From contig CAZNUY010000001.1 in NCBI GenBank assembly GCA_964576745.1, positions 1-50,798 on the forward strand: a stretch of DNA of 50,798 nt. The letters run 5' to 3'. How positions within the stretch are numbered: position 1 is the stretch's first letter; each line of letters opens with the position of its first letter. The stretch is from an uncultured Candidatus Saccharibacteria bacterium (GTDB lineage Bacteria > Patescibacteriota > Minisyncoccia > Phycocordibacterales > PALSA-1337). Under the pieces are notes generated by a model. It saw nothing but the letters and a program-made list of their open reading frames with translations. It searched no databases and was not told the origin of the DNA. Below are positions 1-50,798 of this stretch, in pieces. The translations under genes and the position numbers were made by a program.

Positions 1-61
1 TTCAAATCAAGAATTATGGCAGCAACAAAGAAACTCGGATAATCCCGGGTTTTTTGTTTTT

Positions 62-679
62 TTATTTCCTATTCTTAGATGTCCAGATATTATTCCACCA
101 ATCTGAAGGACCAACCTTATAAATAGATTCACCAAGTTTCTTTCCAGTTGCGGTTTTTAATTTTTCTAATTGAGCATTAACTTTTGCTTTACCTTTACCA
201 TATAACCAGACATTCGCTTCTTTGTTTCCAGACCATTCATATTCTCTAAGAAGAAGAATTTGGTCTAGAACATCTGCTTCCTTTGCTAGAACTGCCTCCT
301 TACTTTCTCTTTTTTCATATTCATCAATAAAATCCTTAAGATCTGAATAGGGTAGTGAACCGAGTTGCTCATCAGTTATTTCGTCTTCATAGATCTTTAC
401 ATATTTCTTATGTATCCAATTATGGTCATTACTTCGAACTTCTGCGACATCGTGCAATAAACTCATCATTACTGTTTTATAAGGATCAGCACCTTCTTCT
501 TTTGCTAGGAACCAACTAATCATAGTTACTCTATACGAGTGTGATGCAATACTATCCGACATGTCATCAGTTAAGAGTACTTGTCTATGTATTCTCATCA
601 GTTTTCGCATAGTACCTATTTCATACAAGAAATTTGTTATTTTGTCCTGATTTTTATTTGTATCTTTTTTGGTTTTCAT
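62..679 (-). CDS. HD-domain metal-dependent phosphohydrolase (YfbR-like family)
   Basis: 205-aa ORF with an H...HD signature (SHSYRV ... LLHDVAEVRSNDHNW) typical of the HD superfamily. Confidence 0.75.
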   Translation of the reverse strand: MKTKKDTNKNQDKITNFLYEIGTMRKLMRIHRQVLLTDDMSDSIASHSYRVTMISWFLAKEEGADPYKTVMMSLLHDVAEVRSNDHNWIHKKYVKIYEDEITDEQLGSLPYSDLKDFIDEYEKRESKEAVLAKEADVLDQILLLREYEWSGNKEANVWLYGKGKAKVNAQLEKLKTATGKKLGESIYKVGPSDWWNNIWTSKNRK

Positions 680-686
680 AAATTTG

Positions 687-758
687 TGCCCTCGGTAGGA
701 ATCGAACCTACATCACAACTTCCGCAAAGTTGTGTCCTATCCATTGAACGACGGGGGC
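687..758 (-). tRNA. tRNA-Arg (anticodon GCG)
   Basis: Hand-folded cloverleaf on the minus strand. Acceptor GCCCCCG/CGAGGGC has one C-A mismatch; anticodon loop TTGCGGA; T-loop TTCGATT. CCA is not encoded. Confidence 0.7.
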
Positions 759-784
759 GCTAGAATTAGACTAGCATATTTCTT

Positions 785-1243
785 TTAGAATCCAAATCTT
801 TCAAAGAATCTTTGGGCAAAAGATTCATGATGTTCTGTCTCAGCAATATAATTTAATAGAATATCTCTAACTTTCTCAGGGTCTACTTCTTCTATATAGA
901 CTTTAATATAAGGCATGAAAGTTTTGTAGGATTTTATAAGAACTCGTGGTGGATGCAAATGTGCATCTATCCAGAATGATTCTAGATTCATAAAAGGGTG
1001 GAGAACATTGTCTATTACTACACCTCTATCATTTATTTCGCATTTTACGGTTTTTGGCTTTTTTGAAGCATGGATTACCAGGGCAAATGCAGAAGCAATC
1101 AATAATATTGCAAATATTATGTCTTTGAAAATAATAGAAAGCGCTACCGCAGTAATAGTTATAATACCGACTGACCAATACCAGTCATTATTCTTCTCGG
1201 TATGGAAATGTTCTGGAGCGCTCCATTCTATGAGAGGTTGCAT
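785..1243 (-). CDS. hypothetical membrane protein
   Basis: 152-aa ORF with two hydrophobic helices (WYWSVGIITITAVALSIIF, FAILLIASAFALVI); no recognised motif. Confidence 0.5.
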   Translation of the reverse strand: MQPLIEWSAPEHFHTEKNNDWYWSVGIITITAVALSIIFKDIIFAILLIASAFALVIHASKKPKTVKCEINDRGVVIDNVLHPFMNLESFWIDAHLHPPRVLIKSYKTFMPYIKVYIEEVDPEKVRDILLNYIAETEHHESFAQRFFERFGF

Positions 1244-1261
1244 GGGAATATTATAGCATTA

Positions 1262-1825
1262 TTAAATATTAGATATCGGTAGCTGGTTGTGAATAGTTGG
1301 GATTTCTATTATTCTATGACCTGCACCATCTATTTTTTTTAATTCCATATTAAATTTTTTAAAGAAATTCCAGCCAGATTCTGTCCAGATATTCGCGTAT
1401 ACTTTATCAATCAAATGGTTATTAGAGATAAAGTAATCTCTAGATTTATTCCATAATAAATTAGAAAGACCTTTATTTCTGTACTTTTCCAATATTGCAA
1501 TAGCTACAATGTATAGCGTTAGGGGAGAGCTAAGATCCTTGTTCACAAAATTAAATAATTCACCATCTTTTAATTTACCATCAAGCAGTTTTGCTACTCC
1601 AGCAGAATTTATACTTAGAAAATCAATATAGCCGATTGGTGTGTCATTGTTATAAATAACACTAGTGAAGCAAAATTTATTAATCTTTTCCCAATCTTCT
1701 GCTTTTCCTTCATCTTCTATTTCAATTTCACCGAAACATTTGTAGTCAATATCGATGAGTTTTTCAATTAGTTGTTTTCTGCCATCACTATCACTAGTTG
1801 AAACTACTTTGATATTGTTTTTCAT
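1262..1825 (-). CDS. GNAT-family N-acetyltransferase (putative)
   Basis: 187-aa ORF with an acetyl-CoA motif-A-like segment LEKYRNKGLSNLLW. Confidence 0.5.
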   Translation of the reverse strand: MKNNIKVVSTSDSDGRKQLIEKLIDIDYKCFGEIEIEDEGKAEDWEKINKFCFTSVIYNNDTPIGYIDFLSINSAGVAKLLDGKLKDGELFNFVNKDLSSPLTLYIVAIAILEKYRNKGLSNLLWNKSRDYFISNNHLIDKVYANIWTESGWNFFKKFNMELKKIDGAGHRIIEIPTIHNQLPISNI

Positions 1826-2253
1826 ATTTCAATAGAACCATCTTCTATTATAATAGTAACTTCATCTCCATAATTTAACGATTGAATATGCTCAGTTATT
1901 ATTTCTATAGTTGTATCTGGGTGAGCTTTAACTTCTGAAGGGCAGGGGTAATAAATGTATGAAGGATAGAATTTATTATTATGTTTTAACTCCACATTAA
2001 CTAACCAAAAAGTCTCTGTAATATTTGGAAGCCATTCGCAGGTCACAATATGATCGGGTTTCAATATTTTAAATTCTTTAGGTGAAATATCAACATTTAT
2101 TGTGCCGTTATACCAAGATCCAACTCTTTTAACTCCTGCCAATTCGAAAAATGGTTTCTGTTTAGCGATAGTCCCATTGCCACCATGACCATTAAGTCCA
2201 GATGCACTTCGTAGTCCTTGTATAATTATCCCGTTAATTTGTAGGTTTTTCAT
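1822..2253 (-). CDS. hypothetical protein
   Basis: 143-aa ORF overlapping the downstream gene by 4 nt (operonic); no confident family assignment. Confidence 0.45.
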   Translation of the reverse strand: MKNLQINGIIIQGLRSASGLNGHGGNGTIAKQKPFFELAGVKRVGSWYNGTINVDISPKEFKILKPDHIVTCEWLPNITETFWLVNVELKHNNKFYPSYIYYPCPSEVKAHPDTTIEIITEHIQSLNYGDEVTIIIEDGSIEI

Positions 2254-2270
2254 TCGGATTAGATGAAGTA

Positions 2271-3314
2271 TTAAGACTTCTTTCCCTCCAATTCTAAGTA
2301 ATTCAATAGTTCGTTTATATCACAAGTTGCTAGACCAATTACAGTATCTGCACAACCATAGTAAACATAGAGCTTATTATCTACAACAACCGCCCCTTCT
2401 GGGAAAGTAACATTTGGAACCAAGCCATCTCTTTCATAGTCTGTTACTGGTTGTAAAATATACCCTGGAGTTCTTGCAATTAATTTATCTGGGTCATTAA
2501 TATCTAGTAATGCGGCCCCAATAGTCCATGTATCTGACATAGACTCAGAAGAAAATATTAGTAACCAACCCCGATCAGTCTTTATTGGTGTAGATCCAAG
2601 TTCTGGGCCCCTATGTAACCACCACTCTGTCTTTAGGGTTGCCTTTTTACTGGAGAGAAATTCATCCCACTCCTTTTGAGTTGTTTTTGCAATATCTTCA
2701 ATGGAATTGTAATACTTTGTTACAACTCGAGATGTGGTTGAGTCTGCAGATACTGTCATAATAAAACCAATCTTTCCATTTTTCACTTTTTCAGGGAAAA
2801 GGGCAGCTGCTTTTGAACTAATTGGTGGTCCAATTATTCCGATTTTCTTTATATCAATGAAATCTTTTGTTGTTGCTAGAGCAATTCTTATATTCGGTTG
2901 TTTAATGTGTTTTTCGTGAATAGGGCTATCAATTGATGTATAGGTTATATAGAAGGTGTCTCCAATTTTAGTGATTCTTGGGTCCTCGCATCCAAATTTA
3001 TCGTATTCTGTATCAGGAGATATAAAAGGTTCATTTCTTCTTTCAAAATTAATTCCATCCTTGCTCTCTGCATATCCTATATAAGAAGTTTGATTTTTGA
3101 AATGAAATCCAGGTCGCTTCAGCTTCGGGGTTGTAAGTTCCAAATTATTTGGATACGTTCTATAAAGCATTTTGAAAATTCCTTCATCGTAAATTACAGA
3201 TGGATTAAAAACCGCTTTGGCTTCCCAAGATATTTCCTTTCGTGCAATGAGAATTGGTTGTGGATTTTCATTACTTGGATACCGTTCCAATTGAAATTTA
3301 TATTTTTGAGACAT
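2271..3314 (-). CDS. glycoside hydrolase family 130 / DUF377-type glycosidase-phosphorylase
   Basis: 347-aa ORF with AVFNPSVIYDEGIFKMLYR, GCEDPRITKIGDTFYITYT and YYGCADTVIGLA blocks characteristic of GH130 beta-propeller enzymes. Confidence 0.7.
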   Translation of the reverse strand: MSQKYKFQLERYPSNENPQPILIARKEISWEAKAVFNPSVIYDEGIFKMLYRTYPNNLELTTPKLKRPGFHFKNQTSYIGYAESKDGINFERRNEPFISPDTEYDKFGCEDPRITKIGDTFYITYTSIDSPIHEKHIKQPNIRIALATTKDFIDIKKIGIIGPPISSKAAALFPEKVKNGKIGFIMTVSADSTTSRVVTKYYNSIEDIAKTTQKEWDEFLSSKKATLKTEWWLHRGPELGSTPIKTDRGWLLIFSSESMSDTWTIGAALLDINDPDKLIARTPGYILQPVTDYERDGLVPNVTFPEGAVVVDNKLYVYYGCADTVIGLATCDINELLNYLELEGKKS

Positions 3315-3383
3315 ATTTACTAAAGTATAGCAAAATTTCGTATCTTAACATAGAAGATACGAAATATTAGAGTAAAATTTCTG

Positions 3384-3470
3384 CGGATGGGGTGAGATTC
3401 GAACTCACGGCCCACTTGCGCGGGCGACAGTTTTCAAGACTGTTCCATTAGACCACTCTGGCACCCATCC
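3384..3470 (-). tRNA. tRNA-Ser (anticodon TGA)
   Basis: Minus-strand type II tRNA. Acceptor GGATGGG/CCCATCC; anticodon loop CTTGAAA; long variable arm; T-loop TTCGAAT. Confidence 0.85.
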
Positions 3471-3513
3471 TTGTTGTATAAAGATACTCTCATATTTTGC
3501 CATAATTTTCAAC

Positions 3514-3918
3514 ATGCAGTACACTAATACTATGAAAATCATGGGAATTGACTATGGAACAAAAAGAGTGGGAGTAGCTTTCTCTGATGAAGGAATGCAA
3601 TTTGCAATACCATCTGAAGTAATAAAGAACTCAAAAAATTTACTAAGTGAAATAAAAGAAATAGCAGACAAAAATTATATTAAGGAAATAGTAATGGGGG
3701 AGTCAAAGAATTATAAAGGTGAAGCAAATGATATTTATGAAGAGAGTTTAAAATTTAAATCTAATCTAGAAAAGGAAGGTTTTAAAGTACATCTTGAACC
3801 AGAATTCATGACCAGTGTCAATGCAGAGAGATTCCAAGGCAAAAATGATATGTTGGATGCTTCTGCAGCAGCTCTAATATTACAAAGTTTTCTTGATAAA
3901 AAGCAATCAAAAGTATAG
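3514..3918 (+). CDS. ruvX: Holliday junction resolvase-like RuvX/YqgF
   Basis: MGIDYGTKRVGVAFSD N-terminal RNase H-fold motif. The true start is probably the internal ATG at 3532. Confidence 0.8.
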   Translation: MQYTNTMKIMGIDYGTKRVGVAFSDEGMQFAIPSEVIKNSKNLLSEIKEIADKNYIKEIVMGESKNYKGEANDIYEESLKFKSNLEKEGFKVHLEPEFMTSVNAERFQGKNDMLDASAAALILQSFLDKKQSKV

Positions 3919-3927
3919 TATAAGGGA

Positions 3928-4257
3928 ATGATTTCTTATGATGATTTTGCAAAAGTTGAAATAAAAGCAGGGAAAATTATCTCAGCCGAGAAAATTCCTG
4001 ATACAGAAAAGCTATTAAAGCTTATGGTGGATTTCGCTGAGGAGAAACCAAGACAGATAGTTTCAGGTATTTCCATTTATTTTCCTGATCCTACAGTACT
4101 TGTGGGGAAGACATGCATGTTCGTTACAAATCTTGAACCAAGAACAATAAAGGGTTTTGAAAGTAATGGAATGTTATTCGCTTTGTCTACTCCAGAAGGT
4201 GACTTCTCTTTATTGGAACCAAATTCCACAATTCCTGCAGGTACTAAGGCAAAATAA
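3928..4257 (+). CDS. tRNA-binding domain protein (CsaA/EMAP-like)
   Basis: FAKVEIKAGKIISAEKIP...KLLKLMVDF...RQIVSGI pattern of the OB-fold tRNA-binding domain. Confidence 0.75.
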   Translation: MISYDDFAKVEIKAGKIISAEKIPDTEKLLKLMVDFAEEKPRQIVSGISIYFPDPTVLVGKTCMFVTNLEPRTIKGFESNGMLFALSTPEGDFSLLEPNSTIPAGTKAK

Positions 4258-4259
4258 TT

Positions 4260-4868
4260 ATGTCTTACATATCTTCATTACTTGATCCTTTAACAATTAT
4301 TAAAACTCTAGGACTTATTGGAGTAGTAGTTATTGTCTTTGCTGAATCTGGATTATTTTTTGGCTTCTTTTTACCAGGTGATTCATTGCTTTTTACTGCA
4401 GGATTCTTGGCATCACAAGATTTAATATCAATTTGGGGACTTCTTATTTTGTGTTTTATTGCTGCTGTTGTGGGGGATAGTGTGGGGTATATGTTTGGCA
4501 GAAAGACTGGCCCAATGATATTTAATAAAGAAGACTCAATATTTTTTAAAAAGAAGCATGTAGAGAAAGCTAGAATTTTTTATGAAAAATATGGAAAGAA
4601 GACAATTGTAATGGCTAGATTTATACCCATTGTAAGAACATTTGCGCCAATCGTTGCGGGTGTTGCGCAGATGGAATATAAAGTTTTTATTTCTTACAAC
4701 ATAATAGGTGGTTTTGTTTGGACATGGGGAATGTTAGGTTTCGGATATATCTTGGGAAATGTAATTCCTAATGCAGAAAAGTATTTAACACCAATTATTC
4801 TTATAATAATTTTCGTATCCTTTATTCCTGCAATTGTTGAATACTACAAATCAAAAAAGGTGTTATAA
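4260..4868 (+). CDS. DedA-family membrane protein
   Basis: 202-aa polytopic ORF with FFLPGDSLLFTAGFLA and ARFIPIVRTFAPIVAG motifs typical of DedA/SNARE-associated proteins. Confidence 0.8.
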   Translation: MSYISSLLDPLTIIKTLGLIGVVVIVFAESGLFFGFFLPGDSLLFTAGFLASQDLISIWGLLILCFIAAVVGDSVGYMFGRKTGPMIFNKEDSIFFKKKHVEKARIFYEKYGKKTIVMARFIPIVRTFAPIVAGVAQMEYKVFISYNIIGGFVWTWGMLGFGYILGNVIPNAEKYLTPIILIIIFVSFIPAIVEYYKSKKVL

Positions 4869-4871
4869 TAT

Positions 4872-5822
4872 TTGGTAAATAAATGTATGTTTACCAAACA
4901 GTTTTTTAAATTATTTCCTCCTCCTAAGTTCTTAGATATTGTATATTCTGGTTTAGATATTTCTGATGACGCTATTCATTGTATTGAGTATTCAAAGGGT
5001 TCTAATGGATTTGTCGTCCATAAATTTGGTGTGAGGAAATTAGAACCTGGTATTGTTGTTGCAGGTTTTATAAAAAAAGAACAGGAATTAATAAGTACAC
5101 TAGCAAGCTTGGTTCAAGAGTTAAAAATTCATACAGTTAAGGCTTCATTACCAGAAGAGAGAATGTATCTTTTTAAAACAGAAGTTCCAAATGTAAGTGA
5201 AAGTCAAATTAGACAAAATATTGAATTTAAATTAGAGGAGAATGTACCGCTCTCTCCAGCGGATGCATTATTTTTTTTCGAATTAATTCCTGGTATCAAA
5301 AATGATGATAAGCTACATGCAAGTGTATCAGTTGCACCTAGAGATTTGGTTGAATCCTATTTGAATGTTCTTAGATTGGCGGGTCTTGAGGTTATTTCAT
5401 TTGAAATTCAACCAAAATCAATAGCCCATGCAATTCTTCCTTCTGATTGTCATGAGACTCAGATAATTGTCTATGGTATGAATAATAAATATGGAATTTA
5501 TGTTGTCAGCTCTGGTGTTGTTTGTTTCACTTCTACAATAGATACCACAGGCCAGTTAGACAATATATTGCAGTTAGAGTTAAAAAAAGTCTATCAATAC
5601 TGGAATGAGCATGAACCAGAGAAGGAAATAAAAAAAATAAAGTTAACAGGCAATGGTTCAATCAAAATTTTCCAAGACTCCAAAATATCTCCTGATCCAA
5701 GGGTTAGCGTGGAAGTCTGTAATATATGGTCCAATGCATTTTCAAATGATAATTATATTCCACCGATTTCATTTGAGGATTCACAAGAATATGTTGTTGC
5801 AGCAGGTTTAGCTTTACAATAA
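4872..5822 (+). CDS. pilM: type IV pilus assembly protein PilM-like (actin-like ATPase fold)
   Basis: 316-aa ORF with a TTG start and an N-terminal GLDISDDAIHCIEY segment; it heads an operon of small bitopic proteins. Confidence 0.6.
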   Translation: MVNKCMFTKQFFKLFPPPKFLDIVYSGLDISDDAIHCIEYSKGSNGFVVHKFGVRKLEPGIVVAGFIKKEQELISTLASLVQELKIHTVKASLPEERMYLFKTEVPNVSESQIRQNIEFKLEENVPLSPADALFFFELIPGIKNDDKLHASVSVAPRDLVESYLNVLRLAGLEVISFEIQPKSIAHAILPSDCHETQIIVYGMNNKYGIYVVSSGVVCFTSTIDTTGQLDNILQLELKKVYQYWNEHEPEKEIKKIKLTGNGSIKIFQDSKISPDPRVSVEVCNIWSNAFSNDNYIPPISFEDSQEYVVAAGLALQ

Positions 5823-5826
5823 TTTT

Positions 5827-6396
5827 ATGATTCATTATACATTATTACCAAAACATGATATTGATGTCTTAAAGAAAGAATACAGGATTAGAGTTTTTAC
5901 TCTGCTAATGTTTTTTGTCTCATGTTCAATAGTTGTTGGTATTGTTGCACTAATACCAGCTTATATGTATTCATATAATCAAGAGAGGGATTCATTAAAA
6001 AAGTTAAGTCAGACACAGAAGAGTAATGAGTCAAAGGGTATATATGAGGTAATAAAGAATTTAGAGACTGCAGAGAAAATGGTTGCAAAATTAAAGGAAG
6101 ATAGTCCTATAATAGAAACCTCATCAATATTAGATACAGTATTATTGCATGGTAATGGTTTGGTAAATATAAACGTATTTCAAATGAATATAACAAAGAG
6201 TGCATCATCTAGTGCTGAAATAGTAATACAAGGCAAATCTAAGACCAGAGAGTCACTCCTTACATTTAAAAAGGACTTGGAACAGGACAAAATGTTCTAT
6301 GATATAGAAATGCCAATATCTGATTTAGCAAAGACAATAGACAGTACTTATGCAATTAAATTTAAATTAAAGAAACAAAATGCGATTAAACTCTAA
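5827..6396 (+). CDS. PilN-like bitopic pilus assembly protein
   Basis: 189 aa with a single N-terminal TM helix followed by a coiled region; lies immediately after the pilM-like gene. Confidence 0.45.
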   Translation: MIHYTLLPKHDIDVLKKEYRIRVFTLLMFFVSCSIVVGIVALIPAYMYSYNQERDSLKKLSQTQKSNESKGIYEVIKNLETAEKMVAKLKEDSPIIETSSILDTVLLHGNGLVNINVFQMNITKSASSSAEIVIQGKSKTRESLLTFKKDLEQDKMFYDIEMPISDLAKTIDSTYAIKFKLKKQNAIKL

Positions 6397-6886
6397 ACAT
6401 TATTTCCTGCTTTTGATCGGTCTATGTTCTGTTATTGTAACAAGTATTGGTTATTGGTATGTATATAAATCCGTCATAGTAAATGGCCAAAAAAAAGCCG
6501 CATTGATTAGAGAAATAGAGATAGACAATGACAATAAAAAGAATCAAGAATTTCTAACTGAAGTCAGCAAGGCTACAGAACAAGATAGAGCTAAATTGGC
6601 ATCATATTTTATATCAGAAGATGATGTGCTGGGATTTATAACTTCTATTGAGTCTATTGAGAAAGTCTCTTCAACTACTGTTAAGATATCATCTATATCA
6701 AATGATAGTTCAATAAATCATATAAGAGCAAATATAGAAATAAGTGGTGGTTGGGTCAATGTAAGAAGGGCATTAAGTATGATTGAGAATTTACCTTACA
6801 GTATAAATATTGATAGTATTAATCTTTCATTTAATTCTAATAAATGGAATATGACGTTAAGTATAAAAGCATTGTCAACAAAATAA
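6380..6886 (+). CDS. PilO-like bitopic pilus assembly protein
   Basis: 168 aa with an N-terminal TM helix; overlaps the preceding gene; the call rests on operon position. Confidence 0.4.
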   Translation: MRLNSKHYFLLLIGLCSVIVTSIGYWYVYKSVIVNGQKKAALIREIEIDNDNKKNQEFLTEVSKATEQDRAKLASYFISEDDVLGFITSIESIEKVSSTTVKISSISNDSSINHIRANIEISGGWVNVRRALSMIENLPYSINIDSINLSFNSNKWNMTLSIKALSTK

Positions 6887-6887
6887 C

Positions 6888-7205
6888 ATGATTAAATTTT
6901 TTAATTTTAAAAGAATATTATCAGTTAGAGCTATAAGGGAAGGGGGTAGAAATCCATATGTTGATTGGGTTGTAATTTTATTTATAAGTGTCTTCGTGTG
7001 TATTTCGTTAATATTTGGAGGTCTTTCATTATATGAAAAGGTTAGAAATGGGGAAATTGAGGCTATAGGAACATCTTCAAGTACAAAAATGAAGACATTT
7101 AATCAAAAAGATTTAAAATACATTATTGATATGTATAATACCAAAGCTGAGAATATCAATCTTATTAAGACTGGATTCAAAACTGTTCCAGATCCATCAA
7201 AATAG
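6888..7205 (+). CDS. small bitopic membrane protein of the pilus operon
   Basis: 105 aa with one TM helix (WVVILFISVFVCISLIFGGL); 1-nt spacing from the upstream gene. Confidence 0.4.
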   Translation: MIKFFNFKRILSVRAIREGGRNPYVDWVVILFISVFVCISLIFGGLSLYEKVRNGEIEAIGTSSSTKMKTFNQKDLKYIIDMYNTKAENINLIKTGFKTVPDPSK

Positions 7206-7257
7206 CTAGTCTTTGTATTTATTTCATTTTCTTGCTATATTCTTTATGTTTAGATTT

Positions 7258-7332
7258 GCCCTTGTAGTTCAATGGATAGAACTGCGGACTTCTAAGCCGT
7301 CGATGTTGGTTCGATTCCAACCAAGGGCACCA
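7258..7332 (+). tRNA. tRNA-Arg (anticodon TCT)
   Basis: Acceptor GCCCTTG/CAAGGGC; anticodon loop CTTCTAA; T-loop TTCGATT; CCA encoded. Confidence 0.85.
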
Positions 7333-7422
7333 AATATTACTGTGTATAAGTTACTATAATATCTATAATTATATTGTATAATTATATGTATAGACTAGTT
7401 ATTATTAATTAATAATAAAATT

Positions 7423-7638
7423 ATGAAAGCTTTACATGCAATAGCATTTATATTGGTAGTTGTAGGTGGTTTAAATTGGGGACTAGTAGGTGTTGCTGAT
7501 TACAATGTTGTATCATTGGTAGGTCAAACACTAGAGAAAGTTGTTTATATTCTAGTTGGTCTTTCAGCAATATATCTTGTACTTACACATAAGAGTACTT
7601 GCAAGAATTGTTCATCAGGAGGATCACAATCAATGTAA
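7423..7638 (+). CDS. DUF378-family small membrane protein
   Basis: 71 aa with the LVVVGGLNWGLVG signature of DUF378. Confidence 0.7.
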   Translation: MKALHAIAFILVVVGGLNWGLVGVADYNVVSLVGQTLEKVVYILVGLSAIYLVLTHKSTCKNCSSGGSQSM

Positions 7639-7654
7639 TATTTTAGTTAATCTA

Positions 7655-7690
7655 AAACAAAAAATCACCTTAATAGGTGGTTTTTTGTTT
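7655..7690 (+). terminator. intrinsic terminator after the DUF378 gene
   Basis: Hairpin CACCT-TAAT-AGGTG extended by A/T pairs and followed by a T-run. Confidence 0.6.
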
Positions 7691-7741
7691 TAATCGGCTT
7701 GAATTTTACTGATAGTTAGTGTATAAATAGATTATATAAAT

Positions 7742-7814
7742 GCGCCCTTAGCTCAGTTGGTAGAGCAACCCATTTACACTGGGAAGGTCAGGAGTTCAAG
7801 TCTCTTAGGGCGCA
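7742..7814 (+). tRNA. tRNA-Val (anticodon TAC)
   Basis: Acceptor GCGCCCT/AGGGCGC; D-loop AGTTGGTA; anticodon loop TTTACAC; T-loop TTCAAGT. Confidence 0.85.
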
Positions 7815-7815
7815 C

Positions 7816-8562
7816 TTGAAGATAGTAATACTATATGAAGATAAAGATATAATAGCGGTTAATAAACCTGCTGGTATTGTTGTGCATCCAGATGGCAAAT
7901 CCAAAGGGCCATTTTTAACTGAATGGATACTAAAGAATTATCCTAAAACAAAGAATGTGGGCGAACCTGTAGAGACCAAAGATTATGGAATAATAGAGCG
8001 TCCTGGAATAGTACATCGTCTAGATAGAGATACTTCAGGCGTTATACTTATCGCAAAGACTAAGCTAGGGTTTGATAAATTAAAAGAGCAATTCCAGAAT
8101 AGAACTGTATTAAAAAAATACTTAGCATTCGTATATGGTGAGATGAAAGAAGAATATGGCATTATAAATAGACCTATAGGTAGAAGTCCAAGAGATTTTA
8201 GAAGATGGTCTGCTACTAGAGGTGCAAGAGGGGAGATGCGAGATGCAGAGACTTGGTACCATAGACTGGTTACTAGAACAGGATTTTCTTTTGTTGAAAT
8301 AGAACCTAAAACTGGCAGAACACATCAGATCAGAGTGCATTTCAAGGCTATCAATCATCCTATAGTTTCTGATCAACTTTATGCTTCTGATAAGCCATTG
8401 GCTTTAGGTTTTAAAAGAAATGCCCTACATGCCTATTCTATTGAATTCACTAACCGTGTAGGTAAAAAAATAATTGTAAAAGCACCTATTACCAAGGATT
8501 TCAAAGATGCATTAAAAGAGCTAGGTATCACAGAGGTTGCTAAAAATAAGGGCTTGTGTTAG
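7816..8562 (+). CDS. RluA/RluD-family 23S rRNA pseudouridine synthase (no S4 domain)
   Basis: HRLDRDTSGVILIAKT catalytic motif and GRTHQIRVH. The TTG start lies 1 nt after tRNA-Val. Confidence 0.85.
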   Translation: MKIVILYEDKDIIAVNKPAGIVVHPDGKSKGPFLTEWILKNYPKTKNVGEPVETKDYGIIERPGIVHRLDRDTSGVILIAKTKLGFDKLKEQFQNRTVLKKYLAFVYGEMKEEYGIINRPIGRSPRDFRRWSATRGARGEMRDAETWYHRLVTRTGFSFVEIEPKTGRTHQIRVHFKAINHPIVSDQLYASDKPLALGFKRNALHAYSIEFTNRVGKKIIVKAPITKDFKDALKELGITEVAKNKGLC

Positions 8563-8588
8563 ATTTGTTCTTACATTAGATAATATAT

Positions 8589-9026
8589 ATGGCAACAATC
8601 AACCCTATTTCAACAGTAAATATTGAGGAAAGGAAGAATCTAGATATAAGACCTGGAGATACTATTAAGGTATGGCAGAAGATTCAGGAGAAGGGAAAGA
8701 CAAGACTTCAGGCATTTGAAGGTCTGGTTCTATCCAGAAAGCATGGTACAGAAGCTGGAGGAACATTCACAGTAAGAAAGGTAATTGATGGTGTAGGTGT
8801 TGAGAAAATTTTCCCTCTATATACTCCACTTATAGACAAGATTGAGCTTCTAAGAAGATCAAAGGTTAGAAGAGCAAAGTTGTATTTCGTAAGAGAGAAG
8901 GCAGCAAAGGAAATACGAAGACAAATGAGAAGAATGTTACAGATTGATTCTGATCAGAATACAGATACGAAGCATGCAAGAAGTGAGAAAGCTTCAGAAG
9001 TTTCTCATAACGAGCCTCAAGGTTAA
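8589..9026 (+). CDS. rplS: 50S ribosomal protein L19 with a charged C-terminal extension
   Basis: [33 protein letters not shown]...FTVRK...[19 protein letters not shown]. Confidence 0.9.
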
Positions 9027-9063
9027 GAGCTCGTCTTTGGTATTTTATTTTTTAAAATTTTAA

Positions 9064-9090
9064 AAACGAGCTCTGAACGGGCTCGTTTTG
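9064..9090 (+). terminator. intrinsic terminator after rplS
   Basis: ACGAGC-N9-GCTCGT hairpin followed by TTTT. Confidence 0.6.
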
Positions 9091-9126
9091 CGTTATAAAT
9101 TCGCAAAAAATTGGAAGGTTGAAGTT

Positions 9127-9309
9127 ATGATGAGTATTGGAGATAGTGATATTGTTGTTGATGAAATTGGTAATCCAATTTCTGAACCGAAACAGGGTCA
9201 GGTAGGATTTTCCGATGGAGTCGAATGTACTTTTTTTATTGGGTTTGGATGGCTTACTCAAAATGAGTTAACAAAACTTCGTCTGTCCGAACCACGCATA
9301 GCTCCATAG
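9127..9309 (+). CDS. possible small hypothetical protein
   Basis: 60-aa ORF from an internal ATG, followed by two strong hairpins; no recognisable motif. Confidence 0.3.
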   Translation: MMSIGDSDIVVDEIGNPISEPKQGQVGFSDGVECTFFIGFGWLTQNELTKLRLSEPRIAP

Positions 9310-9371
9310 TTCTCAAAAATAACGACCAAATTATAACCGCACTTGAAATATTAGTGCGGTTATTTCAATTG

Positions 9372-9412
9372 AAAAAAGACCCGTTATCAGTTATAGTGAA
9401 AGGGTCTTTTTG
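9372..9412 (+). terminator. intrinsic terminator, second of two hairpins (the first is the 11-bp perfect stem at 9333-9363)
   Basis: AAAGACCC-N19-GGGTCTTT followed by a T-run. Confidence 0.55.
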
Positions 9413-9419
9413 ATTATAT

Positions 9420-9504
9420 GCCCAGGTGGCGTAATTGGTAGCCGCATACCCTTGAGGTGGGTACGCCGTAAGGTGTGGAGGTTCGAGTCCTCTCCTGGGC
9501 ACCA
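9420..9504 (+). tRNA. tRNA-Leu (anticodon GAG)
   Basis: Type II tRNA. Acceptor GCCCAGG/CCTGGGC; anticodon stem TACCC/GGGTA with loop TTGAGGT; long variable arm; CCA encoded. Confidence 0.85.
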
Positions 9505-9525
9505 GTTCTCAAAAAGTTAATATAT

Positions 9526-9601
9526 GGTGGCTATGGTGTAGCGGTTAGCACCAGAGTTTGTGGAACTCTTAGTTCGGGTTCGACTCCCGATAGCCACCCC
9601 A
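9526..9601 (+). tRNA. tRNA-His (anticodon GTG) with encoded G-1 and CCA
   Basis: G-1 plus acceptor GTGGCTA/TAGCCAC; anticodon loop TTGTGGA; T-loop TTCGACT. The 3' end abuts the left end of the island. Confidence 0.85.
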
Positions 9602-11176
9602 TTCGAGAATCAGTTGTTGAAAAGCGACATTTCGCGCCTCAACAGAACTGTATTCTCTCAGTCCTAACCTCTCAAATTCAGCCCTAAATTCAGGGTATGC
9701 TTCTTTGATTGGCTGGAACCATTCGTTGGCTGTGATGAAGACTTTGCCGTTTTTGATGTAGAAGTTTTGACCGAGTGCAGAGAATATCTCGCGCTTTCGC
9801 TGGAGATTGCCCATAACAAACTCCTTTCGGGCAAAGCATGCAAAGCTAAATACCTGCTCAGTGAGATCGAGCCACTTGGAAGCACGTCCCTCGGTTTCCC
9901 GGAGTTTCGCTTGTAATCGGGTGATCTTATCTTTTAGGATGTCGCGCTCTTTGACGAAGGTCTCATCGTCGATAAGATCTCGGTAACGCATCTTGGTGAG
10001 GTTATCAAGCTCAGTCTGTGACTCTACGACAGTTTTGTGTTGCATTTCATAAATCTTGGTACGGTCCTCAATTTCTTTGTCGTTATTGCGATTCAACGCC
10101 TCAATAGCCCAAGTTTGGAATTCGGGAAGTATGGTGTACTCCTCAAGTAAGAGCTCGATCTGCTGTTCGAGGTCGGCAAGAGTGATAGGGTTTCTCTTGG
10201 TGCATGTTGAGTTCTTCTTATTACCACCACAGTGATAGTAAGAATAATTTTTCATCTGGCCTGTCTTCTTTACCATTTTTAATCTTTCTGTAGCGGTATA
10301 CATTGAACCGCAAAGTCCACAACGAATAAGCCCAGTGAATGCAAATTCATGAGTCTGAGGGTGTGGTTTCCCAGCTCTATCAAAGATGGCCTGGACCCGA
10401 TCAAATTCCTCAAGGGTGATCATTGGTTTGTGATTACCTTTATAGATTTTCTTACCCCAGTGGAAATTGCCAGTGTAGAAAATATTATTGAACATTTTAT
10501 AAATCACACTCGGTGCCATCTCAACTCCACCGCTGTGTTTACTCTTAAGGGAACGGTAGCCCCACTCTTTGCTCGCAATCTCGGCAATTTTCTTTGGAGT
10601 GTAATTACCGGTGAGCATAAGGTCCCACATTTTACGGACCAAATGAAAACGTTCAGGATCAGGAAGGATAGTATGCTCAAGTCGCTCGTTAATATACCCA
10701 GCTGGTGCCTTCGAAGGGAACCAACCACGTTCAGCTTTTCCATGCATGCCTCGCTTGGTGTTTTTGCGTAGCTCAATGATGAACTGATTCGCCATGCCGC
10801 TTTCAACACTGAACAAAAGAACATTGTCATCAGGCAGATATTCACGTTCCATCGTTTGAATGGACTCGATAATGCCTTTCTGAAGCATCCAGCTGAGCTT
10901 TCCACTATCGATAGGATTGCGTGCGAGGCGATTGATCTGCCAGCAAAGAATTCCTTTTGCCTCGCCTTTTTCAATACGCCTGAGCATATCGTTAAAGATA
11001 GGTCGACCCGGCTGTTTGGCCGACTTTGCCTCAGTCAGAATTTCTTTGACTGAAATGCCAAGAGCGTTGGCTCGTTCTTTGAGCCTGTTCACTTGGTCCT
11101 CGATTGATTGTTCTTGTCGGTCCTCTGATTCAGAAGACTTACGAGCATACATGAAATATTGAACGTTTGTTGCCAT
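9569..11176 (-). CDS. large serine recombinase (integrase)
   Basis: N-terminal resolvase motif YARKSSESEDRQEQSIEDQ and INRLARN, a recombinase domain, and a Cys-rich zinc ribbon (CGLCGS...YYHCGG...C). The last 11 codons read antisense through the tRNA-His 3' half. Confidence 0.9.
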   Translation of the reverse strand: MATNVQYFMYARKSSESEDRQEQSIEDQVNRLKERANALGISVKEILTEAKSAKQPGRPIFNDMLRRIEKGEAKGILCWQINRLARNPIDSGKLSWMLQKGIIESIQTMEREYLPDDNVLLFSVESGMANQFIIELRKNTKRGMHGKAERGWFPSKAPAGYINERLEHTILPDPERFHLVRKMWDLMLTGNYTPKKIAEIASKEWGYRSLKSKHSGGVEMAPSVIYKMFNNIFYTGNFHWGKKIYKGNHKPMITLEEFDRVQAIFDRAGKPHPQTHEFAFTGLIRCGLCGSMYTATERLKMVKKTGQMKNYSYYHCGGNKKNSTCTKRNPITLADLEQQIELLLEEYTILPEFQTWAIEALNRNNDKEIEDRTKIYEMQHKTVVESQTELDNLTKMRYRDLIDDETFVKERDILKDKITRLQAKLRETEGRASKWLDLTEQVFSFACFARKEFVMGNLQRKREIFSALGQNFYIKNGKVFITANEWFQPIKEAYPEFRAEFERLGLREYSSVEARNVAFQQLILEWGGYRESNPN

Positions 11177-11242
11177 AAGTGGGTAATGTTAATTGATAAA
11201 GGGTGTTGCTGTGTTACCTTCTTCGTGGGCTAATTGCAAGTC

Positions 11243-12592
11243 CTAGAAGGGCACATCTTCTGCTTTTATCTCACTTACAGCACTATCCACCCCCGACTCG
11301 TACGCACTATTTATTTTCTCAGTTTGCTCAAGCTTTCTAACAGCTGTCGTAGGGTATGTCAGGAGTTGCCGGCGATCATTCGGGTCCGGTTCTTGGAAGA
11401 TAAGCCCGGCTGATTCGATGTTTGGCAGATAGTCGTAGCGAAGTCGAAACATGCCAAGGTTGCCACCGTAGAAGTGGGCATATTGCTTGAGCATGTCTTG
11501 TCGACTTACACCAGCTTTCTTTTCTTCGGGTACAGGATCACCGAATTCATCTACTTGATCCCGATTCCAAAGAGGCAGAATAATTTGCTGATAAAACTCA
11601 TAGAGATAAGGAGATATTTCAAGCTCTTGAAAGAGTGATATCTTATTCCAGATTTCAAAACCAGTATCAATATCAAGTTCAGAAGCATACACTGTTGAAC
11701 CTTCACGCTTACGATGCCAAACATTCAACAAGGTGACAGATTTGATGATGGAATAGATACGTTTGATGTCGCGCTGGTTTCTCGGTTGCGGATTTTTTAT
11801 GTGAGCTAGGAATTTGTCTTGGACCATTTTCTCATTCTCGATAATGATCTCATCAATACCTTCTGCTTTGATTGCTTGTATACGTTTTATAAGAGCCTTA
11901 CGGAGAGGATTTTCATTAAGCTCTTTGTAGTATTTCTTTTTGTCAGATTCTTTACGGGAAGATTGATGAATACCTGCAAAGATTTTTTCCTGATTAATTT
12001 CAGGACTAAGAAGAAGGAAACGAGTCATTTCTTGCTGGTCCATTTTGGCATTAGCTGAGCAGAATATAACTGAAGGAAAACCTCTCACAACAGCTGTCTT
12101 TGTTTTGGTCCCGCCTTTCTGAGTCTTATCGGTTATCTTGTGCCTAGTTTCTTTTTCATCATGTGATAGAAGTGATCGTAGTTTGGTGAGAAGTGTCGCA
12201 TGAGGCATATCAAGGAAAATAATGATCTTTCTTGATAGATCGATGAAGTGTTCATTTGTTTCTTTTTTGTACACGCCAGTTTCATGGAGAAATGAAGTCG
12301 GCGATGCGCCGGCAAGTTTCATCACGTCTTCCTGCGGAAAGAGATGAGATATCTCAAGCGGGATAAAACTTTTACCTGAAGATGATGGTGCATTAAAGCT
12401 AATATTAAATTGTGCATTGTCGGTGTAGGCCGCAAGCATGGCAAGAAAGGTAATAATTTTATTACCGTCATCTTTCTTGATGGTAAGGTCCAATACTTCC
12501 CGGACCTGATCGAGGGTGATAGGTTCCGGTGGAGTAATGCGGTCCTTAATCTTGTCGAGTTCCTCTTTGATTGTAAGTGACTGTAGGTTCAT
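11243..12592 (-). CDS. P-loop NTPase, possible element replication/helicase-like protein
   Basis: 449 aa with a Walker A-like NAPSSSGKSF and a Walker B-like IIIFLDMP; the family was not identified. Confidence 0.45.
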   Translation of the reverse strand: MNLQSLTIKEELDKIKDRITPPEPITLDQVREVLDLTIKKDDGNKIITFLAMLAAYTDNAQFNISFNAPSSSGKSFIPLEISHLFPQEDVMKLAGASPTSFLHETGVYKKETNEHFIDLSRKIIIFLDMPHATLLTKLRSLLSHDEKETRHKITDKTQKGGTKTKTAVVRGFPSVIFCSANAKMDQQEMTRFLLLSPEINQEKIFAGIHQSSRKESDKKKYYKELNENPLRKALIKRIQAIKAEGIDEIIIENEKMVQDKFLAHIKNPQPRNQRDIKRIYSIIKSVTLLNVWHRKREGSTVYASELDIDTGFEIWNKISLFQELEISPYLYEFYQQIILPLWNRDQVDEFGDPVPEEKKAGVSRQDMLKQYAHFYGGNLGMFRLRYDYLPNIESAGLIFQEPDPNDRRQLLTYPTTAVRKLEQTEKINSAYESGVDSAVSEIKAEDVPF

Positions 12593-12806
12593 TGTTTTGT
12601 AATTTATGTGTTAGTAATGGAAGTGTTTCGAGCCGTCGCTTATGAATAAGCTCGTGCTCTTCTTTGGTCATTGGCTTGTAGACGAGTTCCATCAAGCGCA
12701 AAAGCTGAGTCCCTTTTGCAAGAGCCTCATCTTTGCTTATATCCACTCCAAAGCGAGCCTTGTAGAGCTCTTGGAATTTCGTGATGTCTGCGTCCAAAAG
12801 CAACAT
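12546..12806 (-). CDS. small conserved element protein (paralog of 31681-31896)
   Basis: 86 aa. The segment ITKFQELYKARFG...LLRLMELVYKPMTKEE aligns with LEEFKEIWRQ...LLTLMDTVYRPVKKE of the other copy. Confidence 0.55.
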   Translation of the reverse strand: MLLLDADITKFQELYKARFGVDISKDEALAKGTQLLRLMELVYKPMTKEEHELIHKRRLETLPLLTHKLQNNEPTVTYNQRGTRQD

Positions 12807-12808
12807 GA

Positions 12809-13084
12809 CTATTCCGAGTAAAGCTTGTTCTTCAAAGCTTTAATGCTGTCGAACATAGAACGAGCCTTCACCTCGACCTCGTCAGTGAAGTATTTGTTGG
12901 CGTATTCCTCGATGCGAGGCTCACGCTTGAACATAAACAAGGCTTTGCGAGGATTATCGCGGTCCAGAGATTCAAGTTTGAATCCGAGGCACAGCAAAAA
13001 GCTGGCACAGCCCAAGTCGTATGTCGTAAAGACATCTGATGGATCGGAATCTTCCGGTGACCATCTGGTTTTCTTTTTGATCAT
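12809..13084 (-). CDS. small protein, DUF5659-like pattern
   Basis: TYDLGCASFLLCLGFKLESLDRDNPRKALFMFKRE... matches my memory of the DUF5659 pattern; needs HMM confirmation. Confidence 0.45.
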   Translation of the reverse strand: MIKKKTRWSPEDSDPSDVFTTYDLGCASFLLCLGFKLESLDRDNPRKALFMFKREPRIEEYANKYFTDEVEVKARSMFDSIKALKNKLYSE

Positions 13085-13115
13085 GGGTAATCGAATTAAT
13101 TGGTAATGAATGCTC

Positions 13116-13146
13116 TAAACAAAAAGCCAAAGCATTGTGCTTTGAC
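13116..13146 (-). terminator. intrinsic terminator downstream of the 13221-13844 gene
   Basis: On the minus strand, a CAAAGCA-CAA-TGCTTTG hairpin followed by GCTTTTTGTTT. Confidence 0.55.
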
Positions 13147-13220
13147 TGTAGTCGTCCGGGGGAAAGAAATGGACGGAACGATTATGGGTTTAATGTGGGC
13201 TCAATGTGACCCGAGGAAAA

Positions 13221-13844
13221 TCATGGCGCGAGCTTGTATCCAACGCCTTTTATGTTTTTGATTAAGTCTTTATTTTTAGCTTTCTTTGCAGGTAATATGC
13301 CGAGTGCCTCTTTGATATTACGTATGACAAAAGTTAGATTGCGTTTGGTGGTTTTTGAAACGGATGCGCCGAGTACGTCTGCATAGGTCACCTGATTATT
13401 TTTAGCTATGGCTAGTTTGAGAAGGACTGCGAACTCCTGGCTCTTAGGATTGAAAATAGCTTGGGCAGTATTTAAACGAGCGGTAGCGGTAACCTTATCG
13501 ATTGAAAGAGTGTTGGTCCCGATAGTTACAGAGATGAGATCATCATCGGTCTTGATAGGTTTAACACAATCACCAAAAGTGCTGATAACCCAGAAACTGA
13601 CCCCCTTACCAATAACATTAAGGTCTTTAATGAGCTTCTCTTGCTCAAGTTTTTTCAAGACGAGTATCTGTTCGTTTACAGGGAATGAAGGTTGATCCTT
13701 GAGTAGAAACTTTAAAATACCAGATGGGCTTATCTGAGCTCTTTCATGTATTAAATCTTTGATGAATTGTAATTTTTCTCCAGCCTTCATTTTATGGTAA
13801 TCGTAATATTCTCTTAATCTACTCTTTTTTAGCAGATTTTCCAA
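13221..13844 (-). CDS. putative DNA-binding protein with a C-terminal OmpR/CadC-type winged helix
   Basis: The C-terminus VIRNIKEALG...IKNIKGVGYKL resembles the trans_reg_C wing. The TTG start directly abuts a copy of the island-specific 23-bp motif. Confidence 0.5.
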   Translation of the reverse strand: MENLLKKSRLREYYDYHKMKAGEKLQFIKDLIHERAQISPSGILKFLLKDQPSFPVNEQILVLKKLEQEKLIKDLNVIGKGVSFWVISTFGDCVKPIKTDDDLISVTIGTNTLSIDKVTATARLNTAQAIFNPKSQEFAVLLKLAIAKNNQVTYADVLGASVSKTTKRNLTFVIRNIKEALGILPAKKAKNKDLIKNIKGVGYKLAP

Positions 13845-13845
13845 T

Positions 13846-13868
13846 ATAGTGAGCCTGAGTGTGGGGTA
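13846..13868. repeat. island-specific motif copy A (ATAGTGAG-N5-GTGTGGGGTA)
   Basis: Matches the copies at 31945, 32140 (degenerate) and 32277. Confidence 0.7.
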
Positions 13869-13909
13869 GCTAGACTTTCTGATTATCCCCAGTCATTTTG
13901 TTGCTGTAT

Positions 13910-13938
13910 TTGACATATACCCCTAGGGGGTATATACT
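13910..13938 (+). promoter_or_regulatory. csoR/cop promoter with an embedded CsoR-type operator
   Basis: TTGACA, a 17-nt spacer, then TATACT. The spacer contains the palindrome ATACCCC-TAG-GGGGTAT (13917-13933), the G/C-tract inverted repeat typical of CsoR boxes. Confidence 0.7.
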
Positions 13939-13945
13939 CTTGCTT

Positions 13946-14221
13946 ATGAAATACATAGACGAAAAAGGAAAAGAAAAAATTATTAAGCAACTCAAACGCA
14001 TTGAGGGACAGGTTCGCGGTTTACAAAAATTAGTCGAGAACGATACGTATTGCATTGATGTTATTACTCAAACATCAGCAGTCAAACAGAGCCTATCCTC
14101 TGTCGAGGATGTGTTAATGGAGAACCATTTAGGTCACTGTGTTCATCATCAGATGTCTTCTGGTCAAGTCGATAAAGCTAAAGGTGAAGTTCTCAAGGTT
14201 TATAAATTAAAAAGAAAATAA
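13946..14221 (+). CDS. csoR: CsoR-family copper-sensing transcriptional repressor
   Basis: KRIEGQVRGLQKLVENDTYCIDVITQ...HLGHCV carries the C-H-C ligand pattern. The start was moved to the ATG at 13946 because the longer ORF would cover its own promoter. Confidence 0.85.
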   Translation: MKYIDEKGKEKIIKQLKRIEGQVRGLQKLVENDTYCIDVITQTSAVKQSLSSVEDVLMENHLGHCVHHQMSSGQVDKAKGEVLKVYKLKRK

Positions 14222-14222
14222 T

Positions 14223-14783
14223 ATGAAGATATCAATTTATTTAACATTAGGTTTAGTAGTCGTTGGTGTAATATTGGGCGTTGCTTTTGGGTACTATATA
14301 ACTCCTGAATATAAAATATCGATGTATGATAAAAATGCCATGAGTCTTGGTCAGGCTGACAGGACTTTTGATCTTCGATATGTAAATGCCATGATTTCTC
14401 ACCATAGAGGCGCCATGCTCCTTGCGGAACAGTTGGCTAAAAATACCACTCGTCCAGAAATGAAGACTTTGGCACAAAATATTCTTGCAGATGAGCCAAA
14501 AGCTATCGCTGAACTGTATTCATGGAAAAAGGATTGGTATGGAGATACAAAAAGTGTGAGAGATCCGATTGTAGCAAATCTTGGTTCGGCAGGAGAGACA
14601 TTTGACTTACGTTTTCTCAACGCGATCATAGCTCACCATGAGGCTGGTATTGTTATGACAAAAGAGACACGACTAAAATCTAGTCGAGCTCAGGTATTGG
14701 ATAATGCCAATGCGGTCGAGTCATTTCTTTCAAATGGTTTGGAAATGCTCAAGGGACTTAGAAGTACTTGGTACAACATCTAA
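14223..14783 (+). CDS. DUF305-family protein (copper-resistance associated)
   Basis: N-terminal TM helix and a duplicated [15 protein letters not shown] / [15 protein letters not shown] motif. Confidence 0.8.
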
Positions 14784-14788
14784 TAATC

Positions 14789-17047
14789 ATGATTACACAA
14801 ATTTTAAAAGTTAAGGGGATGCATTGTGCTAGTTGTGCTTCAATCATTACCAAGAAGCTCACTGCAATGCCTCATGTTAAATCGGTCTCGGTAAATTATG
14901 GAAATGAAAAAGCTAAGATCGACTATGATGATGCTCATACATCAATTGACTCAATGAATGATGAGATACGCAAGCTCGGATACTCTTTTGTCTCGGAAAA
15001 TAATCAGGCCAAGAGTGATCATGATCATGCTCTCATGAAAGTAGATGAACTGGATGAACTTAGAAATAAAACTGAGTTTATCATTCCAGTCACAATCACG
15101 GTATTTGCTCTTATGATGTGGGACATTCTTGCTCGAACGACCACATGGATGCCAAATTTGCCAATTCCGATGGCACTTTTCAATACGATTTCAATGGTTA
15201 TAGCGACCATAGCTTTATTCTGGGTTGGCAAACCGTATTTACTTGGTGTAACAAGATTCATAAGACATCGTGTTGCGAACATGGACACCCTCATTGGTCT
15301 CGGTACGCTTGTTGCTTATACCTACAGTATCCTTATAACACTTTTGCCTTCCTTGGGAACATTATTGCGTGTACCCGAGTATACCTATTTTGACGTAACA
15401 ATTGTTGTTATCGGTTTTATAACATTAGGCAAATATCTAGAAGCACGATCGAAGAAGAAAACCGGAGATGCTATTGAAAAATTACTAAATCTTCAGGCAA
15501 AAACAGCTCTAGTTATCCGTAACGGTAAGGAGATGGAAGTAAAAATTGATGAAGTCGTTCACGGCGACAGAATTATCATAAAGCCGGGTAGTAAAATTCC
15601 GGTTGACGGGCTAGTTCTTGAAGGTAGTTCATTTGTTGATGAATCGATGGTCACTGGTGAACCGATTGCCGTTGAAAAAAAGATTGGTGATAGCGTTGTC
15701 GCTGGAACGATCAATACTAGTGGCTCATTTGTGTTTGAAGCTAAAAAGGTCGGTAAAGAAACTCTGTTATCTCAAATTATTAAAATGGTTGAAGATGCGC
15801 AGGGTAGCAAAGCGCCTATTGAGGCTCTTGCAGATAAGATATCGGGCATATTTGTTCCAATTGTGCTCATCATTGCTTTTGTTTCTCTTATCATCTGGCT
15901 TGTGGTCGGATCTCAATTCATCGGTTTTTCTCAATCAGTGTCTCTGGGTATTTTGTCTTTTGTAAGTGTCCTCGTGATTGCTTGTCCTTGTGCTCTTGGT
16001 CTTGCAACTCCTACTGCCATTATTGTTGGTGTTGGTAAAGGTGCTCGAAATGGAATTCTTATCAAAGATGCGGCATCACTTGAACACTTACATAAGGTAG
16101 ATACGGTTGTGGTGGACAAAACAGGCACTATTACATTAGGCAAGCCAACAGTTGTTGATATTCATAATGAATCCAAATTGAGTAACGATGATTTCATTCG
16201 CATTATCGCAACACTCGAAAGTAAATCTGAACATCCCATTGCACATGCAATTACTCAATATGCTCATGACAAAAACATATCTTTAGCAAAAGCATTAAAC
16301 TTCTCAATTATTCAAGGTAAGGGTTTGAAAGGTGTTGTGGACGATAAAGAATATTTTATTGGAAACGCTCAATTGATGAGTGAACTTAAAATTTCTTTCA
16401 ATCAAAACCAGTTAGACCAATATACCTCAGAAGGGAAGACACCTGTTCTTATAAGTACCAAAGACAACTTTCTTGGATTTGTTATGGTCGCAGATGAAGT
16501 GAAGAGAGAATCAAAAGATGCGGTAGCGAGTTTACACAAGCTCGGCATAAAAGTAGTTATGCTTACCGGTGATGAAGAGAAAACTGCAAAATATATAGCT
16601 TCGCAAGTTGGTATAGACGAAGTGATTGCACATGTATTACCACAGGACAAGATGGACAAGATCAAGGCGTTACAAGCACAAGGTAAAATCGTGGCCATGG
16701 CTGGTGATGGTGTGAATGACGCGCCAGCGCTCGCACAAGCCAATGTTGGTATTGCTATGGGTACTGGAACTGATGTAGCAATAGAATCAGCAGGCATAAC
16801 ACTTCTTCATGGTGATATCTCAAAACTAGTAAAGGCTATTAAACTCTCAAAGATAACTATGCGAGGGATTAAGCAAAACCTCTTCTGGGCTTTTATCTAC
16901 AATGTTGTTGGCATTCCACTTGCCGCCGGTTTGTTTTATCCACTCTTCGGTTGGTTGTTGAACCCAATATTCGCAGGTTTTGCCATGGCTATGTCGTCGG
17001 TGTCGGTTGTATCAAATTCACTTCGTATTAAAGCTAAAAAATTATAA
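14789..17047 (+). CDS. copA: copper-translocating P1B-type ATPase
   Basis: HMA motif [11 protein letters not shown] in the TM helix, DKTGT phosphorylation site and GDGVNDAP hinge. Confidence 0.92.
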
Positions 17048-17052
17048 TTACT

Positions 17053-18084
17053 ATGAACACACAAACACAAAAATACACTTTCCACGTTCATGGCATGCAC
17101 TGCAATGCATGTGTGCTCATGATAGAGAGTGAGCTTGGTGATCTGCCAAATATCACTCATGTTAAGTCGAGTCTCAACAATCATTCGGTAGAAGTTATTG
17201 GTGATTTTGGAAATAAAACACCAGAACTGATTGCTATAGAACTCACAGTGCCACTCAAATCACACGGATATACTGTATCAGTTGAAAAACAAGTTCATGA
17301 CAAAAAATGGTCAGACTTTAAGATTGCAGTACCAATAGCTTTAGGTTTTGCTGTGCTCTTTGTTATGTTGCAGAAAATGGGAATCGTAAATCTTGTCAGT
17401 GCGGGAAACGTAACTTATGGAACGGCATTTGTGATTGGCATCATTGCATCACTTTCAACCTGTATGGCAGTAGTTGGCGGTTTAGTTCTCTCAATGTCAG
17501 CTACATTTGCCAAAGAAGGAGATAAGGTGAGACCTCAACTCATGTTCCATATTGGGAGAATAGTTTCTTTTTTTATTCTCGGTGGTGTTATTGGCGCAAT
17601 TGGATCAGCTTTTACATTAAATACCTCTGCAACATTTATACTGGGTTTGATTATTGGGATAGTTATGTTCATTCTCGGTATCAATCTCCTTGATACATTC
17701 CCTTGGGCTAAAAAACTTCAGCCATCGATGCCAAAGTTTATTGCAAAACATGCTCACGGTGTTTCAAGGTTCAATCATACACTTACTCCGCTTCTTGTCG
17801 GTATTGCAACATTCTTCCTGCCATGCGGATTCACTCAATCAATGCAACTTTATACACTCACAACAGGAAGTTTCTTACAGGGCGGGCTCACCATGCTTGC
17901 ATTTGCACTCGGCACATTACCAGTCCTGGCTCTTATTAGTTTCAGTTCATTCAGTATTCAAAAAAGTTCAAAGGCTGGAATATTCTTCAAAACTGCAGGA
18001 CTTATCGTGATTATGTTCGCAGTATTTAATCTTATTAATAGCTTGGTGGTAATCGGATTTTTACCTCCCATATTTAATTTTTAG
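17053..18084 (+). CDS. HMA-domain fused to a TauE/SafE- or DsbD-like polytopic permease
   Basis: N-terminal GMHCNAC metal-binding domain followed by about 6-7 TM helices. Confidence 0.6.
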   Translation: MNTQTQKYTFHVHGMHCNACVLMIESELGDLPNITHVKSSLNNHSVEVIGDFGNKTPELIAIELTVPLKSHGYTVSVEKQVHDKKWSDFKIAVPIALGFAVLFVMLQKMGIVNLVSAGNVTYGTAFVIGIIASLSTCMAVVGGLVLSMSATFAKEGDKVRPQLMFHIGRIVSFFILGGVIGAIGSAFTLNTSATFILGLIIGIVMFILGINLLDTFPWAKKLQPSMPKFIAKHAHGVSRFNHTLTPLLVGIATFFLPCGFTQSMQLYTLTTGSFLQGGLTMLAFALGTLPVLALISFSSFSIQKSSKAGIFFKTAGLIVIMFAVFNLINSLVVIGFLPPIFNF

Positions 18085-18097
18085 TATAATCATATTT

Positions 18098-18487
18098 ATG
18101 AAAGCAACCGTATTATCAATAATCATAGCGATCGTTCTCATTGGCGGGGCTTTTATGCTCGCAAATAACAATAGTGCTACAAATTCCACAGCGAATGTGA
18201 ACAATGTAAGTATTGTTGATGGTAAACAAATAATTGAGATTACTGCGCGTGGCGGTTACCAACCTAGAAATAGTGTGGCCAAAGCGGGGGTCCCAACAAT
18301 AATAAGATTTGAAACCAGCGGGACATTTGATTGTTCATCATCCGTTAGGATTCCAAGCATGAATATCTTCAAGTCTCTTCCTCAAACAGGATCTACAGAT
18401 ATTGATGTCGGAACTCAATCAGTTGGTAAACTTGTGGGTTCCTGTGGAATGGGTATGTATCCTTTTTCAGTTGAATTTAAGAGCTAG
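18098..18487 (+). CDS. cupredoxin-like domain protein
   Basis: Signal anchor, then EITARGGYQP...AKAGVP...C...GSCGMGMY, the pattern seen in small cupredoxin-fold proteins next to HMA permeases. Confidence 0.55.
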   Translation: MKATVLSIIIAIVLIGGAFMLANNNSATNSTANVNNVSIVDGKQIIEITARGGYQPRNSVAKAGVPTIIRFETSGTFDCSSSVRIPSMNIFKSLPQTGSTDIDVGTQSVGKLVGSCGMGMYPFSVEFKS

Positions 18488-18498
18488 ACTTCTTCAGA

Positions 18499-18855
18499 GT
18501 GTTCCGGTATGTTCGTTGTGCGATGAAAACATTTATAAAAGCACGGGCGAAAGATACCAATGGCACAAGCTTTGTTGGCTATCTTCAAGCGGATTATGAG
18601 CACATGTTCGCATTATTTAGCTTTCCCAATGATAGGACCAGAGATGATGAGTGGAGATCATCGAACAAGAAGACTCGCTTTGAGTGGGCGTTCAAAACTA
18701 ATGGTAAGAAACCAACGGTAGTCACAATTTATGACTACAAAGATAATCGACAGCTTGAAGACATCGATATGTGGCACGTGGGGTATAAGGGGTCCGAGAA
18801 GGATGTTAAGGATTTCTTTAGAAAGCTTCATTTGTTTGTAATGCCGAAAGTATAA
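18499..18855 (+). CDS. hypothetical protein
   Basis: 118-aa ORF (likely start at the ATG at 18523); no motif recognised. Confidence 0.4.
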   Translation: MFRYVRCAMKTFIKARAKDTNGTSFVGYLQADYEHMFALFSFPNDRTRDDEWRSSNKKTRFEWAFKTNGKKPTVVTIYDYKDNRQLEDIDMWHVGYKGSEKDVKDFFRKLHLFVMPKV

Positions 18856-19097
18856 GAGCAGTTATTTGGAATTTCCGAATAACTCAAAAGTGAGCTAGAT
18901 GTAAGGCTAAACCTAACATCCAGCTACAAAATGAGAAAAACGGAACTTTTAATTTGAAATCGGTGTATTAAAAGTTAGGGGCTTAACTTTTAACGATAGC
19001 TTTTTCGTGAATTCCCTTGTTTTTCTTGGGCGTAATAAGATTTAAGCCATCAAAAACGTGAATTTGTGCCTATTTTATCCATATTTTCACGATTATC

Positions 19098-19126
19098 TTG
19101 ACTAAAACAGTGAAAATGGCTATACT
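19098..19126 (+). promoter_or_regulatory. sigma70-like promoter for the fic/hsd operon
   Basis: TTGACT, a 17-nt spacer, then TATACT, ending 9 nt before the fic ATG (near-leaderless). Confidence 0.5.
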
Positions 19127-19135
19127 ATATGGCAT

Positions 19136-20020
19136 ATGGCAAAAACCCCAGCAGTTTTTAATAAGATCAATATTCTAAGGGAAAGGTACTACAAATCCTT
19201 TCCTGGCAAAGAGTCGCTAATCAAACTTATTAGCGAGGCGGAAATTCCTGAGCAGGTATATAACTCGAATGCGATCGAGAATAGTACTTTGAGTCTCGAG
19301 GAAACAGAAAAAATTCTCCTTCAAATCGATCTTGATCGTTTTATATCAGAGCGTGAAATCTTTGAGGCAAAAAATCTTGCTCGTGTGGTCGGCTACATAG
19401 ATAAGAGAGCAAAGGAACAAGAATTGACGAAAGAGGTTATTCTCTCACTTCATAAAATGCTTTTATCGAATATTCGTGACGATATTGCCGGTAGATTTCG
19501 TAAAGATAATGAGTTTGTTCGTGTCGGTAGTCATATCGCACCCGCCCCTCAAGAGATAGAGGGAAGTATGGATAAGATGATTGCGGAATATAATGCTTCC
19601 GTCGGTGAAAATATCATAAAGAGAATTGCCAAGCTACATCTCGCTTTTGAGTATCTCCACCCATTTTGTGATGGTAATGGTCGTATTGGTCGTGTCATCA
19701 ACAACTACCTTCTTATTCGAGAGGGGTATGTTCCTATCAATATCAAATTTATCGATAGAAAGAAATATTATGATGCATTCAAGGAGTTTGATGCCAAAGG
19801 TACCACTGTTGTTATGGAAGAAATTGTAGCTAAAGCTTTGACCAATAGTTATCACAAACGCTTGGCATATCTTGAGGGTAAGAAAATTGTAGACCTAGCT
19901 GATTGTGCAAAGTCTCATAAGATTTCGCATTCAAATCTTATTAACAAAGCTAACCGTCAAACCATCGAAGCGTTTCTTGAGAAGGGAGTGTGGAAGATAG
20001 GAGATGAACCTTCGCAATAA
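19136..20020 (+). CDS. Fic/DOC-family protein
   Basis: Canonical Fic motif HPFCDGNGRIGR. Confidence 0.85.
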   Translation: MAKTPAVFNKINILRERYYKSFPGKESLIKLISEAEIPEQVYNSNAIENSTLSLEETEKILLQIDLDRFISEREIFEAKNLARVVGYIDKRAKEQELTKEVILSLHKMLLSNIRDDIAGRFRKDNEFVRVGSHIAPAPQEIEGSMDKMIAEYNASVGENIIKRIAKLHLAFEYLHPFCDGNGRIGRVINNYLLIREGYVPINIKFIDRKKYYDAFKEFDAKGTTVVMEEIVAKALTNSYHKRLAYLEGKKIVDLADCAKSHKISHSNLINKANRQTIEAFLEKGVWKIGDEPSQ

Positions 20021-20030
20021 CAAGAAAAAT

Positions 20031-21623
20031 ATGAGCACAAAAGAAATTACAATTAACCAAAATACGACCAAAGAGCAGGAGAGAACAGAACTTCATCGTG
20101 CTATTTGGCAGATCGCCAACGATCTTCGTGGGAGTGTTGATGGTTGGGATTTCAAAACATATGTGCTCGGTATGCTTTTCTATCGCTTTATCAGTGAGAA
20201 TCTAACCAATTACATCAATGCTGATGAACGACGGTCTGGCAAAAAAGATTTTGACTATGCAAATCTCTCCGATAAACAGGCAGAATTCGGTCGCTCAGAT
20301 ACTGTAAAAGAGAAGGGCTTTTATATTCTGCCAAGCGAATTATTTGTGAATGTCCGGAAGAATGCCCGTAATGATGCCAATCTTAATGAGACTTTGTCTA
20401 AGGTTTTTAGAAATATTGAGAATTCAGCAAAAGGTGCAAATAGCGAGGATGATCTCAAAGGATTGTTTGATGACCTAGACGTTAACTCAAACAAGCTCGG
20501 CAATAATGTAGAAAGAAGAAACCAAAAGCTTGTGAAATTGCTCGAGGCAATCGGCGATCTTCGACTCGGTAACTATTCAGACAATACCATTGATGCCTTC
20601 GGTGATGCCTACGAATTCCTCATGACAATGTATGCCTCAAATGCAGGTAAATCCGGTGGAGAGTTCTATACTCCACAGGAAGTAAGTGAACTCCTTGCCC
20701 AGATCACAACTGTAGGTAAGAAAGAGGTAAATAAAGTCTATGATCCTGCTTGCGGGTCCGGCTCACTCCTTCTTAAATTTGCAAAAGTACTTGGTAAAGA
20801 AAACGTTCGACTCGGATTCTACGGACAAGAGATCAACCTGACGACATACAACTTATGCCGTATCAACATGTTTTTGCATGATATAAATTACAACCATTTT
20901 GATATTGAACTTGGTGATACTCTCACTGATCCAAAACACTGGGATGATGAACCGTTTGACGCGATTGTATCAAACCCGCCCTATTCAATAAGATGGGACG
21001 GCGACAGTAATCCCTTGCTTATTAACGATCCACGTTTTTCACCAGCCGGAGTTCTTGCGCCAAAGAGTAAGGCAGACTTGGCCTTCACTATGCACATGCT
21101 CTCATGGCTTTCAACGAGTGGTACTGCTGCCATTGTCGAATTTCCTGGAGTCCTATATCGTGGCGGTGCTGAGCAGAAGATTCGCAAGTATCTCATAGAC
21201 AATAACTACATCGATGCGGTTATCCAATTACCACCAGACCTTTTCTTCGGTACAACAATCGGAACTTGTATTATCGTTCTTAAAAAGAGTAAGAAGGATA
21301 ACAAAACTCTGTTTATCGATGCCTCTAACGAGTTTGTTCGTAATGGAAATAAAAACAAACTTACTGATGCGAACAGAACAAAAATTCTAGATGCATTTAC
21401 TAACCGCAAAGATATAGAGCACTTTGCAAAACTAATTGAGAATAAAGTTATAGCTGAGAACGATTACAAGATTGACATTTCGTCGTATGTTGATCAGAAA
21501 GACACTCGTGAAGTAGTGAATATCACTGAGCTCAATTCAAAGATAACCCAAATTATTGCGCGACAAAATGAGCTCAGAACAGCAATTGATGAAATCATCG
21601 CAGATATTGAAGGCACAAAATGA
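20031..21623 (+). CDS. hsdM: type I restriction-modification N6-adenine DNA methyltransferase subunit
   Basis: SAM-binding DPACGSGSLL and catalytic SNPPYS motifs, plus the N-terminal HsdM_N-like WQIANDLRG. Confidence 0.9.
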   Translation: MSTKEITINQNTTKEQERTELHRAIWQIANDLRGSVDGWDFKTYVLGMLFYRFISENLTNYINADERRSGKKDFDYANLSDKQAEFGRSDTVKEKGFYILPSELFVNVRKNARNDANLNETLSKVFRNIENSAKGANSEDDLKGLFDDLDVNSNKLGNNVERRNQKLVKLLEAIGDLRLGNYSDNTIDAFGDAYEFLMTMYASNAGKSGGEFYTPQEVSELLAQITTVGKKEVNKVYDPACGSGSLLLKFAKVLGKENVRLGFYGQEINLTTYNLCRINMFLHDINYNHFDIELGDTLTDPKHWDDEPFDAIVSNPPYSIRWDGDSNPLLINDPRFSPAGVLAPKSKADLAFTMHMLSWLSTSGTAAIVEFPGVLYRGGAEQKIRKYLIDNNYIDAVIQLPPDLFFGTTIGTCIIVLKKSKKDNKTLFIDASNEFVRNGNKNKLTDANRTKILDAFTNRKDIEHFAKLIENKVIAENDYKIDISSYVDQKDTREVVNITELNSKITQIIARQNELRTAIDEIIADIEGTK

Positions 21624-21624
21624 T

Positions 21625-22803
21625 ATGACAAAACACCAAAGTAAAATCGAAAGATTAATTGCAGAACTTTGTCCAAAGGGTGTTCAGTCTTTTGGTGTTG
21701 GAGAAGTCTGTCATATTAGCCGAGGCCGGGTCATGTCAAAAGATTATCTAAAGGCCAATGAAGGAGAATATCCGGTTTATTCATCTCAGACAGCAAATGA
21801 TGGTGTCTTTGGAAAGATAAACACATTCGATTACGATGGAGAGTATGTGACGTGGACCACTGACGGCGCTAATGCAGGCTCAGTGTTTTATCGTAATGGG
21901 AAATTTAGTATCACCAATGTCTGCGGTTTACTCAAACCAAAGAAGAATGATCTAAACACAAAATTTCTTTCTTATATCTTGGGTACGCGAGCGAAGTCTT
22001 ATGTTAATGCCGGTATGGGTAATCCGAAATTGATGAGTAATGTAATGGCAACGATCGAGATACCTATTCCACCACTTGCGGTCCAGGAAGAAATTGTCAA
22101 AATTCTTAATAGTTTTACTGAGTTAGAGGCTGAGTTAGAGGCTGAGTTAGAGGCTAGGAATAAACAATATAAGTATTACAGAGATGAGTTGTTAGACATA
22201 AAAGATGCAGAATATAAATCTCTAGGCGAAATTGGAACCCTAATTAGGGGTGGCGGATTGCAAAAGAAAGATTTTGTTCAAGATGGTGTTGGATGTATTC
22301 ATTATGGCCAAATTTATACTCACTACGGGACATTTGCAGATAAGACAAAATCATTTGTATCACCAGAATTAGCAAAGAAGTTAAAGAAAGCACAAAAAGG
22401 TGATGTGTTGATTGCGGGTGTTAGTGAAAATATTGAGGATGTGTGTAAGCCATTGGGGTGGTTAGGTGATGAAATCTGTATTAGCGGTGACATGTTTGCA
22501 TTCCGCCATAATCAGAATACAAAATTTATTACTTATCTTTTACAGACTACAAATTTTCATAAATATAAAGAGAAATTTGCACAAGGTGCTAAAGTTACTC
22601 GCGTAAAGGCTGATAAGATATTAAATTTCAAAATCCCAGTTCCATCTTTGGAAGAGCAAGAAAGAATAGTGTCAATTCTGGATAAATTTGATGTTCTTAC
22701 AAACGATATCTCTATTGGCTTGCCGGCTGAACGTCGGGCTCGTCGGTCCCAATATGAATACTACCGAGGCAAGCTTTTAACATTCAACGAGTATGTCAAC
22801 TAA
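21625..22803 (+). CDS. hsdS: type I R-M specificity subunit
   Basis: Two target-recognition halves separated by a central helical region containing (LEAE)x3; C-terminal conserved helix. The start was taken at the ATG 2 nt after the hsdM stop. Confidence 0.85.
   Translation: MTKHQSKIERLIAELCPKGVQSFGVGEVCHISRGRVMSKDYLKANEGEYPVYSSQTANDGVFGKINTFDYDGEYVTWTTDGANAGSVFYRNGKFSITNVCGLLKPKKNDLNTKFLSYILGTRAKSYVNAGMGNPKLMSNVMATIEIPIPPLAVQEEIVKILNSFTELEAELEAELEARNKQYKYYRDELLDIKDAEYKSLGEIGTLIRGGGLQKKDFVQDGVGCIHYGQIYTHYGTFADKTKSFVSPELAKKLKKAQKGDVLIAGVSENIEDVCKPLGWLGDEICISGDMFAFRHNQNTKFITYLLQTTNFHKYKEKFAQGAKVTRVKADKILNFKIPVPSLEEQERIVSILDKFDVLTNDISIGLPAERRARRSQYEYYRGKLLTFNEYVN
22120..22155 (+). repeat. perfect 3 x 12-bp tandem repeat GAGTTAGAGGCT in the hsdS central conserved region
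   Basis: Read directly from the sequence; encodes ELEAELEAELEA. Confidence 0.95.
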
Positions 22804-25800
22804 CAACAAATACAATCTGGTCGCTGAGAATACTCAAAGCACTGTGGTGTCTGAATACACGCCGGATGGTGTTCGCGTTGCTCATTATCAAAGTGAGGCG
22901 GATCTAGAAAAGGCATTTATTAAACAGCTCGAGACTCAGGCCTATGAATATTTAAAGATTACATCAGAAGATGACCTGGTTCTCAATCTCCGAAAACAAC
23001 TCGAGAAATTAAACAATTTTACTTTTACCGATAGCGAATGGGACCGTTTCTTTAAGGGTGAGATATCAAATCCTAATCAGGGAATAGAAGAAAAAACAGC
23101 AACTATTCAAGAAGATCATGTTAAGAATCTGACTAGAGATGACGGAACTGTAAAGAATATCTATCTCATTAAAAAAGAGAATATTCATGACAATAGTCTG
23201 CAGGTTATTAACCAATATGCCACTGAAGATGGACAGCGTTCAAATCGTTACGATGTGACGGTCCTGGTTAACGGTCTTCCATTGGTCCACATTGAACTTA
23301 AACGACGAGGTGTCGCTATTCAAGAGGCTTTCAATCAAATAAACAGATATCAGCGAGAGAGTTTCTGGGCAGCTGCCGGCTTGTTTGAGTATGTACAACT
23401 ATTTGTAATCTCAAACGGCACTCACACGAAATATTACAGCAACACTACACGAGCACAGCACATAAAGGAATCTACCGAAGGTGCCGCCAAGAAAGGCAAG
23501 AGAACAAGCAATAGTTTTGAGTTCACAAGTTGGTGGGCAGATGCTACCAATCGCCCTATCACTGATCTGATGGACTTTGCGAAAACATTTTTTGCAAAGC
23601 ATGCACTTTTGAATATTTTGACTCGTTATTGTGTATTTACCTCAGATCGTCTTTTGCTTGTTATGCGTCCGTATCAGATTGCGGCCACTGAGAGAATACT
23701 GAACCGCATTGAAGTAAGTACCAACTACAAACAACTCGGCACAACTGAGGCAGGTGGATACATCTGGCATACCACCGGCTCAGGTAAGACCCTCACCAGC
23801 TTCAAGACTGCTCAATTGGTCAGCAAGCTACCGTTCATTGATAAAGTTATCTTTGTGGTGGACCGAAAGGATCTGGATTATCAGACAATGCGAGAGTATG
23901 ACAAGTTCGAGAAGGGTGCAGCAAACAGCAATACCTCTACAGCCATTCTTACTCGCCAACTAAGCGATACCAATGCTCGCATTATCATAACGACGATCCA
24001 AAAACTCGATCGGTTTATTGATAGAAACTCTGGGCATACCATCTTTGATGGACACGTGGTCCTTATTTTCGACGAATGTCATCGTTCACAATTTGGTGAT
24101 ATGCACGCGGCTATTACTAAAGCCTTCAAGAATTATCACATCTTCGGATTTACTGGTACGCCGATATTTGCAGTGAATGCATCATCCGGCGGCAGACCTG
24201 ATCTTCGAACTACAGAGCAAGCCTTCGGTAGCAAACTTCATACATATACAATCGTCGATGCGATCGCTGATAAAAACGTCCTTCCGTTTAAGGTTGATTA
24301 TGTTTCTACCGTTCGTGAAGCTGAAGATATTGAGGATAAGAAGGTTAGCGACATTGATAGAGAAGCTGTACTTGCTGCGCCTGAGCGTCTTTCTAACATC
24401 GTGAGTTATATCAGGGAACACTTTGATCAGAAGACTAAACGTAACAGTTTTTACAAACTCAAAGATAAAAGATTGGCCGGTTTCAACTCCATCTTCGCCG
24501 TTTCCTCAATTGATGTTGCCAAGAAATACTACGCTGAATTCAAAAGACAGCTTGCTGATTTGCCAAGTGATAAAAGATTGAAGGTTGCTTTGATATATAG
24601 CTTTGGCGTAAACGATGAGGATGCAGATGGAATGATCGATGAGAATTCTGAGGATACATCTGGGCTTGATGTAAGTTCAAGAGATTTTCTAGACTCAGCG
24701 ATTGTTGATTACAATTCGCTGTTCGGTACAGCGTACGATACATCATCGGATAAATTTCAAAACTACTACAAGGATGTAAGTCAAAGAGTTAAGGATCGGG
24801 AGATTGATGTCCTTATCGTGGTAAATATGTTCCTAACCGGATTTGACGCCACAACTCTCAATACCTTGTGGGTAGATAAAAATTTAAGACTACATGGACT
24901 TCTTCAGGCATACTCACGAACAAACCGAATCCTTAACAGCGTAAAGACATTCGGAAATATTATATGTTTCCGTAACCTGGAGAAAGCGACAAATGAATCA
25001 ATAGCACTATTTGGTGATAAGGAAGCAAGTGGAATCGTACTACTCAAATCATACGCCGAATACTATAACGGGTACAAAGATGGAAATAAGGAAGTGCGAG
25101 GATATGCGAGCTTGGTGGCCGAGCTTCAGGAAAAGTTTCCGGTTGGTGAACGTATAATCGGTGAGCAGAATCAAAAAGACTTCATCAAACTTTATAGCGC
25201 AATTTTGCGTGTGCGTAATATCCTGGCAACATTTGATGAATTTGCAGGCAATGAAATCCTGTCAGAGCGAGATGTCCAGGATTATCACAGTGCCTACATC
25301 GATCTTTACAACGAATTCCGCAAGAATGTGGAAGAAGAAAAAGAGAACATCAATGATGACGTGGTCTTTGAAATGGAACTCATTAAACAAGTCGAGATCA
25401 ATATCGATTATGTACTCGGACTCATAAAGAAATACCACGAGGACCACATCAAGAATCGTGAACTTCTGGTTGATATCAACAAAGCTATCGATTCGAGCGT
25501 TGAGTTGCGTAACAAAAAGGATCTTATCAATCAGTTCATCACTTCTCTCGATGTTCACTCAATCGTCGATGAGGATTGGCGTAAGTTCGTTGAAGAAAAG
25601 AAAGTGGAAGAACTCGAGCAAATTATTAAGAATGAGAACCTTGATCGTGAAGCGACTTATAAATTCATCAAGAACGCTTTTCGCGACGGAAGTGTGCCAG
25701 CAACCGGTACCGCAATCAGCAAGGTCCTACCACCGGTATCACGCTTTTCTCCAACAGGCGAGCGTAGTCAGAAACGTGAGAGTGTTCTAAGTAGGCTAAC

Positions 25801-25852
25801 CAGTTTCTTTGAGAGATTCTTTGATATTTCAGGCGGCAAGTTTTCTGAATAA
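22793..25852 (+). CDS. hsdR: type I restriction endonuclease R subunit
   Basis: 1019 aa with an N-terminal nuclease region, helicase motifs TTGSGKTLT and FDECHRSQ, and a start overlapping the hsdS stop. Confidence 0.9.
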   Translation: MSTNNKYNLVAENTQSTVVSEYTPDGVRVAHYQSEADLEKAFIKQLETQAYEYLKITSEDDLVLNLRKQLEKLNNFTFTDSEWDRFFKGEISNPNQGIEEKTATIQEDHVKNLTRDDGTVKNIYLIKKENIHDNSLQVINQYATEDGQRSNRYDVTVLVNGLPLVHIELKRRGVAIQEAFNQINRYQRESFWAAAGLFEYVQLFVISNGTHTKYYSNTTRAQHIKESTEGAAKKGKRTSNSFEFTSWWADATNRPITDLMDFAKTFFAKHALLNILTRYCVFTSDRLLLVMRPYQIAATERILNRIEVSTNYKQLGTTEAGGYIWHTTGSGKTLTSFKTAQLVSKLPFIDKVIFVVDRKDLDYQTMREYDKFEKGAANSNTSTAILTRQLSDTNARIIITTIQKLDRFIDRNSGHTIFDGHVVLIFDECHRSQFGDMHAAITKAFKNYHIFGFTGTPIFAVNASSGGRPDLRTTEQAFGSKLHTYTIVDAIADKNVLPFKVDYVSTVREAEDIEDKKVSDIDREAVLAAPERLSNIVSYIREHFDQKTKRNSFYKLKDKRLAGFNSIFAVSSIDVAKKYYAEFKRQLADLPSDKRLKVALIYSFGVNDEDADGMIDENSEDTSGLDVSSRDFLDSAIVDYNSLFGTAYDTSSDKFQNYYKDVSQRVKDREIDVLIVVNMFLTGFDATTLNTLWVDKNLRLHGLLQAYSRTNRILNSVKTFGNIICFRNLEKATNESIALFGDKEASGIVLLKSYAEYYNGYKDGNKEVRGYASLVAELQEKFPVGERIIGEQNQKDFIKLYSAILRVRNILATFDEFAGNEILSERDVQDYHSAYIDLYNEFRKNVEEEKENINDDVVFEMELIKQVEINIDYVLGLIKKYHEDHIKNRELLVDINKAIDSSVELRNKKDLINQFITSLDVHSIVDEDWRKFVEEKKVEELEQIIKNENLDREATYKFIKNAFRDGSVPATGTAISKVLPPVSRFSPTGERSQKRESVLSRLTSFFERFFDISGGKFSE

Positions 25853-25861
25853 ATTACTCAT

Positions 25862-26593
25862 ATGAATACATTCAAATCTTCAGCAATACAGATACTCAAG
25901 AAAGCCGGCAAGCCTTTACATGTTTCTGAAATCACAAAGCTAGCATTAGAGAGTGGTTTGCTGGTAACCGAAAGCGCGGTCCCTGAGGCGACTATGGGTG
26001 CCCAGATATATACGGACATCAAGAATAAAGGCAAAGCATCTGATTTTATTCAAACGTCAAAAGGTACTTTCGCTTTGAATGCAGGCAAGGAAGCAAAGAT
26101 TCCTACCATAAAGACTATTGAGAAAGAGAAGATAGAGGACGAAAAAATAATTGTTGAAGGTGGCTATACTGGTAAGGGCGGTGAACACTTGGTAACGAGC
26201 GAGCTTCTTTTTCGTGGATATAACGCAAGTATTATGAGTGTTGATGTAGGTGTGGACGTATCAGCTATCAAGGATAATAAATTCTTTGGTATCCAGGTGA
26301 AGACATCAAACTCCAACAAGTTTGATGTGTACAATTTTCATATCCGCAGAGTTTCTTTTGAACGACATAATCAAGGCAATATCTTCTACATATTTGTGTT
26401 GAGAGATGTGGAGAATAAATTCCTCATACTTCCATCGAGTGAGATTGAGCGAAAGATAAAAGAAGGTGCAATCTATGCTGTGAACAATAAAACTGGTTAT
26501 GCTCTGTTGATAAAAATTCGTGATGGCAAGATATTTCTTGGTAGTGGTCATGACATGAGCTACTTCCTCGGTAATTGGGATTTGATTAAATAG
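25862..26593 (+). CDS. HARE-HTH / Mrr_N-like winged helix fused to a PD-(D/E)xK-like nuclease core
   Basis: The N-terminus AIQILKKAGKPLHVSEITKLALESGLL...TSKGTFAL is HARE-HTH-like. The C-terminus GEHLVTSELL...SVDVGVDVSA...FGIQVKT shows an E/D...D...xVK pattern. Confidence 0.55.
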   Translation: MNTFKSSAIQILKKAGKPLHVSEITKLALESGLLVTESAVPEATMGAQIYTDIKNKGKASDFIQTSKGTFALNAGKEAKIPTIKTIEKEKIEDEKIIVEGGYTGKGGEHLVTSELLFRGYNASIMSVDVGVDVSAIKDNKFFGIQVKTSNSNKFDVYNFHIRRVSFERHNQGNIFYIFVLRDVENKFLILPSSEIERKIKEGAIYAVNNKTGYALLIKIRDGKIFLGSGHDMSYFLGNWDLIK

Positions 26594-26595
26594 CC

Positions 26596-28098
26596 ATGTC
26601 AAAAAATGTATTATCTCTCAACTATATAAATGCCAAGAAATTCTTTTTAGAACAAGAGAGTTATACGAATATTGATCTGCCCCCTTATTTTACATTCGGT
26701 AAAACTATTTCAGCGATAAATACTAAATTAAATAATTCAGAGATCTCTTTCAATGAATTAAAATCAGCAAAAACCAACGAGACGATTAACCATGTCCTGT
26801 ATGGCAATAAGGACGGTAAATACGCTTGGAGAAAGTACGAGTTAATACATCCTCTTGTCTATGTCTCTTTAGTAAACATTATCACTCAAAAAGATAATTG
26901 GAAGGTTGTACAAGATAGATTTAAGGAATTTCAGAAAGATAAGAGAATCGAATGCGAAAGTATTCCTGTGCTTAAAGATCACAAATCCAAGCAAAAAGCG
27001 GCACAGATCTCACAATGGGTTGAGAGTGTTGAAAAGAAATCCATCACATTATCATTAGATTATAAGTTTTTGTATCAAACTGATATAACTGATTGCTATG
27101 GGTCTATTTATACCCACTCAATACCATGGGCGATTCATACAAAGACTATCTCGAAAACAAAACGCAATTATGGTGATTTGTTTGGAAACAAAATCGATCA
27201 CCATATTCAGGCAATGAATTGTGGCCAGACAAACGGTATTCCTCAAGGAAGTATACTGATGGACTTTATAGCTGAGATGATTCTTGGTTATGCTGACACA
27301 AAGATCTCAGAAAAATTAAATATTCAATTGAATGGTAAAAAATTTCACATACTCAGATATAGAGATGATTATAGGATTTTTGTGAATGATATTACTGATG
27401 GCGATACTATTTTGAAATGTATAAGTGAAGTACTAATAGATTTTGGTTTTCGTCTAAATACAAGTAAAACCTGTCATTGCGACGATATAATTTCTGGTTC
27501 GATCAAGCCGGATAAACTTGATGCTATAAAATACGGAAGTGTGCCAAAGAAATTTTCGAAAAAAGAGTTAATGAATCAATTATTGATCGTTCAGCAAATC
27601 AGCAAAGATTATCCAAATGCCGGTACATTGAAGGTTAGGATGTCAAAAATCATCGATGCTGTTAAGGTTAAAGATTTCTATTATCAGCAAGAATTTATAG
27701 CCGGTTTACTGACTGATATTGCATACAATAACCCGAATACGTTTCCCGTTGTGGCATCGCTGTTATCAAGCTGTATTTCCAAGTTAACTTTCAAATCAAA
27801 AAAAGAAATCCTATCAAGAATCGAAGACAAAATGTGTAATCTATCAAATATCGGATTGATAGAAATATGGATGCAAAGAATTGCTATTAGATTCAAATTC
27901 AAGCTTTCTTTAAAAGAAAAGCTGTGCAAACTTGTGTATGGTTCGAGTGATCAGATATTTGTTAATACATGGATTACTGATGCCGCAATCAAAAAACTTA
28001 TAGAAGATAGATCATTTATAAATAAGGCGAAGATTGGAAAGATGAAAATAGTTATCGACAAGCGAGAAGTTCAATTATTCAATAATTATTACAATTAA
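26596..28098 (+). CDS. reverse transcriptase, non-DGR, non-retron style (UG/Abi-like) with a helical C-terminal region
   Basis: RT motifs DITDCYGSIYTHSIPWAI, GIPQGSILMDFIAEMIL, ILRYRDDYRIFV (YxDD variant) and FRLNTSKT, followed by about 190 aa of C-terminal helical sequence without a recognised domain. Confidence 0.8.
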   Translation: MSKNVLSLNYINAKKFFLEQESYTNIDLPPYFTFGKTISAINTKLNNSEISFNELKSAKTNETINHVLYGNKDGKYAWRKYELIHPLVYVSLVNIITQKDNWKVVQDRFKEFQKDKRIECESIPVLKDHKSKQKAAQISQWVESVEKKSITLSLDYKFLYQTDITDCYGSIYTHSIPWAIHTKTISKTKRNYGDLFGNKIDHHIQAMNCGQTNGIPQGSILMDFIAEMILGYADTKISEKLNIQLNGKKFHILRYRDDYRIFVNDITDGDTILKCISEVLIDFGFRLNTSKTCHCDDIISGSIKPDKLDAIKYGSVPKKFSKKELMNQLLIVQQISKDYPNAGTLKVRMSKIIDAVKVKDFYYQQEFIAGLLTDIAYNNPNTFPVVASLLSSCISKLTFKSKKEILSRIEDKMCNLSNIGLIEIWMQRIAIRFKFKLSLKEKLCKLVYGSSDQIFVNTWITDAAIKKLIEDRSFINKAKIGKMKIVIDKREVQLFNNYYN

Positions 28099-28104
28099 TT
28101 TTTT

Positions 28105-28854
28105 ATGTCAGAATATTACAAAGCAAGCAGGGGTCCAGCCTGGAACTATGGCGGTCAAAATTGGAAATTGAGTAGATCAAAGATTGATTTATTCTTAGAA
28201 TGTCCAAGATGTTTTTATATCGACAATAAACTTGGAGTAAAGAGGGTCCCGCCATTTCCTTTTTCAATCAATAGTGCAGTCGACCATCTATTAAAGCAGG
28301 AATTTGATTCTCTGAGGATTAAGAATGAGCAACATCCTCTTCAGAAGGAATATGGTATCGATGCTCGACCTGTATCTCATGAGGAATTGGATGAGTGGCG
28401 TAGGAATTTTGGTGGTATTAGATATATACACGAACCAACTGGTCTAATAGTGACTGGTGCGATTGACGATCTTTGGATTAATAGTAAAGGTGAATATATT
28501 GTTGTTGATTACAAGGCAACTGCTAAAGATGAAGCTGTAAAAGCATTGGACAAAGAATGGCAGGATGGCTACAAAAGACAAATGGAAGTATATCAGTGGT
28601 TATTAAGAATGAATGGGTTAAAAGTATCGAACACAGGTTATTTCGTTTATTGCACAGGAAAGATGGACAGAAAAGCTTTTGATAAACGCATAGATTTTGA
28701 TGTGAATCTTATCGAATACGTGGGTAATGATTCGTGGGTGGAAGATACTCTATTTAAAATTAAAAAATGTCTTGACGGTGATAAAATCCCAGCTTCCAGC
28801 CATGATTGTGATTGGTGTAATTATTGGAATGCTAGAAGGGGGATTGAGCCTTAA
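28105..28854 (+). CDS. Cas4/RecB-like PD-(D/E)XK nuclease with a four-Cys cluster
   Basis: N-terminal CPRCFY, core GAIDDLW...YIVVDYKAT, QMEVYQWLL (QxxxY) and C-terminal CDWCNYW. Confidence 0.7.
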   Translation: MSEYYKASRGPAWNYGGQNWKLSRSKIDLFLECPRCFYIDNKLGVKRVPPFPFSINSAVDHLLKQEFDSLRIKNEQHPLQKEYGIDARPVSHEELDEWRRNFGGIRYIHEPTGLIVTGAIDDLWINSKGEYIVVDYKATAKDEAVKALDKEWQDGYKRQMEVYQWLLRMNGLKVSNTGYFVYCTGKMDRKAFDKRIDFDVNLIEYVGNDSWVEDTLFKIKKCLDGDKIPASSHDCDWCNYWNARRGIEP

Positions 28855-28874
28855 AGTAAGTCATATTTTCAGTA

Positions 28875-28903
28875 TTGACAAAAGTATAGTATAGGTGTAT
28901 AAT
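28875..28903 (+). promoter_or_regulatory. consensus sigma70-type promoter upstream of the DGR target gene
   Basis: TTGACA (28875-28880), a 17-nt spacer, then TATAAT (28898-28903). Confidence 0.65.
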
Positions 28904-28936
28904 TGTATTGTAGTTCTTTGATACGAATTGTGAGTT

Positions 28937-28984
28937 GGTCATAGCGAAAAGCGGCTCAATCTTGGGCCCCTCCTCGCTATGACC
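28937..28984 (+). other. 11-bp perfect-stem hairpin in the 5' leader of the DGR target
   Basis: GGTCATAGCGA (28937-28947) pairs with TCGCTATGACC (28974-28984) across a 26-nt loop. It marks the start of the GC-rich block. Confidence 0.6.
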
Positions 28985-29043
28985 ACACCGGCCCATAGTG
29001 CCTCCTCGGCGTAGAGGGAAACCAAAAAGAAAGGAAACTGACC

Positions 29044-29754
29044 ATGGAAACCATGCTCAGCAAAGCGCTCCGCGAATTCACGACCGGACCGCTCAATCAG
29101 CTCATCGTGAACCTCGGTGGCCAGGACGGCGACCAGTGGGAACAACAGCTCAAGCAGTTCCTCCGCAAGGAGCCCTGCTGGACCAATGGCAACGTCACGC
29201 AAGTGGCGCAGCCGAAACCCACACCCTCGATCCTCGAGCTCGTCTCGACGGTCGTGGTCCCCGCAACCACCGTCAACCTCGTCGCCAAAGAGAAGTTCGT
29301 TCGTGACACTGGCCGCAAAGCCAAGGTCAAGATCAGCTATCTCGGCGACAACTTCACCGAATGGTTCCTCTCGGGCTCCGGCAAAACCGAAAACCCGATC
29401 AGCGAACAGACGCTCCGCTACCACAAGTTGCGGCAGTCCTCGGTGGACGGTCCCATCATCGCTGAACTCGGCGGTGTGGAGAAGTCGGAAACGACGCTCT
29501 CTGAGATGTTTGCCCTCATGGAAAAGCAGGGCAAGGGCGAAGACGGTGTTCTCCTGAACAACGGCTACGCTAACATCTTCTACATCAAGGACCAAAATGG
29601 TGTGCTTCGCGCGGTCCTCGTGTTCTGGCGCGACGACGGCTGGTGCGTCTTTGCGTACTCCGTCGGGTACCCGCGCAGGTGGGATGATGGCTACCAGGTG
29701 TTCTCTCGCAATTCTGTTCTCGAATCCTCGGAACCTTCGGCTCCGGCTGCCTAG
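29044..29754 (+). CDS. DGR target (variable) protein with the VR at the C-terminus
   Basis: 236-aa ORF with GC-rich codon usage. The C-terminal 38 codons are the VR copy of the TR. No signal peptide is evident. Confidence 0.85.
   Translation: METMLSKALREFTTGPLNQLIVNLGGQDGDQWEQQLKQFLRKEPCWTNGNVTQVAQPKPTPSILELVSTVVVPATTVNLVAKEKFVRDTGRKAKVKISYLGDNFTEWFLSGSGKTENPISEQTLRYHKLRQSSVDGPIIAELGGVEKSETTLSEMFALMEKQGKGEDGVLLNNGYANIFYIKDQNGVLRAVLVFWRDDGWCVFAYSVGYPRRWDDGYQVFSRNSVLESSEPSAPAA
29598..29711 (+). repeat. DGR variable repeat (VR)
   Basis: 114-nt alignment to 30076-30189 with 18 mismatches, all at positions where the TR has A. Confidence 0.92.
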
Positions 29755-29780
29755 CCTGATCCTTTGTCCCTTGGACACTT

Positions 29781-29822
29781 TGACCCTCAGTCTGCTTCGG
29801 TGGATTGGGGGTCAATTTTTTA
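29781..29822 (+). terminator. terminator-like hairpin plus T-run downstream of the target gene
   Basis: TGACCC (29781-29786) pairs with GGGTCA (29809-29814), followed by AATTTTTT. Confidence 0.45.
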
Positions 29823-30075
29823 TATTTAAATTTCTCTTGCTATACTTATTTCTGAAATCATGTGTTACGTGACGGTTACGGCTTTCATGTCATGGTCTTA
29901 GGATTTTTTTCTCGAGAGTCACACTGGGTATGCCTTGTGTGAGAGTGGGGAAAGTATCTTCAAAAAAATAACAAGAATTGGTATATGAGATTAGTGGACT
30001 TTGAGGTCCCGGATAAAATTCAGCTGGTCATGGTTTGGCTGGCGGTGATATAGATGATCTTGTATACGATAACGC

Positions 30076-30189
30076 TGGTGTGCTTCGCGCGGTCAACGTG
30101 AACTGGAACGACGACGGCTGGAACGTCAATGCGAACTCCGTCGAGAACCCGAACAGGTGGAATGATGGCAACCAGGTGTTCTCTCGAAA
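30076..30189 (+). repeat. DGR template repeat (TR)
   Basis: Contains 10 AAY codons in the VR reading frame, and adenines at all 18 VR-divergent positions. Confidence 0.92.
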
Positions 30190-30209
30190 CTGTTGGTTTT
30201 CTCCTCGGC

Positions 30210-30587
30210 TTAAGGTCGGGGAGTTTTTGCTTGCAAACCTTTCTTCCAGCCACCAAGTTGTCGCCCGATTTCCTCAAGTCTTCCGATTAGGTCCGAGTAT
30301 GTATCAGTTGGAATAATTTTACTTTCCCATGCGAGTTGCACAAAGAACTTCACAATATCAAGTTTTGTGATGGCTTTGTTTAATATTGGTATTTTGTGTT
30401 CAGGTGGGAGATAAGAAAGACAGAATGTGTATTCAAGTACATCAAGAAAAGCCTGTTCAATTCTGTTTCCAATTCCATACCGCTCGATTTTCGGAAAATC
30501 ACGATGGATAGAGAGCCAAAAACGATATGTCTCTTTCGATTTGAGAATTACCTGTGGTAATTCTCGGGGGGGGGGGTAATATGATCC
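30210..30587 (-). CDS. avd: Avd-like accessory variability determinant; open frame lacks a canonical start as assembled
   Basis: My own minus-strand translation, absent from the ORF track: ...KETYRFWLSIHRDFPKIERYGIGNRIEQAFLDVLE...LDIVKFFVQLAWESKIIP...LIGRLEEIGRQLGGWKKGL. It resembles the FPK..ERYG and EvGR.LG.W blocks of bAvd-family proteins. The upstream ATG (complement of 30602-30604) is out of frame across a C11 tract. Confidence 0.7.
   Translation of the reverse strand, partial: GSYYPPPRELPQVILKSKETYRFWLSIHRDFPKIERYGIGNRIEQAFLDVLEYTFCLSYLPPEHKIPILNKAITKLDIVKFFVQLAWESKIIPTDTYSDLIGRLEEIGRQLGGWKKGLQAKTPRP
30566..30576. repeat. G11/C11 homopolymer between the avd 5' region and the RT start
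   Basis: Eleven consecutive G counted on the plus strand, ending 4 nt before the ATG at 30581. Confidence 0.95.
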
Positions 30588-31585
30588 TTATTAGTATGAG
30601 TCATGAGTATAAGAATATCATATCCATCAAAAATCTATGCGATGCGTGGACCGAATTTATATGTGGCAAGAAATCTAAAAAGGACGTTGCTGAATTTTCT
30701 TTGAATCTCTCTCAAAACATTTTCAAATTGCACGAGGAGCTGCGAACAAAAACATATAGACATGGTGCATACGAAGCTTTTTCGATAAGTGATCCGAAGC
30801 CGAGAAGTATTCACAAGGCTACGGTCCGAGATAGATTATTACATCATGCTATTTACAGGATTTTGTATCCCTATTTTGATAAAAAGTTTATTTATGATTC
30901 TTATTCCTGTCGAAAGTTCAAAGGAACACATCGAGCGTTAAATCGGTTTAATGATTTCGTGATGAAAGTATCACAAAGCAATAGTAGGGCATGCTGGGTT
31001 CTGAAATGCGATGTAAGAAAGTTTTTTGCGTCTATTGATCATGAAAAACTCATTGAAATATTCGAGCGACATGTTAATGATATGGAAACGATCTGGCTTG
31101 TAGAGCGCATTGTTGAGAGTTTTCAAAGTACTGGTCCAGGAAAGGGTTTGCCTTTAGGTAATCTGACCTCGCAACTCTTGGTAAATGTTTACATGAATGA
31201 GTTCGACCAGTTTGTGAAGCACAAGCTCAAAGCTAAGTATTATATTCGGTATGCCGATGACTTCGTTATTATTCATCATGAGAAAGGTGTGTTGGTGGAT
31301 GTACTGCCAAAGGTTCAGAGCTTTCTCAGTGAACAGCTAAAGCTGTCTCTTCATCCAGATAAAGTGTTTATTAAGACAGCTTCATCAGGTGTAGATTTTC
31401 TGGGCTGGGTCCATTTTCCGCACCATCGAGTGATACGGACAACAACAAAAAATCGTATGTTCAAGAAAATCAAAGATTCTCAAGAAAAGCCGGAAGTTGT
31501 TCAATCGTATCTCGGGCTTTTGAGTCATGGAAATGGGTGGAATTTACAAAAGAGGATTAAGCCCAAGATAGGCAGAGTTCATTAG
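30581..31585 (+). CDS. DGR-type reverse transcriptase
   Basis: LPLGNLTSQLLVNVYM (the SQ signature of DGR RTs), IRYADDFVI (YxDD), DPKPRSIHKATVRDRLLHHAIY and VDFLGW. The track ORF begins at the GTG at 30554; ATG 30581 or 30596 is more likely. Confidence 0.9.
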   Translation: MILISMSHEYKNIISIKNLCDAWTEFICGKKSKKDVAEFSLNLSQNIFKLHEELRTKTYRHGAYEAFSISDPKPRSIHKATVRDRLLHHAIYRILYPYFDKKFIYDSYSCRKFKGTHRALNRFNDFVMKVSQSNSRACWVLKCDVRKFFASIDHEKLIEIFERHVNDMETIWLVERIVESFQSTGPGKGLPLGNLTSQLLVNVYMNEFDQFVKHKLKAKYYIRYADDFVIIHHEKGVLVDVLPKVQSFLSEQLKLSLHPDKVFIKTASSGVDFLGWVHFPHHRVIRTTTKNRMFKKIKDSQEKPEVVQSYLGLLSHGNGWNLQKRIKPKIGRVH

Positions 31586-31680
31586 TAGTCTTGTAATTTA
31601 AGTAATTCTTACCCCATAATTAGCCCCTAAGTGCCCCTGTGTACGCTTTTCAGGCGGAGTTCGAGGGTGATTACAAACAT

Positions 31681-31896
31681 ATGATTTCAAAACAAGCGTT
31701 AGAAGAATTCAAAGAGATTTGGCGACAGGAAAACCCTGGCCAAGATATCGACGACGCAACCGCAATGGATCAGGCGGTAGCTTTGCTTACTCTCATGGAC
31801 ACAGTCTACAGGCCGGTGAAGAAAGAGTGGCTGGAAAAGTATAAGAGTGAAGTGGCCAAAGAAAATAGTGAAGGCAAGGGTGGGGTAACTCAATAA
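31681..31896 (+). CDS. small conserved element protein (paralog of 12546-12806)
   Basis: 71 aa from the ATG at 31681; alignable to the other copy over about 45 residues. Confidence 0.5.
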   Translation: MISKQALEEFKEIWRQENPGQDIDDATAMDQAVALLTLMDTVYRPVKKEWLEKYKSEVAKENSEGKGGVTQ

Positions 31897-31944
31897 TTTT
31901 ACCCGTAATAACGGGAAATTAACGGGAAGGCACTTTTGCATGAA

Positions 31945-31967
31945 ATAGTGAGTGAGAGTGTGGGGTA
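31945..31967. repeat. island-specific motif copy C (ATAGTGAG-N5-GTGTGGGGTA)
   Basis: Exact match to both half-motifs. Confidence 0.7.
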
Positions 31968-32139
31968 AAGACTGATAAAACAGTTAAATAACAGTCTTTG
32001 ACTTATAGATCAAGAATTACAAAACAGAGTAGGTGATTGCCGTTAAAAAACGGTGAAAAAACGGGTGCGAGTCACCATTAGAAAAAGGTGAAAAAATGGG
32101 CAGACCAACTTTCAGCAGAAATTTCGGTGGTTCGATAGA

Positions 32140-32162
32140 ATACAGAGTAGAAGTGTAGGGTA
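32140..32162. repeat. island-specific motif copy D (degenerate: ATACAGAG-N5-GTGTAGGGTA)
   Basis: Same spacing as the other copies, with 3 substitutions. Confidence 0.5.
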
Positions 32163-32276
32163 AAACTGCAATTGTAATTTAAGTACAACAAAACTATCCG
32201 TTGTTAATACAACGCAAAAGCAACGTGCATCCACCTGCAAATGCAGGTAAAATGCAGGAGTAATTATTATTTAGAT

Positions 32277-32299
32277 ATAGTGAGCGCAGGTGTGGGGTA
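32277..32299. repeat. island-specific motif copy B (ATAGTGAG-N5-GTGTGGGGTA)
   Basis: Exact match to both half-motifs. Confidence 0.7.
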
Positions 32300-32443
32300 A
32301 GAGTCTTTGAAGCTTGGAATGTAGATCGTAGCGTCATCGATTTTCTCGAATATATTTCTAACCTGCGCCACTACGCGACCCCAGAAATATTTGTAGCATT
32401 TTGTCAGGACGATAAATTACAGTTTTATTGTATAATTTACTAT

Positions 32444-32674
32444 ATGAAAACAAAATACAATCAAGGTTATATCGCACTTCTAGTCATGCTGATTACTGGA
32501 TTAATAATAGTTATATTAATGTTACAGCAATACAAAAAATCAGGATTAATCAGACAAGATAATTCAAAATTAATAGATTCAGATGTCTTAAATAATACCG
32601 TAACACCGATAGATAGTGCTAAAAATATAAAAGATGTTTTAGAGAAAAGGGATCAGGGTTTACTAAATAATTAA
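32444..32674 (+). CDS. small membrane protein, hypothetical
   Basis: 76 aa with one TM helix (YIALLVMLITGLIIVILML). Confidence 0.4.
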   Translation: MKTKYNQGYIALLVMLITGLIIVILMLQQYKKSGLIRQDNSKLIDSDVLNNTVTPIDSAKNIKDVLEKRDQGLLNN

Positions 32675-33237
32675 GGACAATCATTCGGATCATAAGTGAT
32701 TCTCACATCACCATCTTGTTTCTCTATAGTATCTGGATCTGTGCCACCATCTTTAAGAGTAAAGTCATTTTGTTCCATTGTTGCAAAAGATAAATAATAT
32801 CCCTGATATATGATTACACATGCAACAAAATTATTATTTACGCTATTATAGACCCTGATTCTTTGGGGATTTGAGCTTGTGCCTTTGAAATATGAGTATC
32901 CATTTATTAATATATCTCTACCACCAGATGTTATTATGTTTGTACTGTATGATGGGTATGGTATTGACGATAATACAGGTCTTAGTAAATTCCCAAGTGT
33001 TGGCCAGCCGTGCGGTGTGTCACTGTAGTAAAAATTTGCTGACCCAATAGGTGGCCAATCACCATTATTTTGATAGTATAATTCAAGAGCTGTTCTCATT
33101 GTCGTTATATCTCTTGATGCTTTGGCATAGCCAGCTTTCTCTTTGGATTTTTGAGTTGAAGATATTACGACACTAGATAATAATCCAATTATTGATATAA
33201 CTACCAATAGTTCTAGTAATGTAAAACCTCTTTTCAT
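32671..33237 (-). CDS. type IV pilin / pseudopilin-like protein
   Basis: Prepilin N-terminal cleavage/methylation motif MKRGFTLLELLVVISIIGLL. Confidence 0.85.
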   Translation of the reverse strand: MKRGFTLLELLVVISIIGLLSSVVISSTQKSKEKAGYAKASRDITTMRTALELYYQNNGDWPPIGSANFYYSDTPHGWPTLGNLLRPVLSSIPYPSYSTNIITSGGRDILINGYSYFKGTSSNPQRIRVYNSVNNNFVACVIIYQGYYLSFATMEQNDFTLKDGGTDPDTIEKQDGDVRITYDPNDCP

Positions 33238-33269
33238 TCTAGATAATTATATCATGATATAATTTCATA

Positions 33270-34142
33270 GTGAAAAAACTAGTTATTGCTACAATATTTA
33301 TTCTATTTATTACGGCTATTTATTTTGATTATAAACCAGATAAAAATATCTCATTACCAATTTTACAACTTTATCCCGAGACTATTTATCAAGGAGATCC
33401 AATTTTTATAATAATAAATGCAAGTTCAACTCCTAAATCAGTTTTGTTTGATAAAAAAGAAATAAAAATCTCAAAATACAATGATTCATATATTGGTTTG
33501 GTCGGTATAGATTTACATGAAGTTAAGAAAGATCATCAAATTAATCTTGAATTAATGAATGGAATAAAAATTGATAAATCAATCGTATTGGTAATGAGAA
33601 TGAAGGAAGAGAAGCCACTTGGAATACCAGATAGTCTCGGAGGTAATACCAAAAAAGCAGGGGAGAGTTTGCTGAGTAATATTACAAAAGAGAATGCAAG
33701 TATAAATAATATTAAATTAGACCCAAAATCCTTTTGGCAAAACAGTAAATTCAACCCACCTTTGAAAACATTGTTCATTACAGATAATTATGGATACAGT
33801 AGAAATACCGTAGGTTATTCTATAGCTCATAAAGGTACAGACTTCCGTGCTCCTGAGGGAACAGAAGTTATGGTGATAAATAAAGGAATAGTAAGAATTT
33901 CTAGGTTGTATACTTTATCAGGTAATACAATTGTAATTGATCATGGATCAGGACTTGTATCTATTTATATGCATCTTTCAAAATTAAATGTAAAAGAGGG
34001 TGATATTGTTGAGTCGGGTCAAGTAATAGGATTAAGTGGCAAAACAGGATATGTATTGGGACCACATCTACATTTAGCAATAAAGATAAATGGAATATCA
34101 ATAGACCCAGCAAAATTTCTGACATATTTTGATATGTTATAA
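33270..34142 (+). CDS. M23-family (LytM-type) metallopeptidase
   Basis: HKGTDFRAPEGTEV and GPHLHLAI zinc-ligand motifs; N-terminal signal anchor; GTG start. Confidence 0.85.
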   Translation: MKKLVIATIFILFITAIYFDYKPDKNISLPILQLYPETIYQGDPIFIIINASSTPKSVLFDKKEIKISKYNDSYIGLVGIDLHEVKKDHQINLELMNGIKIDKSIVLVMRMKEEKPLGIPDSLGGNTKKAGESLLSNITKENASINNIKLDPKSFWQNSKFNPPLKTLFITDNYGYSRNTVGYSIAHKGTDFRAPEGTEVMVINKGIVRISRLYTLSGNTIVIDHGSGLVSIYMHLSKLNVKEGDIVESGQVIGLSGKTGYVLGPHLHLAIKINGISIDPAKFLTYFDML

Positions 34143-34149
34143 TTTTTGC

Positions 34150-34890
34150 ATGACAACTGAACATAAAAAATTAGTATATTTAATTTTAATGCTACTTTTA
34201 ATGGTCAGTATCTCTTATGTCAAAGGATACCCAAAGAGAATGGGTGAAACTAGTAATTTTTTTTATACTGTAATACAACCAGCACCCCTAAATGAAATAT
34301 ATAAAGGTAGTACGGATAAGAAGCAGGTAATATTTACATTTGATGGTGGAAGTGGAACTCAGTCAGCAAGGGAAATATTGGCTACTTTGGAAAAGCATAA
34401 AATAAAATCAACCTTTTTCCTGACAGGAAAGTGGATAGAGAATAATCCATTTCTAACTATTCTGATAAAGGGAGGTGGACACGAGATATTTAGTCATACT
34501 TATAATCATCCATATTTAACCAGAGTGAGTGATGAGGAAATAAGAGAAGAGTTAAGGCAAACTGATAAAATTCTTTTTAAATTGCTAGGTATCAATTCTC
34601 GACCATATTTCAGACCGCCATATGGTGATAGAGATGATAGGGTATTAAGAGTCGCATCAAGTGAAGGATATCAGTCTGTGTATTGGACGATTGATGCTCT
34701 GGATTGGAAAGAAAGTGAGGGTGAGACTGATCTGTCGGTTATGAATAGGGTTAAAACTTCATTAAGTCCTGGTAATATTTATCTTATGCATTTGGGCGAT
34801 GAAATTATAGGTAGAATTTTGGACAAGTTAATTGTTGATATTAATAATGAAGGTTATAAAGTGGTATCATTAACTGAGGGAATACAATGA
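34150..34890 (+). CDS. polysaccharide deacetylase (NodB/CE4 family)
   Basis: FTFDGGSGT, HTYNHPYL and RPPYG motifs; start taken at the ATG at 34150. Confidence 0.85.
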   Translation: MTTEHKKLVYLILMLLLMVSISYVKGYPKRMGETSNFFYTVIQPAPLNEIYKGSTDKKQVIFTFDGGSGTQSAREILATLEKHKIKSTFFLTGKWIENNPFLTILIKGGGHEIFSHTYNHPYLTRVSDEEIREELRQTDKILFKLLGINSRPYFRPPYGDRDDRVLRVASSEGYQSVYWTIDALDWKESEGETDLSVMNRVKTSLSPGNIYLMHLGDEIIGRILDKLIVDINNEGYKVVSLTEGIQ

Positions 34891-35444
34891 AATACAAAAA
34901 AACACATAAACCATTATTTCATGACTTATTGATGATATCTTGTGGTGTTGTTATTGCTTTATTTCTATCAAAAACTGGTATTTTGGATTTGATAATAAAT
35001 AATTTTACAAATCACTATATACTAGCTAGTTTCGTAGCGGGAATATTCTTTACATCTGTTTTTACAATTGCACCTGCATCTGTTGCTCTGGTACATATTG
35101 CAGAATATGCACCTTTAAATTGGATAGCTTTCTGGGGAGCACTGGGTGCCGTGTGTGGTGACTTAATATTATTCTTTTTTATAAGAGATAGATTTGTAGA
35201 TGATGTAAAAAAAGCCATAAAACCTTCAACTTTGAGATACTTGGCTAGATCATTTCATTTTGGATTCCTAAAATGGCTTTCACCATTGATTGGAGCATTA
35301 ATAATTGCTTCACCATTGCCTGATGAATTCGGAATAACGCTATTAGGTATGTCAAAAATTAGACTATCTTTCTTGATACCTATTTCACTTGCTATGAATA
35401 TGTTAGGTATATATCTTTTGATACTATTTGGACATCTGCTATAA
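34887..35444 (+). CDS. polytopic membrane protein, hypothetical
   Basis: 185 aa with about 5 TM helices; overlaps the upstream stop by 4 nt. Confidence 0.45.
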   Translation: MKYKKTHKPLFHDLLMISCGVVIALFLSKTGILDLIINNFTNHYILASFVAGIFFTSVFTIAPASVALVHIAEYAPLNWIAFWGALGAVCGDLILFFFIRDRFVDDVKKAIKPSTLRYLARSFHFGFLKWLSPLIGALIIASPLPDEFGITLLGMSKIRLSFLIPISLAMNMLGIYLLILFGHLL

Positions 35445-35454
35445 TAGGTAAACC

Positions 35455-36111
35455 ATGAATATTAAACGATTTTTTAGCTGGTCAGCTTTTGTTATTGTTA
35501 TTGTGCTTATAGTCTGGGGTATGATTGCAGCTTCACAGAAGGCCGCAAAACAGGAAGCTTCATTACCAATACCAAATGAGATAAGTTCTAATGATTGGGT
35601 AAAGGGTAACAAGGATTCTTCAGTTATTCTTGTTGAGTATAGTGATTTTCAATGTCCTGCATGTGCTGCATACTTTCCTTTGATTGAGAGGGTTGTAAAT
35701 GAAGCAAGTACAACAATCAAATTTGTTTATAGACATTTTCCTTTAACACAGCATGCAAATGCTGTTCCAGCTGCACAAGCGGCGGAAGCAGCAGGAAGGC
35801 AAGGCAAGTTCTGGGAAATGTATGAGAAGATATTTACTACACAGACAGAATGGCAGGATTCCAAGACGGTAGACAAAATATTCTATGACTATGCCTCAAA
35901 GATGGGTCTGGATATGATTAAGTTTGATACTGACTTTAAGTCCAAAGAAGTTGCTGATAAGATAAACAATGACTTGAAAAGTGGTGTAAAAGCAGGTATA
36001 AATTCTACCCCCACATTTTACCTAAATGGTAATAAGATAAGTAACCCTCAAAGTTATGAGGAATTCAAAAAATTAATTGATGACACTATTTACCCAAAAA
36101 TTAAATCTTAA
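35455..36111 (+). CDS. DsbA-family thiol:disulfide oxidoreductase
   Basis: Signal anchor, thioredoxin-fold CPAC active site, and TPTFYLNG. Confidence 0.85.
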   Translation: MNIKRFFSWSAFVIVIVLIVWGMIAASQKAAKQEASLPIPNEISSNDWVKGNKDSSVILVEYSDFQCPACAAYFPLIERVVNEASTTIKFVYRHFPLTQHANAVPAAQAAEAAGRQGKFWEMYEKIFTTQTEWQDSKTVDKIFYDYASKMGLDMIKFDTDFKSKEVADKINNDLKSGVKAGINSTPTFYLNGNKISNPQSYEEFKKLIDDTIYPKIKS

Positions 36112-36538
36112 TATAATCCCAAGATGGATACCAATAGTTCTACTCATAGTAGCTCTTATTGGTTTTGCTGATGCGACATATTTAACAGTTGAGCATTATT
36201 TAAATAAAATTCCACCTTGTTCTATCGGAGGGTGTGAGACTGTACTTACTAGCCCATATTCTCAAGTGTTTGGTATTCCCGTGTCATTATTTGGTTCAAT
36301 ATACTATTTTGTTATTGTACTAACATTATTTATGTATTTTGATACAAAAAAAGAGATTTTCTTGAGATTTCCAATGACATTGTCATTTCTGGGTATGTTG
36401 TTCTCATTGTGGTTTATGATTATTATGGCATTTGTTATACAAGCTATTTGTCCATATTGCATAGTATCTGCAGTTACATCAACAACAATATTTATCGTAT
36501 CATTATATATACTTGTTAAATTTAAAATTAAAATATGA
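36077..36538 (+). CDS. vitamin K epoxide reductase (VKOR) family protein
   Basis: Four TM helices, loop cysteines CSIGGC and active-site CPYC; the start is uncertain. Confidence 0.8.
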   Translation: MMTLFTQKLNLNIIPRWIPIVLLIVALIGFADATYLTVEHYLNKIPPCSIGGCETVLTSPYSQVFGIPVSLFGSIYYFVIVLTLFMYFDTKKEIFLRFPMTLSFLGMLFSLWFMIIMAFVIQAICPYCIVSAVTSTTIFIVSLYILVKFKIKI

Positions 36539-38085
36539 GAAACTTTATATCAAAAATTAATAAAAAAGTCATAATAATAGTTGCGATTATTGTTCTAATT
36601 ATCTTGGCATATTCAGTTTTTTCAAATAAATCATCAAAAGATATTGAGATAGTAAGTGTTGAATCTGGAAGATTGCTTGAGAAGGTATCAGTTACAGGTA
36701 AAGTAAAGCCTTACAATAGGGCAGAACTAAGTTTTGAAAAGCCTGGAATAGTAAAAACTGTGAATTATAAAGTTGGAGATCCTGTTAATGTTGGAGATAT
36801 TATTGTTTCTATTGATACTGCAGATATAAATGCTCAAATAAAGGGAGCAGAGGCAAATCTGATGGCAGAAGAAGCTAGACTTACAGAACTAAGAAAAGGT
36901 CTAAGACCAGAAGAATTCTCTGTAGAAGATTCTAAGCTAAAATCAGCTCAAGTAACATACGATGCTTCACGAGTTGGAATAATAAATGCTTTTCATGATG
37001 CTTATACCAAGACAAATAGTGCATTGTTAAATTATGCTGACACTTTGTTTTTAAATCCTCAGAATATTCGACCACAGTTAAGAATTAGGTCTAATCTTGA
37101 AGAATCCATCTCTAGCAATAGAGTCTTATTGGGTGAGAAATTAAGAAAATGGAAAGAGGATTTAGATACTATGACTATAGATTCAGATCCTTTTGTCTAT
37201 ACAGATAGAATACATAAATATATAGAACTAGCTAAAGTCTTTTTTGGTCAGTTATCGTATTCAATGTCAGATGCGAATGTTTCATCAACTGGTATTTCTC
37301 AATCAGAGATAGATACTTTCAGCTCAAATATCACCACAGCATTATCTAACTTCAATTCTGCAGTTGATACTCTGGCTACTGCTGAGGCAACATACAGGAA
37401 CTCATCAACAAGTTTGGCATTAGCTAAGGATCAATTTAGCTTAAAGAAAGCTGGTTCATCTGATGAATCAATACAAATACAAGAAGCAAAGGTAGCTCAG
37501 GCAGAAGCAAATATAGCAAATTTATATGCAGAATTATCAAAGAAAAGACTTGTCTCACCGATCGAAGGAGTTGTTGGTAAAGTTGATTCTGAAATAGGTG
37601 AATATGTAAATTCTGGAGTAGTAGAAGCTGTTATAGTTAGCGACCAATTCAAGATTGAAGTGAATGTTCCAGAATCTGATATTTCAAAAATAGCGATTGA
37701 TAATAAAGCAGATATTACACTTGATGCTTATGATTCTGATACAGTATTCAAAGCTCATGTTGTATCTATTGATTTGGCAGAGACTATGATAGAAGGCGTG
37801 CCAACATACAAAGTAGTTCTACTTTTTGATGAGAAAGATTCAAGAGTGAGATCTGGTATGACAGCAAATATAAATATTCTTACTCAAGATAAAGAGAATG
37901 TAATATTAATACCATATAGAGCTATCAAAGATATAAAAGGTGAGAAGTATGTTCAGGTTGTTGATGGGGGCATAGATATACCTGTTGAAGTTAGAATAGT
38001 TGCTGGTGCTAGGGGAAGTGATGGTCGTGTTGAGGTTATTAGTGGTTTGAATGTTGGCTCAAAGATTGCTATATTTCCAAAATAA
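36535..38085 (+). CDS. HlyD/MacA-like periplasmic adaptor (membrane fusion) protein
   Basis: N-terminal TM helix, a lipoyl-like domain (GKVKPYN...VGDPVNVGDIIV), long coiled coils and a C-terminal beta-barrel. Confidence 0.65.
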   Translation: MRNFISKINKKVIIIVAIIVLIILAYSVFSNKSSKDIEIVSVESGRLLEKVSVTGKVKPYNRAELSFEKPGIVKTVNYKVGDPVNVGDIIVSIDTADINAQIKGAEANLMAEEARLTELRKGLRPEEFSVEDSKLKSAQVTYDASRVGIINAFHDAYTKTNSALLNYADTLFLNPQNIRPQLRIRSNLEESISSNRVLLGEKLRKWKEDLDTMTIDSDPFVYTDRIHKYIELAKVFFGQLSYSMSDANVSSTGISQSEIDTFSSNITTALSNFNSAVDTLATAEATYRNSSTSLALAKDQFSLKKAGSSDESIQIQEAKVAQAEANIANLYAELSKKRLVSPIEGVVGKVDSEIGEYVNSGVVEAVIVSDQFKIEVNVPESDISKIAIDNKADITLDAYDSDTVFKAHVVSIDLAETMIEGVPTYKVVLLFDEKDSRVRSGMTANINILTQDKENVILIPYRAIKDIKGEKYVQVVDGGIDIPVEVRIVAGARGSDGRVEVISGLNVGSKIAIFPK

Positions 38086-38087
38086 AT

Positions 38088-38954
38088 ATGAATAAATTAG
38101 AAGTATTAATTATTAAACCTAGCGAAGGTTATGAACTTATTGATTCTGGAGACGGAGAGAAATTAGAGCGTTTTGGTAATGTTGTCCTATCTAGACCTGA
38201 TCCACAAGCTCTATGGCATAGAAGACTTACAAAAGAAGAATGGTCAAAATCTGATGCTCATTTCACTAGGACTGAGGCAGGAGGAGATTGGAAAATAAAA
38301 TCCGGAACTCCCGATAAATGGCAAATCAATTTTTCTAATTTGAAATTTAATATTAAACCAACAGCTTTCAAGCATACTGGAATTTTCCCCGAGCAATCTG
38401 TTAATTGGGATTGGATGAGGGATTTGATTAATAACAAAAATGACATAGATGTATTAAATCTGTTTGGCTATACTGGTGGTGCAACATTAGTTTGTGCTCA
38501 GGCAGGTGCTAGGGTCGTTCATATAGATAGTTCAAAATCTGCTATTACTTGGGCTCGGGAGAATGCAGAGTTATCTGGACTGGCTGATAAGCCAATACGT
38601 TGGATTTTAGAAGATGCAAGACTATTTGTCAGTAGAGAATTAAAAAGAGGAAATAAATACGATGCCATAATAATGGACCCTCCTGCATTTGGTCATGGTG
38701 TGAACAGTGAAGTTTGGAAAATTGAAGAGCATTTTATCCAATTAATTGAGGACTGCTTCAGATTATTGAAAGATAAGCCACTATTTTTCCTTGTAAATGG
38801 ATATTCTTCTGGATATTCTGCCATTGCTTACAAAAATTCTTTAAATTATTTAATAGATAAGTATGGCGGATCTATTGAAATGGGGGAATTAGCTATACAA
38901 GAGAAAGATAGCCAAAGACTTTTGCCTTGTGGTATATTTGCCAGATGGAAATAA
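38088..38954 (+). CDS. class I SAM-dependent methyltransferase (RlmI-like catalytic domain)
   Basis: LNLFGYTGGATLVCA SAM-binding loop and IIMDPPAFG. Confidence 0.75.
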   Translation: MNKLEVLIIKPSEGYELIDSGDGEKLERFGNVVLSRPDPQALWHRRLTKEEWSKSDAHFTRTEAGGDWKIKSGTPDKWQINFSNLKFNIKPTAFKHTGIFPEQSVNWDWMRDLINNKNDIDVLNLFGYTGGATLVCAQAGARVVHIDSSKSAITWARENAELSGLADKPIRWILEDARLFVSRELKRGNKYDAIIMDPPAFGHGVNSEVWKIEEHFIQLIEDCFRLLKDKPLFFLVNGYSSGYSAIAYKNSLNYLIDKYGGSIEMGELAIQEKDSQRLLPCGIFARWK

Positions 38955-39601
38955 AGGTCTTATTTGAAGATAATCATTTGATTGCGGTTTACAAACCTGC
39001 TGGTATTCTAGTTCAGGGTGATAAAAGTGGAGATATATCACTATTAGATGAGGTTAAAAGTTTTTTAAAAAGGAAATATAATAAGCCGGGAAATGTATTT
39101 CTTGGTCTTGTTCATAGACTAGATAGAAATGTTGATGGGGTTATTCTTTTTGCCAAAACCTCAAAGGGTGCATCAAGAATTTCAGAACAATTCAGAAAAC
39201 ATAGTATACAGAAGATATACCACGCATGGGTTCATGGAAATGTAAAAGATCAAAAGAGAACTCTAATAAATTTCCTTAAACACGATGAAAATCAAAATTT
39301 CACTCATGTATATGATAAAGAAGTTATGAATTCTGAAGATGCAGAATTGTCATTTGAATTAATAAAAACAGAAGATAATTTCTCTTTATTAAAAATTATT
39401 TTAAAAACTGGCAGACAACATCAGATTCGTGCTCAACTTTCTCATATAGGTCATCCGATAGTAGGGGACAGTAAGTATGGCTCAAGTATTAATTTACCTG
39501 ACAAAAGAATGATGCTAACTGCTACTTCTTTAACATTTGAAACAGCTACAACAGAGGAGGTAAGGACGGTGAGTGTGGATATTTCTAAGAGAGTTTGGTA
39601 A
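38945..39601 (+). CDS. RluA-family pseudouridine synthase
   Basis: HRLDRNVDGVILFAKT and GRQHQIRAQ; start taken at the ATG at 38945. Confidence 0.85.
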   Translation: MEIKVLFEDNHLIAVYKPAGILVQGDKSGDISLLDEVKSFLKRKYNKPGNVFLGLVHRLDRNVDGVILFAKTSKGASRISEQFRKHSIQKIYHAWVHGNVKDQKRTLINFLKHDENQNFTHVYDKEVMNSEDAELSFELIKTEDNFSLLKIILKTGRQHQIRAQLSHIGHPIVGDSKYGSSINLPDKRMMLTATSLTFETATTEEVRTVSVDISKRVW

Positions 39602-39617
39602 AAATTTGTAAAAGAAA

Positions 39618-39645
39618 AGCCCCGTACAACTAGTGTACTAGGGCT
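39618..39645. terminator. bidirectional hairpin between convergent genes
   Basis: AGCCC-C-GTACA-ACTAG-TGTAC-TA-GGGCT, flanked by an A-run upstream. Confidence 0.5.
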
Positions 39646-39666
39646 CTGTTCAACTTCGAACCATTT

Positions 39667-40623
39667 CTACTCTTTTGGAGTTGTTGTGGGAAGGAAGTTG
39701 ATATGTACCTGCTTTATGACGAATGGTGCATTATTTACCAACTGAAGTACCATGCCCACTCTTCTTTCTTCGACTGAACCATGAGCTGTTTTTTCAAATG
39801 CACTTTCCAGTTCAGTTTTTGCATTTCCGCCTAAACCGCGGAGTATGGCAATAACGAGTGATAGAGTATCGCTACTCAACTCAGGGTCAAACCAAATAGG
39901 AGGTGATTTTGATTCGAGTTCTCGCAAGAGATGGAAATGGTTTAGATCTCGAACAAACCATTTATACTCATCCAAGATGCGTAGTGCCTCTAATTTCAGT
40001 TCTTTAGTCTTTTCTCTCAATCTGCCGGGTAAGTTATTGAAGTCCATGCTGAGAACCAATAATGAATCATTAATTAGCTTTCCGGCATCTGCTCCATTCA
40101 TTGTACTCAGGTCTTTCTGGGTTGAGGGTTGGGTTTCTGGCTTAACACCAGTCAATTCTTCTATAGTACCTTGACTAACGATTTCGTAAGTTAGACCAAA
40201 GCCTTGCAGTACCTTGAATGCCTTACTTTCTTGCTCAGCCATAATAGCAAGCAAGATGTCTTCAGTGCCAATGTATTTATGGGAATACTTCTCCGCCTCT
40301 CTTGTTGATAAAGCAAGAACTTTCTTTGTTCTTGGTGTGTATGGTGGTTCTGAATTCAGAGTGGCACCTTGATCTGAGCCGATTTCTTTGTCCAGATGAC
40401 CTTTCAGATCATCAATGGTCTTGTAAGTTTCAGTCAAAAATTTACTTATGACATTGAAAGCACTACCTTCTCCTATTTTGATAATTCCCATGAGGATATG
40501 CTCTGGACCAATGTAATTGTGCTTTCTGTAGATGGCCTCTTTTTTTGCCAACCTTAAGACTTGGCCCACACGTGGTGTGAAGGTGAGTTGGGATGTTTCA
40601 GTTACGGCGTTCATATCTTTCAA
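39667..40623 (-). CDS. orphan Clp N-terminal (Clp_R repeat) domain protein with a novel C-terminal domain
   Basis: Two Clp_N repeats (YIGPEHILMGIIKIGEGSAFNVI; YIGTEDILLAIMAEQES), no AAA+ module, and a C-terminal domain of about 140 aa homologous to the 40753-41163 product. Confidence 0.75.
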   Translation of the reverse strand: MKDMNAVTETSQLTFTPRVGQVLRLAKKEAIYRKHNYIGPEHILMGIIKIGEGSAFNVISKFLTETYKTIDDLKGHLDKEIGSDQGATLNSEPPYTPRTKKVLALSTREAEKYSHKYIGTEDILLAIMAEQESKAFKVLQGFGLTYEIVSQGTIEELTGVKPETQPSTQKDLSTMNGADAGKLINDSLLVLSMDFNNLPGRLREKTKELKLEALRILDEYKWFVRDLNHFHLLRELESKSPPIWFDPELSSDTLSLVIAILRGLGGNAKTELESAFEKTAHGSVEERRVGMVLQLVNNAPFVIKQVHINFLPTTTPKE

Positions 40624-40703
40624 GAGTTAGTTGTTTAAGAACTGAATTCACTATATTTCTATAATAAATATGATTTGGTGTCAATGCTAAGTAAATTGCA
40701 AGA

Positions 40704-40733
40704 ACAAAAAAGCCCCCGCAGTTAGACTGCGGG
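40704..40733 (-). terminator. intrinsic terminator for 40753-41163
   Basis: CCCGCAG-TTAGA-CTGCGGG, with a T-run on the minus strand. Confidence 0.65.
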
Positions 40734-40752
40734 TGGCTTGACTCATCTTGTG

Positions 40753-41163
40753 CTACTGCCCAAGGAAGTTCATAGTGATATTCCTGGTAACGGGAACTCC
40801 GTCATTTATGAGTTGCAGAATGATACCGATTCTCTTTTCAACTGTTGAGTCGGGATCAGATTTTCCAAAAATTTCTTGCAGTTCTACAATCGCTGACTCA
40901 CCTAATTTTCTGAAGATATCAGCAATTATCTGCATGTCTTTGGGATTATCATCACACCATACAAACCACTTACTCTCTGGCTTACATAATTCCGAAAGAA
41001 ATGCTCCGTGGCTAAGTTCATCACTGAACCAATCTTGCTCAAGTAGCGCAAGGATTGAGACACGTTTCAATTCATACGCCACCTTTCTCACCGCGGGAGG
41101 TAGGTTAGTGTAATCCATTTCAAGGATATTCAGTAACCCATCCACTTTTTGATCTGGATTCAT
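40753..41163 (-). CDS. hypothetical protein, stand-alone copy of the C-terminal domain of the Clp_N protein
   Basis: 136 aa that aligns along its length with residues of about 180-318 of the neighbouring gene (for example VEKRIGIILQLINDGVPV vs VEERRVGMVLQLVNNAPFV). Confidence 0.6.
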   Translation of the reverse strand: MNPDQKVDGLLNILEMDYTNLPPAVRKVAYELKRVSILALLEQDWFSDELSHGAFLSELCKPESKWFVWCDDNPKDMQIIADIFRKLGESAIVELQEIFGKSDPDSTVEKRIGIILQLINDGVPVTRNITMNFLGQ

Positions 41164-41276
41164 ATTTTTTAGTCTCCGGTTGATTGTTTAAGAACCAAAT
41201 TCTCTATATTTCTATAATAAATGCACCTTGGTGTCAATGCTAATCAATAAACCAAAAACATGATAATGTTGACTCT

Positions 41277-42083
41277 ATGCAAATTCTTGATGGCAAAAAG
41301 GCAAAGGAACACTATCTGGAGCAACTAAGGACCCGAGTGATTTTCCTTAGTTCTATTCCAAAATTAGTTGTAATACAAGTAGGAGATAGAGAAGACTCTA
41401 ATTCATATATAAGATCAAAGAAGTTATTCGCAGAGAAATTGGGTGCAGAAGTAGTGCATGAGAAATTATCTGACAAAGTTAAACGAGAAGAAATTATAAA
41501 ATTAATAAAGAAATACAATAAAGACAAAACAGTAAATGGAATTATAGTTCAATTACCATTACCAGAGCATTTAAAAGCCGATGAAATAATAAATGAAATT
41601 GATATTACAAAAGATGTTGATGGATTGACTGATAATGCAGTTTTTATACCAGCAACAGCAAGAGGGATCAAAGAATTATTGGAGTTCTATAATATTAAAT
41701 TAAAAAATAAGAAAGTAACAATATTAGGTAGATCAAAGATAGTAGGTAAACCAACAGCTAAAATGTGTGATAATGAAGGTGCAAAAGTTACAGTATGTCA
41801 TAGCAAAACAGAAGATGTTCCAAGCAAGACCAAAAAAGCAGATATAGTGATAGTGGCTATAGGTAAGCCACATATGTTAGATAATAAATATTTCACAGAG
41901 GGACAGATTGTGGTAGATGTTGGTATAACAAGGGTGGGTGATAGCTTGCTAGGTGATGTTGATTTTGAAAAAGTTAAAGATATTGTGTCTATGATCACTC
42001 CTGTACCTGGAGGAGTAGGACAAATGACAGTTCTCGCTCTTTTTGAGAACCTAGTAGATTCGTGCTATAATTCAGGCCTATGA
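41277..42083 (+). CDS. folD: bifunctional methylenetetrahydrofolate dehydrogenase/cyclohydrolase
   Basis: ILDGKK...VGDREDSNSYIRSK...VQLPLPEHL...TPVPGGVGQMTV. Confidence 0.9.
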   Translation: MQILDGKKAKEHYLEQLRTRVIFLSSIPKLVVIQVGDREDSNSYIRSKKLFAEKLGAEVVHEKLSDKVKREEIIKLIKKYNKDKTVNGIIVQLPLPEHLKADEIINEIDITKDVDGLTDNAVFIPATARGIKELLEFYNIKLKNKKVTILGRSKIVGKPTAKMCDNEGAKVTVCHSKTEDVPSKTKKADIVIVAIGKPHMLDNKYFTEGQIVVDVGITRVGDSLLGDVDFEKVKDIVSMITPVPGGVGQMTVLALFENLVDSCYNSGL

Positions 42084-42868
42084 ACAATCAAGAACAAATA
42101 TATAAAGTTGGTAAGTGGGTGGGGGTATTATTAGTAGTTTTTTTAGCAGTTTTGTCTATAAAACAGCTTAAATCCATTGGATATGTAGGAAATGAAAATC
42201 CAATGATTGCTAGTATTTCTGTAAGCGGTAAGGGTGAAGCTATTTCAATTCCTGATATAGCAACTTTCTCATTTAGTGTTACTGAGAATGCAAAAACAGT
42301 TGAAGAAGCTCAGAAGAAAGCTACAGAGAGAACAAATAAAGCACTTAAAGCTGTTAAGGACGCTGGGGTAGCTGAGAAAGATCTCAAGACTATTTCATAT
42401 ACTATCAATCCTAAATATGAGTACAATCAAATAGTATGTATTGCATATCCATGTCCAGCTGGTAAGTCAGTGTTGATTGGCTATGATGTTAGTCAAACAA
42501 TACAAGTTAAGGTCAGAGATTTATCAAAGGCGGGAGCTCTATTTGATATAATCGGTAATGCGGGAGTACAAAACGTCGATAGTCTAACATTCTCAATAGA
42601 AGATATAGAATCAGTAAGAGCAAAAGCTAGAACAGAAGCAATAAATGATGCCAAGGCAAAGGCAGAATTGCTTGCAAAACAATTAGGTGTAAAGCTAGTA
42701 AGAATTACGAGTTACTATGATTCAAATCCAGAATTACCATATATGTATGGTAGAGGTGAGATGATGAGTGCAGATGTTGTATCATTGAAAGCTTCTGTTG
42801 CACCAGAAATACCAAAGGGTGAGCAGAAGATTACATCAAATGTAACAATTTCATACGAGATCAAGTAG
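42080..42868 (+). CDS. SIMPL/DUF541-domain protein
   Basis: Signal anchor, then VSGKGEAISIPDIATFSFSV...AKTVEEAQKK, the pattern of SIMPL family proteins. Confidence 0.7.
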   Translation: MNNQEQIYKVGKWVGVLLVVFLAVLSIKQLKSIGYVGNENPMIASISVSGKGEAISIPDIATFSFSVTENAKTVEEAQKKATERTNKALKAVKDAGVAEKDLKTISYTINPKYEYNQIVCIAYPCPAGKSVLIGYDVSQTIQVKVRDLSKAGALFDIIGNAGVQNVDSLTFSIEDIESVRAKARTEAINDAKAKAELLAKQLGVKLVRITSYYDSNPELPYMYGRGEMMSADVVSLKASVAPEIPKGEQKITSNVTISYEIK

Positions 42869-43055
42869 CTCTGAATATAATACTATATTACTCCGCAAAC
42901 CCTTCTTTTCCAAAACTTCCTCGTTACTCGTTTTGTAAAAGAAGGTTTGCTACGTAAATAGTAATTTCTAACTGTTGACTATATTGAATGAAAGGGGTAA
43001 TATGTATTTATTACCCCTTTCGGGGTTTTTTAATAGAAGGATATAAATCAAAAGA

Positions 43056-43232
43056 ATGAAAATTACTGAATATATAAAAGAAACACGTGCAGAAATGGCT
43101 CATGTAATATGGCCAAGTCGCAAACAAGCAGTACTGTACTCAATTGCAGTTATTTTGATTTCTGTTGTAATTGCATTTCTTTTGGGAGCTTTTGACTATA
43201 TCTTTGCTCAACTATTAACTCTAATCGTTTAA
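43056..43232 (+). CDS. secE: preprotein translocase subunit SecE (below the ORF-track length cutoff)
   Basis: My own translation: MKITEYIKETRAEMAHVIWPSRKQAVLYSIAVILISVVIAFLLGAFDYIFAQLLTLIV. It has the (K/R)E..E..KV.WPS motif plus one TM helix and lies directly upstream of nusG. Confidence 0.85.
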   Translation: MKITEYIKETRAEMAHVIWPSRKQAVLYSIAVILISVVIAFLLGAFDYIFAQLLTLIV

Positions 43233-43246
43233 TAAATAAATTTAAT

Positions 43247-43792
43247 ATGTCAAAACAACAAGTAGGTGGTGAGAGATCATGGTATGCAATACATACATAT
43301 GCTGGATATGAGAATGCTGTAGCTAGAAATCTAAAACAGCGTATTGAGTCTCTAGGAATGGAGGATAGAATTTTTAATGTTCTTGTTCCAACAGAGAAGA
43401 AGATCAAGATAAAGTCAGGCAAGAGAGTAGAAGAAGAGGAGAAAATATATCCCGGATATGTACTAGTAGATATGATTGTTACTGACGATTCTTGGTATGT
43501 TGTTAGAAATACACCAAGAGTTACAGGCTTCGTCGGTTCAGGAGTATTTCCAGTTCCACTAGATAAGAAAGAAGTTGATACTCTTTTCTCTAGAATGAAT
43601 AAAGAAGAAGTCAAACATACAATAGACCTATCTGTAGATGAGACTGTAAAGATAGTTGATGGGCCATTCAAGGATCTTGAAGGTAAAGTTAGTGAGGTTG
43701 ATGATAGTAGGGGCAAGGTTAAGGTTCTTGTATCAATGTTTGGTCGAGAAACACCAGTTGAGTTAGATTTCTTGCAAGTTAGTAAGTTATAA
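43247..43792 (+). CDS. nusG: transcription termination/antitermination factor NusG
   Basis: NGN domain WYAIHTYAGYENAV and KOW motif VKIVDGPFKDLEGKV. Confidence 0.92.
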   Translation: MSKQQVGGERSWYAIHTYAGYENAVARNLKQRIESLGMEDRIFNVLVPTEKKIKIKSGKRVEEEEKIYPGYVLVDMIVTDDSWYVVRNTPRVTGFVGSGVFPVPLDKKEVDTLFSRMNKEEVKHTIDLSVDETVKIVDGPFKDLEGKVSEVDDSRGKVKVLVSMFGRETPVELDFLQVSKL

Positions 43793-43820
43793 GGTAATAT
43801 CGGTATACTAAATAAAAAAC

Positions 43821-44243
43821 ATGGCAAAGAAGATAATTAAGAAAGTAAAGGTAATTGCACCAGCAGGCAAGGCAACACCAGCTCCACCACTTGGTCCTAC
43901 TCTAGGTCAGGCAGGGGTTAATATTGGTGATTTCACAAAGAAGTTCAATGATGCTACTAAGACTATGATTGGTGATATGATCCCAGTTGTAATCACAGTA
44001 TACGAGGACAGAACATATGATTTCGTACTCAAGACACCACCAGCAAGTTCACTTATCCTAAAGGCAGTAGGTATTGAGAAGGGAGCAGGCAAGCATGCAG
44101 TAAAGAGGGCAGGAACAATCACTAAGGCTAAGGTTAGAGAAATAGCTGAGAGGAAAATGCCAGATCTAAATGCTAGTACAATAGAAGCAGCAATCAAGAT
44201 AATTGAAGGCTCATGCCGATCAATGGGTGTGGATGTTAAGTAG
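43821..44243 (+). CDS. rplK: 50S ribosomal protein L11
   Basis: PAGKATPAPPLGPTLGQAGVNIGDFTKKFN. Confidence 0.95.
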   Translation: MAKKIIKKVKVIAPAGKATPAPPLGPTLGQAGVNIGDFTKKFNDATKTMIGDMIPVVITVYEDRTYDFVLKTPPASSLILKAVGIEKGAGKHAVKRAGTITKAKVREIAERKMPDLNASTIEAAIKIIEGSCRSMGVDVK

Positions 44244-44757
44244 TTAGTTTAGGAGTTCCAGTATAATCAACCGAATACTCAAGAAGAAGCGATCCACCAC
44301 TTTCAGAAGTTTGGGCGCTTTTTAATTTCATATGATGAAGGATATCTTCATTAAATAGGGAAATGCCTTTACCAAAAATTATAGGTTCAACAGTAAGATA
44401 AATAGTATCAACTACATTAGCTTTCATAAATTTTGTATAAATATGTGAACCACCGCAAATAGCTACTTCTTTGAAACCTCTTTCTTCTAATTTCCTAAGT
44501 AATTCAATAGGCTCATCTTGAGTCATCTCAACTCCTTCGAAAGTCTGGTTTTTGGAGTACACAATATTTACTCTCTCTTTTAGTGGTCTGCCAATAGTCT
44601 TATACGTGGTTGAACCTATTACTACAACTCCTGCACGCTTGGTTAATTCTATGAATCTTTTTTTGTCGGCTTTACTAGTCCACATAGCGGGGTGATGAGT
44701 ATCCTTGGCGATGAAGCCATCTGCGGTGATTGCAGCTATGATGAAGACTTTAATCAT
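44236..44757 (-). CDS. dihydrofolate reductase-like protein
   Basis: IIAAITADGFIAKD...VIGSTTYKTIGRPLKERVNIVYS resembles FolA/RibD_C-fold reductases; lies adjacent to dcd and thyA. Confidence 0.65.
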   Translation of the reverse strand: MIKVFIIAAITADGFIAKDTHHPAMWTSKADKKRFIELTKRAGVVVIGSTTYKTIGRPLKERVNIVYSKNQTFEGVEMTQDEPIELLRKLEERGFKEVAICGGSHIYTKFMKANVVDTIYLTVEPIIFGKGISLFNEDILHHMKLKSAQTSESGGSLLLEYSVDYTGTPKLTT

Positions 44758-44758
44758 G

Positions 44759-45439
44759 CTATTTTTTGTTATTAATATCTCTATCTAAATAAAGTTTAGG
44801 AAGCATTGAGCTAGGATCCCATTCTTTCTTCATTTTTTTGATGTCTTGATGATTCTGATATTTGCCACTTGAACTATAGTCATTACTAATTATGTGTCCA
44901 GTTTCGAAGAAGATAATTTGAGCAATTCTTCTTCCAACAACTAATGGTATTGCGTAATGTCTTGAGTTATTTGTTATTTCCATAGTCCATCTATTTACAT
45001 ATCCAACATCACCCCAACCGGCGCATTTACAAACTTCTATGAAATTTCGTCCCATTGATGATCTAGCCTTCATCATTGTTGTTATGTGATTCCTACCACC
45101 TATAAATTCATTGGTATGAGCAAGTATTGTCTCACCAGGTTCTAATAGAATAATTTCATCATTTGGTGATATTCCATTCCATTCGAATGCTGAGAAATTT
45201 TTGAAAATTTTGGAGGCTTTGCCAGCTTTCTCTGCCTTGGTGCCCCATACATGGTCTGTGTGTTTCTTATTATAAATATTGTAGTGATTGAGTATGTAAT
45301 TAGGCTTCTTCTCTCTGAAATAATACTTGCCAAGTGTTACATCGTAACTTGATGTTGCAAGATTTGCTCTCTTAAATGGTTCGATAATGATATCTCCTTT
45401 CTGAATCTCCTCAATTATTCTTTTGTCTGATAGTGCCAT
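44759..45439 (-). CDS. dcd: dCTP deaminase / dUTPase-superfamily protein
   Basis: N-terminus LSDKRIIEEIQKGDIIIEPF...SYDVTLG, typical of Dcd. Confidence 0.7.
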   Translation of the reverse strand: MALSDKRIIEEIQKGDIIIEPFKRANLATSSYDVTLGKYYFREKKPNYILNHYNIYNKKHTDHVWGTKAEKAGKASKIFKNFSAFEWNGISPNDEIILLEPGETILAHTNEFIGGRNHITTMMKARSSMGRNFIEVCKCAGWGDVGYVNRWTMEITNNSRHYAIPLVVGRRIAQIIFFETGHIISNDYSSSGKYQNHQDIKKMKKEWDPSSMLPKLYLDRDINNKK

Positions 45440-45529
45440 TTTATTATTTACTGAATATTAATATTTTTATTTTATCATAAGAAAGGACCTCGATACAGTT
45501 GTATAGAGGTCCTTTTTGTTTTGCAGCTA

Positions 45530-46471
45530 CTACACCGCAATCGGTGCTTTGATAGCTGGATGAGGATCGTATCCCACCAGCTCGAAATCCTCAATTTTGA
45601 AGTCCCAAACTTCTTTGACATCAGTGTTCAGGATTTTCACAGTTGGAACTGCTCTTGGCTCTCGGGAGAGTTGTTCTCTCACTTGATCCATGTGATTAGA
45701 ATAGATGTGAGTGTCACCACCAGTCCAGATGAACTCTCCAGGCTTAAGTCCGGTCACATGAGCAACCATGATCGTGAGTAGGGCATAGGATGCAATGTTG
45801 AAAGGCACTCCTAGGAATGTATCACAGCTTCTCTGGTATAGCTGGCAAGAAAGCTTGCCATCAGCAACGAAAAACTGAAATAGACAATGACATGGTGGAA
45901 GACCAGCAACCGCCATCTCTGCTATTTCGGCAGGATTCCATGCGCTAACAATGATTCTTCTAGAATCAGGAGACTTTCGAATCATTTCAACCGCGTCCTT
46001 AAGTTGATCAATTGACTTACCATCAGCCGCCTCCCAATTTCTCCACTGCTTGCCATAGACCGGACCAAGATCGCCCCATTTCTCATTAAACTCATCATCA
46101 GCAACTAATTTATCTGTGAATTCTTTCATCTGAGACTTCCATTCATCACTATTAACTGCCGGCATTGGCAAATTATTAGCTTTGAGATAATGTTTGAAAG
46201 GCCATTCATCCCAAATATGAATGTTCTGTAGAAGCAATGTTCTCAGTTTCGTATCGCCTTTAATAAACCACAATAATTCACCAAGAATCATTTTGAAAGG
46301 TAATTTCTTGGTCGTTAGAAGCGGGAAACCTTGCTCCAAATCAAATCGCATTTGAGTACCGAAACGACTTGTTGTTCCTGTGCCTGTTCTGTCTGTCTTA
46401 ATAACTCCATTTTCCAAGATTTCTCTCAGAAGATTTTGATAACTAATATCTGGATGTTGTGTTGTTTTCAT
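45530..46471 (-). CDS. thyA: thymidylate synthase (ThyA)
   Basis: [11 protein letters not shown] active-site Cys motif, DRTGTGT and [13 protein letters not shown]. Confidence 0.95.
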
Positions 46472-46538
46472 GTTTCAATTATACAACTTCTATCTTAATT
46501 TATACACCCTATGTTATATTTAGTCCATTAATTAAAAT

Positions 46539-47174
46539 ATGAAAAATAAAAAGGCGAAATTCATAGTTCTTGAAGGAGGAGAGGGCTCAGGCAAATCTTC
46601 TTTATTAAAAGCCCTAAAAGATGAATATAAAGATAGGTTTATCTTTACAAGAGAACCGGGAGGTTCTGCATATGCAGAAGAGATTCGCAATCTAGCATTG
46701 AAACATCCACTAGCCAAAGATGCTGACGCATACACTATGATTTGTCTTATGTTCGCTGCGCGATTCGATCATGTAGATAAATTAATCAAGCCAAATATCA
46801 AGAAGGGAATATCAGTAATCTCTGATAGATTCGATGCGTCTTCATACACATATCAGATACATGCACAGGAAACTCCAAAGATTGAGAAATTATTTTGGCA
46901 CCTTAGAGATAATTTACCTCTGGTTCCTGATCTTTATATTTATGTAGATGTGAATGTTGAAGAGGGTTTGAGAAGAGTAGAATCAAGAAATCCTACAACA
47001 AATGAGAATAATCATTTCGATGGAAGGAAAATGGACTTTCATAAGAGAATAAGAAAGGGGTATAAGAAATTTTTTAAGAATAAGAAAGTTAAACATGTGG
47101 TCATAGATGCCAATAGGCCATTTGAGGAGGTGAAGGAGGAGTTTTTTAAGGTAATTGACTCCCACCTTAACTAG
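46539..47174 (+). CDS. tmk: thymidylate kinase
   Basis: P-loop FIVLEGGEGSGKSS and the DRF motif (ISDRFDASSYTYQ). Confidence 0.9.
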   Translation: MKNKKAKFIVLEGGEGSGKSSLLKALKDEYKDRFIFTREPGGSAYAEEIRNLALKHPLAKDADAYTMICLMFAARFDHVDKLIKPNIKKGISVISDRFDASSYTYQIHAQETPKIEKLFWHLRDNLPLVPDLYIYVDVNVEEGLRRVESRNPTTNENNHFDGRKMDFHKRIRKGYKKFFKNKKVKHVVIDANRPFEEVKEEFFKVIDSHLN

Positions 47175-47183
47175 CAATACAAT

Positions 47184-48362
47184 GTGTCTATGAAAGACAC
47201 ACAAATCAAAAAATTAATAGAATCAGAGAAGAAGAGACAGAAGAAAGTTATCAATTTAATAGCCTCAGAGAATTATGTTTCAAAAGATGTACTAGAAGCC
47301 CTAGGTACAGAATTAGTTAACAAATACGCCGAAGGTTATCCCACCAAGAGATATTATGGAGGTAATGAAATAGTTGATAAGGTGGAATTGCTGACTATGG
47401 ATCGTGCGCTTAAATTATTTAATTTAAAATCAACAGAATGGAGTGTGAATGTTCAGGCTCTATCAGGGTCACCAGCTAATGTCGCTGTGTATCTAGCTCT
47501 AGTTCCACAAGGAGGGAAGATAATGGGAATGTCACTAGATCAAGGAGGACACCTTACTCATGGTTACAAGGTCTCAATTACAGGTAAAGTATGGGCTCAG
47601 GTTCCATATGGAGTTGATAAGAAGACTGAGGTATTGAATTATGATGAGATAAGGGAAATAGCTGTGCGAGAGAAGCCAGCTGTTATTGTTGGTGGATATA
47701 CAGCGTATCCAAAGGAAATTGATTTCAAGAAATTAAAGGAAATTGCAGATGCATGTGGAGCATTGCTTATGATAGATATGTCACATATTGCGGGATTAGT
47801 AGCAGGCAAGGCATATCCATCTCCATTTCTATATGCAGATGTGGTGACAACTACCACTCATAAGACTCTAAGAGGACCAAGAAGCGCACTTATCTTTTCC
47901 CGAATTGATTCAAGAGAATTAAATAAGAAGATAGATAAAGCAGTATTCCCAGGAATGCAGGGAGGTCCACATATGAATCAGATTGCTGCAGTTGCAGTAG
48001 CACTTAAGGAAGCTTCAACTGGAGCTTTCAAGAAATATGCAATGCAAATCAAAAAGAATGCCAAGACAATGGCAGAGGAATTGAAGGATAGAGGATGGAG
48101 AATAATATCAGGAGGAACAGATAGTCATCTTATACTTGTAGATACATGGATGGAGGGTAAGGGAATTTCTGGAAAGGAAGCAAGTGACAGACTTGAGAAA
48201 GAAGGAATTATTGTAAATAAGAATGCAATACCATTTGATACCAGACCACCAGTAGATCCATCTGGAATTAGAATTGGAACAGCAGCCGAGACAACAAGAG
48301 GTAAGAAAGAGAAAGATATGAAAAAGATTGCAGAGAGAATAGATAAGATACTAAGGAAATAA
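47184..48362 (+). CDS. glyA: serine hydroxymethyltransferase
   Basis: PLP-lysine motif TTTTHKTLRGPR and the N-terminus NLIASENYVS. Confidence 0.92.
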   Translation: MSMKDTQIKKLIESEKKRQKKVINLIASENYVSKDVLEALGTELVNKYAEGYPTKRYYGGNEIVDKVELLTMDRALKLFNLKSTEWSVNVQALSGSPANVAVYLALVPQGGKIMGMSLDQGGHLTHGYKVSITGKVWAQVPYGVDKKTEVLNYDEIREIAVREKPAVIVGGYTAYPKEIDFKKLKEIADACGALLMIDMSHIAGLVAGKAYPSPFLYADVVTTTTHKTLRGPRSALIFSRIDSRELNKKIDKAVFPGMQGGPHMNQIAAVAVALKEASTGAFKKYAMQIKKNAKTMAEELKDRGWRIISGGTDSHLILVDTWMEGKGISGKEASDRLEKEGIIVNKNAIPFDTRPPVDPSGIRIGTAAETTRGKKEKDMKKIAERIDKILRK

Positions 48363-48370
48363 AAAAGAAG

Positions 48371-48401
48371 ACCCGTCCAGCTATACTAATTCTGGACGGG
48401 T
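48371..48401 (+). terminator. 10-bp stem hairpin after glyA (no T-run)
   Basis: ACCCGTCCAG-N11-CTGGACGGGT. Confidence 0.4.
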
Positions 48402-48529
48402 AGGAGTAGGATGAGGGATCCCAGTTATACCTAGTGTGATCCTTGTGTAGGGGAGATGTACACTGGTTAACTTCAACTCCATTTTCTAATAAGATTTTAG
48501 CATAGAAGTTATTATGCTACAATGCAAGA

Positions 48530-50209
48530 ATGATCGATGAATTAAAGAAAATCATTACAAAAGCCCTAAATAATCAAGGAATCACAAGTCTTGTTGTTAA
48601 TTTAACTCATCCCGAAAATATAAGCTTCGGTGACTTCACTACTAATATCGCACTTGTATATTCCAAGGAATTAAAGACAAGTCCCAAGCAATTAGCAGAC
48701 AAAATAGTCGAAGAGTTGAACAAGAATAAGATTGATGAAATAGAATCTATAAGTATTGCAGGCCCAGGATTTATTAATTTCAAATTAAAGGATTCATATT
48801 TCGCCAATGAGATTTTGAATTTAGAAAAAAAGGGAAATGAAATCGACAGAATAAATATGGATAAGGGTAGGAAGGTAATGGTGGAATATACTGATCCCAA
48901 TCCTTTCAAAATTTTCCATATTGGGCACTTAATGGCTAATACAGTTGGAGAAGCTATTTCAAGAATTGTTGAATTCTCTGGTGCAGATATTATAAGAGCT
49001 TGTTATCAGGGTGATGTGGGATTGCATGTTGCTAAGACCATATGGGCAATTATGAAAGATGGTAAATTCCAATCAAATGTAAAGTATTTGGGAGATATGT
49101 ATGTAGTTGGTAATAACAAATACGATGAGGATGAAATAGCAAAGAAAGAAATAATAGAGATAAACAAAAAGATATTCGAGAAATCTGATTCCAAGATAAA
49201 TGAAATATATGAAGAGGGAAGAAGAATTAGTCTAGAATATTTCGATGGAATTTATAAGAAATTGGGGACGAAATTTAATAATTTTTTCTTCGAAAGTGAA
49301 GTAGCTGATGATGGGGTGAAGATTGTAAGAGAATTCCTAGTCAAAGGAGTATTTCAGGAAAGCGATGGGGCGGTTATTTTCCCTGGAGAGAAATTCGGTG
49401 AGCATACAAGAGTATTCATCAACTCTCAAGGATTACCAACTTATGAAGCCAAGGAATTGGGATTAACCAAACAGAAATTTGATATGTATCCTGATCTATC
49501 TGAATCAATTGTAGTTACTGCAAATGAACAAAGTGCATATTTCAAAGTTGTTATTGCTGCAATGAAGGAAATAAGACCAGAATATGCTTCTAAGATGAAA
49601 CATTTGAGTCACGGATTATTGAGACCAAGTTCCGGCAAGATGTCATCAAGAAAGGGAAATATAGTGTCTGCTGATGATTTGATTTCTGAATTTGAGGAAT
49701 TGGTGGAGCAGAAGATTACTGATAGAGAATTCACATCAGAAGAGAAAGTTGAAATTAAAAATCAAATAGCCATTGCGGGCTTGAAATATACAATACTACG
49801 TCAATTAATCGGCGGAGACATTATCTATGATCCAAATAAGGCAGTGTCATTCGAAGGCGATTCAGGTCCATATTTACAATACTCAGCAGTAAGAGCAAAT
49901 GCCATAATAGCCAAGTCTTCAGAAATTAAGAAAGTCGAGGCTTTACCCGACAAAGTAGATACACTTGAGAAATTGCTTGTTAGATTCCCAGAAATAATCG
50001 AGAGAGCAAGAATGGAATATGCTCCGCATCATATCATCACTTATTTAACAGAATTATCATCTGCATTCAATTTATATTATGCCAATAATCAGATAATAGA
50101 TGAGAAGGATCCAATTTCTCCATATAGAGTATTGGTTACAAAACTTTTTGCTCAAATAATGACAAACGGTTTGTGGGTATTAGGTATCAAGGTTCCGAAG
50201 AGGATGTAG
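48530..50209 (+). CDS. argS: arginine--tRNA ligase
   Basis: Class I HIGH motif (FHIGHLM), KMSSRKG (KMSKS-like), and a C-terminal DALR-type anticodon-binding end. Confidence 0.92.
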   Translation: MIDELKKIITKALNNQGITSLVVNLTHPENISFGDFTTNIALVYSKELKTSPKQLADKIVEELNKNKIDEIESISIAGPGFINFKLKDSYFANEILNLEKKGNEIDRINMDKGRKVMVEYTDPNPFKIFHIGHLMANTVGEAISRIVEFSGADIIRACYQGDVGLHVAKTIWAIMKDGKFQSNVKYLGDMYVVGNNKYDEDEIAKKEIIEINKKIFEKSDSKINEIYEEGRRISLEYFDGIYKKLGTKFNNFFFESEVADDGVKIVREFLVKGVFQESDGAVIFPGEKFGEHTRVFINSQGLPTYEAKELGLTKQKFDMYPDLSESIVVTANEQSAYFKVVIAAMKEIRPEYASKMKHLSHGLLRPSSGKMSSRKGNIVSADDLISEFEELVEQKITDREFTSEEKVEIKNQIAIAGLKYTILRQLIGGDIIYDPNKAVSFEGDSGPYLQYSAVRANAIIAKSSEIKKVEALPDKVDTLEKLLVRFPEIIERARMEYAPHHIITYLTELSSAFNLYYANNQIIDEKDPISPYRVLVTKLFAQIMTNGLWVLGIKVPKRM

Positions 50210-50268
50210 ATAATTGACTTTCGGGTTGGGTTTGGTAGTATTAATATGTATTTGGGATTGCCCACGTC

Positions 50269-50288
50269 CATCCGCCGAAAGGCGGATG
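50269..50288. terminator. hairpin between the convergent argS and toxin genes
   Basis: CATCCGCC-GAAA-GGCGGATG (GNRA-type tetraloop). Confidence 0.55.
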
Positions 50289-50303
50289 ATCTATTTATGG
50301 TTT

Positions 50304-50735
50304 TTAATATCCTCCAATTATATTGATTGTTGCAACTCTGATCTCATTTAATAAGTTATTCTCTATTGTATAAATTAATTTATCCATTCTTCTATAATCC
50401 GTATGTCTAATTTGGGATAAAATTACATAATTATCTTTTTCTTTAACTTTTATTTTCTTATACCATGTACCTATTTTGACTTGGGTGGTAAGTGGCACTC
50501 CTATAAAAGAGAATCTATCAAGTTTTCTAATTATTAAGACTGGCCTCCTGAAAAAATCACCTTTCCCACTTATTTCTCCACCAACATTTTCTCCAATACT
50601 ACACCACCATATTTCTCCTTCTTTGAATAAGGGTGGTGTATGTTCACTCTCATTAATATTTATTTTAATTGATATCCACTTAATAAAGTCTTTGATGAAT
50701 TTTCCCATTATTTTGTTGTTAACTATTAATATCAA
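50304..50735 (-). CDS. PemK/MazF-like toxin-fold protein
   Basis: KEGEIWWCSIGENVGGEISGKGDFFRRPVLIIRK...IGVPLTT resembles the MazF/PemK SH3-like core. The likely start is the internal ATG (MGKFIKD). Confidence 0.5.
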   Translation of the reverse strand: MILIVNNKIMGKFIKDFIKWISIKININESEHTPPLFKEGEIWWCSIGENVGGEISGKGDFFRRPVLIIRKLDRFSFIGVPLTTQVKIGTWYKKIKVKEKDNYVILSQIRHTDYRRMDKLIYTIENNLLNEIRVATINIIGGY

Positions 50736-50798
50736 AATCCTATCAAAACAGTTATTAAGAAAAGCTTAAGAAAAGTATCGAAATTCGGCATTGGGAAA

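Follow-up and report, generated by a model that had tools for sequence, protein, structure and literature searches.

In a Patescibacteria (CPR) genome, three tightly packed genes, here called A, RT and C, lie downstream of a type IC restriction-modification operon and raise the question of whether they encode one anti-phage machine or a stack of separate defences. The preliminary description of this DNA had proposed an undescribed three-gene module. We find instead that the reverse transcriptase belongs to the known AbiP2 family and that the nucleases on either side of it are mostly found without an RT. Since the RT is of a characterised family and its neighbours are independently shuffled, the region most likely holds stacked separate defences rather than a new three-gene machine, and A, RT and C are probably separately exchangeable modules behind the type IC operon, not components of an obligate three-component machine. 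Coordinates refer to the window, the whole stretch of 50,798 nucleotides that was analysed.

Organisation of the locus

The ORF calls and a reading of the junctions bear out the original observation that three co-directional genes follow hsdR, with spacings of 9, 2 and 6 nt ahead of A, RT and C, respectively. They complete the array Fic-hsdM-hsdS-hsdR-A-RT-C, which is laid out as follows.

19098..19126, + strand: promoter-like site TTGACT-17-TATACT, 10/12, a consensus match only, with putative function
19136..20020, + strand: Fic/DOC-family gene, first of the array, overlapping the hsdM start (Pfam Fic, E 1.2e-22)
20004..21623, + strand: hsdM, type IC (EcoR124 family) methyltransferase subunit (EcoR124II M protein 7bst_D, E 1.8e-188)
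21556..22803, + strand: hsdS specificity subunit (EcoR124II S 7bst_A, E 1.3e-39)
22793..25852, + strand: hsdR restriction subunit (Pfam HSDR_N, SWI2_SNF2, T1R_D3-like and EcoR124_C, E 3.8e-67)
25862-26593, + strand: A, 243 aa
26596-28098, + strand: RT, 500 aa
28105-28854, + strand: C, 249 aa
28875..28903, + strand: perfect sigma-70-like promoter TTGACA-17-TATAAT, 12/12 consensus match

In a consensus scan of 18800-28854, the site at 19098..19126, which precedes the co-directional array, was the sole plus-strand promoter-like site with at least 10 of 12 matches, and none of that quality lies between A, RT and C. Such packing, with no internal site at this threshold, would favour a new type of defence system with A, RT and C as three obligate components. 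The perfect promoter at 28875..28903 opens the next unit, a DGR target gene, and so sets the 3' boundary of the array; the interval 28875-29043, earlier called a leader, is the promoter and 5' UTR of that downstream gene and lies outside the module. The Fic/DOC gene at the head of the array also matches PADLOC PDC-S04 (E 4.9e-35) and SoFic (E 3.5e-28), and hsdS contains a perfect 12-nt x 3.2 tandem repeat at 22118-22155. The defence context suggested at the outset is upheld.

GC content is 0.388 in A, 0.322 in the RT and 0.373 in C, set against 0.378-0.414 in hsdMSR and 0.37 in the window. The earlier view that the module is more AT-rich than the genes upstream holds for the RT, the only clearly AT-rich member of the trio; the mean of the three genes (0.351) equals that of the rest of the genome (0.33-0.35), and the GC-richer outlier is the restriction-modification region.

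The RT is assigned to the AbiP2 family

By sequence, the RT is a full-length enzyme of the AbiP2 family, which is already characterised as anti-phage. The PADLOC AbiP2 profile PDLC03744 was matched with an E-value of 6.6e-179, residues 2-499 covering profile positions 4-487 of 489; the PADLOC scores for Drt6 (3.5e-56, second best), Drt4 (3.2e-51) and AbiK (1.1e-27) were weaker, and those against NCBIfam Drt4 and Drt3b lay far under their cut-offs. The protein also matched the Abi-P2 structure (PDB 7r08, E 1.2e-77) and is 34.5% identical to the founding phage P2-EC30 RT (99% query coverage, E 1e-76) and, equally, 34.5% identical to the P2-EC58 RT. Pfam identifies an RVT_1 domain, and the motifs noted at first reading are present at residues 216-219 (PQGS), 255-258 (YRDD) and 287-292 (LNTSKT). 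In a family alignment of 19 sequences the catalytic residues D163 and Y255-R256-D257-D258 are invariant and Y31 is conserved in at least 90%. Y31 is aligned, in a gap-free block with an offset of 30, to chain residue Tyr61 of 7r08, the priming residue of Abi-P2 (PMC9508834). The helical C-terminal domain is present, the 7r08 alignment extending to residue 448 and the AbiP2 profile to 499.

The initial assignment of this 500-aa protein to the UG/Abi-type RTs, and away from DGR, retron and group II RTs, is upheld by these matches. The group II intron model scored 40 against a cut-off of 300. A retron was rejected, as an Rfam search returned no ncRNA and the A-RT-C module contains no long inverted repeat or msr/msd-like repeat, in keeping with what had been remarked earlier. 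A DGR RT was likewise rejected, AbiP2 being the best profile and the downstream DGR having a separate RT of its own at 30554-31585.

The RT is a new member of the known AbiP2 family within a modular defence island. The preliminary description had weighed the case of an RT from a characterised family with the same partner genes; the family is indeed characterised, and the question of shared partners does not apply, because the literature lists AbiP2, the E. coli Abi-P2 included, as a stand-alone defence protein (PMC9226505).

Two predicted nucleases flank the RT

Residues 3-72 of A form a HARE-HTH domain (Pfam, E 9e-18), and an AlphaFold model (pLDDT 81) gives residues 104-243 a PD-(D/E)xK fold, so that the winged helix and nuclease core first described for this 243-aa protein are both confirmed. 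Structural matches of the model include the SPARDA DREN nuclease, I-Ssp6803I and Hjc (E 3e-4 to 2e-3). The C-terminal half returned no match to Mrr_cat or any other family in Pfam, NCBIfam and PADLOC. Across 26 homologues E108, D128, D132 and Q145-x-K147 are invariant, and D...QxK is the motif given for the Mrr catalytic domain (PMC11037411). The core is predicted to be an Mrr-type D...QxK nuclease, and A as a whole a stand-alone restriction-type nuclease that is possibly modification-sensing.

C matched Pfam PDDEXK_1 with 53.5 bits against a cut-off of 22 (E 4e-14). The motifs CPRC (33-36), IDD (120-122), DYK (135-137), QMEVY (159-163) and CDWC (235-238) are invariant in 26 homologues, including C33, C36, D121/D122, D135-Y-K137, Q159...Y163, C235 and C238, and at least 90% of the sequences also retain C222. 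As had been supposed, the catalytic residues of both A and C are present on alignment. The structure model of C matches RecE, Cas4 (7mi4, 4r5q, 8d3l and 4ic1), AdnAB, lambda exonuclease, Exo5 and MGME1. On these grounds we classify C as a solo Cas4-like or RecB-family PD-(D/E)xK nuclease with CxxC...CxxC, which agrees with the original reading of this 249-aa protein as Cas4/RecB-like with CxxC...CxxC and QxxxY. A CRISPR-associated Cas4 was considered and rejected: PF01930 (17.6 against a cut-off of 22.7) and TIGR00372 (27.1 against 65) both scored too low, a repeat search found no CRISPR-like array, and no cas genes, including cas1 and cas2, occur among the ORFs of 17-33 kb, as the earlier remark on Cas1 and CRISPR arrays had it.

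Neighbours of A and of the AbiP2 RTs

An obligate system of A, RT and C already largely fails on co-occurrence. The A-RT-C order does recur in L001/L002, where the RT is 90% identical and the restriction-modification operon is the same, so that these close relatives do not count as an independent observation; in L120 all three genes lie within 4 kb, shuffled to RT-C-X-A. The co-occurrence elsewhere that the preliminary description had proposed to check is confined to a near-identical relative and one locus of different order, and across 25 A loci and 100 C loci A and C are found together only in these contexts. A is missing from 11 of 14 distinct CPR-clade RT loci, C from 5 of 14 and both from 4 of 14, L182, L185 and L187 being clade RTs with neither gene. 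In about 70 AbiP2 loci of greater distance (40-45% identity), A and C are both lacking and no downstream gene is conserved. Each of the three genes is also exchanged alone, at gene borders; L007 has only the RT gene in common with L005 and L009, and the homology ends exactly at the gene. We hold a three-component system to be highly improbable.

A, for its part, follows restriction-modification operons whether an RT is present or not. Such a system lies upstream on the same strand in all seven distinct A contexts, four of which are without an RT, and the position of A varies (A-RT-C in the window, RT-A in L008, RT-C-X-A in L120).

It is usual for AbiP2 RTs to lie within restriction-modification operons or behind them. 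HsdS is the upstream neighbour in 18 of 57 AbiP2 loci and HsdR is found downstream in 5 of 43, and, of the 11 CPR-clade loci with a judgeable upstream gene, 8 have a restriction-modification component ahead of the RT array. Defence genes embedded in type I restriction-modification operons are a recognised pattern (10.1101/2024.01.29.577857; PMC11411939). An association of this strength could mean that the RT guards the restriction-modification system in the manner of PrrC at the EcoprrI locus: the intact restriction complex would silence AbiP2, which would fire once a phage anti-restriction protein disabled the complex. PrrC itself is described as occurring almost only within type I restriction-modification systems (10.1101/2024.01.29.577857). 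The founding Abi-P2, however, maps to the variable region of a P2 prophage (PMC9226505), no restriction-modification system lies near L185 or L187, and the partner systems are of types I, II, IIG and III, a diversity that argues against a specific protein-protein guard. We therefore consider guarding by the RT quite unlikely.

Starting from the RT, 14 distinct CPR-clade loci were found, and in 9 of them C stands directly downstream of it, with gaps of 4-9 nt; the pairing spans RT identities from 42% (L018) to 90%. L005, L006 and L009 retain Res, RT and C as one collinear block despite exchange of the C allele. AbiP2 and C might accordingly form a functional two-gene variant, with the Cas4-like exonuclease serving the RT as accessory or effector and A unrelated to the pair; C might act on, or be controlled by, single-stranded DNA made by the RT, or might degrade phage DNA after the RT is triggered. 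The modelled fold of C, which resembles the ssDNA or 5'-end exonucleases RecE, Cas4, Exo5 and MGME1, would suit such a partnership. Accessory nucleases have been proposed elsewhere, RmuC with UG2 and a Vsr-like protein with UG26 (PMC9226505), and ACE1 with Argonaute offers a precedent for a Cas4-family accessory in other defences. Against a two-gene variant stand the loci of the clade and of more distant AbiP2 RTs in which C is absent, the report of E. coli Abi-P2 as stand-alone (PMC9226505), and the pairwise identities of RT and C, which are only weakly correlated (Spearman 0.39) and show gross discordances.

C occurs behind many kinds of defence genes

Seen from the side of C, an AbiP2 RT lies upstream in only 5 of 80 metagenomic loci with close C homologues (77-96% identity). 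The upstream genes of these 80 loci fall into 35 families, among them HerA (10 loci), a retron-type RT (8 loci) and Eco57I-type genes (4 loci), together with HsdR/HsdS, OLD, Schlafen-like, Z1, GmrSD and Fic; a further family of 7 loci was equated with the UvrD/GajB-like matches by member count alone. Among the commonest of these families are RTs, of two kinds that are unrelated.

Nucleotide homology between C contexts begins 2-19 nt ahead of the C start codon and, in pairs that share only C, stops somewhere from about 25 nt before the 3' end of C to about 3 nt beyond its stop codon. L120 and L124 have C alone in common, both flanks being different, and the same is true of L005 and L110. L123 and L110 carry an AbiP2 RT and a retron RT in the same slot before a C-led block of 95% nucleotide identity; in this pair, and between L105 and L125, C and its downstream genes are constant and the upstream gene changes. 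The C proteins linked to RTs are polyphyletic, that of L005 being 97.6% identical to a retron-linked C and that of L120 98.4% identical to an OLD-linked C. C behaves as a promiscuous single-gene cassette that ends many defence operons in Patescibacteria.

For the two-gene variant these data cut both ways. C trails the retron-type RT, an unrelated DNA-synthesising enzyme, in those eight loci, and AbiP2 and retron RTs interchange before the same C-led block, as a partnership would allow; about 85% of the sampled close C homologues, however, lie behind defence genes of other kinds and adjoin no RT, and those that do are polyphyletic. C is also found directly after restriction-modification operons, so that its occurrence may be tied to those systems rather than to the RT. 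The position of C after the RT in 9 of 14 loci, the preserved Res-RT-C block and the retron-RT swaps fit a functional link as well as they fit coincidence, and we treat the two-gene variant as a possible but doubtful reading.

The constancy of C and its downstream genes could also mean that C is a conserved DNA-repair or recombination nuclease with no role in defence, the site upstream of it serving as a landing hotspot for defence cassettes, in which case the RT-C adjacency would have no functional meaning. The best 120 C homologues are 78-98% identical across many CPR lineages, no locus holds more than one copy, some downstream neighbours are housekeeping genes (LexA, TspO, oxidoreductases), and solo Cas4 proteins are reportedly over-represented in CPR/DPANN genomes, with mostly vertical evolution (PMC5704561). 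The pairs that share C alone between different flanks do not fit such a role, and downstream genes are often of defence type (DUF2726, DUF559/MTES_1575, Mrr_cat, RmuC, PDC-S54, AbiE). Near-identical RTs (90-97%) carry C alleles just 57-64% identical to each other, a swapping that looks more like an arms race than a core gene. A repair nuclease is on balance unlikely.

A modular reading of the region

Under the preferred reading of A, RT and C as separate modules, the region would form the end of a Patescibacteria (CPR) defence island, in which Fic-hsdM-hsdS-hsdR is followed by three single-gene modules, probably on one transcript. A would most likely act as an extra restriction-type endonuclease whose winged helix may read DNA, possibly modified DNA. 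Judging by its family, the RT may form trimers or hexamers that make untemplated single-stranded DNA primed from Y31, and would give abortive-infection-type protection alone, as E. coli Abi-P2 does. C would be a solo Cas4-like protein of 5'-3' exonuclease fold, whose highly mobile gene has been added at the 3' end of many different defence operons in these bacteria. The three would be adjacent because CPR defence islands consist of tightly packed co-directional cassettes, and also because of the habitual place of AbiP2 genes in or behind restriction-modification operons.

Comparison with known systems

The RT resembles Abi-P2 in its full-length profile match, in having RT palm and fingers ahead of a helical C-terminal domain, in its YxDD motif and in the tyrosine aligned with Tyr61. 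It differs in its host, a Patescibacteria bacterium rather than an enterobacterial prophage, and in its setting: Abi-P2 is stand-alone by description, whereas the RT here ends a type IC operon and is flanked by two nuclease genes. AbiK, DRT4 and DRT6 (class 1 UG/Abi) likewise have an RT-like domain followed by a helical domain and would, by family, have protein-primed, template-independent chemistry in common with the RT, but its scores against them are much weaker than the 6.6e-179 of AbiP2.

A shares with Mrr-type or winged-helix-fused type IV enzymes and HARE-HTH-nuclease fusions a winged-helix-type reader joined to a PD-(D/E)xK core with D...QxK, but it has no Pfam Mrr_cat match and its nearest folds are those of Hjc, I-Ssp6803I and the SPARDA DREN nuclease. 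C has the RecB-like fold and the QxxxY and D...DxK motifs of CRISPR-associated Cas4; its cysteines are arranged 2+2 (CxxC...CxxC), whereas those of canonical Cas4 are arranged 1+3, with one N-terminal and three C-terminal. It also resembles the solo Cas4-like nucleases of CPR/DPANN (Hudaiberdiev et al. 2017, PMC5704561), which are stand-alone PDDEXK_1 proteins with RecB motifs and conserved cysteines, have no CRISPR association and are abundant in small-genome bacteria. Restriction-modification adjacency of such proteins is already on record. C differs in being a precisely bounded single-gene cassette behind at least 35 upstream gene families, RTs of two kinds prominent among them; we did not find this pattern described in the literature surveyed.

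The locus as a whole recalls PrrC, RloF and TgvAB (Payne et al. 2024), where extra defence genes are co-directional with the hsd genes and tightly packed against them. AbiP2 is unmentioned in the main text of the preprint 10.1101/2024.01.29.577857. Unlike in those systems, the cargo here is an AbiP2 RT with two solo nucleases, and it lies after hsdR, not between hsd genes.

Organisation of the array

In the window, hsdR is followed by three tightly packed open reading frames, A, RT and C, as the preliminary description had reported. The junctions read in the sequence gave gaps of 9 nt (hsdR/A), 2 nt (A/RT) and 6 nt (RT/C).

19098-19126, promoter-like site ahead of the Fic/DOC gene
19136-20020, + strand, Fic/DOC gene heading the restriction-modification (R-M) operon, with PADLOC PDC-S04 and SoFic matches
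22793-25852, + strand, hsdR, with HSDR_N, SWI2_SNF2 and EcoR124_C domains
25862-26593, + strand, A, HARE-HTH and PD-(D/E)xK nuclease gene, 243 aa
26596-28098, + strand, RT, AbiP2-family gene, 500 aa
28105-28854, + strand, C, solo Cas4-like nuclease gene, 249 aa
28875-28903, perfect TTGACA-17-TATAAT promoter-like site just past C, part of the next unit

Judged by sequence, the genes upstream of A are those of a type IC R-M system; hsdM matched the EcoR124II M protein at E 1.8e-188 and hsdS the corresponding S protein at E 1.3e-39. Promoter-like sites bracket the array and a search from 18.8 to 29.2 kb revealed no terminator-like sites, which together make a single transcript from Fic to C plausible. 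The end of the Fic/DOC gene overlaps the start of hsdM by 17 nt, and C homologues in two other loci (L086 and L128) are likewise preceded by Fic/RhuM genes. The central region of hsdS contains a perfect 12-nt tandem repeat of 3.2 copies, CTGAGTTAGAGG (22118-22155), encoding LEAE repeats. HsdS of EcoR124I/II has a 12-bp repeat at the corresponding position, and changes in its copy number alter the spacer of the recognition site; by analogy the repeat in the window could act as a specificity switch.

The RT is an AbiP2 polymerase by homology

Profile searches matched the RT over its whole length to PADLOC AbiP2 at E 6.6e-179, the runner-up being Drt6 at 3.5e-56. It also matched the solved Abi-P2 structure 7R08 (E 1.2e-77) and is 34.5% identical to the founding phage RTs, P2-EC30 and P2-EC58. 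NCBIfam, which holds no AbiP2 model, gave only sub-threshold Drt4 and Drt3b matches. Residue D163 and the Y255-R-D257-D258 motif showed no variation in the family alignment, and Y31 corresponds, in a gap-free alignment, to residue 61 of the 7R08 chain. Tyr61 is the priming tyrosine of Abi-P2, a trimer and potentially a hexamer that performs template-free DNA synthesis primed from the protein itself (Figiel et al., PMC9508834). These matches place the RT, as a new and divergent member, in a family that is already known and structurally characterised; 26596-28098 should be annotated as AbiP2 beside a type IC R-M system, not as a new RT system. Rfam searches over the window returned tRNAs only, and the trio module contained nothing retron-like or CRISPR-like in scans for inverted and tandem repeats, in agreement with the earlier remark that neither a CRISPR array nor an msr/msd-like repeat lies by the trio.

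A and C are nucleases of known kinds

Sequence searches of the PDB with A and with C gave chance matches only (E > 0.1), so that fold searches with AlphaFold models were needed. Protein A comprises a HARE-HTH domain (residues 3-72, E 9e-18), a disordered acidic linker and a C-terminal domain modelled as a PD-(D/E)xK fold (pLDDT 81), for which the SPARDA DREN nuclease, I-Ssp6803I and archaeal Hjc were fold matches. E108, D128, D132 and Q145-x-K147 are invariant among homologues; D...QxK is the motif stated for the Mrr catalytic domain (PMC11037411), and proposals summarised in the same paper have HARE-HTH domains reading modified DNA. No PADLOC model matched A and NCBIfam gave nothing for it. 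A is of a known kind, a HARE-HTH-nuclease fusion.

Protein C is a PDDEXK_1 protein (E 4e-14) that scores under the Cas4 family cut-offs. D121/D122, D135-Y-K137, Q159...Y163 and the cysteines C33, C36, C235 and C238 are invariant among homologues, and the model (pLDDT 77) matched RecE, Cas4, AdnAB nuclease domains, lambda exonuclease, Exo5 and MGME1. C is likewise of a known kind, a solo Cas4-like nuclease. Profiles, alignments and models thus bear out all three preliminary domain calls, and the catalytic residues of both nucleases are present and invariant in the homologue alignments. Close homologues of C number more than 8000; the top 120, drawn from many CPR lineages, show 78-98% identity. 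The wider family (E up to 1e-30) forms 267 clusters at 50% clustering. A scan of IMG/VR viral contigs by exact peptide words, which distant relatives can escape, found no relatives of A or C, so a phage origin of these genes is not supported.

The trio is rarely found together

We surveyed RT relatives using one genome per species, which gave 579 AbiP2 relatives, the best 80 of which were examined. At about 70 loci from many phyla, with RTs 40-45% identical to that of the window, neither A nor C was found by tblastn or family HMMs, and the downstream gene was not conserved. Unfiltered searches of every ORF in the 80 genome loci with profile HMMs for the A and C families placed no distant homologue of either gene beside a distant AbiP2 RT. 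The survey and individual homologue look-ups together yielded 14 distinct loci, namely a Patescibacteria clade (RT at least 55% identical) and the outlier L018 (42%). C lies directly 3' of the RT in nine of them (L001, L003, L004, L005, L006/L030, L009, L010, L018 and L189), A lies downstream of the RT in one (L008), and four have neither (L007, L182, L185 and L187). In L004, a Magasanikbacteria contig, the C following the AbiP2 RT is split into two overlapping frames (4989-5640), which reflects either a frameshift in a pseudogene or a misassembly.

Besides the window, A was found upstream of the RT solely in L001/L002, close relatives that are not independent since their RT is 90% identical to that of the window and they carry the same hsd operon. 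A and C occur together only in the window, in L001/L002 and in L120. The genes are also exchanged one at a time: the RT is the sole part common to L007 and L005/L009, with exact borders, and in L005, L006 and L009 a collinear Res-RT-C block has RTs 90-97% identical and C alleles just 57-64% identical. Across 11 RT-C pairs, RT and C identities were weakly correlated (Spearman 0.39). With the trio confined to the window, L001/L002 and, in shuffled order, L120, and with this gene-by-gene exchange, the proposal that A, RT and C form one system is not supported; A, RT and C are probably independent modules stacked in one array.

C keeps varied company

Three RT-free examples of C on long contigs were found, one after a PLD-helicase and an Eco57I-type enzyme, one after a RhuM/Fic protein and one standing alone. 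At metagenomic loci, AbiP2 was upstream of C in just 5 of 80, and 65 upstream genes fell into 35 families. These included HerA (10 loci), a 305-aa retron-type RT (PADLOC RT_VI, E 4.9e-61; 8 loci), a family of 540-631 aa (7 loci) that is taken, by member counts only, to be the UvrD/GajB-like family of the aggregate scans, and Eco57I-type enzymes (4 loci). HsdR/HsdS, OLD-family ATPase, Schlafen/AlbA, AAA_13, Z1, GmrSD_N, Fic and KilA-N also occurred, as did a few metabolic genes. C nearly always shares the strand of the upstream gene, usually at a spacing of 1-15 nt.

C proteins linked to an RT are interspersed with the rest; L005 carries a C that is 97.6% identical to the retron-linked one of L110, and L120 a C that is 98.4% identical to the OLD-linked one of L124. 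Nucleotide homology between differing contexts begins 2-19 nt ahead of the C start codon, and between loci sharing C alone it ends from about 25 nt inside the 3' end to about 3 nt past the stop. L123 (754-5354) and L110 (215-4224) share a stretch of 95% nucleotide identity that starts 14 nt ahead of C, extends 3.1 kb downstream and contains a PDC-S54 gene. Ahead of C, one contig has AbiP2 and the other the retron-type RT, a clean swap of cassettes at a gene border.

The main rival reading takes C for a genuine accessory of the RT. In its favour, C directly follows the RT in nine of the 14 loci, near-identical RTs keep one C allele or another behind them, and retron-type RTs are trailed by the same nuclease; C may, however, simply trail R-M operons in general, as it also does where there is no RT, and we regard an accessory role as rather doubtful. 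A broader version makes C a portable plug-in effector or accessory for the DNA-synthesising defence polymerases of CPR bacteria, interchangeable between AbiP2 and retron-type RTs and more loosely attached to other defence operons, with its activity coupled to the ssDNA that the polymerases make and with the RT-C pair of the window as a previously undescribed two-gene AbiP2 variant. Taken as a whole, this version is unlikely. Should C assist these systems, it would offer a testable handle on what follows when Abi polymerases synthesise untemplated DNA, and might tell something of how RecBCD-less bacteria finish off restricted DNA.

Single-gene cassettes with precise borders appear to be the units from which ultra-small Patescibacteria build their defence islands. 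The most promiscuous of these is the Cas4-like nuclease of about 250 aa, with at least 35 upstream families that include two unrelated RT families.

In L105 (4082-5750), and also in L107-L111, L113 and L117, the 305-aa retron-type RT is followed after 1-2 nt by a C homologue. This RT also matches RT_III-A and Ec107-like profiles, and the pair may be a candidate retron with a Cas4-like effector. Downstream of C (L102-L181) there are often small stand-alone nuclease-fold genes (DUF2726 four times, DUF559/MTES_1575 four times, Mrr_cat and RmuC), and runs of solo PD-(D/E)xK genes seem to close the defence islands of CPR bacteria.

AbiP2 and A tend to follow restriction-modification genes

The preliminary description also had the trio fused onto the end of an R-M operon, which is true of the window but is no special trait. 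HsdS was the upstream neighbour in 18 of the 57 AbiP2 loci, from many phyla, that have a + strand upstream neighbour, and HsdR was the downstream neighbour in 5 of 43. In the CPR (Patescibacteria) clade, an R-M component precedes the RT array in 8 of 11 loci with a judgeable upstream gene; L004, whose neighbour was not individually annotated, and L010 and L018, on contigs that are too short, were left out.

R-M component ahead of the RT array
Type I: window/L001, L008
N6_Mtase: L003
ResIII: L005, L006, L007, L009
Methyltransferase and ResIII: L182

A ninth case, found via C, is L120, where a methyltransferase and DpnII precede the RT. These counts make insertion into R-M operons, or attachment to their end, a habit of the AbiP2 family, not a peculiarity of the window, and the AbiP2-R-M linkage stands as a more robust association than the trio. 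Recurrent neighbours of distant AbiP2 RTs (L013-L082) include Schlafen/AlbA_2 with HATPase_c_4 (5 and 3 loci), GmrSD_N, RhuM and AAA_15/AAA_21 ATPases.

The contexts of A, which has 816 homologues, were summarised as seven distinct ones. All seven have a same-strand R-M system upstream of A, and four are free of an RT.

Contexts of A
1. Type I-like R-M, SMODS and DUF6602, A
2. Two methyltransferases, A
3. Eco57I and ResIII, A
4. AlwI restriction enzyme and methyltransferase, A, patatin
5. Window: hsdMSR, A
6. L008: hsdRMS, RT, A
7. L120: methyltransferase and DpnII, RT, C, unknown gene X, A

Sequence and fold comparisons show that the array encodes a type IC R-M system, an AbiP2 polymerase whose active site and priming tyrosine are intact, and two PD-(D/E)xK nucleases that retain their catalytic motifs. 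The hsd system would restrict unmethylated DNA and A would add a second restriction-type activity, possibly reading DNA modification. AbiP2 would serve as an abortive-infection-type back-up through protein-primed, untemplated DNA synthesis, and C would be an independently mobile gene with a 5'-3' exonuclease fold.

Base composition and flanking elements

GC content is 0.388 in A, 0.322 in the RT and 0.373 in C, compared with 0.378-0.414 in hsdMSR, 0.37 in the window and 0.33-0.35 in the flanking genome. Separate acquisition of the trio had been proposed from its AT-richness. Of the three genes, the RT alone is AT-rich; as a block the trio is no GC outlier and matches the genome average, and the argument is rejected as stated. 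The differences among the three genes are consistent with separate histories.

The GC-richer part of the window extends from 9 to 26 kb and holds a heavy-metal ATPase and the R-M operon. Six tRNA genes lie at 686-9601 (Arg-GCG, Ser-TGA, Arg-TCT, Val-TAC, Leu-GAG and His-GTG); near 9 kb, beside tRNA-Leu and tRNA-His, GC climbs from roughly 0.32 to roughly 0.43, and the GC-richer block may be an island inserted at the tRNAs.

Directly downstream of the trio is a complete diversity-generating retroelement (28875-31585).

28875-28903, promoter
28936-28985, 24-nt inverted repeat (83% complementary, 2-nt loop) in the 5' leader of the target gene, between promoter and start codon
29044-29754, target gene
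29598-29711, variable repeat
30076-30189, template repeat
30554-31585, RT of the retroelement

Mismatches between the repeats are essentially all at template adenines, and the target gene has a GC content of 0.59 (GC3 0.785) against 0.37 for the genome.

Comparison with known systems

Extra defence genes embedded in type I R-M operons include PrrC, RloF and TgvAB (PMC11411939). 'Guilt by embedding' in such operons has been documented in a preprint whose main text does not mention AbiP2 (10.1101/2024.01.29.577857). Solo Cas4 in CPR and DPANN genomes, and its location next to R-M systems, were noted earlier (Hudaiberdiev et al., PMC5704561). AbiP2 emerges here as a regular resident of defence islands well outside enterobacterial P2 prophages, and what is new may be a matter of context, namely its linkage to R-M systems and the cassette-like promiscuity of C, including its pairing with two RT families.

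Follow-up and report, generated by a model that had tools for sequence, protein, structure and literature searches.

Within the window, the whole stretch of 50,798 nucleotides that was analysed, we find what is very probably a complete diversity-generating retroelement (DGR) of a Patescibacteria-specific lineage, arranged in the B3 layout at the end of a defence-rich island and equipped with a candidate tract-length control of its accessory protein Avd and its reverse transcriptase (RT). A target gene containing the variable repeat (VR) is followed by the template repeat (TR), an avd gene on the opposite strand and the RT gene, and this target-VR ... TR-(avd)-RT layout recurs with the same spacing in ~70 related loci. 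In the mechanism that we propose, a complex of RT and Avd would copy the TR RNA into cDNA, misincorporating opposite adenine, and the cDNA would then replace the VR, so that 10 AAY codons are rewritten (~6 × 10^11 combinations). The rewritten codons are predicted to sit on the β-hairpin and loop surface of a compact α/β ligand-binding domain.

Adenine-specific divergence of the repeat pair

The VR (29598–29711, plus strand) occupies codons 186–223 of the target, the last 38 codons ahead of its C-terminal tail, and ends 40 nt from the stop codon. It matches the TR (30076–30189, plus strand) over 114 nt without gaps and with 18 mismatches, at every one of which the TR base is A (18/18). The original prediction that only adenines differ was thus upheld on realignment, no non-adenine mismatch being present over the 114 nt. 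A repeat scan finds the same pair, and an 18-mer taken from the repeat occurs at two sites only, the VR and the TR, with 0 expected by chance. The TR contains 29 adenines, 18 of them altered in the VR, and 10 AAY codons in the target frame. The 18 changes hit all 10 AAY codons, convert a GAG to GGG and include one silent change of CGA to CGC; a recount gave the same codon design (10 AAY plus GAG) and the same VR residues (L, F, R, C, F, Y, G, Y, R, D and Y) as had been claimed. That none of the 10 AAY codons of the TR is kept unchanged in the VR points to past diversification of this copy.

Among related cassettes (22 VR copies), 47% of A positions differ between VR and TR, compared with 6.3% of non-A positions. 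For the TR copies of relatives, the corresponding values are 0.9% (A) and 4.0% (non-A), and the homologues of the target have hypervariable columns in the VR region. Judged from these alignments, the VR divergence at TR adenines relative to that elsewhere shows adenine-directed diversification to be active at the level of the lineage.

At their 3′ ends, the VR and TR share a common block, CCAGGTGTTCTCTCG, and then diverge, and any IMH or IMH* boundaries there are putative. The blocks CTGTT and TCCTCGG, which had been proposed to be IMH-like, are indeed present 3′ of both repeats. However, an IMH* reading of the TR-side TCCTCGG is uncertain because this block is part of a conserved terminator stem.

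Reverse transcriptase

The RT gene (30581–31585, plus strand) encodes 334 residues that match RVT_1 (E = 1e-26) and contain both motifs, GNLTSQ and YADD, on which its assignment as a DGR RT had been based; as LGNLTSQ, the former agrees with the RT motif-4 signature [ILV]GxxxSQ. The best solved relative, again in line with that assignment, is the 328-residue RT in 8ub7 (E = 1e-39), which we take to be the Bordetella DGR reverse transcriptase, and group II and retron-type RTs follow at ~1e-20. Phage relatives comprise Bordetella phage records and other RT-carrying phages. At least 555 relatives are found in Patescibacteria genomes, with identity to a public Paceibacteria MAG of up to 97%, and the closest relatives are all Patescibacteria MAGs, as expected from the CPR-like host that had been suggested.

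It is scarcely conceivable that the RT comes from some other class of retroelement, be it a group II intron, a retron or a defence RT, and that the repeats are an ordinary duplication. The best NCBIfam match, group_II_RT_mat, would speak for such a class, but NCBIfam holds no DGR RT model and the score of 152.7 bits is below the cutoff of 300. The adenine-only mismatches and the adjacent Avd argue for a DGR, as does the lead of 8ub7 among solved relatives by 19 orders of magnitude, and an Rfam search found no intron RNA domains or retron family. The window does contain a second RT of the AbiP2 defence type, encoded by a separate gene (26596–28098).

Avd and the target protein

The avd gene (accessory variability determinant; 30210–30560, minus strand) has its stop at 30210 and a frame that is open upstream to 30581. 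Its product passes the Pfam bAvd model (45.9 bits, cutoff 40), confirming the Avd-like ORF predicted between TR and RT, and stays under the cutoff of NCBIfam DivGenRetAVD (61.3 bits, cutoff 80); Avd alone had no match among PDB sequences. From the upstream stops to codon 69, the avd frame has no ATG, GTG or TTG. The ratio dN/dS is 0.03–0.17 across copies with lengths of 8, 10 and 11 in the adjoining G tract and, by this measure, avd is under purifying selection despite the missing canonical start.

The target gene (29044–29754, plus strand) encodes 236 residues and has a GC content of 59%, with GC3 of 0.78. Ahead of it lies the predicted promoter, TTGACA-17 nt-TATAAT (28875–28903, plus strand), which matches the sigma-70 consensus at 12/12 positions and is conserved in relatives (L003/L004 and L098). 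The 5′ UTR contains a long hairpin (28936–28985, plus strand) formed by an inverted repeat with 24-nt arms, and both sides of the stem change in L002, L107 and L009. Downstream of the VR, a terminator scan finds a GC-rich 16-bp hairpin followed by a T run (29780–29815, plus strand) that is conserved in L001 and L003; by its sequence it reads as the target terminator and is possibly also the DGR hairpin.

The target family comprises more than 800 homologues and lacks a Pfam domain. No recognisable motif had been seen in the target, and it matched nothing in Pfam, NCBIfam, PADLOC or PDB, while its profile gave only chance-level matches against PDB sequences. AF2 modeling with 40 close homologues was useless (pLDDT 44.8), whereas the addition of distant family members yielded a model with a mean pLDDT of 86.6 and values above 95 for residues 61–225. 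The order of elements (strand, helix, helix, four strands) is compatible with the C-type lectin fold against which a check had been suggested, but a Foldseek search of the model against PDB and BFVD returned nothing at E ≤ 0.001, the best match being a human C-type lectin at a non-significant level (E = 0.6, TM 0.24/0.34); no fold of a known DGR target was matched significantly either. With its size and with no significant match among solved structures or predicted viral structures, the family offers an accessible case for what episymbionts diversify, and why.

The target is GC-rich throughout the clade, with a GC content ~20 points above that of its own genome. A long history of adenine mutagenesis acting on the target mRNA itself was considered as the origin and rejected, because T is depleted at least as strongly as A at third codon positions (A3 0.14 and T3 0.075 in the window; clade means 0.18 and 0.19, respectively).

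A putative separate TR transcript with a structured leader

A promoter scan finds a promoter-like site for the TR RNA, TTTATA-16 nt-TATACT with a TG (29819–29846, plus strand), whose TAnAnT block is conserved across ~60 loci, and we infer a transcription start near 29853. The ~220 nt that follow (29853–30075, plus strand) form a structured leader in an RNAalifold analysis of 60 loci. Its helices lie at 29869–29888, at 29906–29954 and at 29981–29992 paired with 30056–30067, the last enclosing 29996–30009 and 30023–30043. Directly 3′ of the TR is an intrinsic terminator, a hairpin with covarying stems followed by a T run (30199–30228, plus strand). A hairpin and then TTTT are visible after the TR in nearly all 69 loci; an automated test scored 36/69, since it missed cases with an earlier T run. 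The consensus fold of leader and terminator hairpin has 54 pairs, with compensatory changes in 47 of them. In the alignment, 93.5% of cells are paired, compared with 69% in shuffles and 39–54% with slid partners, and none of 500 shuffles matched the observed pairing and covariation values. From these features the TR appears to form a separate transcript with its own promoter and terminator, an RNA that would extend ~375 nt from the promoter-like site to the terminator.

The first half of the leader (29865–29976) matches the Rfam family RT-9 (RF03080) with 27.7 bits, short of the 46.1 bits set as gathering score, and the leader of L009 gives the same match. At gathering thresholds, Rfam finds nothing on the leader in 17 relatives and only tRNAs in the window. 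The leader shares with RT-9 a GGUUACGGCU-loop hairpin, the CAUG and GAGU blocks and an A-rich stretch, and the whole 92-position model is aligned, but the motif spans only the first half of the leader. Because the match is full-length and falls on covarying helices, the leader is probably a distant relative of RT-9 and not a member. Some RT motifs have been speculated to work in DGRs (Weinberg et al. 2017, PMC5737381). The covarying TR leader provides a defined RNA for reconstituting a non-Bordetella DGR.

A length-variable G tract at the avd/RT junction

The avd and RT genes diverge from a ~20-nt junction that contains a G11 homopolymer (30566–30576, C11 as read in avd), flanked by the avd N terminus and the RT start codon. 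The tract is present in ~66 of 72 RT-linked loci, and a metagenome scan raised the number of loci to 92. Its length ranges from 6 to 14 across the lineage and from 6 to 12 behind an identical 25-nt flank. Among near-identical independent contigs, the length differs in all five groups (5/5), with an 800-nt flank that is 99.7–100% identical. The tract is unlikely to be part of the DGR RNA, because the TR transcript ends at the conserved terminator ~340 nt upstream.

Homopolymer tracts in promoters and 5′ coding regions are known as switches in the contingency loci of Neisseria, Bordetella and Campylobacter. The tract described here is likewise a homopolymer of at least 7 at a promoter/5′ coding position whose length is polymorphic among near-identical sequences. 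It resembles the poly-G or poly-C of Neisseria porA, opc and lgt, the poly-C of Bordetella fim and the poly-G of Campylobacter in being a G/C run of 8–12 at such a position, and in its length polymorphism between otherwise identical sequences. It differs in that the candidate controlled genes encode a mutagenesis machine (Avd and RT) and not a surface antigen, and in that the switch is here a candidate one, in an uncultivated Patescibacterium.

By analogy, the tract would change in length by slipped-strand mispairing and thereby set the amount of Avd, RT or both. We tentatively propose, as something quite possible, that throughout the lineage hypermutation is gated by poly-G/C slippage, a second and simpler mutator that stochastically switches Avd, RT or both or else tunes them, together with a terminated TR RNA that has its own promoter and an RT-9-related leader. 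If mutagenesis is gated in this way, only a subpopulation would diversify the variable protein at any time. To our knowledge, the cellular control of DGR mutagenesis is largely unknown, and a hypermutable tract that adjoins the 5′ ends of the two essential genes and has persisted across a deep lineage offers a concrete candidate, open to experiment, for switching targeted hypermutation on and off.

Sequencing or assembly errors are a very improbable source of the length differences. Homopolymers are error-prone and all of the data are metagenome assemblies, yet the tract occupies the same position in the 92 loci, which come from many independent projects, and contigs identical over 800 nt differ in tract length by up to 3 nt. 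Moreover, other G/C runs of at least 8 are nearly absent from the same assemblies (651 kb of related loci contain 70 G runs of at least 8 and no C runs of at least 7). A role of the tract that is independent of its length, with length changes as tolerated noise, is possible, if somewhat doubtful. It could act as a Shine-Dalgarno-like RT leader, as a promoter or initial-transcribed element with reiterative transcription, or as a slippage-read polyproline N terminus of Avd. In accordance with such a role, the tract is 4–13 nt ahead of the RT ATG in most loci, and 34 of 80 unique flanks have a −10-like TAnnnT behind the tract (42%, with 4.6% expected), although this element is not universal and the −35 candidates around the tract are weak. 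At the Leu codon where avd could start, clades vary between TTG and TTA. Of 34 tract lengths, 10, 10 and 14 fall in the three frames, an even distribution that suits a purely non-coding role no less than a frame switch. Nonetheless, 8–14 G far exceed what a ribosome-binding site needs, and the comparable tracts named above act as switches. An unstable G run has also been kept in lineages with an RT identity of only 58%, which implies selection for the homopolymer itself.

Alternatively, the cassette might be complete but this copy silent or decaying, in that G11 would leave avd with no in-frame start, so that neither Avd synthesis nor retrohoming takes place. Several observations point this way: besides the lack of a canonical start up to codon 69, an upstream ATG enters the avd frame only with 9 or 12 G, and gene callers left avd uncalled in L003. 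Degenerate relatives also exist: L001 and L002 lack an RT but retain target, TR and a remnant of avd, and in L089 the VR and TR have collapsed to one copy. We nevertheless regard a silent or decaying copy as rather unlikely, since avd is intact and constrained over the different tract lengths and the rewritten AAY codons indicate that diversification took place. An OFF state caused by a hypermutable tract would, in addition, be reversible and hence a switch state instead of decay. With tract-length gating, this cassette may be in a low or OFF state, because its only upstream ATG is out of the avd frame at G11.

Comparison with known DGRs

The architecture TR-(avd)-RT is the B3 type described for DGRs of CPR/Patescibacteria (Wu et al. 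2018, PMC5758913), which constitute DGR clade 2 (Roux et al. 2021, PMC8144416). The TR, a reverse-strand avd, the RT and a Patescibacteria host are all present here, and since the layout is that of the published B3 type, the element belongs to a known kind. Its antisense avd is not peculiar either, being part of the published B3 architecture and seen in 90% of CPR DGRs. As in other CPR DGRs, the target is encoded upstream, on the same strand as the RT, and is a small protein without a recognisable domain or membrane anchor, and the element is restricted to Patescibacteria; nothing fundamental differs. The element is therefore ordinary as a DGR, Patescibacteria being known to be rich in exactly such systems, and its possible importance lies in the regulation of mutagenesis and not in its class. 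The poly-G tract, the missing avd start, the TR transcript with a structured leader and the GC-rich targets go unmentioned in the CPR DGR literature compared, which leaves aside Paul et al. 2017, reportedly the first survey of CPR/Patescibacteria DGRs.

The DGR of Bordetella phage BPP-1 (mtd, avd, TR, brt) shares with this element the RT family, through the presumed identity of 8ub7 (E = 1e-39), and the Avd family. In both, transfer from TR to VR is adenine-specific, the target carries its VR C-terminally and a hairpin is present downstream of the VR. In contrast to BPP-1, avd here is on the other strand and follows the TR, and the target bears no relation to Mtd. The TR RNA carries a ~220-nt structured 5′ leader and terminates ~40 nt past the TR, whereas the TR of BPP-1 runs on into a 3′ spacer and brt. 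The G tract at the avd/RT junction is a further difference.

Genomic setting

The island that holds the cassette is integrated and rich in defence genes. Its mobile nature, as predicted, is supported by a serine recombinase beside tRNA-His, and the cassette is located at one end. Because no direct repeat of tRNA-His marking the island ends was found, the island boundaries rest on composition and gene content. The junction sequence of the cassette was not found in viral contigs. Near-identical cassettes are already public.

Repeat pair and adenine-directed diversification

The variable repeat (VR; 29598-29711) of this diversity-generating retroelement (DGR) aligns directly with the template repeat (TR; 30076-30189), ungapped over 114 nt with 18 mismatches. 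The TR base is an adenine at 18/18 of these, as originally predicted, and realignment of the 114 nt uncovered no mismatch at a non-adenine TR position, which would have spoken against a DGR. A repeat finder recovered the same pair in the window, where an 18-mer of the repeat occurs only at the VR and TR sites (0 expected by chance). Read in the frame of the target ORF (29044-29754), the TR carries the predicted 10 AAY codons and one GAG, all of which are changed in the VR: 10/10 AAY codons are altered, GAG becomes GGG and, in addition, one CGA becomes CGC silently. Altogether, 18 of the 29 TR adenines are substituted in the VR.

Activity was compared across cassettes with near-identical TRs (22 distinct VR copies and 16 TR copies), using the window's TR as the reference. 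The VR copies differ from it at 47% of the 29 A positions, compared with 6.3% of the 85 non-A positions, whereas adenines are the most conserved positions among the TR copies (0.9% change versus 4.0% at non-A). The target protein alignment, with hypervariable columns interspersed with invariant scaffold residues, agrees with the VR counts. As judged by sequence comparison, these related cassettes demonstrate adenine-directed diversification in the lineage, a claim that concerns the lineage and not the present activity of the window copy.

One related locus, L089 (1-1798; protein P0023), has VR and TR merged into one hybrid copy; its target ORF continues directly into TR-downstream sequence, and the structured RNA leader that otherwise precedes the TR is absent. 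The single copy reflects either a recombination deletion between VR and TR or an assembly collapse.

Reverse transcriptase, avd and lineage

The reverse transcriptase (RT) ORF (30581-31585, plus strand) matches RVT_1 and contains LGNLTSQ and YADD, in accordance with the DGR-specific GNLTSQ and YADD motifs ascribed to it. The closest solved structure is 8ub7, a 328-aa reverse transcriptase (E 1e-39), followed by group II intron and retron-type RTs (E ~1e-20); we take 8ub7-8ube to be Bordetella bRT-Avd-RNA complexes. RT relatives in phage records, Bordetella phage records among them, reach at most 39% identity. The Avd-like ORF expected in antisense between TR and RT was also found: avd (30210..30560) is encoded on the minus strand; its frame ends with a stop at 30210 and is open without break upstream to 30581. 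It scores 45.9 bits against Pfam bAvd, above the cutoff of 40; the NCBIfam model for DGR Avd also matches, with a score short of its cutoff.

Scanning one genome per species returned at least 555 relatives of the RT, the best 80 of which are all from Patescibacteria MAGs with 58% to 97% identity. In every locus holding both genes, avd is directly upstream of RT on the opposite strand, and an adenine-biased repeat pair with matching spacing is found in 69 loci, with ~450-500 nt from VR to TR and ~400 nt from TR to RT. The window element has the same TR-(avd)-RT layout as architecture B3, seen by Wu et al. (PMC5758913) in 90% of their CPR set, and fits the CPR-restricted DGR clade 2 of Roux et al. 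(PMC8144416), the targets of which lack recognisable domains. Because the antisense avd is common to the relatives and to B3, it is a lineage hallmark rather than an oddity. The original reading of a complete DGR is supported, and the element itself is a further case of an already known DGR lineage. Worth pursuing are its hypermutable G tract with a start-less avd, its structured and apparently separately transcribed TR RNA, and its GC-rich target with no significant structural match.

Two related loci, L001 (6001-8100) and L002 (4720-6800), hold a cassette that keeps the target, the TR and the last 46 avd codons; other sequence stands in place of the RT, and 22/23 TR mismatches are at A. Downstream of another related DGR (L056, 7493-7698) is a group I intron match of 56.2 bits, above the Rfam gathering score.

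Poly-G tract and the missing avd start

A G11 tract (30566-30576) separates the avd N terminus (30560) from the RT ATG (30581). Between the upstream stop codons and codon 69, the avd frame lacks ATG, GTG and TTG, and an upstream ATG (MTHTNKDHITPPP...) is in frame with avd only at 9 or 12 G. The tract is present in ~66/72 RT-linked loci and, after a metagenome scan, in 92 loci with 80 distinct flanks. The G run is invariably on the RT strand, at a distance of ~39 nt to a conserved avd Tyr codon and, in most cases, 4-13 nt to the RT ATG. These loci (651 kb in total) contain 70 G runs of at least 8 and zero C runs of at least 7; the tract is not a chance occurrence.

Behind an identical 25-nt flank, tract lengths of 6 (n = 2), 7 (n = 1), 8 (n = 5), 9 (n = 6), 10 (n = 9), 11 (n = 9) and 12 (n = 2) were observed. 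Tract length also varies among contigs that share 800 nt of identical or near-identical flank: 8 versus 11; 9, 10 and 8; 8 versus 9; and 11 versus 12. Compared with the pace of point substitution, the tract therefore changes far more rapidly. Meanwhile, avd stays intact with a dN/dS of 0.03-0.17, and judged by these two features it is evidently functional. The candidate avd start, a Leu codon, is either TTG or TTA depending on the clade, which suggests that it is internal and that Avd synthesis is initiated at or before the tract. Immediately 3' of the tract, a -10-like TAnnnT occurs in 34/80 flanks versus 4.6% expected. Our literature search, which did not take in Paul et al. 2017, found no paper linking DGRs with homopolymer switching.

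Adjoining the tract, a perfect 9-bp inverted repeat (30541-30565; GAGAATTAC / GTAATTCTC, 5-nt loop) overlaps the first conserved avd codons. In other clades, this site seems to hold different hairpins.

The TR RNA

The target is followed by a hairpin and T run (29780-29815), and 3' of this terminator is a promoter-like site for the TR RNA (29819-29846). Another terminator (stem 30201-30223, then a T run) lies ~10 nt past the TR. Almost all of the 69 loci show a hairpin and TTTT 3' of the TR, with stem sequences that differ among loci; an automated test scored only 36/69, since cases in which a T run came earlier escaped it. From these signals, the TR RNA seems to be transcribed on its own.

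The ~220 nt from the promoter-like site to the TR, including the leader (29853-30075), fold into conserved helices. RNAalifold on 60 loci gave 54 pairs in the complete TR RNA (leader and terminator hairpin), 47/54 with compensatory changes. Paired cells amount to 93.5%, versus 69% in shuffles and 39-54% with slid partners, and the covariation score is 0.755, versus 0.28 and 0.13-0.21, respectively; 0/500 shuffles reached the observed values. Leader helices are formed by 29869-29888, by 29906-29954 and by 29981-29992 paired with 30056-30067, the last enclosing 29996-30009 and 30023-30043. The Bordetella DGR has an essential non-template RNA 3' of its TR that continues into brt, whereas the conserved RNA structure of the window's lineage is mostly 5' of the TR. 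The Rfam RT-9 motif aligns at full length to 29865-29976, though sub-threshold (27.7 versus 46.1 bits), and the related locus L009 has the same match. RT motifs are RNAs near RT genes, some of which were speculated to work in DGRs (Weinberg et al., PMC5737381).

The target gene and its product

The promoter proposed ahead of the target is a perfect sigma-70 consensus (28875-28903). The 5' UTR contains a long GC-rich hairpin (28936-28985), the stem of which is altered on both sides in the related loci L002, L107 and L009; within the hairpin, the GAAAGCGGCU stretch is similar to the CGGCU-bearing loops of the two TR-leader hairpins.

The target (236 aa) has >800 homologues of ~237 aa, all unnamed. 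The best 120 share 69-100% identity, and distant branches share the C-terminal module. The absence of a recognised motif was borne out, with no Pfam domain in the target or these homologues, as was that of an obvious signal peptide: direct reading of the sequence found neither a signal peptide nor a membrane segment. An AlphaFold model built from a 124-sequence alignment (mean pLDDT 86.6; >95 for residues 61-225) predicts three N-terminal helices, a disordered linker and a compact α/β domain, in which the VR would form a β-hairpin (188-206), a loop and the last strand. This predicted element order is compatible with a C-type lectin fold. A Foldseek search with the model gave no significant match, the top rank being a human C-type lectin (E 0.6).

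Different target families of the clade have a short N-terminal helical motif in common (..Q.E...N..GG..G....L.GE..; residues 15-40 in the window, also in L036, L042, L050 and L082), possibly a shared module for docking or sorting.

The target gene is 59% GC (GC3 0.78) in a window of 37% GC. Together with the target genes of the related loci L003-L106, it falls at 52-63% GC (GC3 0.6-0.84), versus 30-50% for avd, RT and flanks. Over 64 loci, mean GC3 is 0.62 in the target versus 0.42 in RT, and the target exceeds RT by >0.15 in 46/64. Adenine mutagenesis alone was rejected as the cause of this excess, since A3 and T3 are both depleted and the excess is thus not adenine-specific.

The island and its neighborhood

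The DGR had been placed in a mobile island, and its surroundings agree. At its 3' end, tRNA-His overlaps with a large serine recombinase (9569-11176). After the recombinase come copper-handling genes (a copper P-type ATPase plus HMA/DsbD genes), a Fic protein (PDC-S04/SoFic), type I restriction-modification (HsdM, HsdS, HsdR), HARE-HTH, an AbiP2-type RT, a Cas4-like nuclease and, last, the DGR. GC is raised across ~9.5 to 32.4 kb, and 9527-32400 is a putative integrated island; no direct repeat flanking it was found. In L002, the target is directly flanked by the same set of genes as in the window: the recombinase, the 451-aa protein, the DUF5659 protein and the regulator.

Within 26596-28854, directly upstream of the DGR, the second reverse transcriptase, unrelated to the RT of the DGR, is a full-length AbiP2-type defence RT (PADLOC E 7e-179); the Cas4-like PD-(D/E)XK nuclease 3' of it has a C-terminal Cys cluster. 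Just outside the island (32671-34142) lie a type IV pilin-like gene (with MKRGFTLLELLVV at the N terminus) and an M23 peptidase gene; an M23 peptidase is also found 3' of the DGR in L003. Downstream of the RT (31862-32300), a 27-nt motif (ATAGTGAG...GTGTGGGGTAA) occurs four times, spaced 80, 195 and 137 nt; these could be recombinase sites or island end sequences. A similar motif is also present 3' of the RT in L003.

What the first reader, a model, noticed from the sequence alone, without database searches (positions are those of the whole stretch)
30540..30610. G11/C11 homopolymer breaks the avd frame and sits at the RT ribosome-binding region: possible phase switch for the DGR
- **Orientation:** the Avd-like frame (minus strand, stop at 30210-30212) is open up to 30587 but contains no ATG, GTG or TTG near its 5' end.
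- **Frameshift:** an ATG at complement 30602-30604 (MTHTNKDHITPPP...) is separated from it by the C11 run (plus-strand G11, 30566-30576). With 11 C this ATG frame stops after 18 codons. With 12 C (or 9 C) it would read straight into the Avd frame, giving a protein of about 131 aa.
- **Effect on the RT:** the same tract ends 4 nt upstream of the RT ATG at 30581, so length changes could also alter RT translation initiation.
- **Architecture:** avd is antisense to TR and RT and would overlap the RT 5' end head-to-head. This is not the canonical co-directional avd-TR-RT layout.
- **Interpretations:** this is either slipped-strand phase variation that switches mutagenic homing on and off, or a homopolymer assembly error.
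Basis: partly seen in the sequence, partly recalled or inferred. Interest (0 to 1): 0.7.

Follow-up and report, generated by a model that had tools for sequence, protein, structure and literature searches.

The report
Repeat-tract switch in DGR avd gene
A run of eleven G/C bases breaks the reading frame of a helper gene (avd) that a bacterial targeted-mutation machine (a DGR) probably needs. The same kind of unstable repeat sits at the same spot in about 95% of roughly 130 related elements, so it looks like a built-in on/off switch for self-mutation rather than a sequencing error.

Summary
**Observation:** confirmed in every detail. G11 (30566-30576) separates an ATG leader (complement 30604-30577) from an intact Avd body (30565-30210). 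C9 or C12 would fuse them.

**Conservation:**
- In 129 non-redundant related Patescibacteria DGR loci, avd is always divergent from the RT.
- About 95% carry a simple-sequence repeat at the same position: mostly C6-C14, otherwise (CT)n, (CA)n or (GCCA)n.
- The frame is ON in 42 loci and OFF in 87, which is random phase. The Avd body is intact in all 87 OFF loci.

**Polymorphism:** three near-identical poly-C lineages, including the window's own, differ in tract length.
- The window's lineage has 11, 9 or an interrupted 15.
- A second lineage has 8 or 9.
- A third has 6, 7, 8 or 10.

**Leader is coding:**
- The RT His codon opposite the avd ATG is CAT in 91/94 loci.
- RT codons whose antisense is a stop are absent over the leader (0/119, against 26% elsewhere).

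**Reading:** a slipped-strand contingency switch on Avd, and by inference on DGR mutagenesis. I found no prior description.

**Not supported or not shown:**
- A role as the RT ribosome-binding site is not supported.
- Two short (CT)n lineages showed no polymorphism.
- No read-level or expression data could be examined.

The parts
30566..30576 (-). Simple-sequence repeat: C11 on the avd strand (G11 on the + strand). It lies between the avd leader and the Avd body. C11 puts the leader out of frame; C9 or C12 would be in frame.
   Evidence: - Searches give the sequence.
- It is the only G/C run of 6 nt or more in the window.
- A homologous tract is present in about 95% of 129 related loci.
- Its length is polymorphic in near-identical lineages.
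30577..30604 (-). The avd leader: ATG (30604-30602) plus 9 codons (MTHTNKDHIT) running into the tract. It is antisense to, and in codon register with, the first 8 RT codons.
   Evidence: - One search gives the translation.
- Homologues have intact N-termini of the form M[TI]H..K..ITPP(P)RELPQ.
- The RT His codon opposite the ATG is CAT in 91/94 loci, against 56% elsewhere in the RT. Antisense-stop codons are 0/119 over the leader, against 26% elsewhere.
30548..30565 (-). Out-of-frame tail of the leader ORF in the C11 state (ENYHR, then TAA at 30550-30548). It overlaps the first Avd body codons (RELPQV).
30210..30566 (-). Avd body, a four-helix-bundle accessory variability determinant, from the R of RELPQVILK to the stop at 30212-30210. 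It is intact but has no start codon of its own in its first 71 codons (first is the GTG at 30353).
   Evidence: - Pfam bAvd 45.6 bits and NCBIfam DivGenRetAVD 61 bits, the latter below its cutoff of 80.
- Homologues up to 90% identical.
- The first in-frame ATG/GTG/TTG is a GTG at 30353.
30581..31585 (+). DGR reverse transcriptase (334 aa, with YADD in YIRYADDF). An alternative start exists at ATG 30596 (MSHEYK).
   Evidence: - RVT_1 at 94 bits.
- Homologues up to 96% identical.
- N-termini of homologues.
30076..30189 (+). Template repeat (TR).
   Evidence: Direct repeat with the VR at 84% identity. Mismatches are concentrated at TR adenines: A>T 9, A>C 5, A>G 5.
29598..29711 (+). Variable repeat (VR) at the 3' end of the target gene 29044-29754 (236 aa, no Pfam match).
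30201..30223 (+). GC-rich hairpin followed by a T-run, directly after the TR and overlapping the avd stop codon. It is a possible terminator of the TR transcript, of avd, or of both.
   Evidence: Consensus scan only. No functional evidence.

Best explanation
**What it is.** The C11/G11 tract is a hypermutable simple-sequence repeat built into the 5' coding region of avd. It lies between a short ATG leader, which overlaps the RT start head-to-head, and the four-helix-bundle body of Avd.

**How it works.** Slipped-strand mispairing during replication changes the tract length.
- Lengths that are in frame (for this lineage C6, C9, C12 and so on) give full-length Avd of about 130 aa.
- Other lengths end the leader after a few codons and leave the Avd body without a start codon.
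- In the DGR studied experimentally (Bordetella phage BPP-1), Avd is required for mutagenic cDNA synthesis. The tract would therefore act as a heritable, reversible, stochastic ON/OFF switch for DGR diversification of the target gene.
- The window's copy is in an OFF state (C11).

**Shown here.**
- The anatomy of the locus.
- Conservation of the tract's position.
- Length polymorphism in three poly-C lineages.
- Random frame distribution with intact Avd bodies.
- Selection that keeps the leader an ATG-started open frame.

**Inferred, not shown.**
- That switching is frequent and reversible within a population.
- That OFF genotypes make no functional Avd.
- That Avd is essential for this clade's DGRs.
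For: 1. **The upstream ATG and tract are the normal Avd N-terminus.** Intact homologues read M[TI]H..K..ITPP(P)RELPQVILK. The window lineage's own in-frame form exists: P0257, 130 aa, with C9 in L101 and L102.

2. **The tract is conserved in position.**
   - In 129 non-redundant loci from metagenomes and GTDB Patescibacteria genomes, avd is always divergent from the RT. About 95% carry a repeat ending 33-42 nt before Avd profile position 1 in most loci.
   - The tract-to-RT-start distance varies from -14 to +37 nt.

3. **The repeat class changes while the position stays.** C6-C14 is the commonest form. (CT)n, (CA)n and (GCCA)n also occur, as do composites such as C11+(CT)n in L046. A second Avd subfamily with 931 hits shows (SL)2-5.5 or PPP(P) N-termini.

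4. **Length is polymorphic between near-identical loci with identical 48-nt and 49-nt flanks.**
   - Group A (the window's lineage): C11 x3, C9 x2, interrupted 15 nt x3.
   - Group B (one aquifer population, 19 contigs, 98.6-100% identical): C8 x8 and C9 x11, two of the C9 contigs carrying another nearby 1-nt indel. The tract is the only recurrent indel. The only other homopolymer of 7 nt or more (T7) does not vary.
   - Group C (a single assembly pipeline): C10 x3, C8, C7, C6.

5. **Phase is random.** Of the 129 loci, 42 are ON and 87 OFF, or 32.6% ON. In the GTDB set alone the states split 24 ON, 19 OFF in one alternative frame and 21 in the other.

6. **The Avd body is never degraded.** Its ORF is intact at 113-135 aa in 86 of the 87 OFF loci and 195 aa in the other, with no premature stop in any, so these are not pseudogenes.

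7. **The leader is kept as an open, ATG-started frame (a non-circular test).**
   - The RT His codon opposite the leader ATG is CAT in 91/94 loci, against 758/1348 elsewhere in the RT (p = 3e-18).
   - TTA, CTA and TCA are 0/119 over the leader, against 1321/5161 elsewhere (p = 1e-15).

8. **Relatives without a usable repeat are mostly in frame.**
   - Three repeat-free relatives with divergent avd (L192, L193, L195) have uninterrupted ATG-started Avd. In L192 and L193 the ATG lies at the same antisense-His position.
   - The interrupted tract in L103-105 is in frame.
   - Short tracts (C6-7) are 4 ON and 2 OFF.

9. **The DGR shows signs of activity.** TR-to-VR differences fall at TR adenines. 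In group B, 47 of the 65 substitutions lie in the VR.
Against: - **No reads were examined.** Within-population heterogeneity, switching rate and reversibility have not been observed.
- **Polymorphism was not universal.** Two short (CT)n lineages showed none: 13 nt in 13/13 contigs and 17 nt (OFF) in 9/9 contigs. The OFF lineage is stably OFF at consensus level.
- **Random phase has more than one explanation.** One-third ON is also what is expected if phase does not matter, for example if RNA polymerase or ribosome slippage on long C runs supplies Avd from any genotype.
- **No link to VR diversity was found.** Consensus VRs were invariant in both the ON and the OFF (CT)n lineages. In group B the two most diverged VRs were in C9 contigs, but the numbers are too small.
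- **Avd dependence is extrapolated.** The requirement for Avd comes from the Bordetella phage system (my knowledge), not from a test in this clade.
- **Pipeline confound in group B.** C8 contigs come mostly from JGI assemblies and C9 contigs mostly from ENA and Logan. Both pipelines gave both lengths, and group C is from a single pipeline.
Confidence: 0.7

Rival explanations
1. **Slippage-tolerant expression (a rheostat, not a switch).** RNA polymerase slips on long C/G runs, or ribosomes shift by one base on CCC-CCC-C. Every genotype therefore yields some in-frame Avd. Genomic tract length would only tune the amount.
For: - Frames are uniformly distributed (42 ON, 87 OFF) and Avd bodies stay intact in OFF loci.
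- An OFF lineage is stable across 9 contigs without decay.
- Tracts of 9-11 nt are in the length range where transcriptional slippage is known in other bacteria (my knowledge).
Against: - OFF states are just as common in (CT)n, (CA)n and (GCCA)n tracts: 9 OFF against 6 ON. Homopolymer-type slippage should not rescue these.
- Programmed slippage sites usually have a fixed length and a fixed out-of-frame arrangement. Here both vary.
- Interrupted tracts and repeat-free relatives are in frame.
Confidence: 0.12
2. **Assembly or sequencing error in this contig.** The true tract would be C9 or C12 and avd would be intact. Nothing biological would be happening at this locus in this genome.
For: - Homopolymers of 11 nt are error-prone.
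- The nearest in-frame relatives carry C9 (L101, L102).
- No reads were available.
Against: - Two other non-identical strains, from independent assemblies and pipelines, also carry C11: L081 (95.8% identical, Logan) and L004 (87.7% identical, JGI).
- Two-thirds of 129 independent loci are out of frame. An out-of-frame tract is therefore the norm and needs no error to explain it.
- Other homopolymers in the compared loci do not vary.
Confidence: 0.1
3. **The repeat acts on the RT side.** It would serve as the RT ribosome-binding site, as a promoter spacer, or as a 5'-UTR element of the RT or TR transcript. The avd frame effects would be incidental.
For: - In the window lineage the G run ends 4 nt before the RT ATG.
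- All repeat variants are G-rich on the RT strand.
- One related genome (L171) has further G10 tracts about 12 nt upstream of other genes' ATGs.
Against: - The distance from tract to RT start is not conserved, ranging from -14 to +37 nt. The distance to the Avd body is conserved, at 33-42 nt to profile position 1 in most loci.
- Length changes do not alter the spacing between the 3' end of the tract and the RT ATG.
- The window's genes show no Shine-Dalgarno enrichment: 7/53 against 11/53 in the control.
- No promoter-like site flanks the tract.
- The antisense leader is under selection to stay an ATG-started ORF.
Confidence: 0.06
4. **Decaying DGR.** The frameshift would be an ordinary inactivating mutation in an element that is being lost.
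For: The window's avd has no usable start codon in the C11 state.
Against: - The Avd body, RT, TR and VR are all intact.
- All 87 OFF loci keep a full-length Avd body ORF.
- The break is always at the repeat and never elsewhere, except for two contigs in group B (L082, L084).
Confidence: 0.02

Closest known systems
Bordetella phage BPP-1 diversity-generating retroelement (mtd-avd-TR-brt)
   Same: - It has the same parts: a target gene with a C-terminal VR, a TR whose adenines are mutagenised, an Avd four-helix-bundle protein and a DGR-type RT.
   Different: - Here avd is on the opposite strand, between the TR and the RT. Its 5' end overlaps the RT start head-to-head.
- A hypermutable repeat interrupts the avd N-terminal coding region.
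- No such repeat was seen in 30 phage DGR loci with co-directional or undetected avd.
Classical contingency loci: poly-G or tetranucleotide repeats in 5' coding regions (Neisseria pilC, opa and hmbR; Haemophilus lic1A, lgtC and mod; Campylobacter poly-G genes)
   Same: - A simple-sequence repeat lies just after the start codon.
- Length is polymorphic between close relatives.
- There are one ON frame and two OFF frames.
- The ORF stays intact in OFF states.
- Related genes carry repeat units of different classes.
   Different: - The controlled gene is not a surface antigen or a restriction-modification enzyme. It is an accessory factor of a targeted hypermutation machine.
- The hosts are environmental Patescibacteria, not host-adapted pathogens.
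- Switching rates have not been measured.
Phase-variable or reversible mutator switches, such as repeat-mediated mutL/mutS inactivation (recalled from my own knowledge, not checked here)
   Same: Conceptually, a reversible genetic switch turns a mutagenic state on and off.
   Different: Those switches change the genome-wide mutation rate. This one would gate mutagenesis of a single variable region in one target gene.
Programmed transcriptional slippage or ribosomal frameshift sites (for example dnaX and IS element transposases)
   Same: A homopolymeric slippery run lies between two reading frames of one gene.
   Different: In those systems the frame relationship and run length are fixed and the shift is obligatory. 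Here length and frame vary freely, one-third of loci need no shift, and the run can be replaced by di- or tetranucleotide repeats.

Membership tests
Diversity-generating retroelement (DGR) | A reverse transcriptase of the DGR/group-II-like type next to a TR/VR pair | tested here: met
   - RVT_1 at 94 bits.
- The best NCBIfam hit is the group II RT/maturase model, below its cutoff.
- The TR lies 392 nt (30190-30580) upstream of the RT.
Diversity-generating retroelement (DGR) | TR/VR repeat whose differences fall at TR adenines | tested here: met
   Within 29590-29715, 19 mismatches are at TR adenines (to T 9, C 5, G 5). The 6 others lie mostly at the 3' edge.
Diversity-generating retroelement (DGR) | The VR lies at the 3' end of a target ORF | tested here: met
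   VR 29598-29711 lies within ORF 29044-29754.
Avd (bAvd, accessory variability determinant) | Sequence match to the Avd four-helix-bundle profile | tested here: met
   - Pfam PF22296 at 45.6 bits, above its cutoff of 40.
- NCBIfam NF033474 at 61 bits, below its equivalog cutoff of 80, covering profile positions 3-104 of 104.
Avd (bAvd, accessory variability determinant) | Required partner of the RT for mutagenic cDNA synthesis | not testable with these tools
   Known for the Bordetella phage system (my knowledge). No functional data exist for this clade.
SSR-mediated phase-variable (contingency) locus | A simple-sequence repeat within the 5' coding region or promoter of the gene | tested here: met
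   C11 lies between the leader ATG and the Avd body. Leader translation is supported by codon evidence.
SSR-mediated phase-variable (contingency) locus | Repeat length differs between otherwise near-identical genomes | tested here: met
   - Met in three poly-C lineages with identical flanks: 11/9/interrupted 15, 8/9, and 6/7/8/10.
- Not seen in two short (CT)n lineages, 13/13 and 9/9 contigs.
SSR-mediated phase-variable (contingency) locus | Length changes move the gene between in-frame and out-of-frame states while the ORF stays intact | tested here: met
   42 loci are ON and 87 OFF. All 87 OFF loci keep an Avd body ORF with no premature stop, 113-135 aa in 86 and 195 aa in one.
SSR-mediated phase-variable (contingency) locus | High-frequency, reversible switching within a clonal population, with a change in phenotype | not testable with these tools
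   This needs read-level tract distributions, culture or a reporter assay.
Programmed frameshift or transcriptional slippage site | A conserved slippery run with a fixed out-of-frame relation between the two ORFs | tested here: not met
   Tract length (6-14 nt) and frame relation vary. One-third of loci are already in frame, and the run is replaced by other repeat classes.

The most novel reading that the evidence does not exclude
An entire clade of DGRs carries an evolved contingency switch in avd. Judging by record titles, the clade is restricted to Patescibacteria (CPR).
- Its likely size is hundreds to thousands of loci. One Avd subfamily alone gave 931 relatives.
- Targeted hypermutation would itself be phase-variable. 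Cell lineages would flip stochastically between diversifying and freezing the target protein.
- It would be a case of second-order control of evolvability in organisms that cannot be cultured.
Probability: 0.6. Interest if true: 0.85.

Novelty: new variant of a known kind. Interest (0 to 1): 0.8.

Why it matters
- **An open question.** How DGR mutagenesis is switched on and off in nature is open. Constant mutagenesis of a working ligand-binding protein should be costly.
- **A simple proposed answer.** A repeat-tract switch in the accessory gene would be heritable and testable. It would apply to the CPR-restricted DGR clade, which is a large share of the DGRs known from groundwater and freshwater.
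- **A practical marker.** The in-frame fraction of the tract in metagenomic reads could predict VR diversification in time series.
- **An annotation fix.** Many avd genes in this clade are called as 47-115-aa fragments, and many RT genes as N-terminally extended or truncated forms, because gene callers do not expect the tract.
- **A wider reach for contingency loci.** These are best known from host-adapted pathogens. This case would place them in ultra-small environmental bacteria.

Tried and rejected
- **Promoter and terminator scan around the tract.** No promoter-like site lies next to the tract on either strand, so I did not pursue a promoter-spacer model.
- **Shine-Dalgarno test.** There is no enrichment upstream of 53 window ORFs, so I rejected the idea that the G run is the RT ribosome-binding site.
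- **Alternative start for Avd downstream of the tract.** The window has no ATG, GTG or TTG in the first 71 codons of the Avd body. An ATT codon lies 6 codons in, but I have no support for it. Many related loci also lack any such start.
- **ON/OFF state against VR diversity.** Consensus VRs were invariant in both the ON (13 contigs) and the OFF (9 contigs) (CT)n lineages, so this was uninformative. Group B is suggestive only.
- **Dinucleotide-repeat polymorphism among near-identical loci.** None was found.
- **L023 and L027.** They carry (GCCA)n of 37 and 45 nt, but they are only 78% identical overall. They are not a near-identical pair.
- **Identical locus pairs.** Seven pairs, six 100% and one 99.96% identical, are probably the same assembly held in two collections. 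I removed near-identical duplicates by flanking sequence before the 129-locus tally.
- **Literature.** Nine look-ups found no paper that connects DGR or Avd with homopolymers, simple-sequence repeats or phase-variable control. None connects Patescibacteria with phase variation.
- **Not attempted.** I did not predict a structure for Avd, because family membership was already clear from the profiles.
Full report
**1. The observation**

- G11 occupies 30566-30576 on the + strand.
- On the minus strand the Avd frame ends at the stop 30212-30210 and is open up to 30587. Its first ATG, GTG or TTG is a GTG at 30353, so only a 47-aa ORF is callable.
- An ATG at complement 30604-30602 reads MTHTNKDHITPPPENYHR and stops at 30550-30548.
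- With C12 or C9 this leader runs into the Avd frame and gives 131 or 130 aa.

The components are as stated.
- The fused protein matches Pfam bAvd (45.6 bits, cutoff 40). It also matches NCBIfam DivGenRetAVD at 61 bits, below that model's cutoff of 80, over profile positions 3-104.
- The RT (30581-31585) matches RVT_1.
- TR 30076-30189 and VR 29598-29711, in target gene 29044-29754, are 84% identical.
- Nineteen of their mismatches fall at TR adenines, the DGR hallmark.
- G11 is the only G/C run of 6 nt or more in the 50.8-kb, 37% GC window.

**2. Homologues show where Avd starts**

- A search with the repaired Avd found many intact relatives of 129-134 aa and up to 90% identity. Their N-termini read M[TI]H..K..ITPP(P)RELPQVILK.
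- The upstream ATG and a short proline stretch are therefore the normal N-terminus.
- The window lineage's own in-frame form exists as P0257, 130 aa, MTHTNKDHITPPRELPQ.
- RT gene calls from relatives often extend upstream as MVILGGGGNM or CGNSRGGGN. These are antisense readings of avd, and they are possible only when the tract is out of frame for Avd.

**3. The tract is conserved in position but not in sequence or length**

I took 80 metagenome loci (RT 58-84% identical) and 80 loci from GTDB species representatives. The record titles of the GTDB loci place nearly all of them in Patescibacteria, mostly Parcubacteria-type lineages.

- In every locus where avd could be found, it lies divergently and directly upstream of the RT.
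- After removing duplicates there are 129 loci with a full Avd match. About 95% have a simple-sequence repeat ending 33-42 nt before Avd profile position 1 in most loci.
- Most repeats are C6-C14 on the avd strand, with the mode at 9-10.
- Others are (CT)n, (CA)n, (GCCA)n or composites such as C11+(CT)n.
- A second Avd subfamily, with 931 relatives at E <= 1e-20, shows (SL)2-5.5, PPP(P) or mixed N-termini. It also includes many truncated 104-115-aa gene calls.
- The distance from tract to RT start is not conserved, ranging from -14 to +37 nt.
- Across 686 kb of these loci there are 132 G/C runs of 8 nt or more, and 125 loci have exactly one.

Replacement of a homopolymer by di- and tetranucleotide repeats at the same site argues that the repeat as such is maintained. 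It argues against selection for proline codons or for a G-rich motif.

**4. Frame statistics**

- Of the 129 loci, 42 (32.6%) have a start codon upstream of the tract in frame with the Avd body. The other 87 do not.
- In nearly all OFF loci an ATG-started leader enters the tract in one of the other two frames.
- In the GTDB set the states split 24 ON, 19 OFF in one frame, 21 OFF in the other, and 4 unclear.
- The Avd body ORF is intact at 113-135 aa in 86 of the 87 OFF loci and 195 aa in the other, with no premature stop in any. These are not decaying genes.

**5. The leader is under selection to be translated**

This test does not depend on how I chose the leaders.
- In 94 non-redundant loci, the conserved RT His codon of the H-x-[YF] motif lies a median of about 30 nt from the tract. 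It is CAT in 91 of them.
- Elsewhere in the same RTs, His is CAT in 758 of 1348 cases (p = 3e-18). CAT is the reverse complement of ATG.
- Between the tract and that codon, Leu and Ser codons whose antisense is a stop (TTA, CTA, TCA) occur 0 times in 119. In the rest of the RT they occur 1321 times in 5161 (p = 1e-15).

The antisense frame is therefore kept as an ATG-started open frame, which fits its being the Avd N-terminus.

**6. Length polymorphism between near-identical loci**

Three lineages have identical 48-nt and 49-nt flanks around the tract but different tract lengths.

| Lineage | Source | Tract lengths |
|---|---|---|
| Group A (the window's) | JGI and Logan assemblies | C11 in the window, L081 and L004; C9 in L101 and L102; interrupted in-frame CCCTCCCCTCCCCCC in L103-105 |
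| Group B | one aquifer population, 19 contigs of 1.1-3.4 kb, 98.6-100% identical | C8 in 8 contigs; C9 in 11, two of which carry another nearby 1-nt indel that re-breaks avd |
| Group C | one assembly pipeline, six samples | C10 x3, C8, C7, C6 |

- In group B the tract is the only recurrent indel. The only other homopolymer of 7 nt or more (T7) is invariant, and 47 of the 65 substitutions lie in the VR.
- Both major pipelines produced both lengths, so the variation is not a pipeline artefact.

**7. Outgroups**

- Thirty IMG/VR DGR loci with RTs 29-36% identical have no such repeat. Where avd was detectable it is co-directional with the RT.
- Three relatives with RTs 49-59% identical (L192, L193, L195) have divergent avd and no repeat. 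Their Avd is uninterrupted and ATG-started.
- In L192 and L193 the Avd ATG is again antisense to the RT His codon.
- The repeat therefore looks like an insertion into an older head-to-head overlapping arrangement.

**8. Limits and negative results**

- Two short (CT)n lineages from the same aquifer showed no polymorphism. The 13-nt tract (ON) was found in 13/13 contigs and the 17-nt tract (OFF) in 9/9.
- Their consensus VRs were invariant, so ON/OFF state could not be tied to VR turnover.
- I could not see reads, transcripts or proteins.
- Random phase fits fast neutral switching. It also fits slippage during transcription or translation that makes genomic phase less important. That rival fails to explain the equally frequent OFF states in di- and tetranucleotide tracts: 9 OFF against 6 ON.
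- The suggested effect on RT initiation has no support.
  - Spacing from the 3' edge of the tract to the RT ATG does not change with tract length.
  - The genome shows no Shine-Dalgarno signal: 7/53 against 11/53 in the control.
  - No promoter-like site flanks the tract.

**9. Comparison with what is known**

- The element is a DGR by every feature I could test.
- The switch has the sequence-level features of a contingency locus of the Neisseria, Haemophilus and Campylobacter kind:
  - a repeat just after the start codon;
  - length polymorphism among close relatives;
  - intact ORFs in OFF states;
  - interchangeable repeat classes.
- The defining behaviour, frequent reversible switching, could not be tested.
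- Full-text searches and two key DGR surveys contain no mention of a repeat, homopolymer or frameshift in avd, or of phase-variable DGR control.
- One survey (PMC8144416) defines a CPR-restricted DGR clade. [quoted passage not shown]

**10. Verdict**

- The phase-switch interpretation is supported at the level of the whole clade.
- The window's copy is most likely a genuine OFF-state allele (C11), with roughly a 10% chance of a homopolymer miscall.
- I class it as a new variant of a known kind: known slipped-strand phase variation applied to a DGR accessory gene.
- Interest is high because it gives a testable mechanism for gating targeted hypermutation.

Noticed in passing
window 26596-28854 (+): Directly upstream of the DGR target gene lies a 500-aa AbiP2-type defence reverse transcriptase (PADLOC AbiP2, 594 bits, full length). 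It is followed by a 249-aa PD-(D/E)XK / Cas4-like nuclease. A second, unrelated RT system therefore sits next to the DGR.
   Followed up: partly
window, upstream regions of 53 ORFs of 120 aa or more: There is no Shine-Dalgarno enrichment. The base composition at -12 to -7 resembles TATAAT: A is 57% at -11, 55% at -9 and 49% at -8. This suggests that many genes may be leaderless or have very short leaders.
   Followed up: no
window 29780-29815 and 30201-30223 (+): GC-rich hairpins with T-runs lie directly after the VR and directly after the TR. The second overlaps the avd stop codon. They could be DGR target-recognition hairpins, terminators or both.
   Followed up: no
L171 3054 and 4903 (also L048 2090, L132 1160): One related Patescibacteria genome has two further G10 tracts, each about 12 nt upstream of another gene's ATG. 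One is followed by TATAAT. These may be additional phase-variable promoters or 5' regions in these bacteria.
   Followed up: no
L082 (~1294) and L084 (~1353): Two aquifer contigs carry the in-frame C9 tract plus a separate 1-nt indel nearby. One is an extra A in the leader that creates a stop. The other is a lost A in the Avd body. Each breaks avd again. They could be real second-site inactivation or assembly noise around a heterogeneous tract.
   Followed up: no
L103-L105 (JGI 3300045398, 3300045394 and 3300045378): In three samples the window lineage's tract is interrupted as CCCTCCCCTCCCCCC: 15 nt, in frame, encoding ITLPSPRELPQ. This looks like a locked-ON allele.
   Followed up: partly
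L241-L248, L238, L240: A (CT)8.5 lineage is out of frame in all 9 contigs from different samples and MAGs. Its Avd body is intact and nearly identical to that of the in-frame (CT)6.5 sister lineage. A stable OFF state without decay is not explained.
   Followed up: partly
window 31863-31888 and 31943-31968 (+): Two copies of a 26-nt direct repeat (81% identical, 80 nt apart) lie about 280 nt downstream of the RT stop. Their meaning is unknown.
   Followed up: no
public gene calls for this clade (for example P0261, P0262, P0274, P0331, P0411, P0412; RT calls P0121, P0148, P0158): Gene callers often mis-annotate these loci. Avd is reported as 47-115-aa fragments. RT is reported with antisense-avd N-terminal extensions or as 170-aa fragments, depending on tract phase.
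   Followed up: partly
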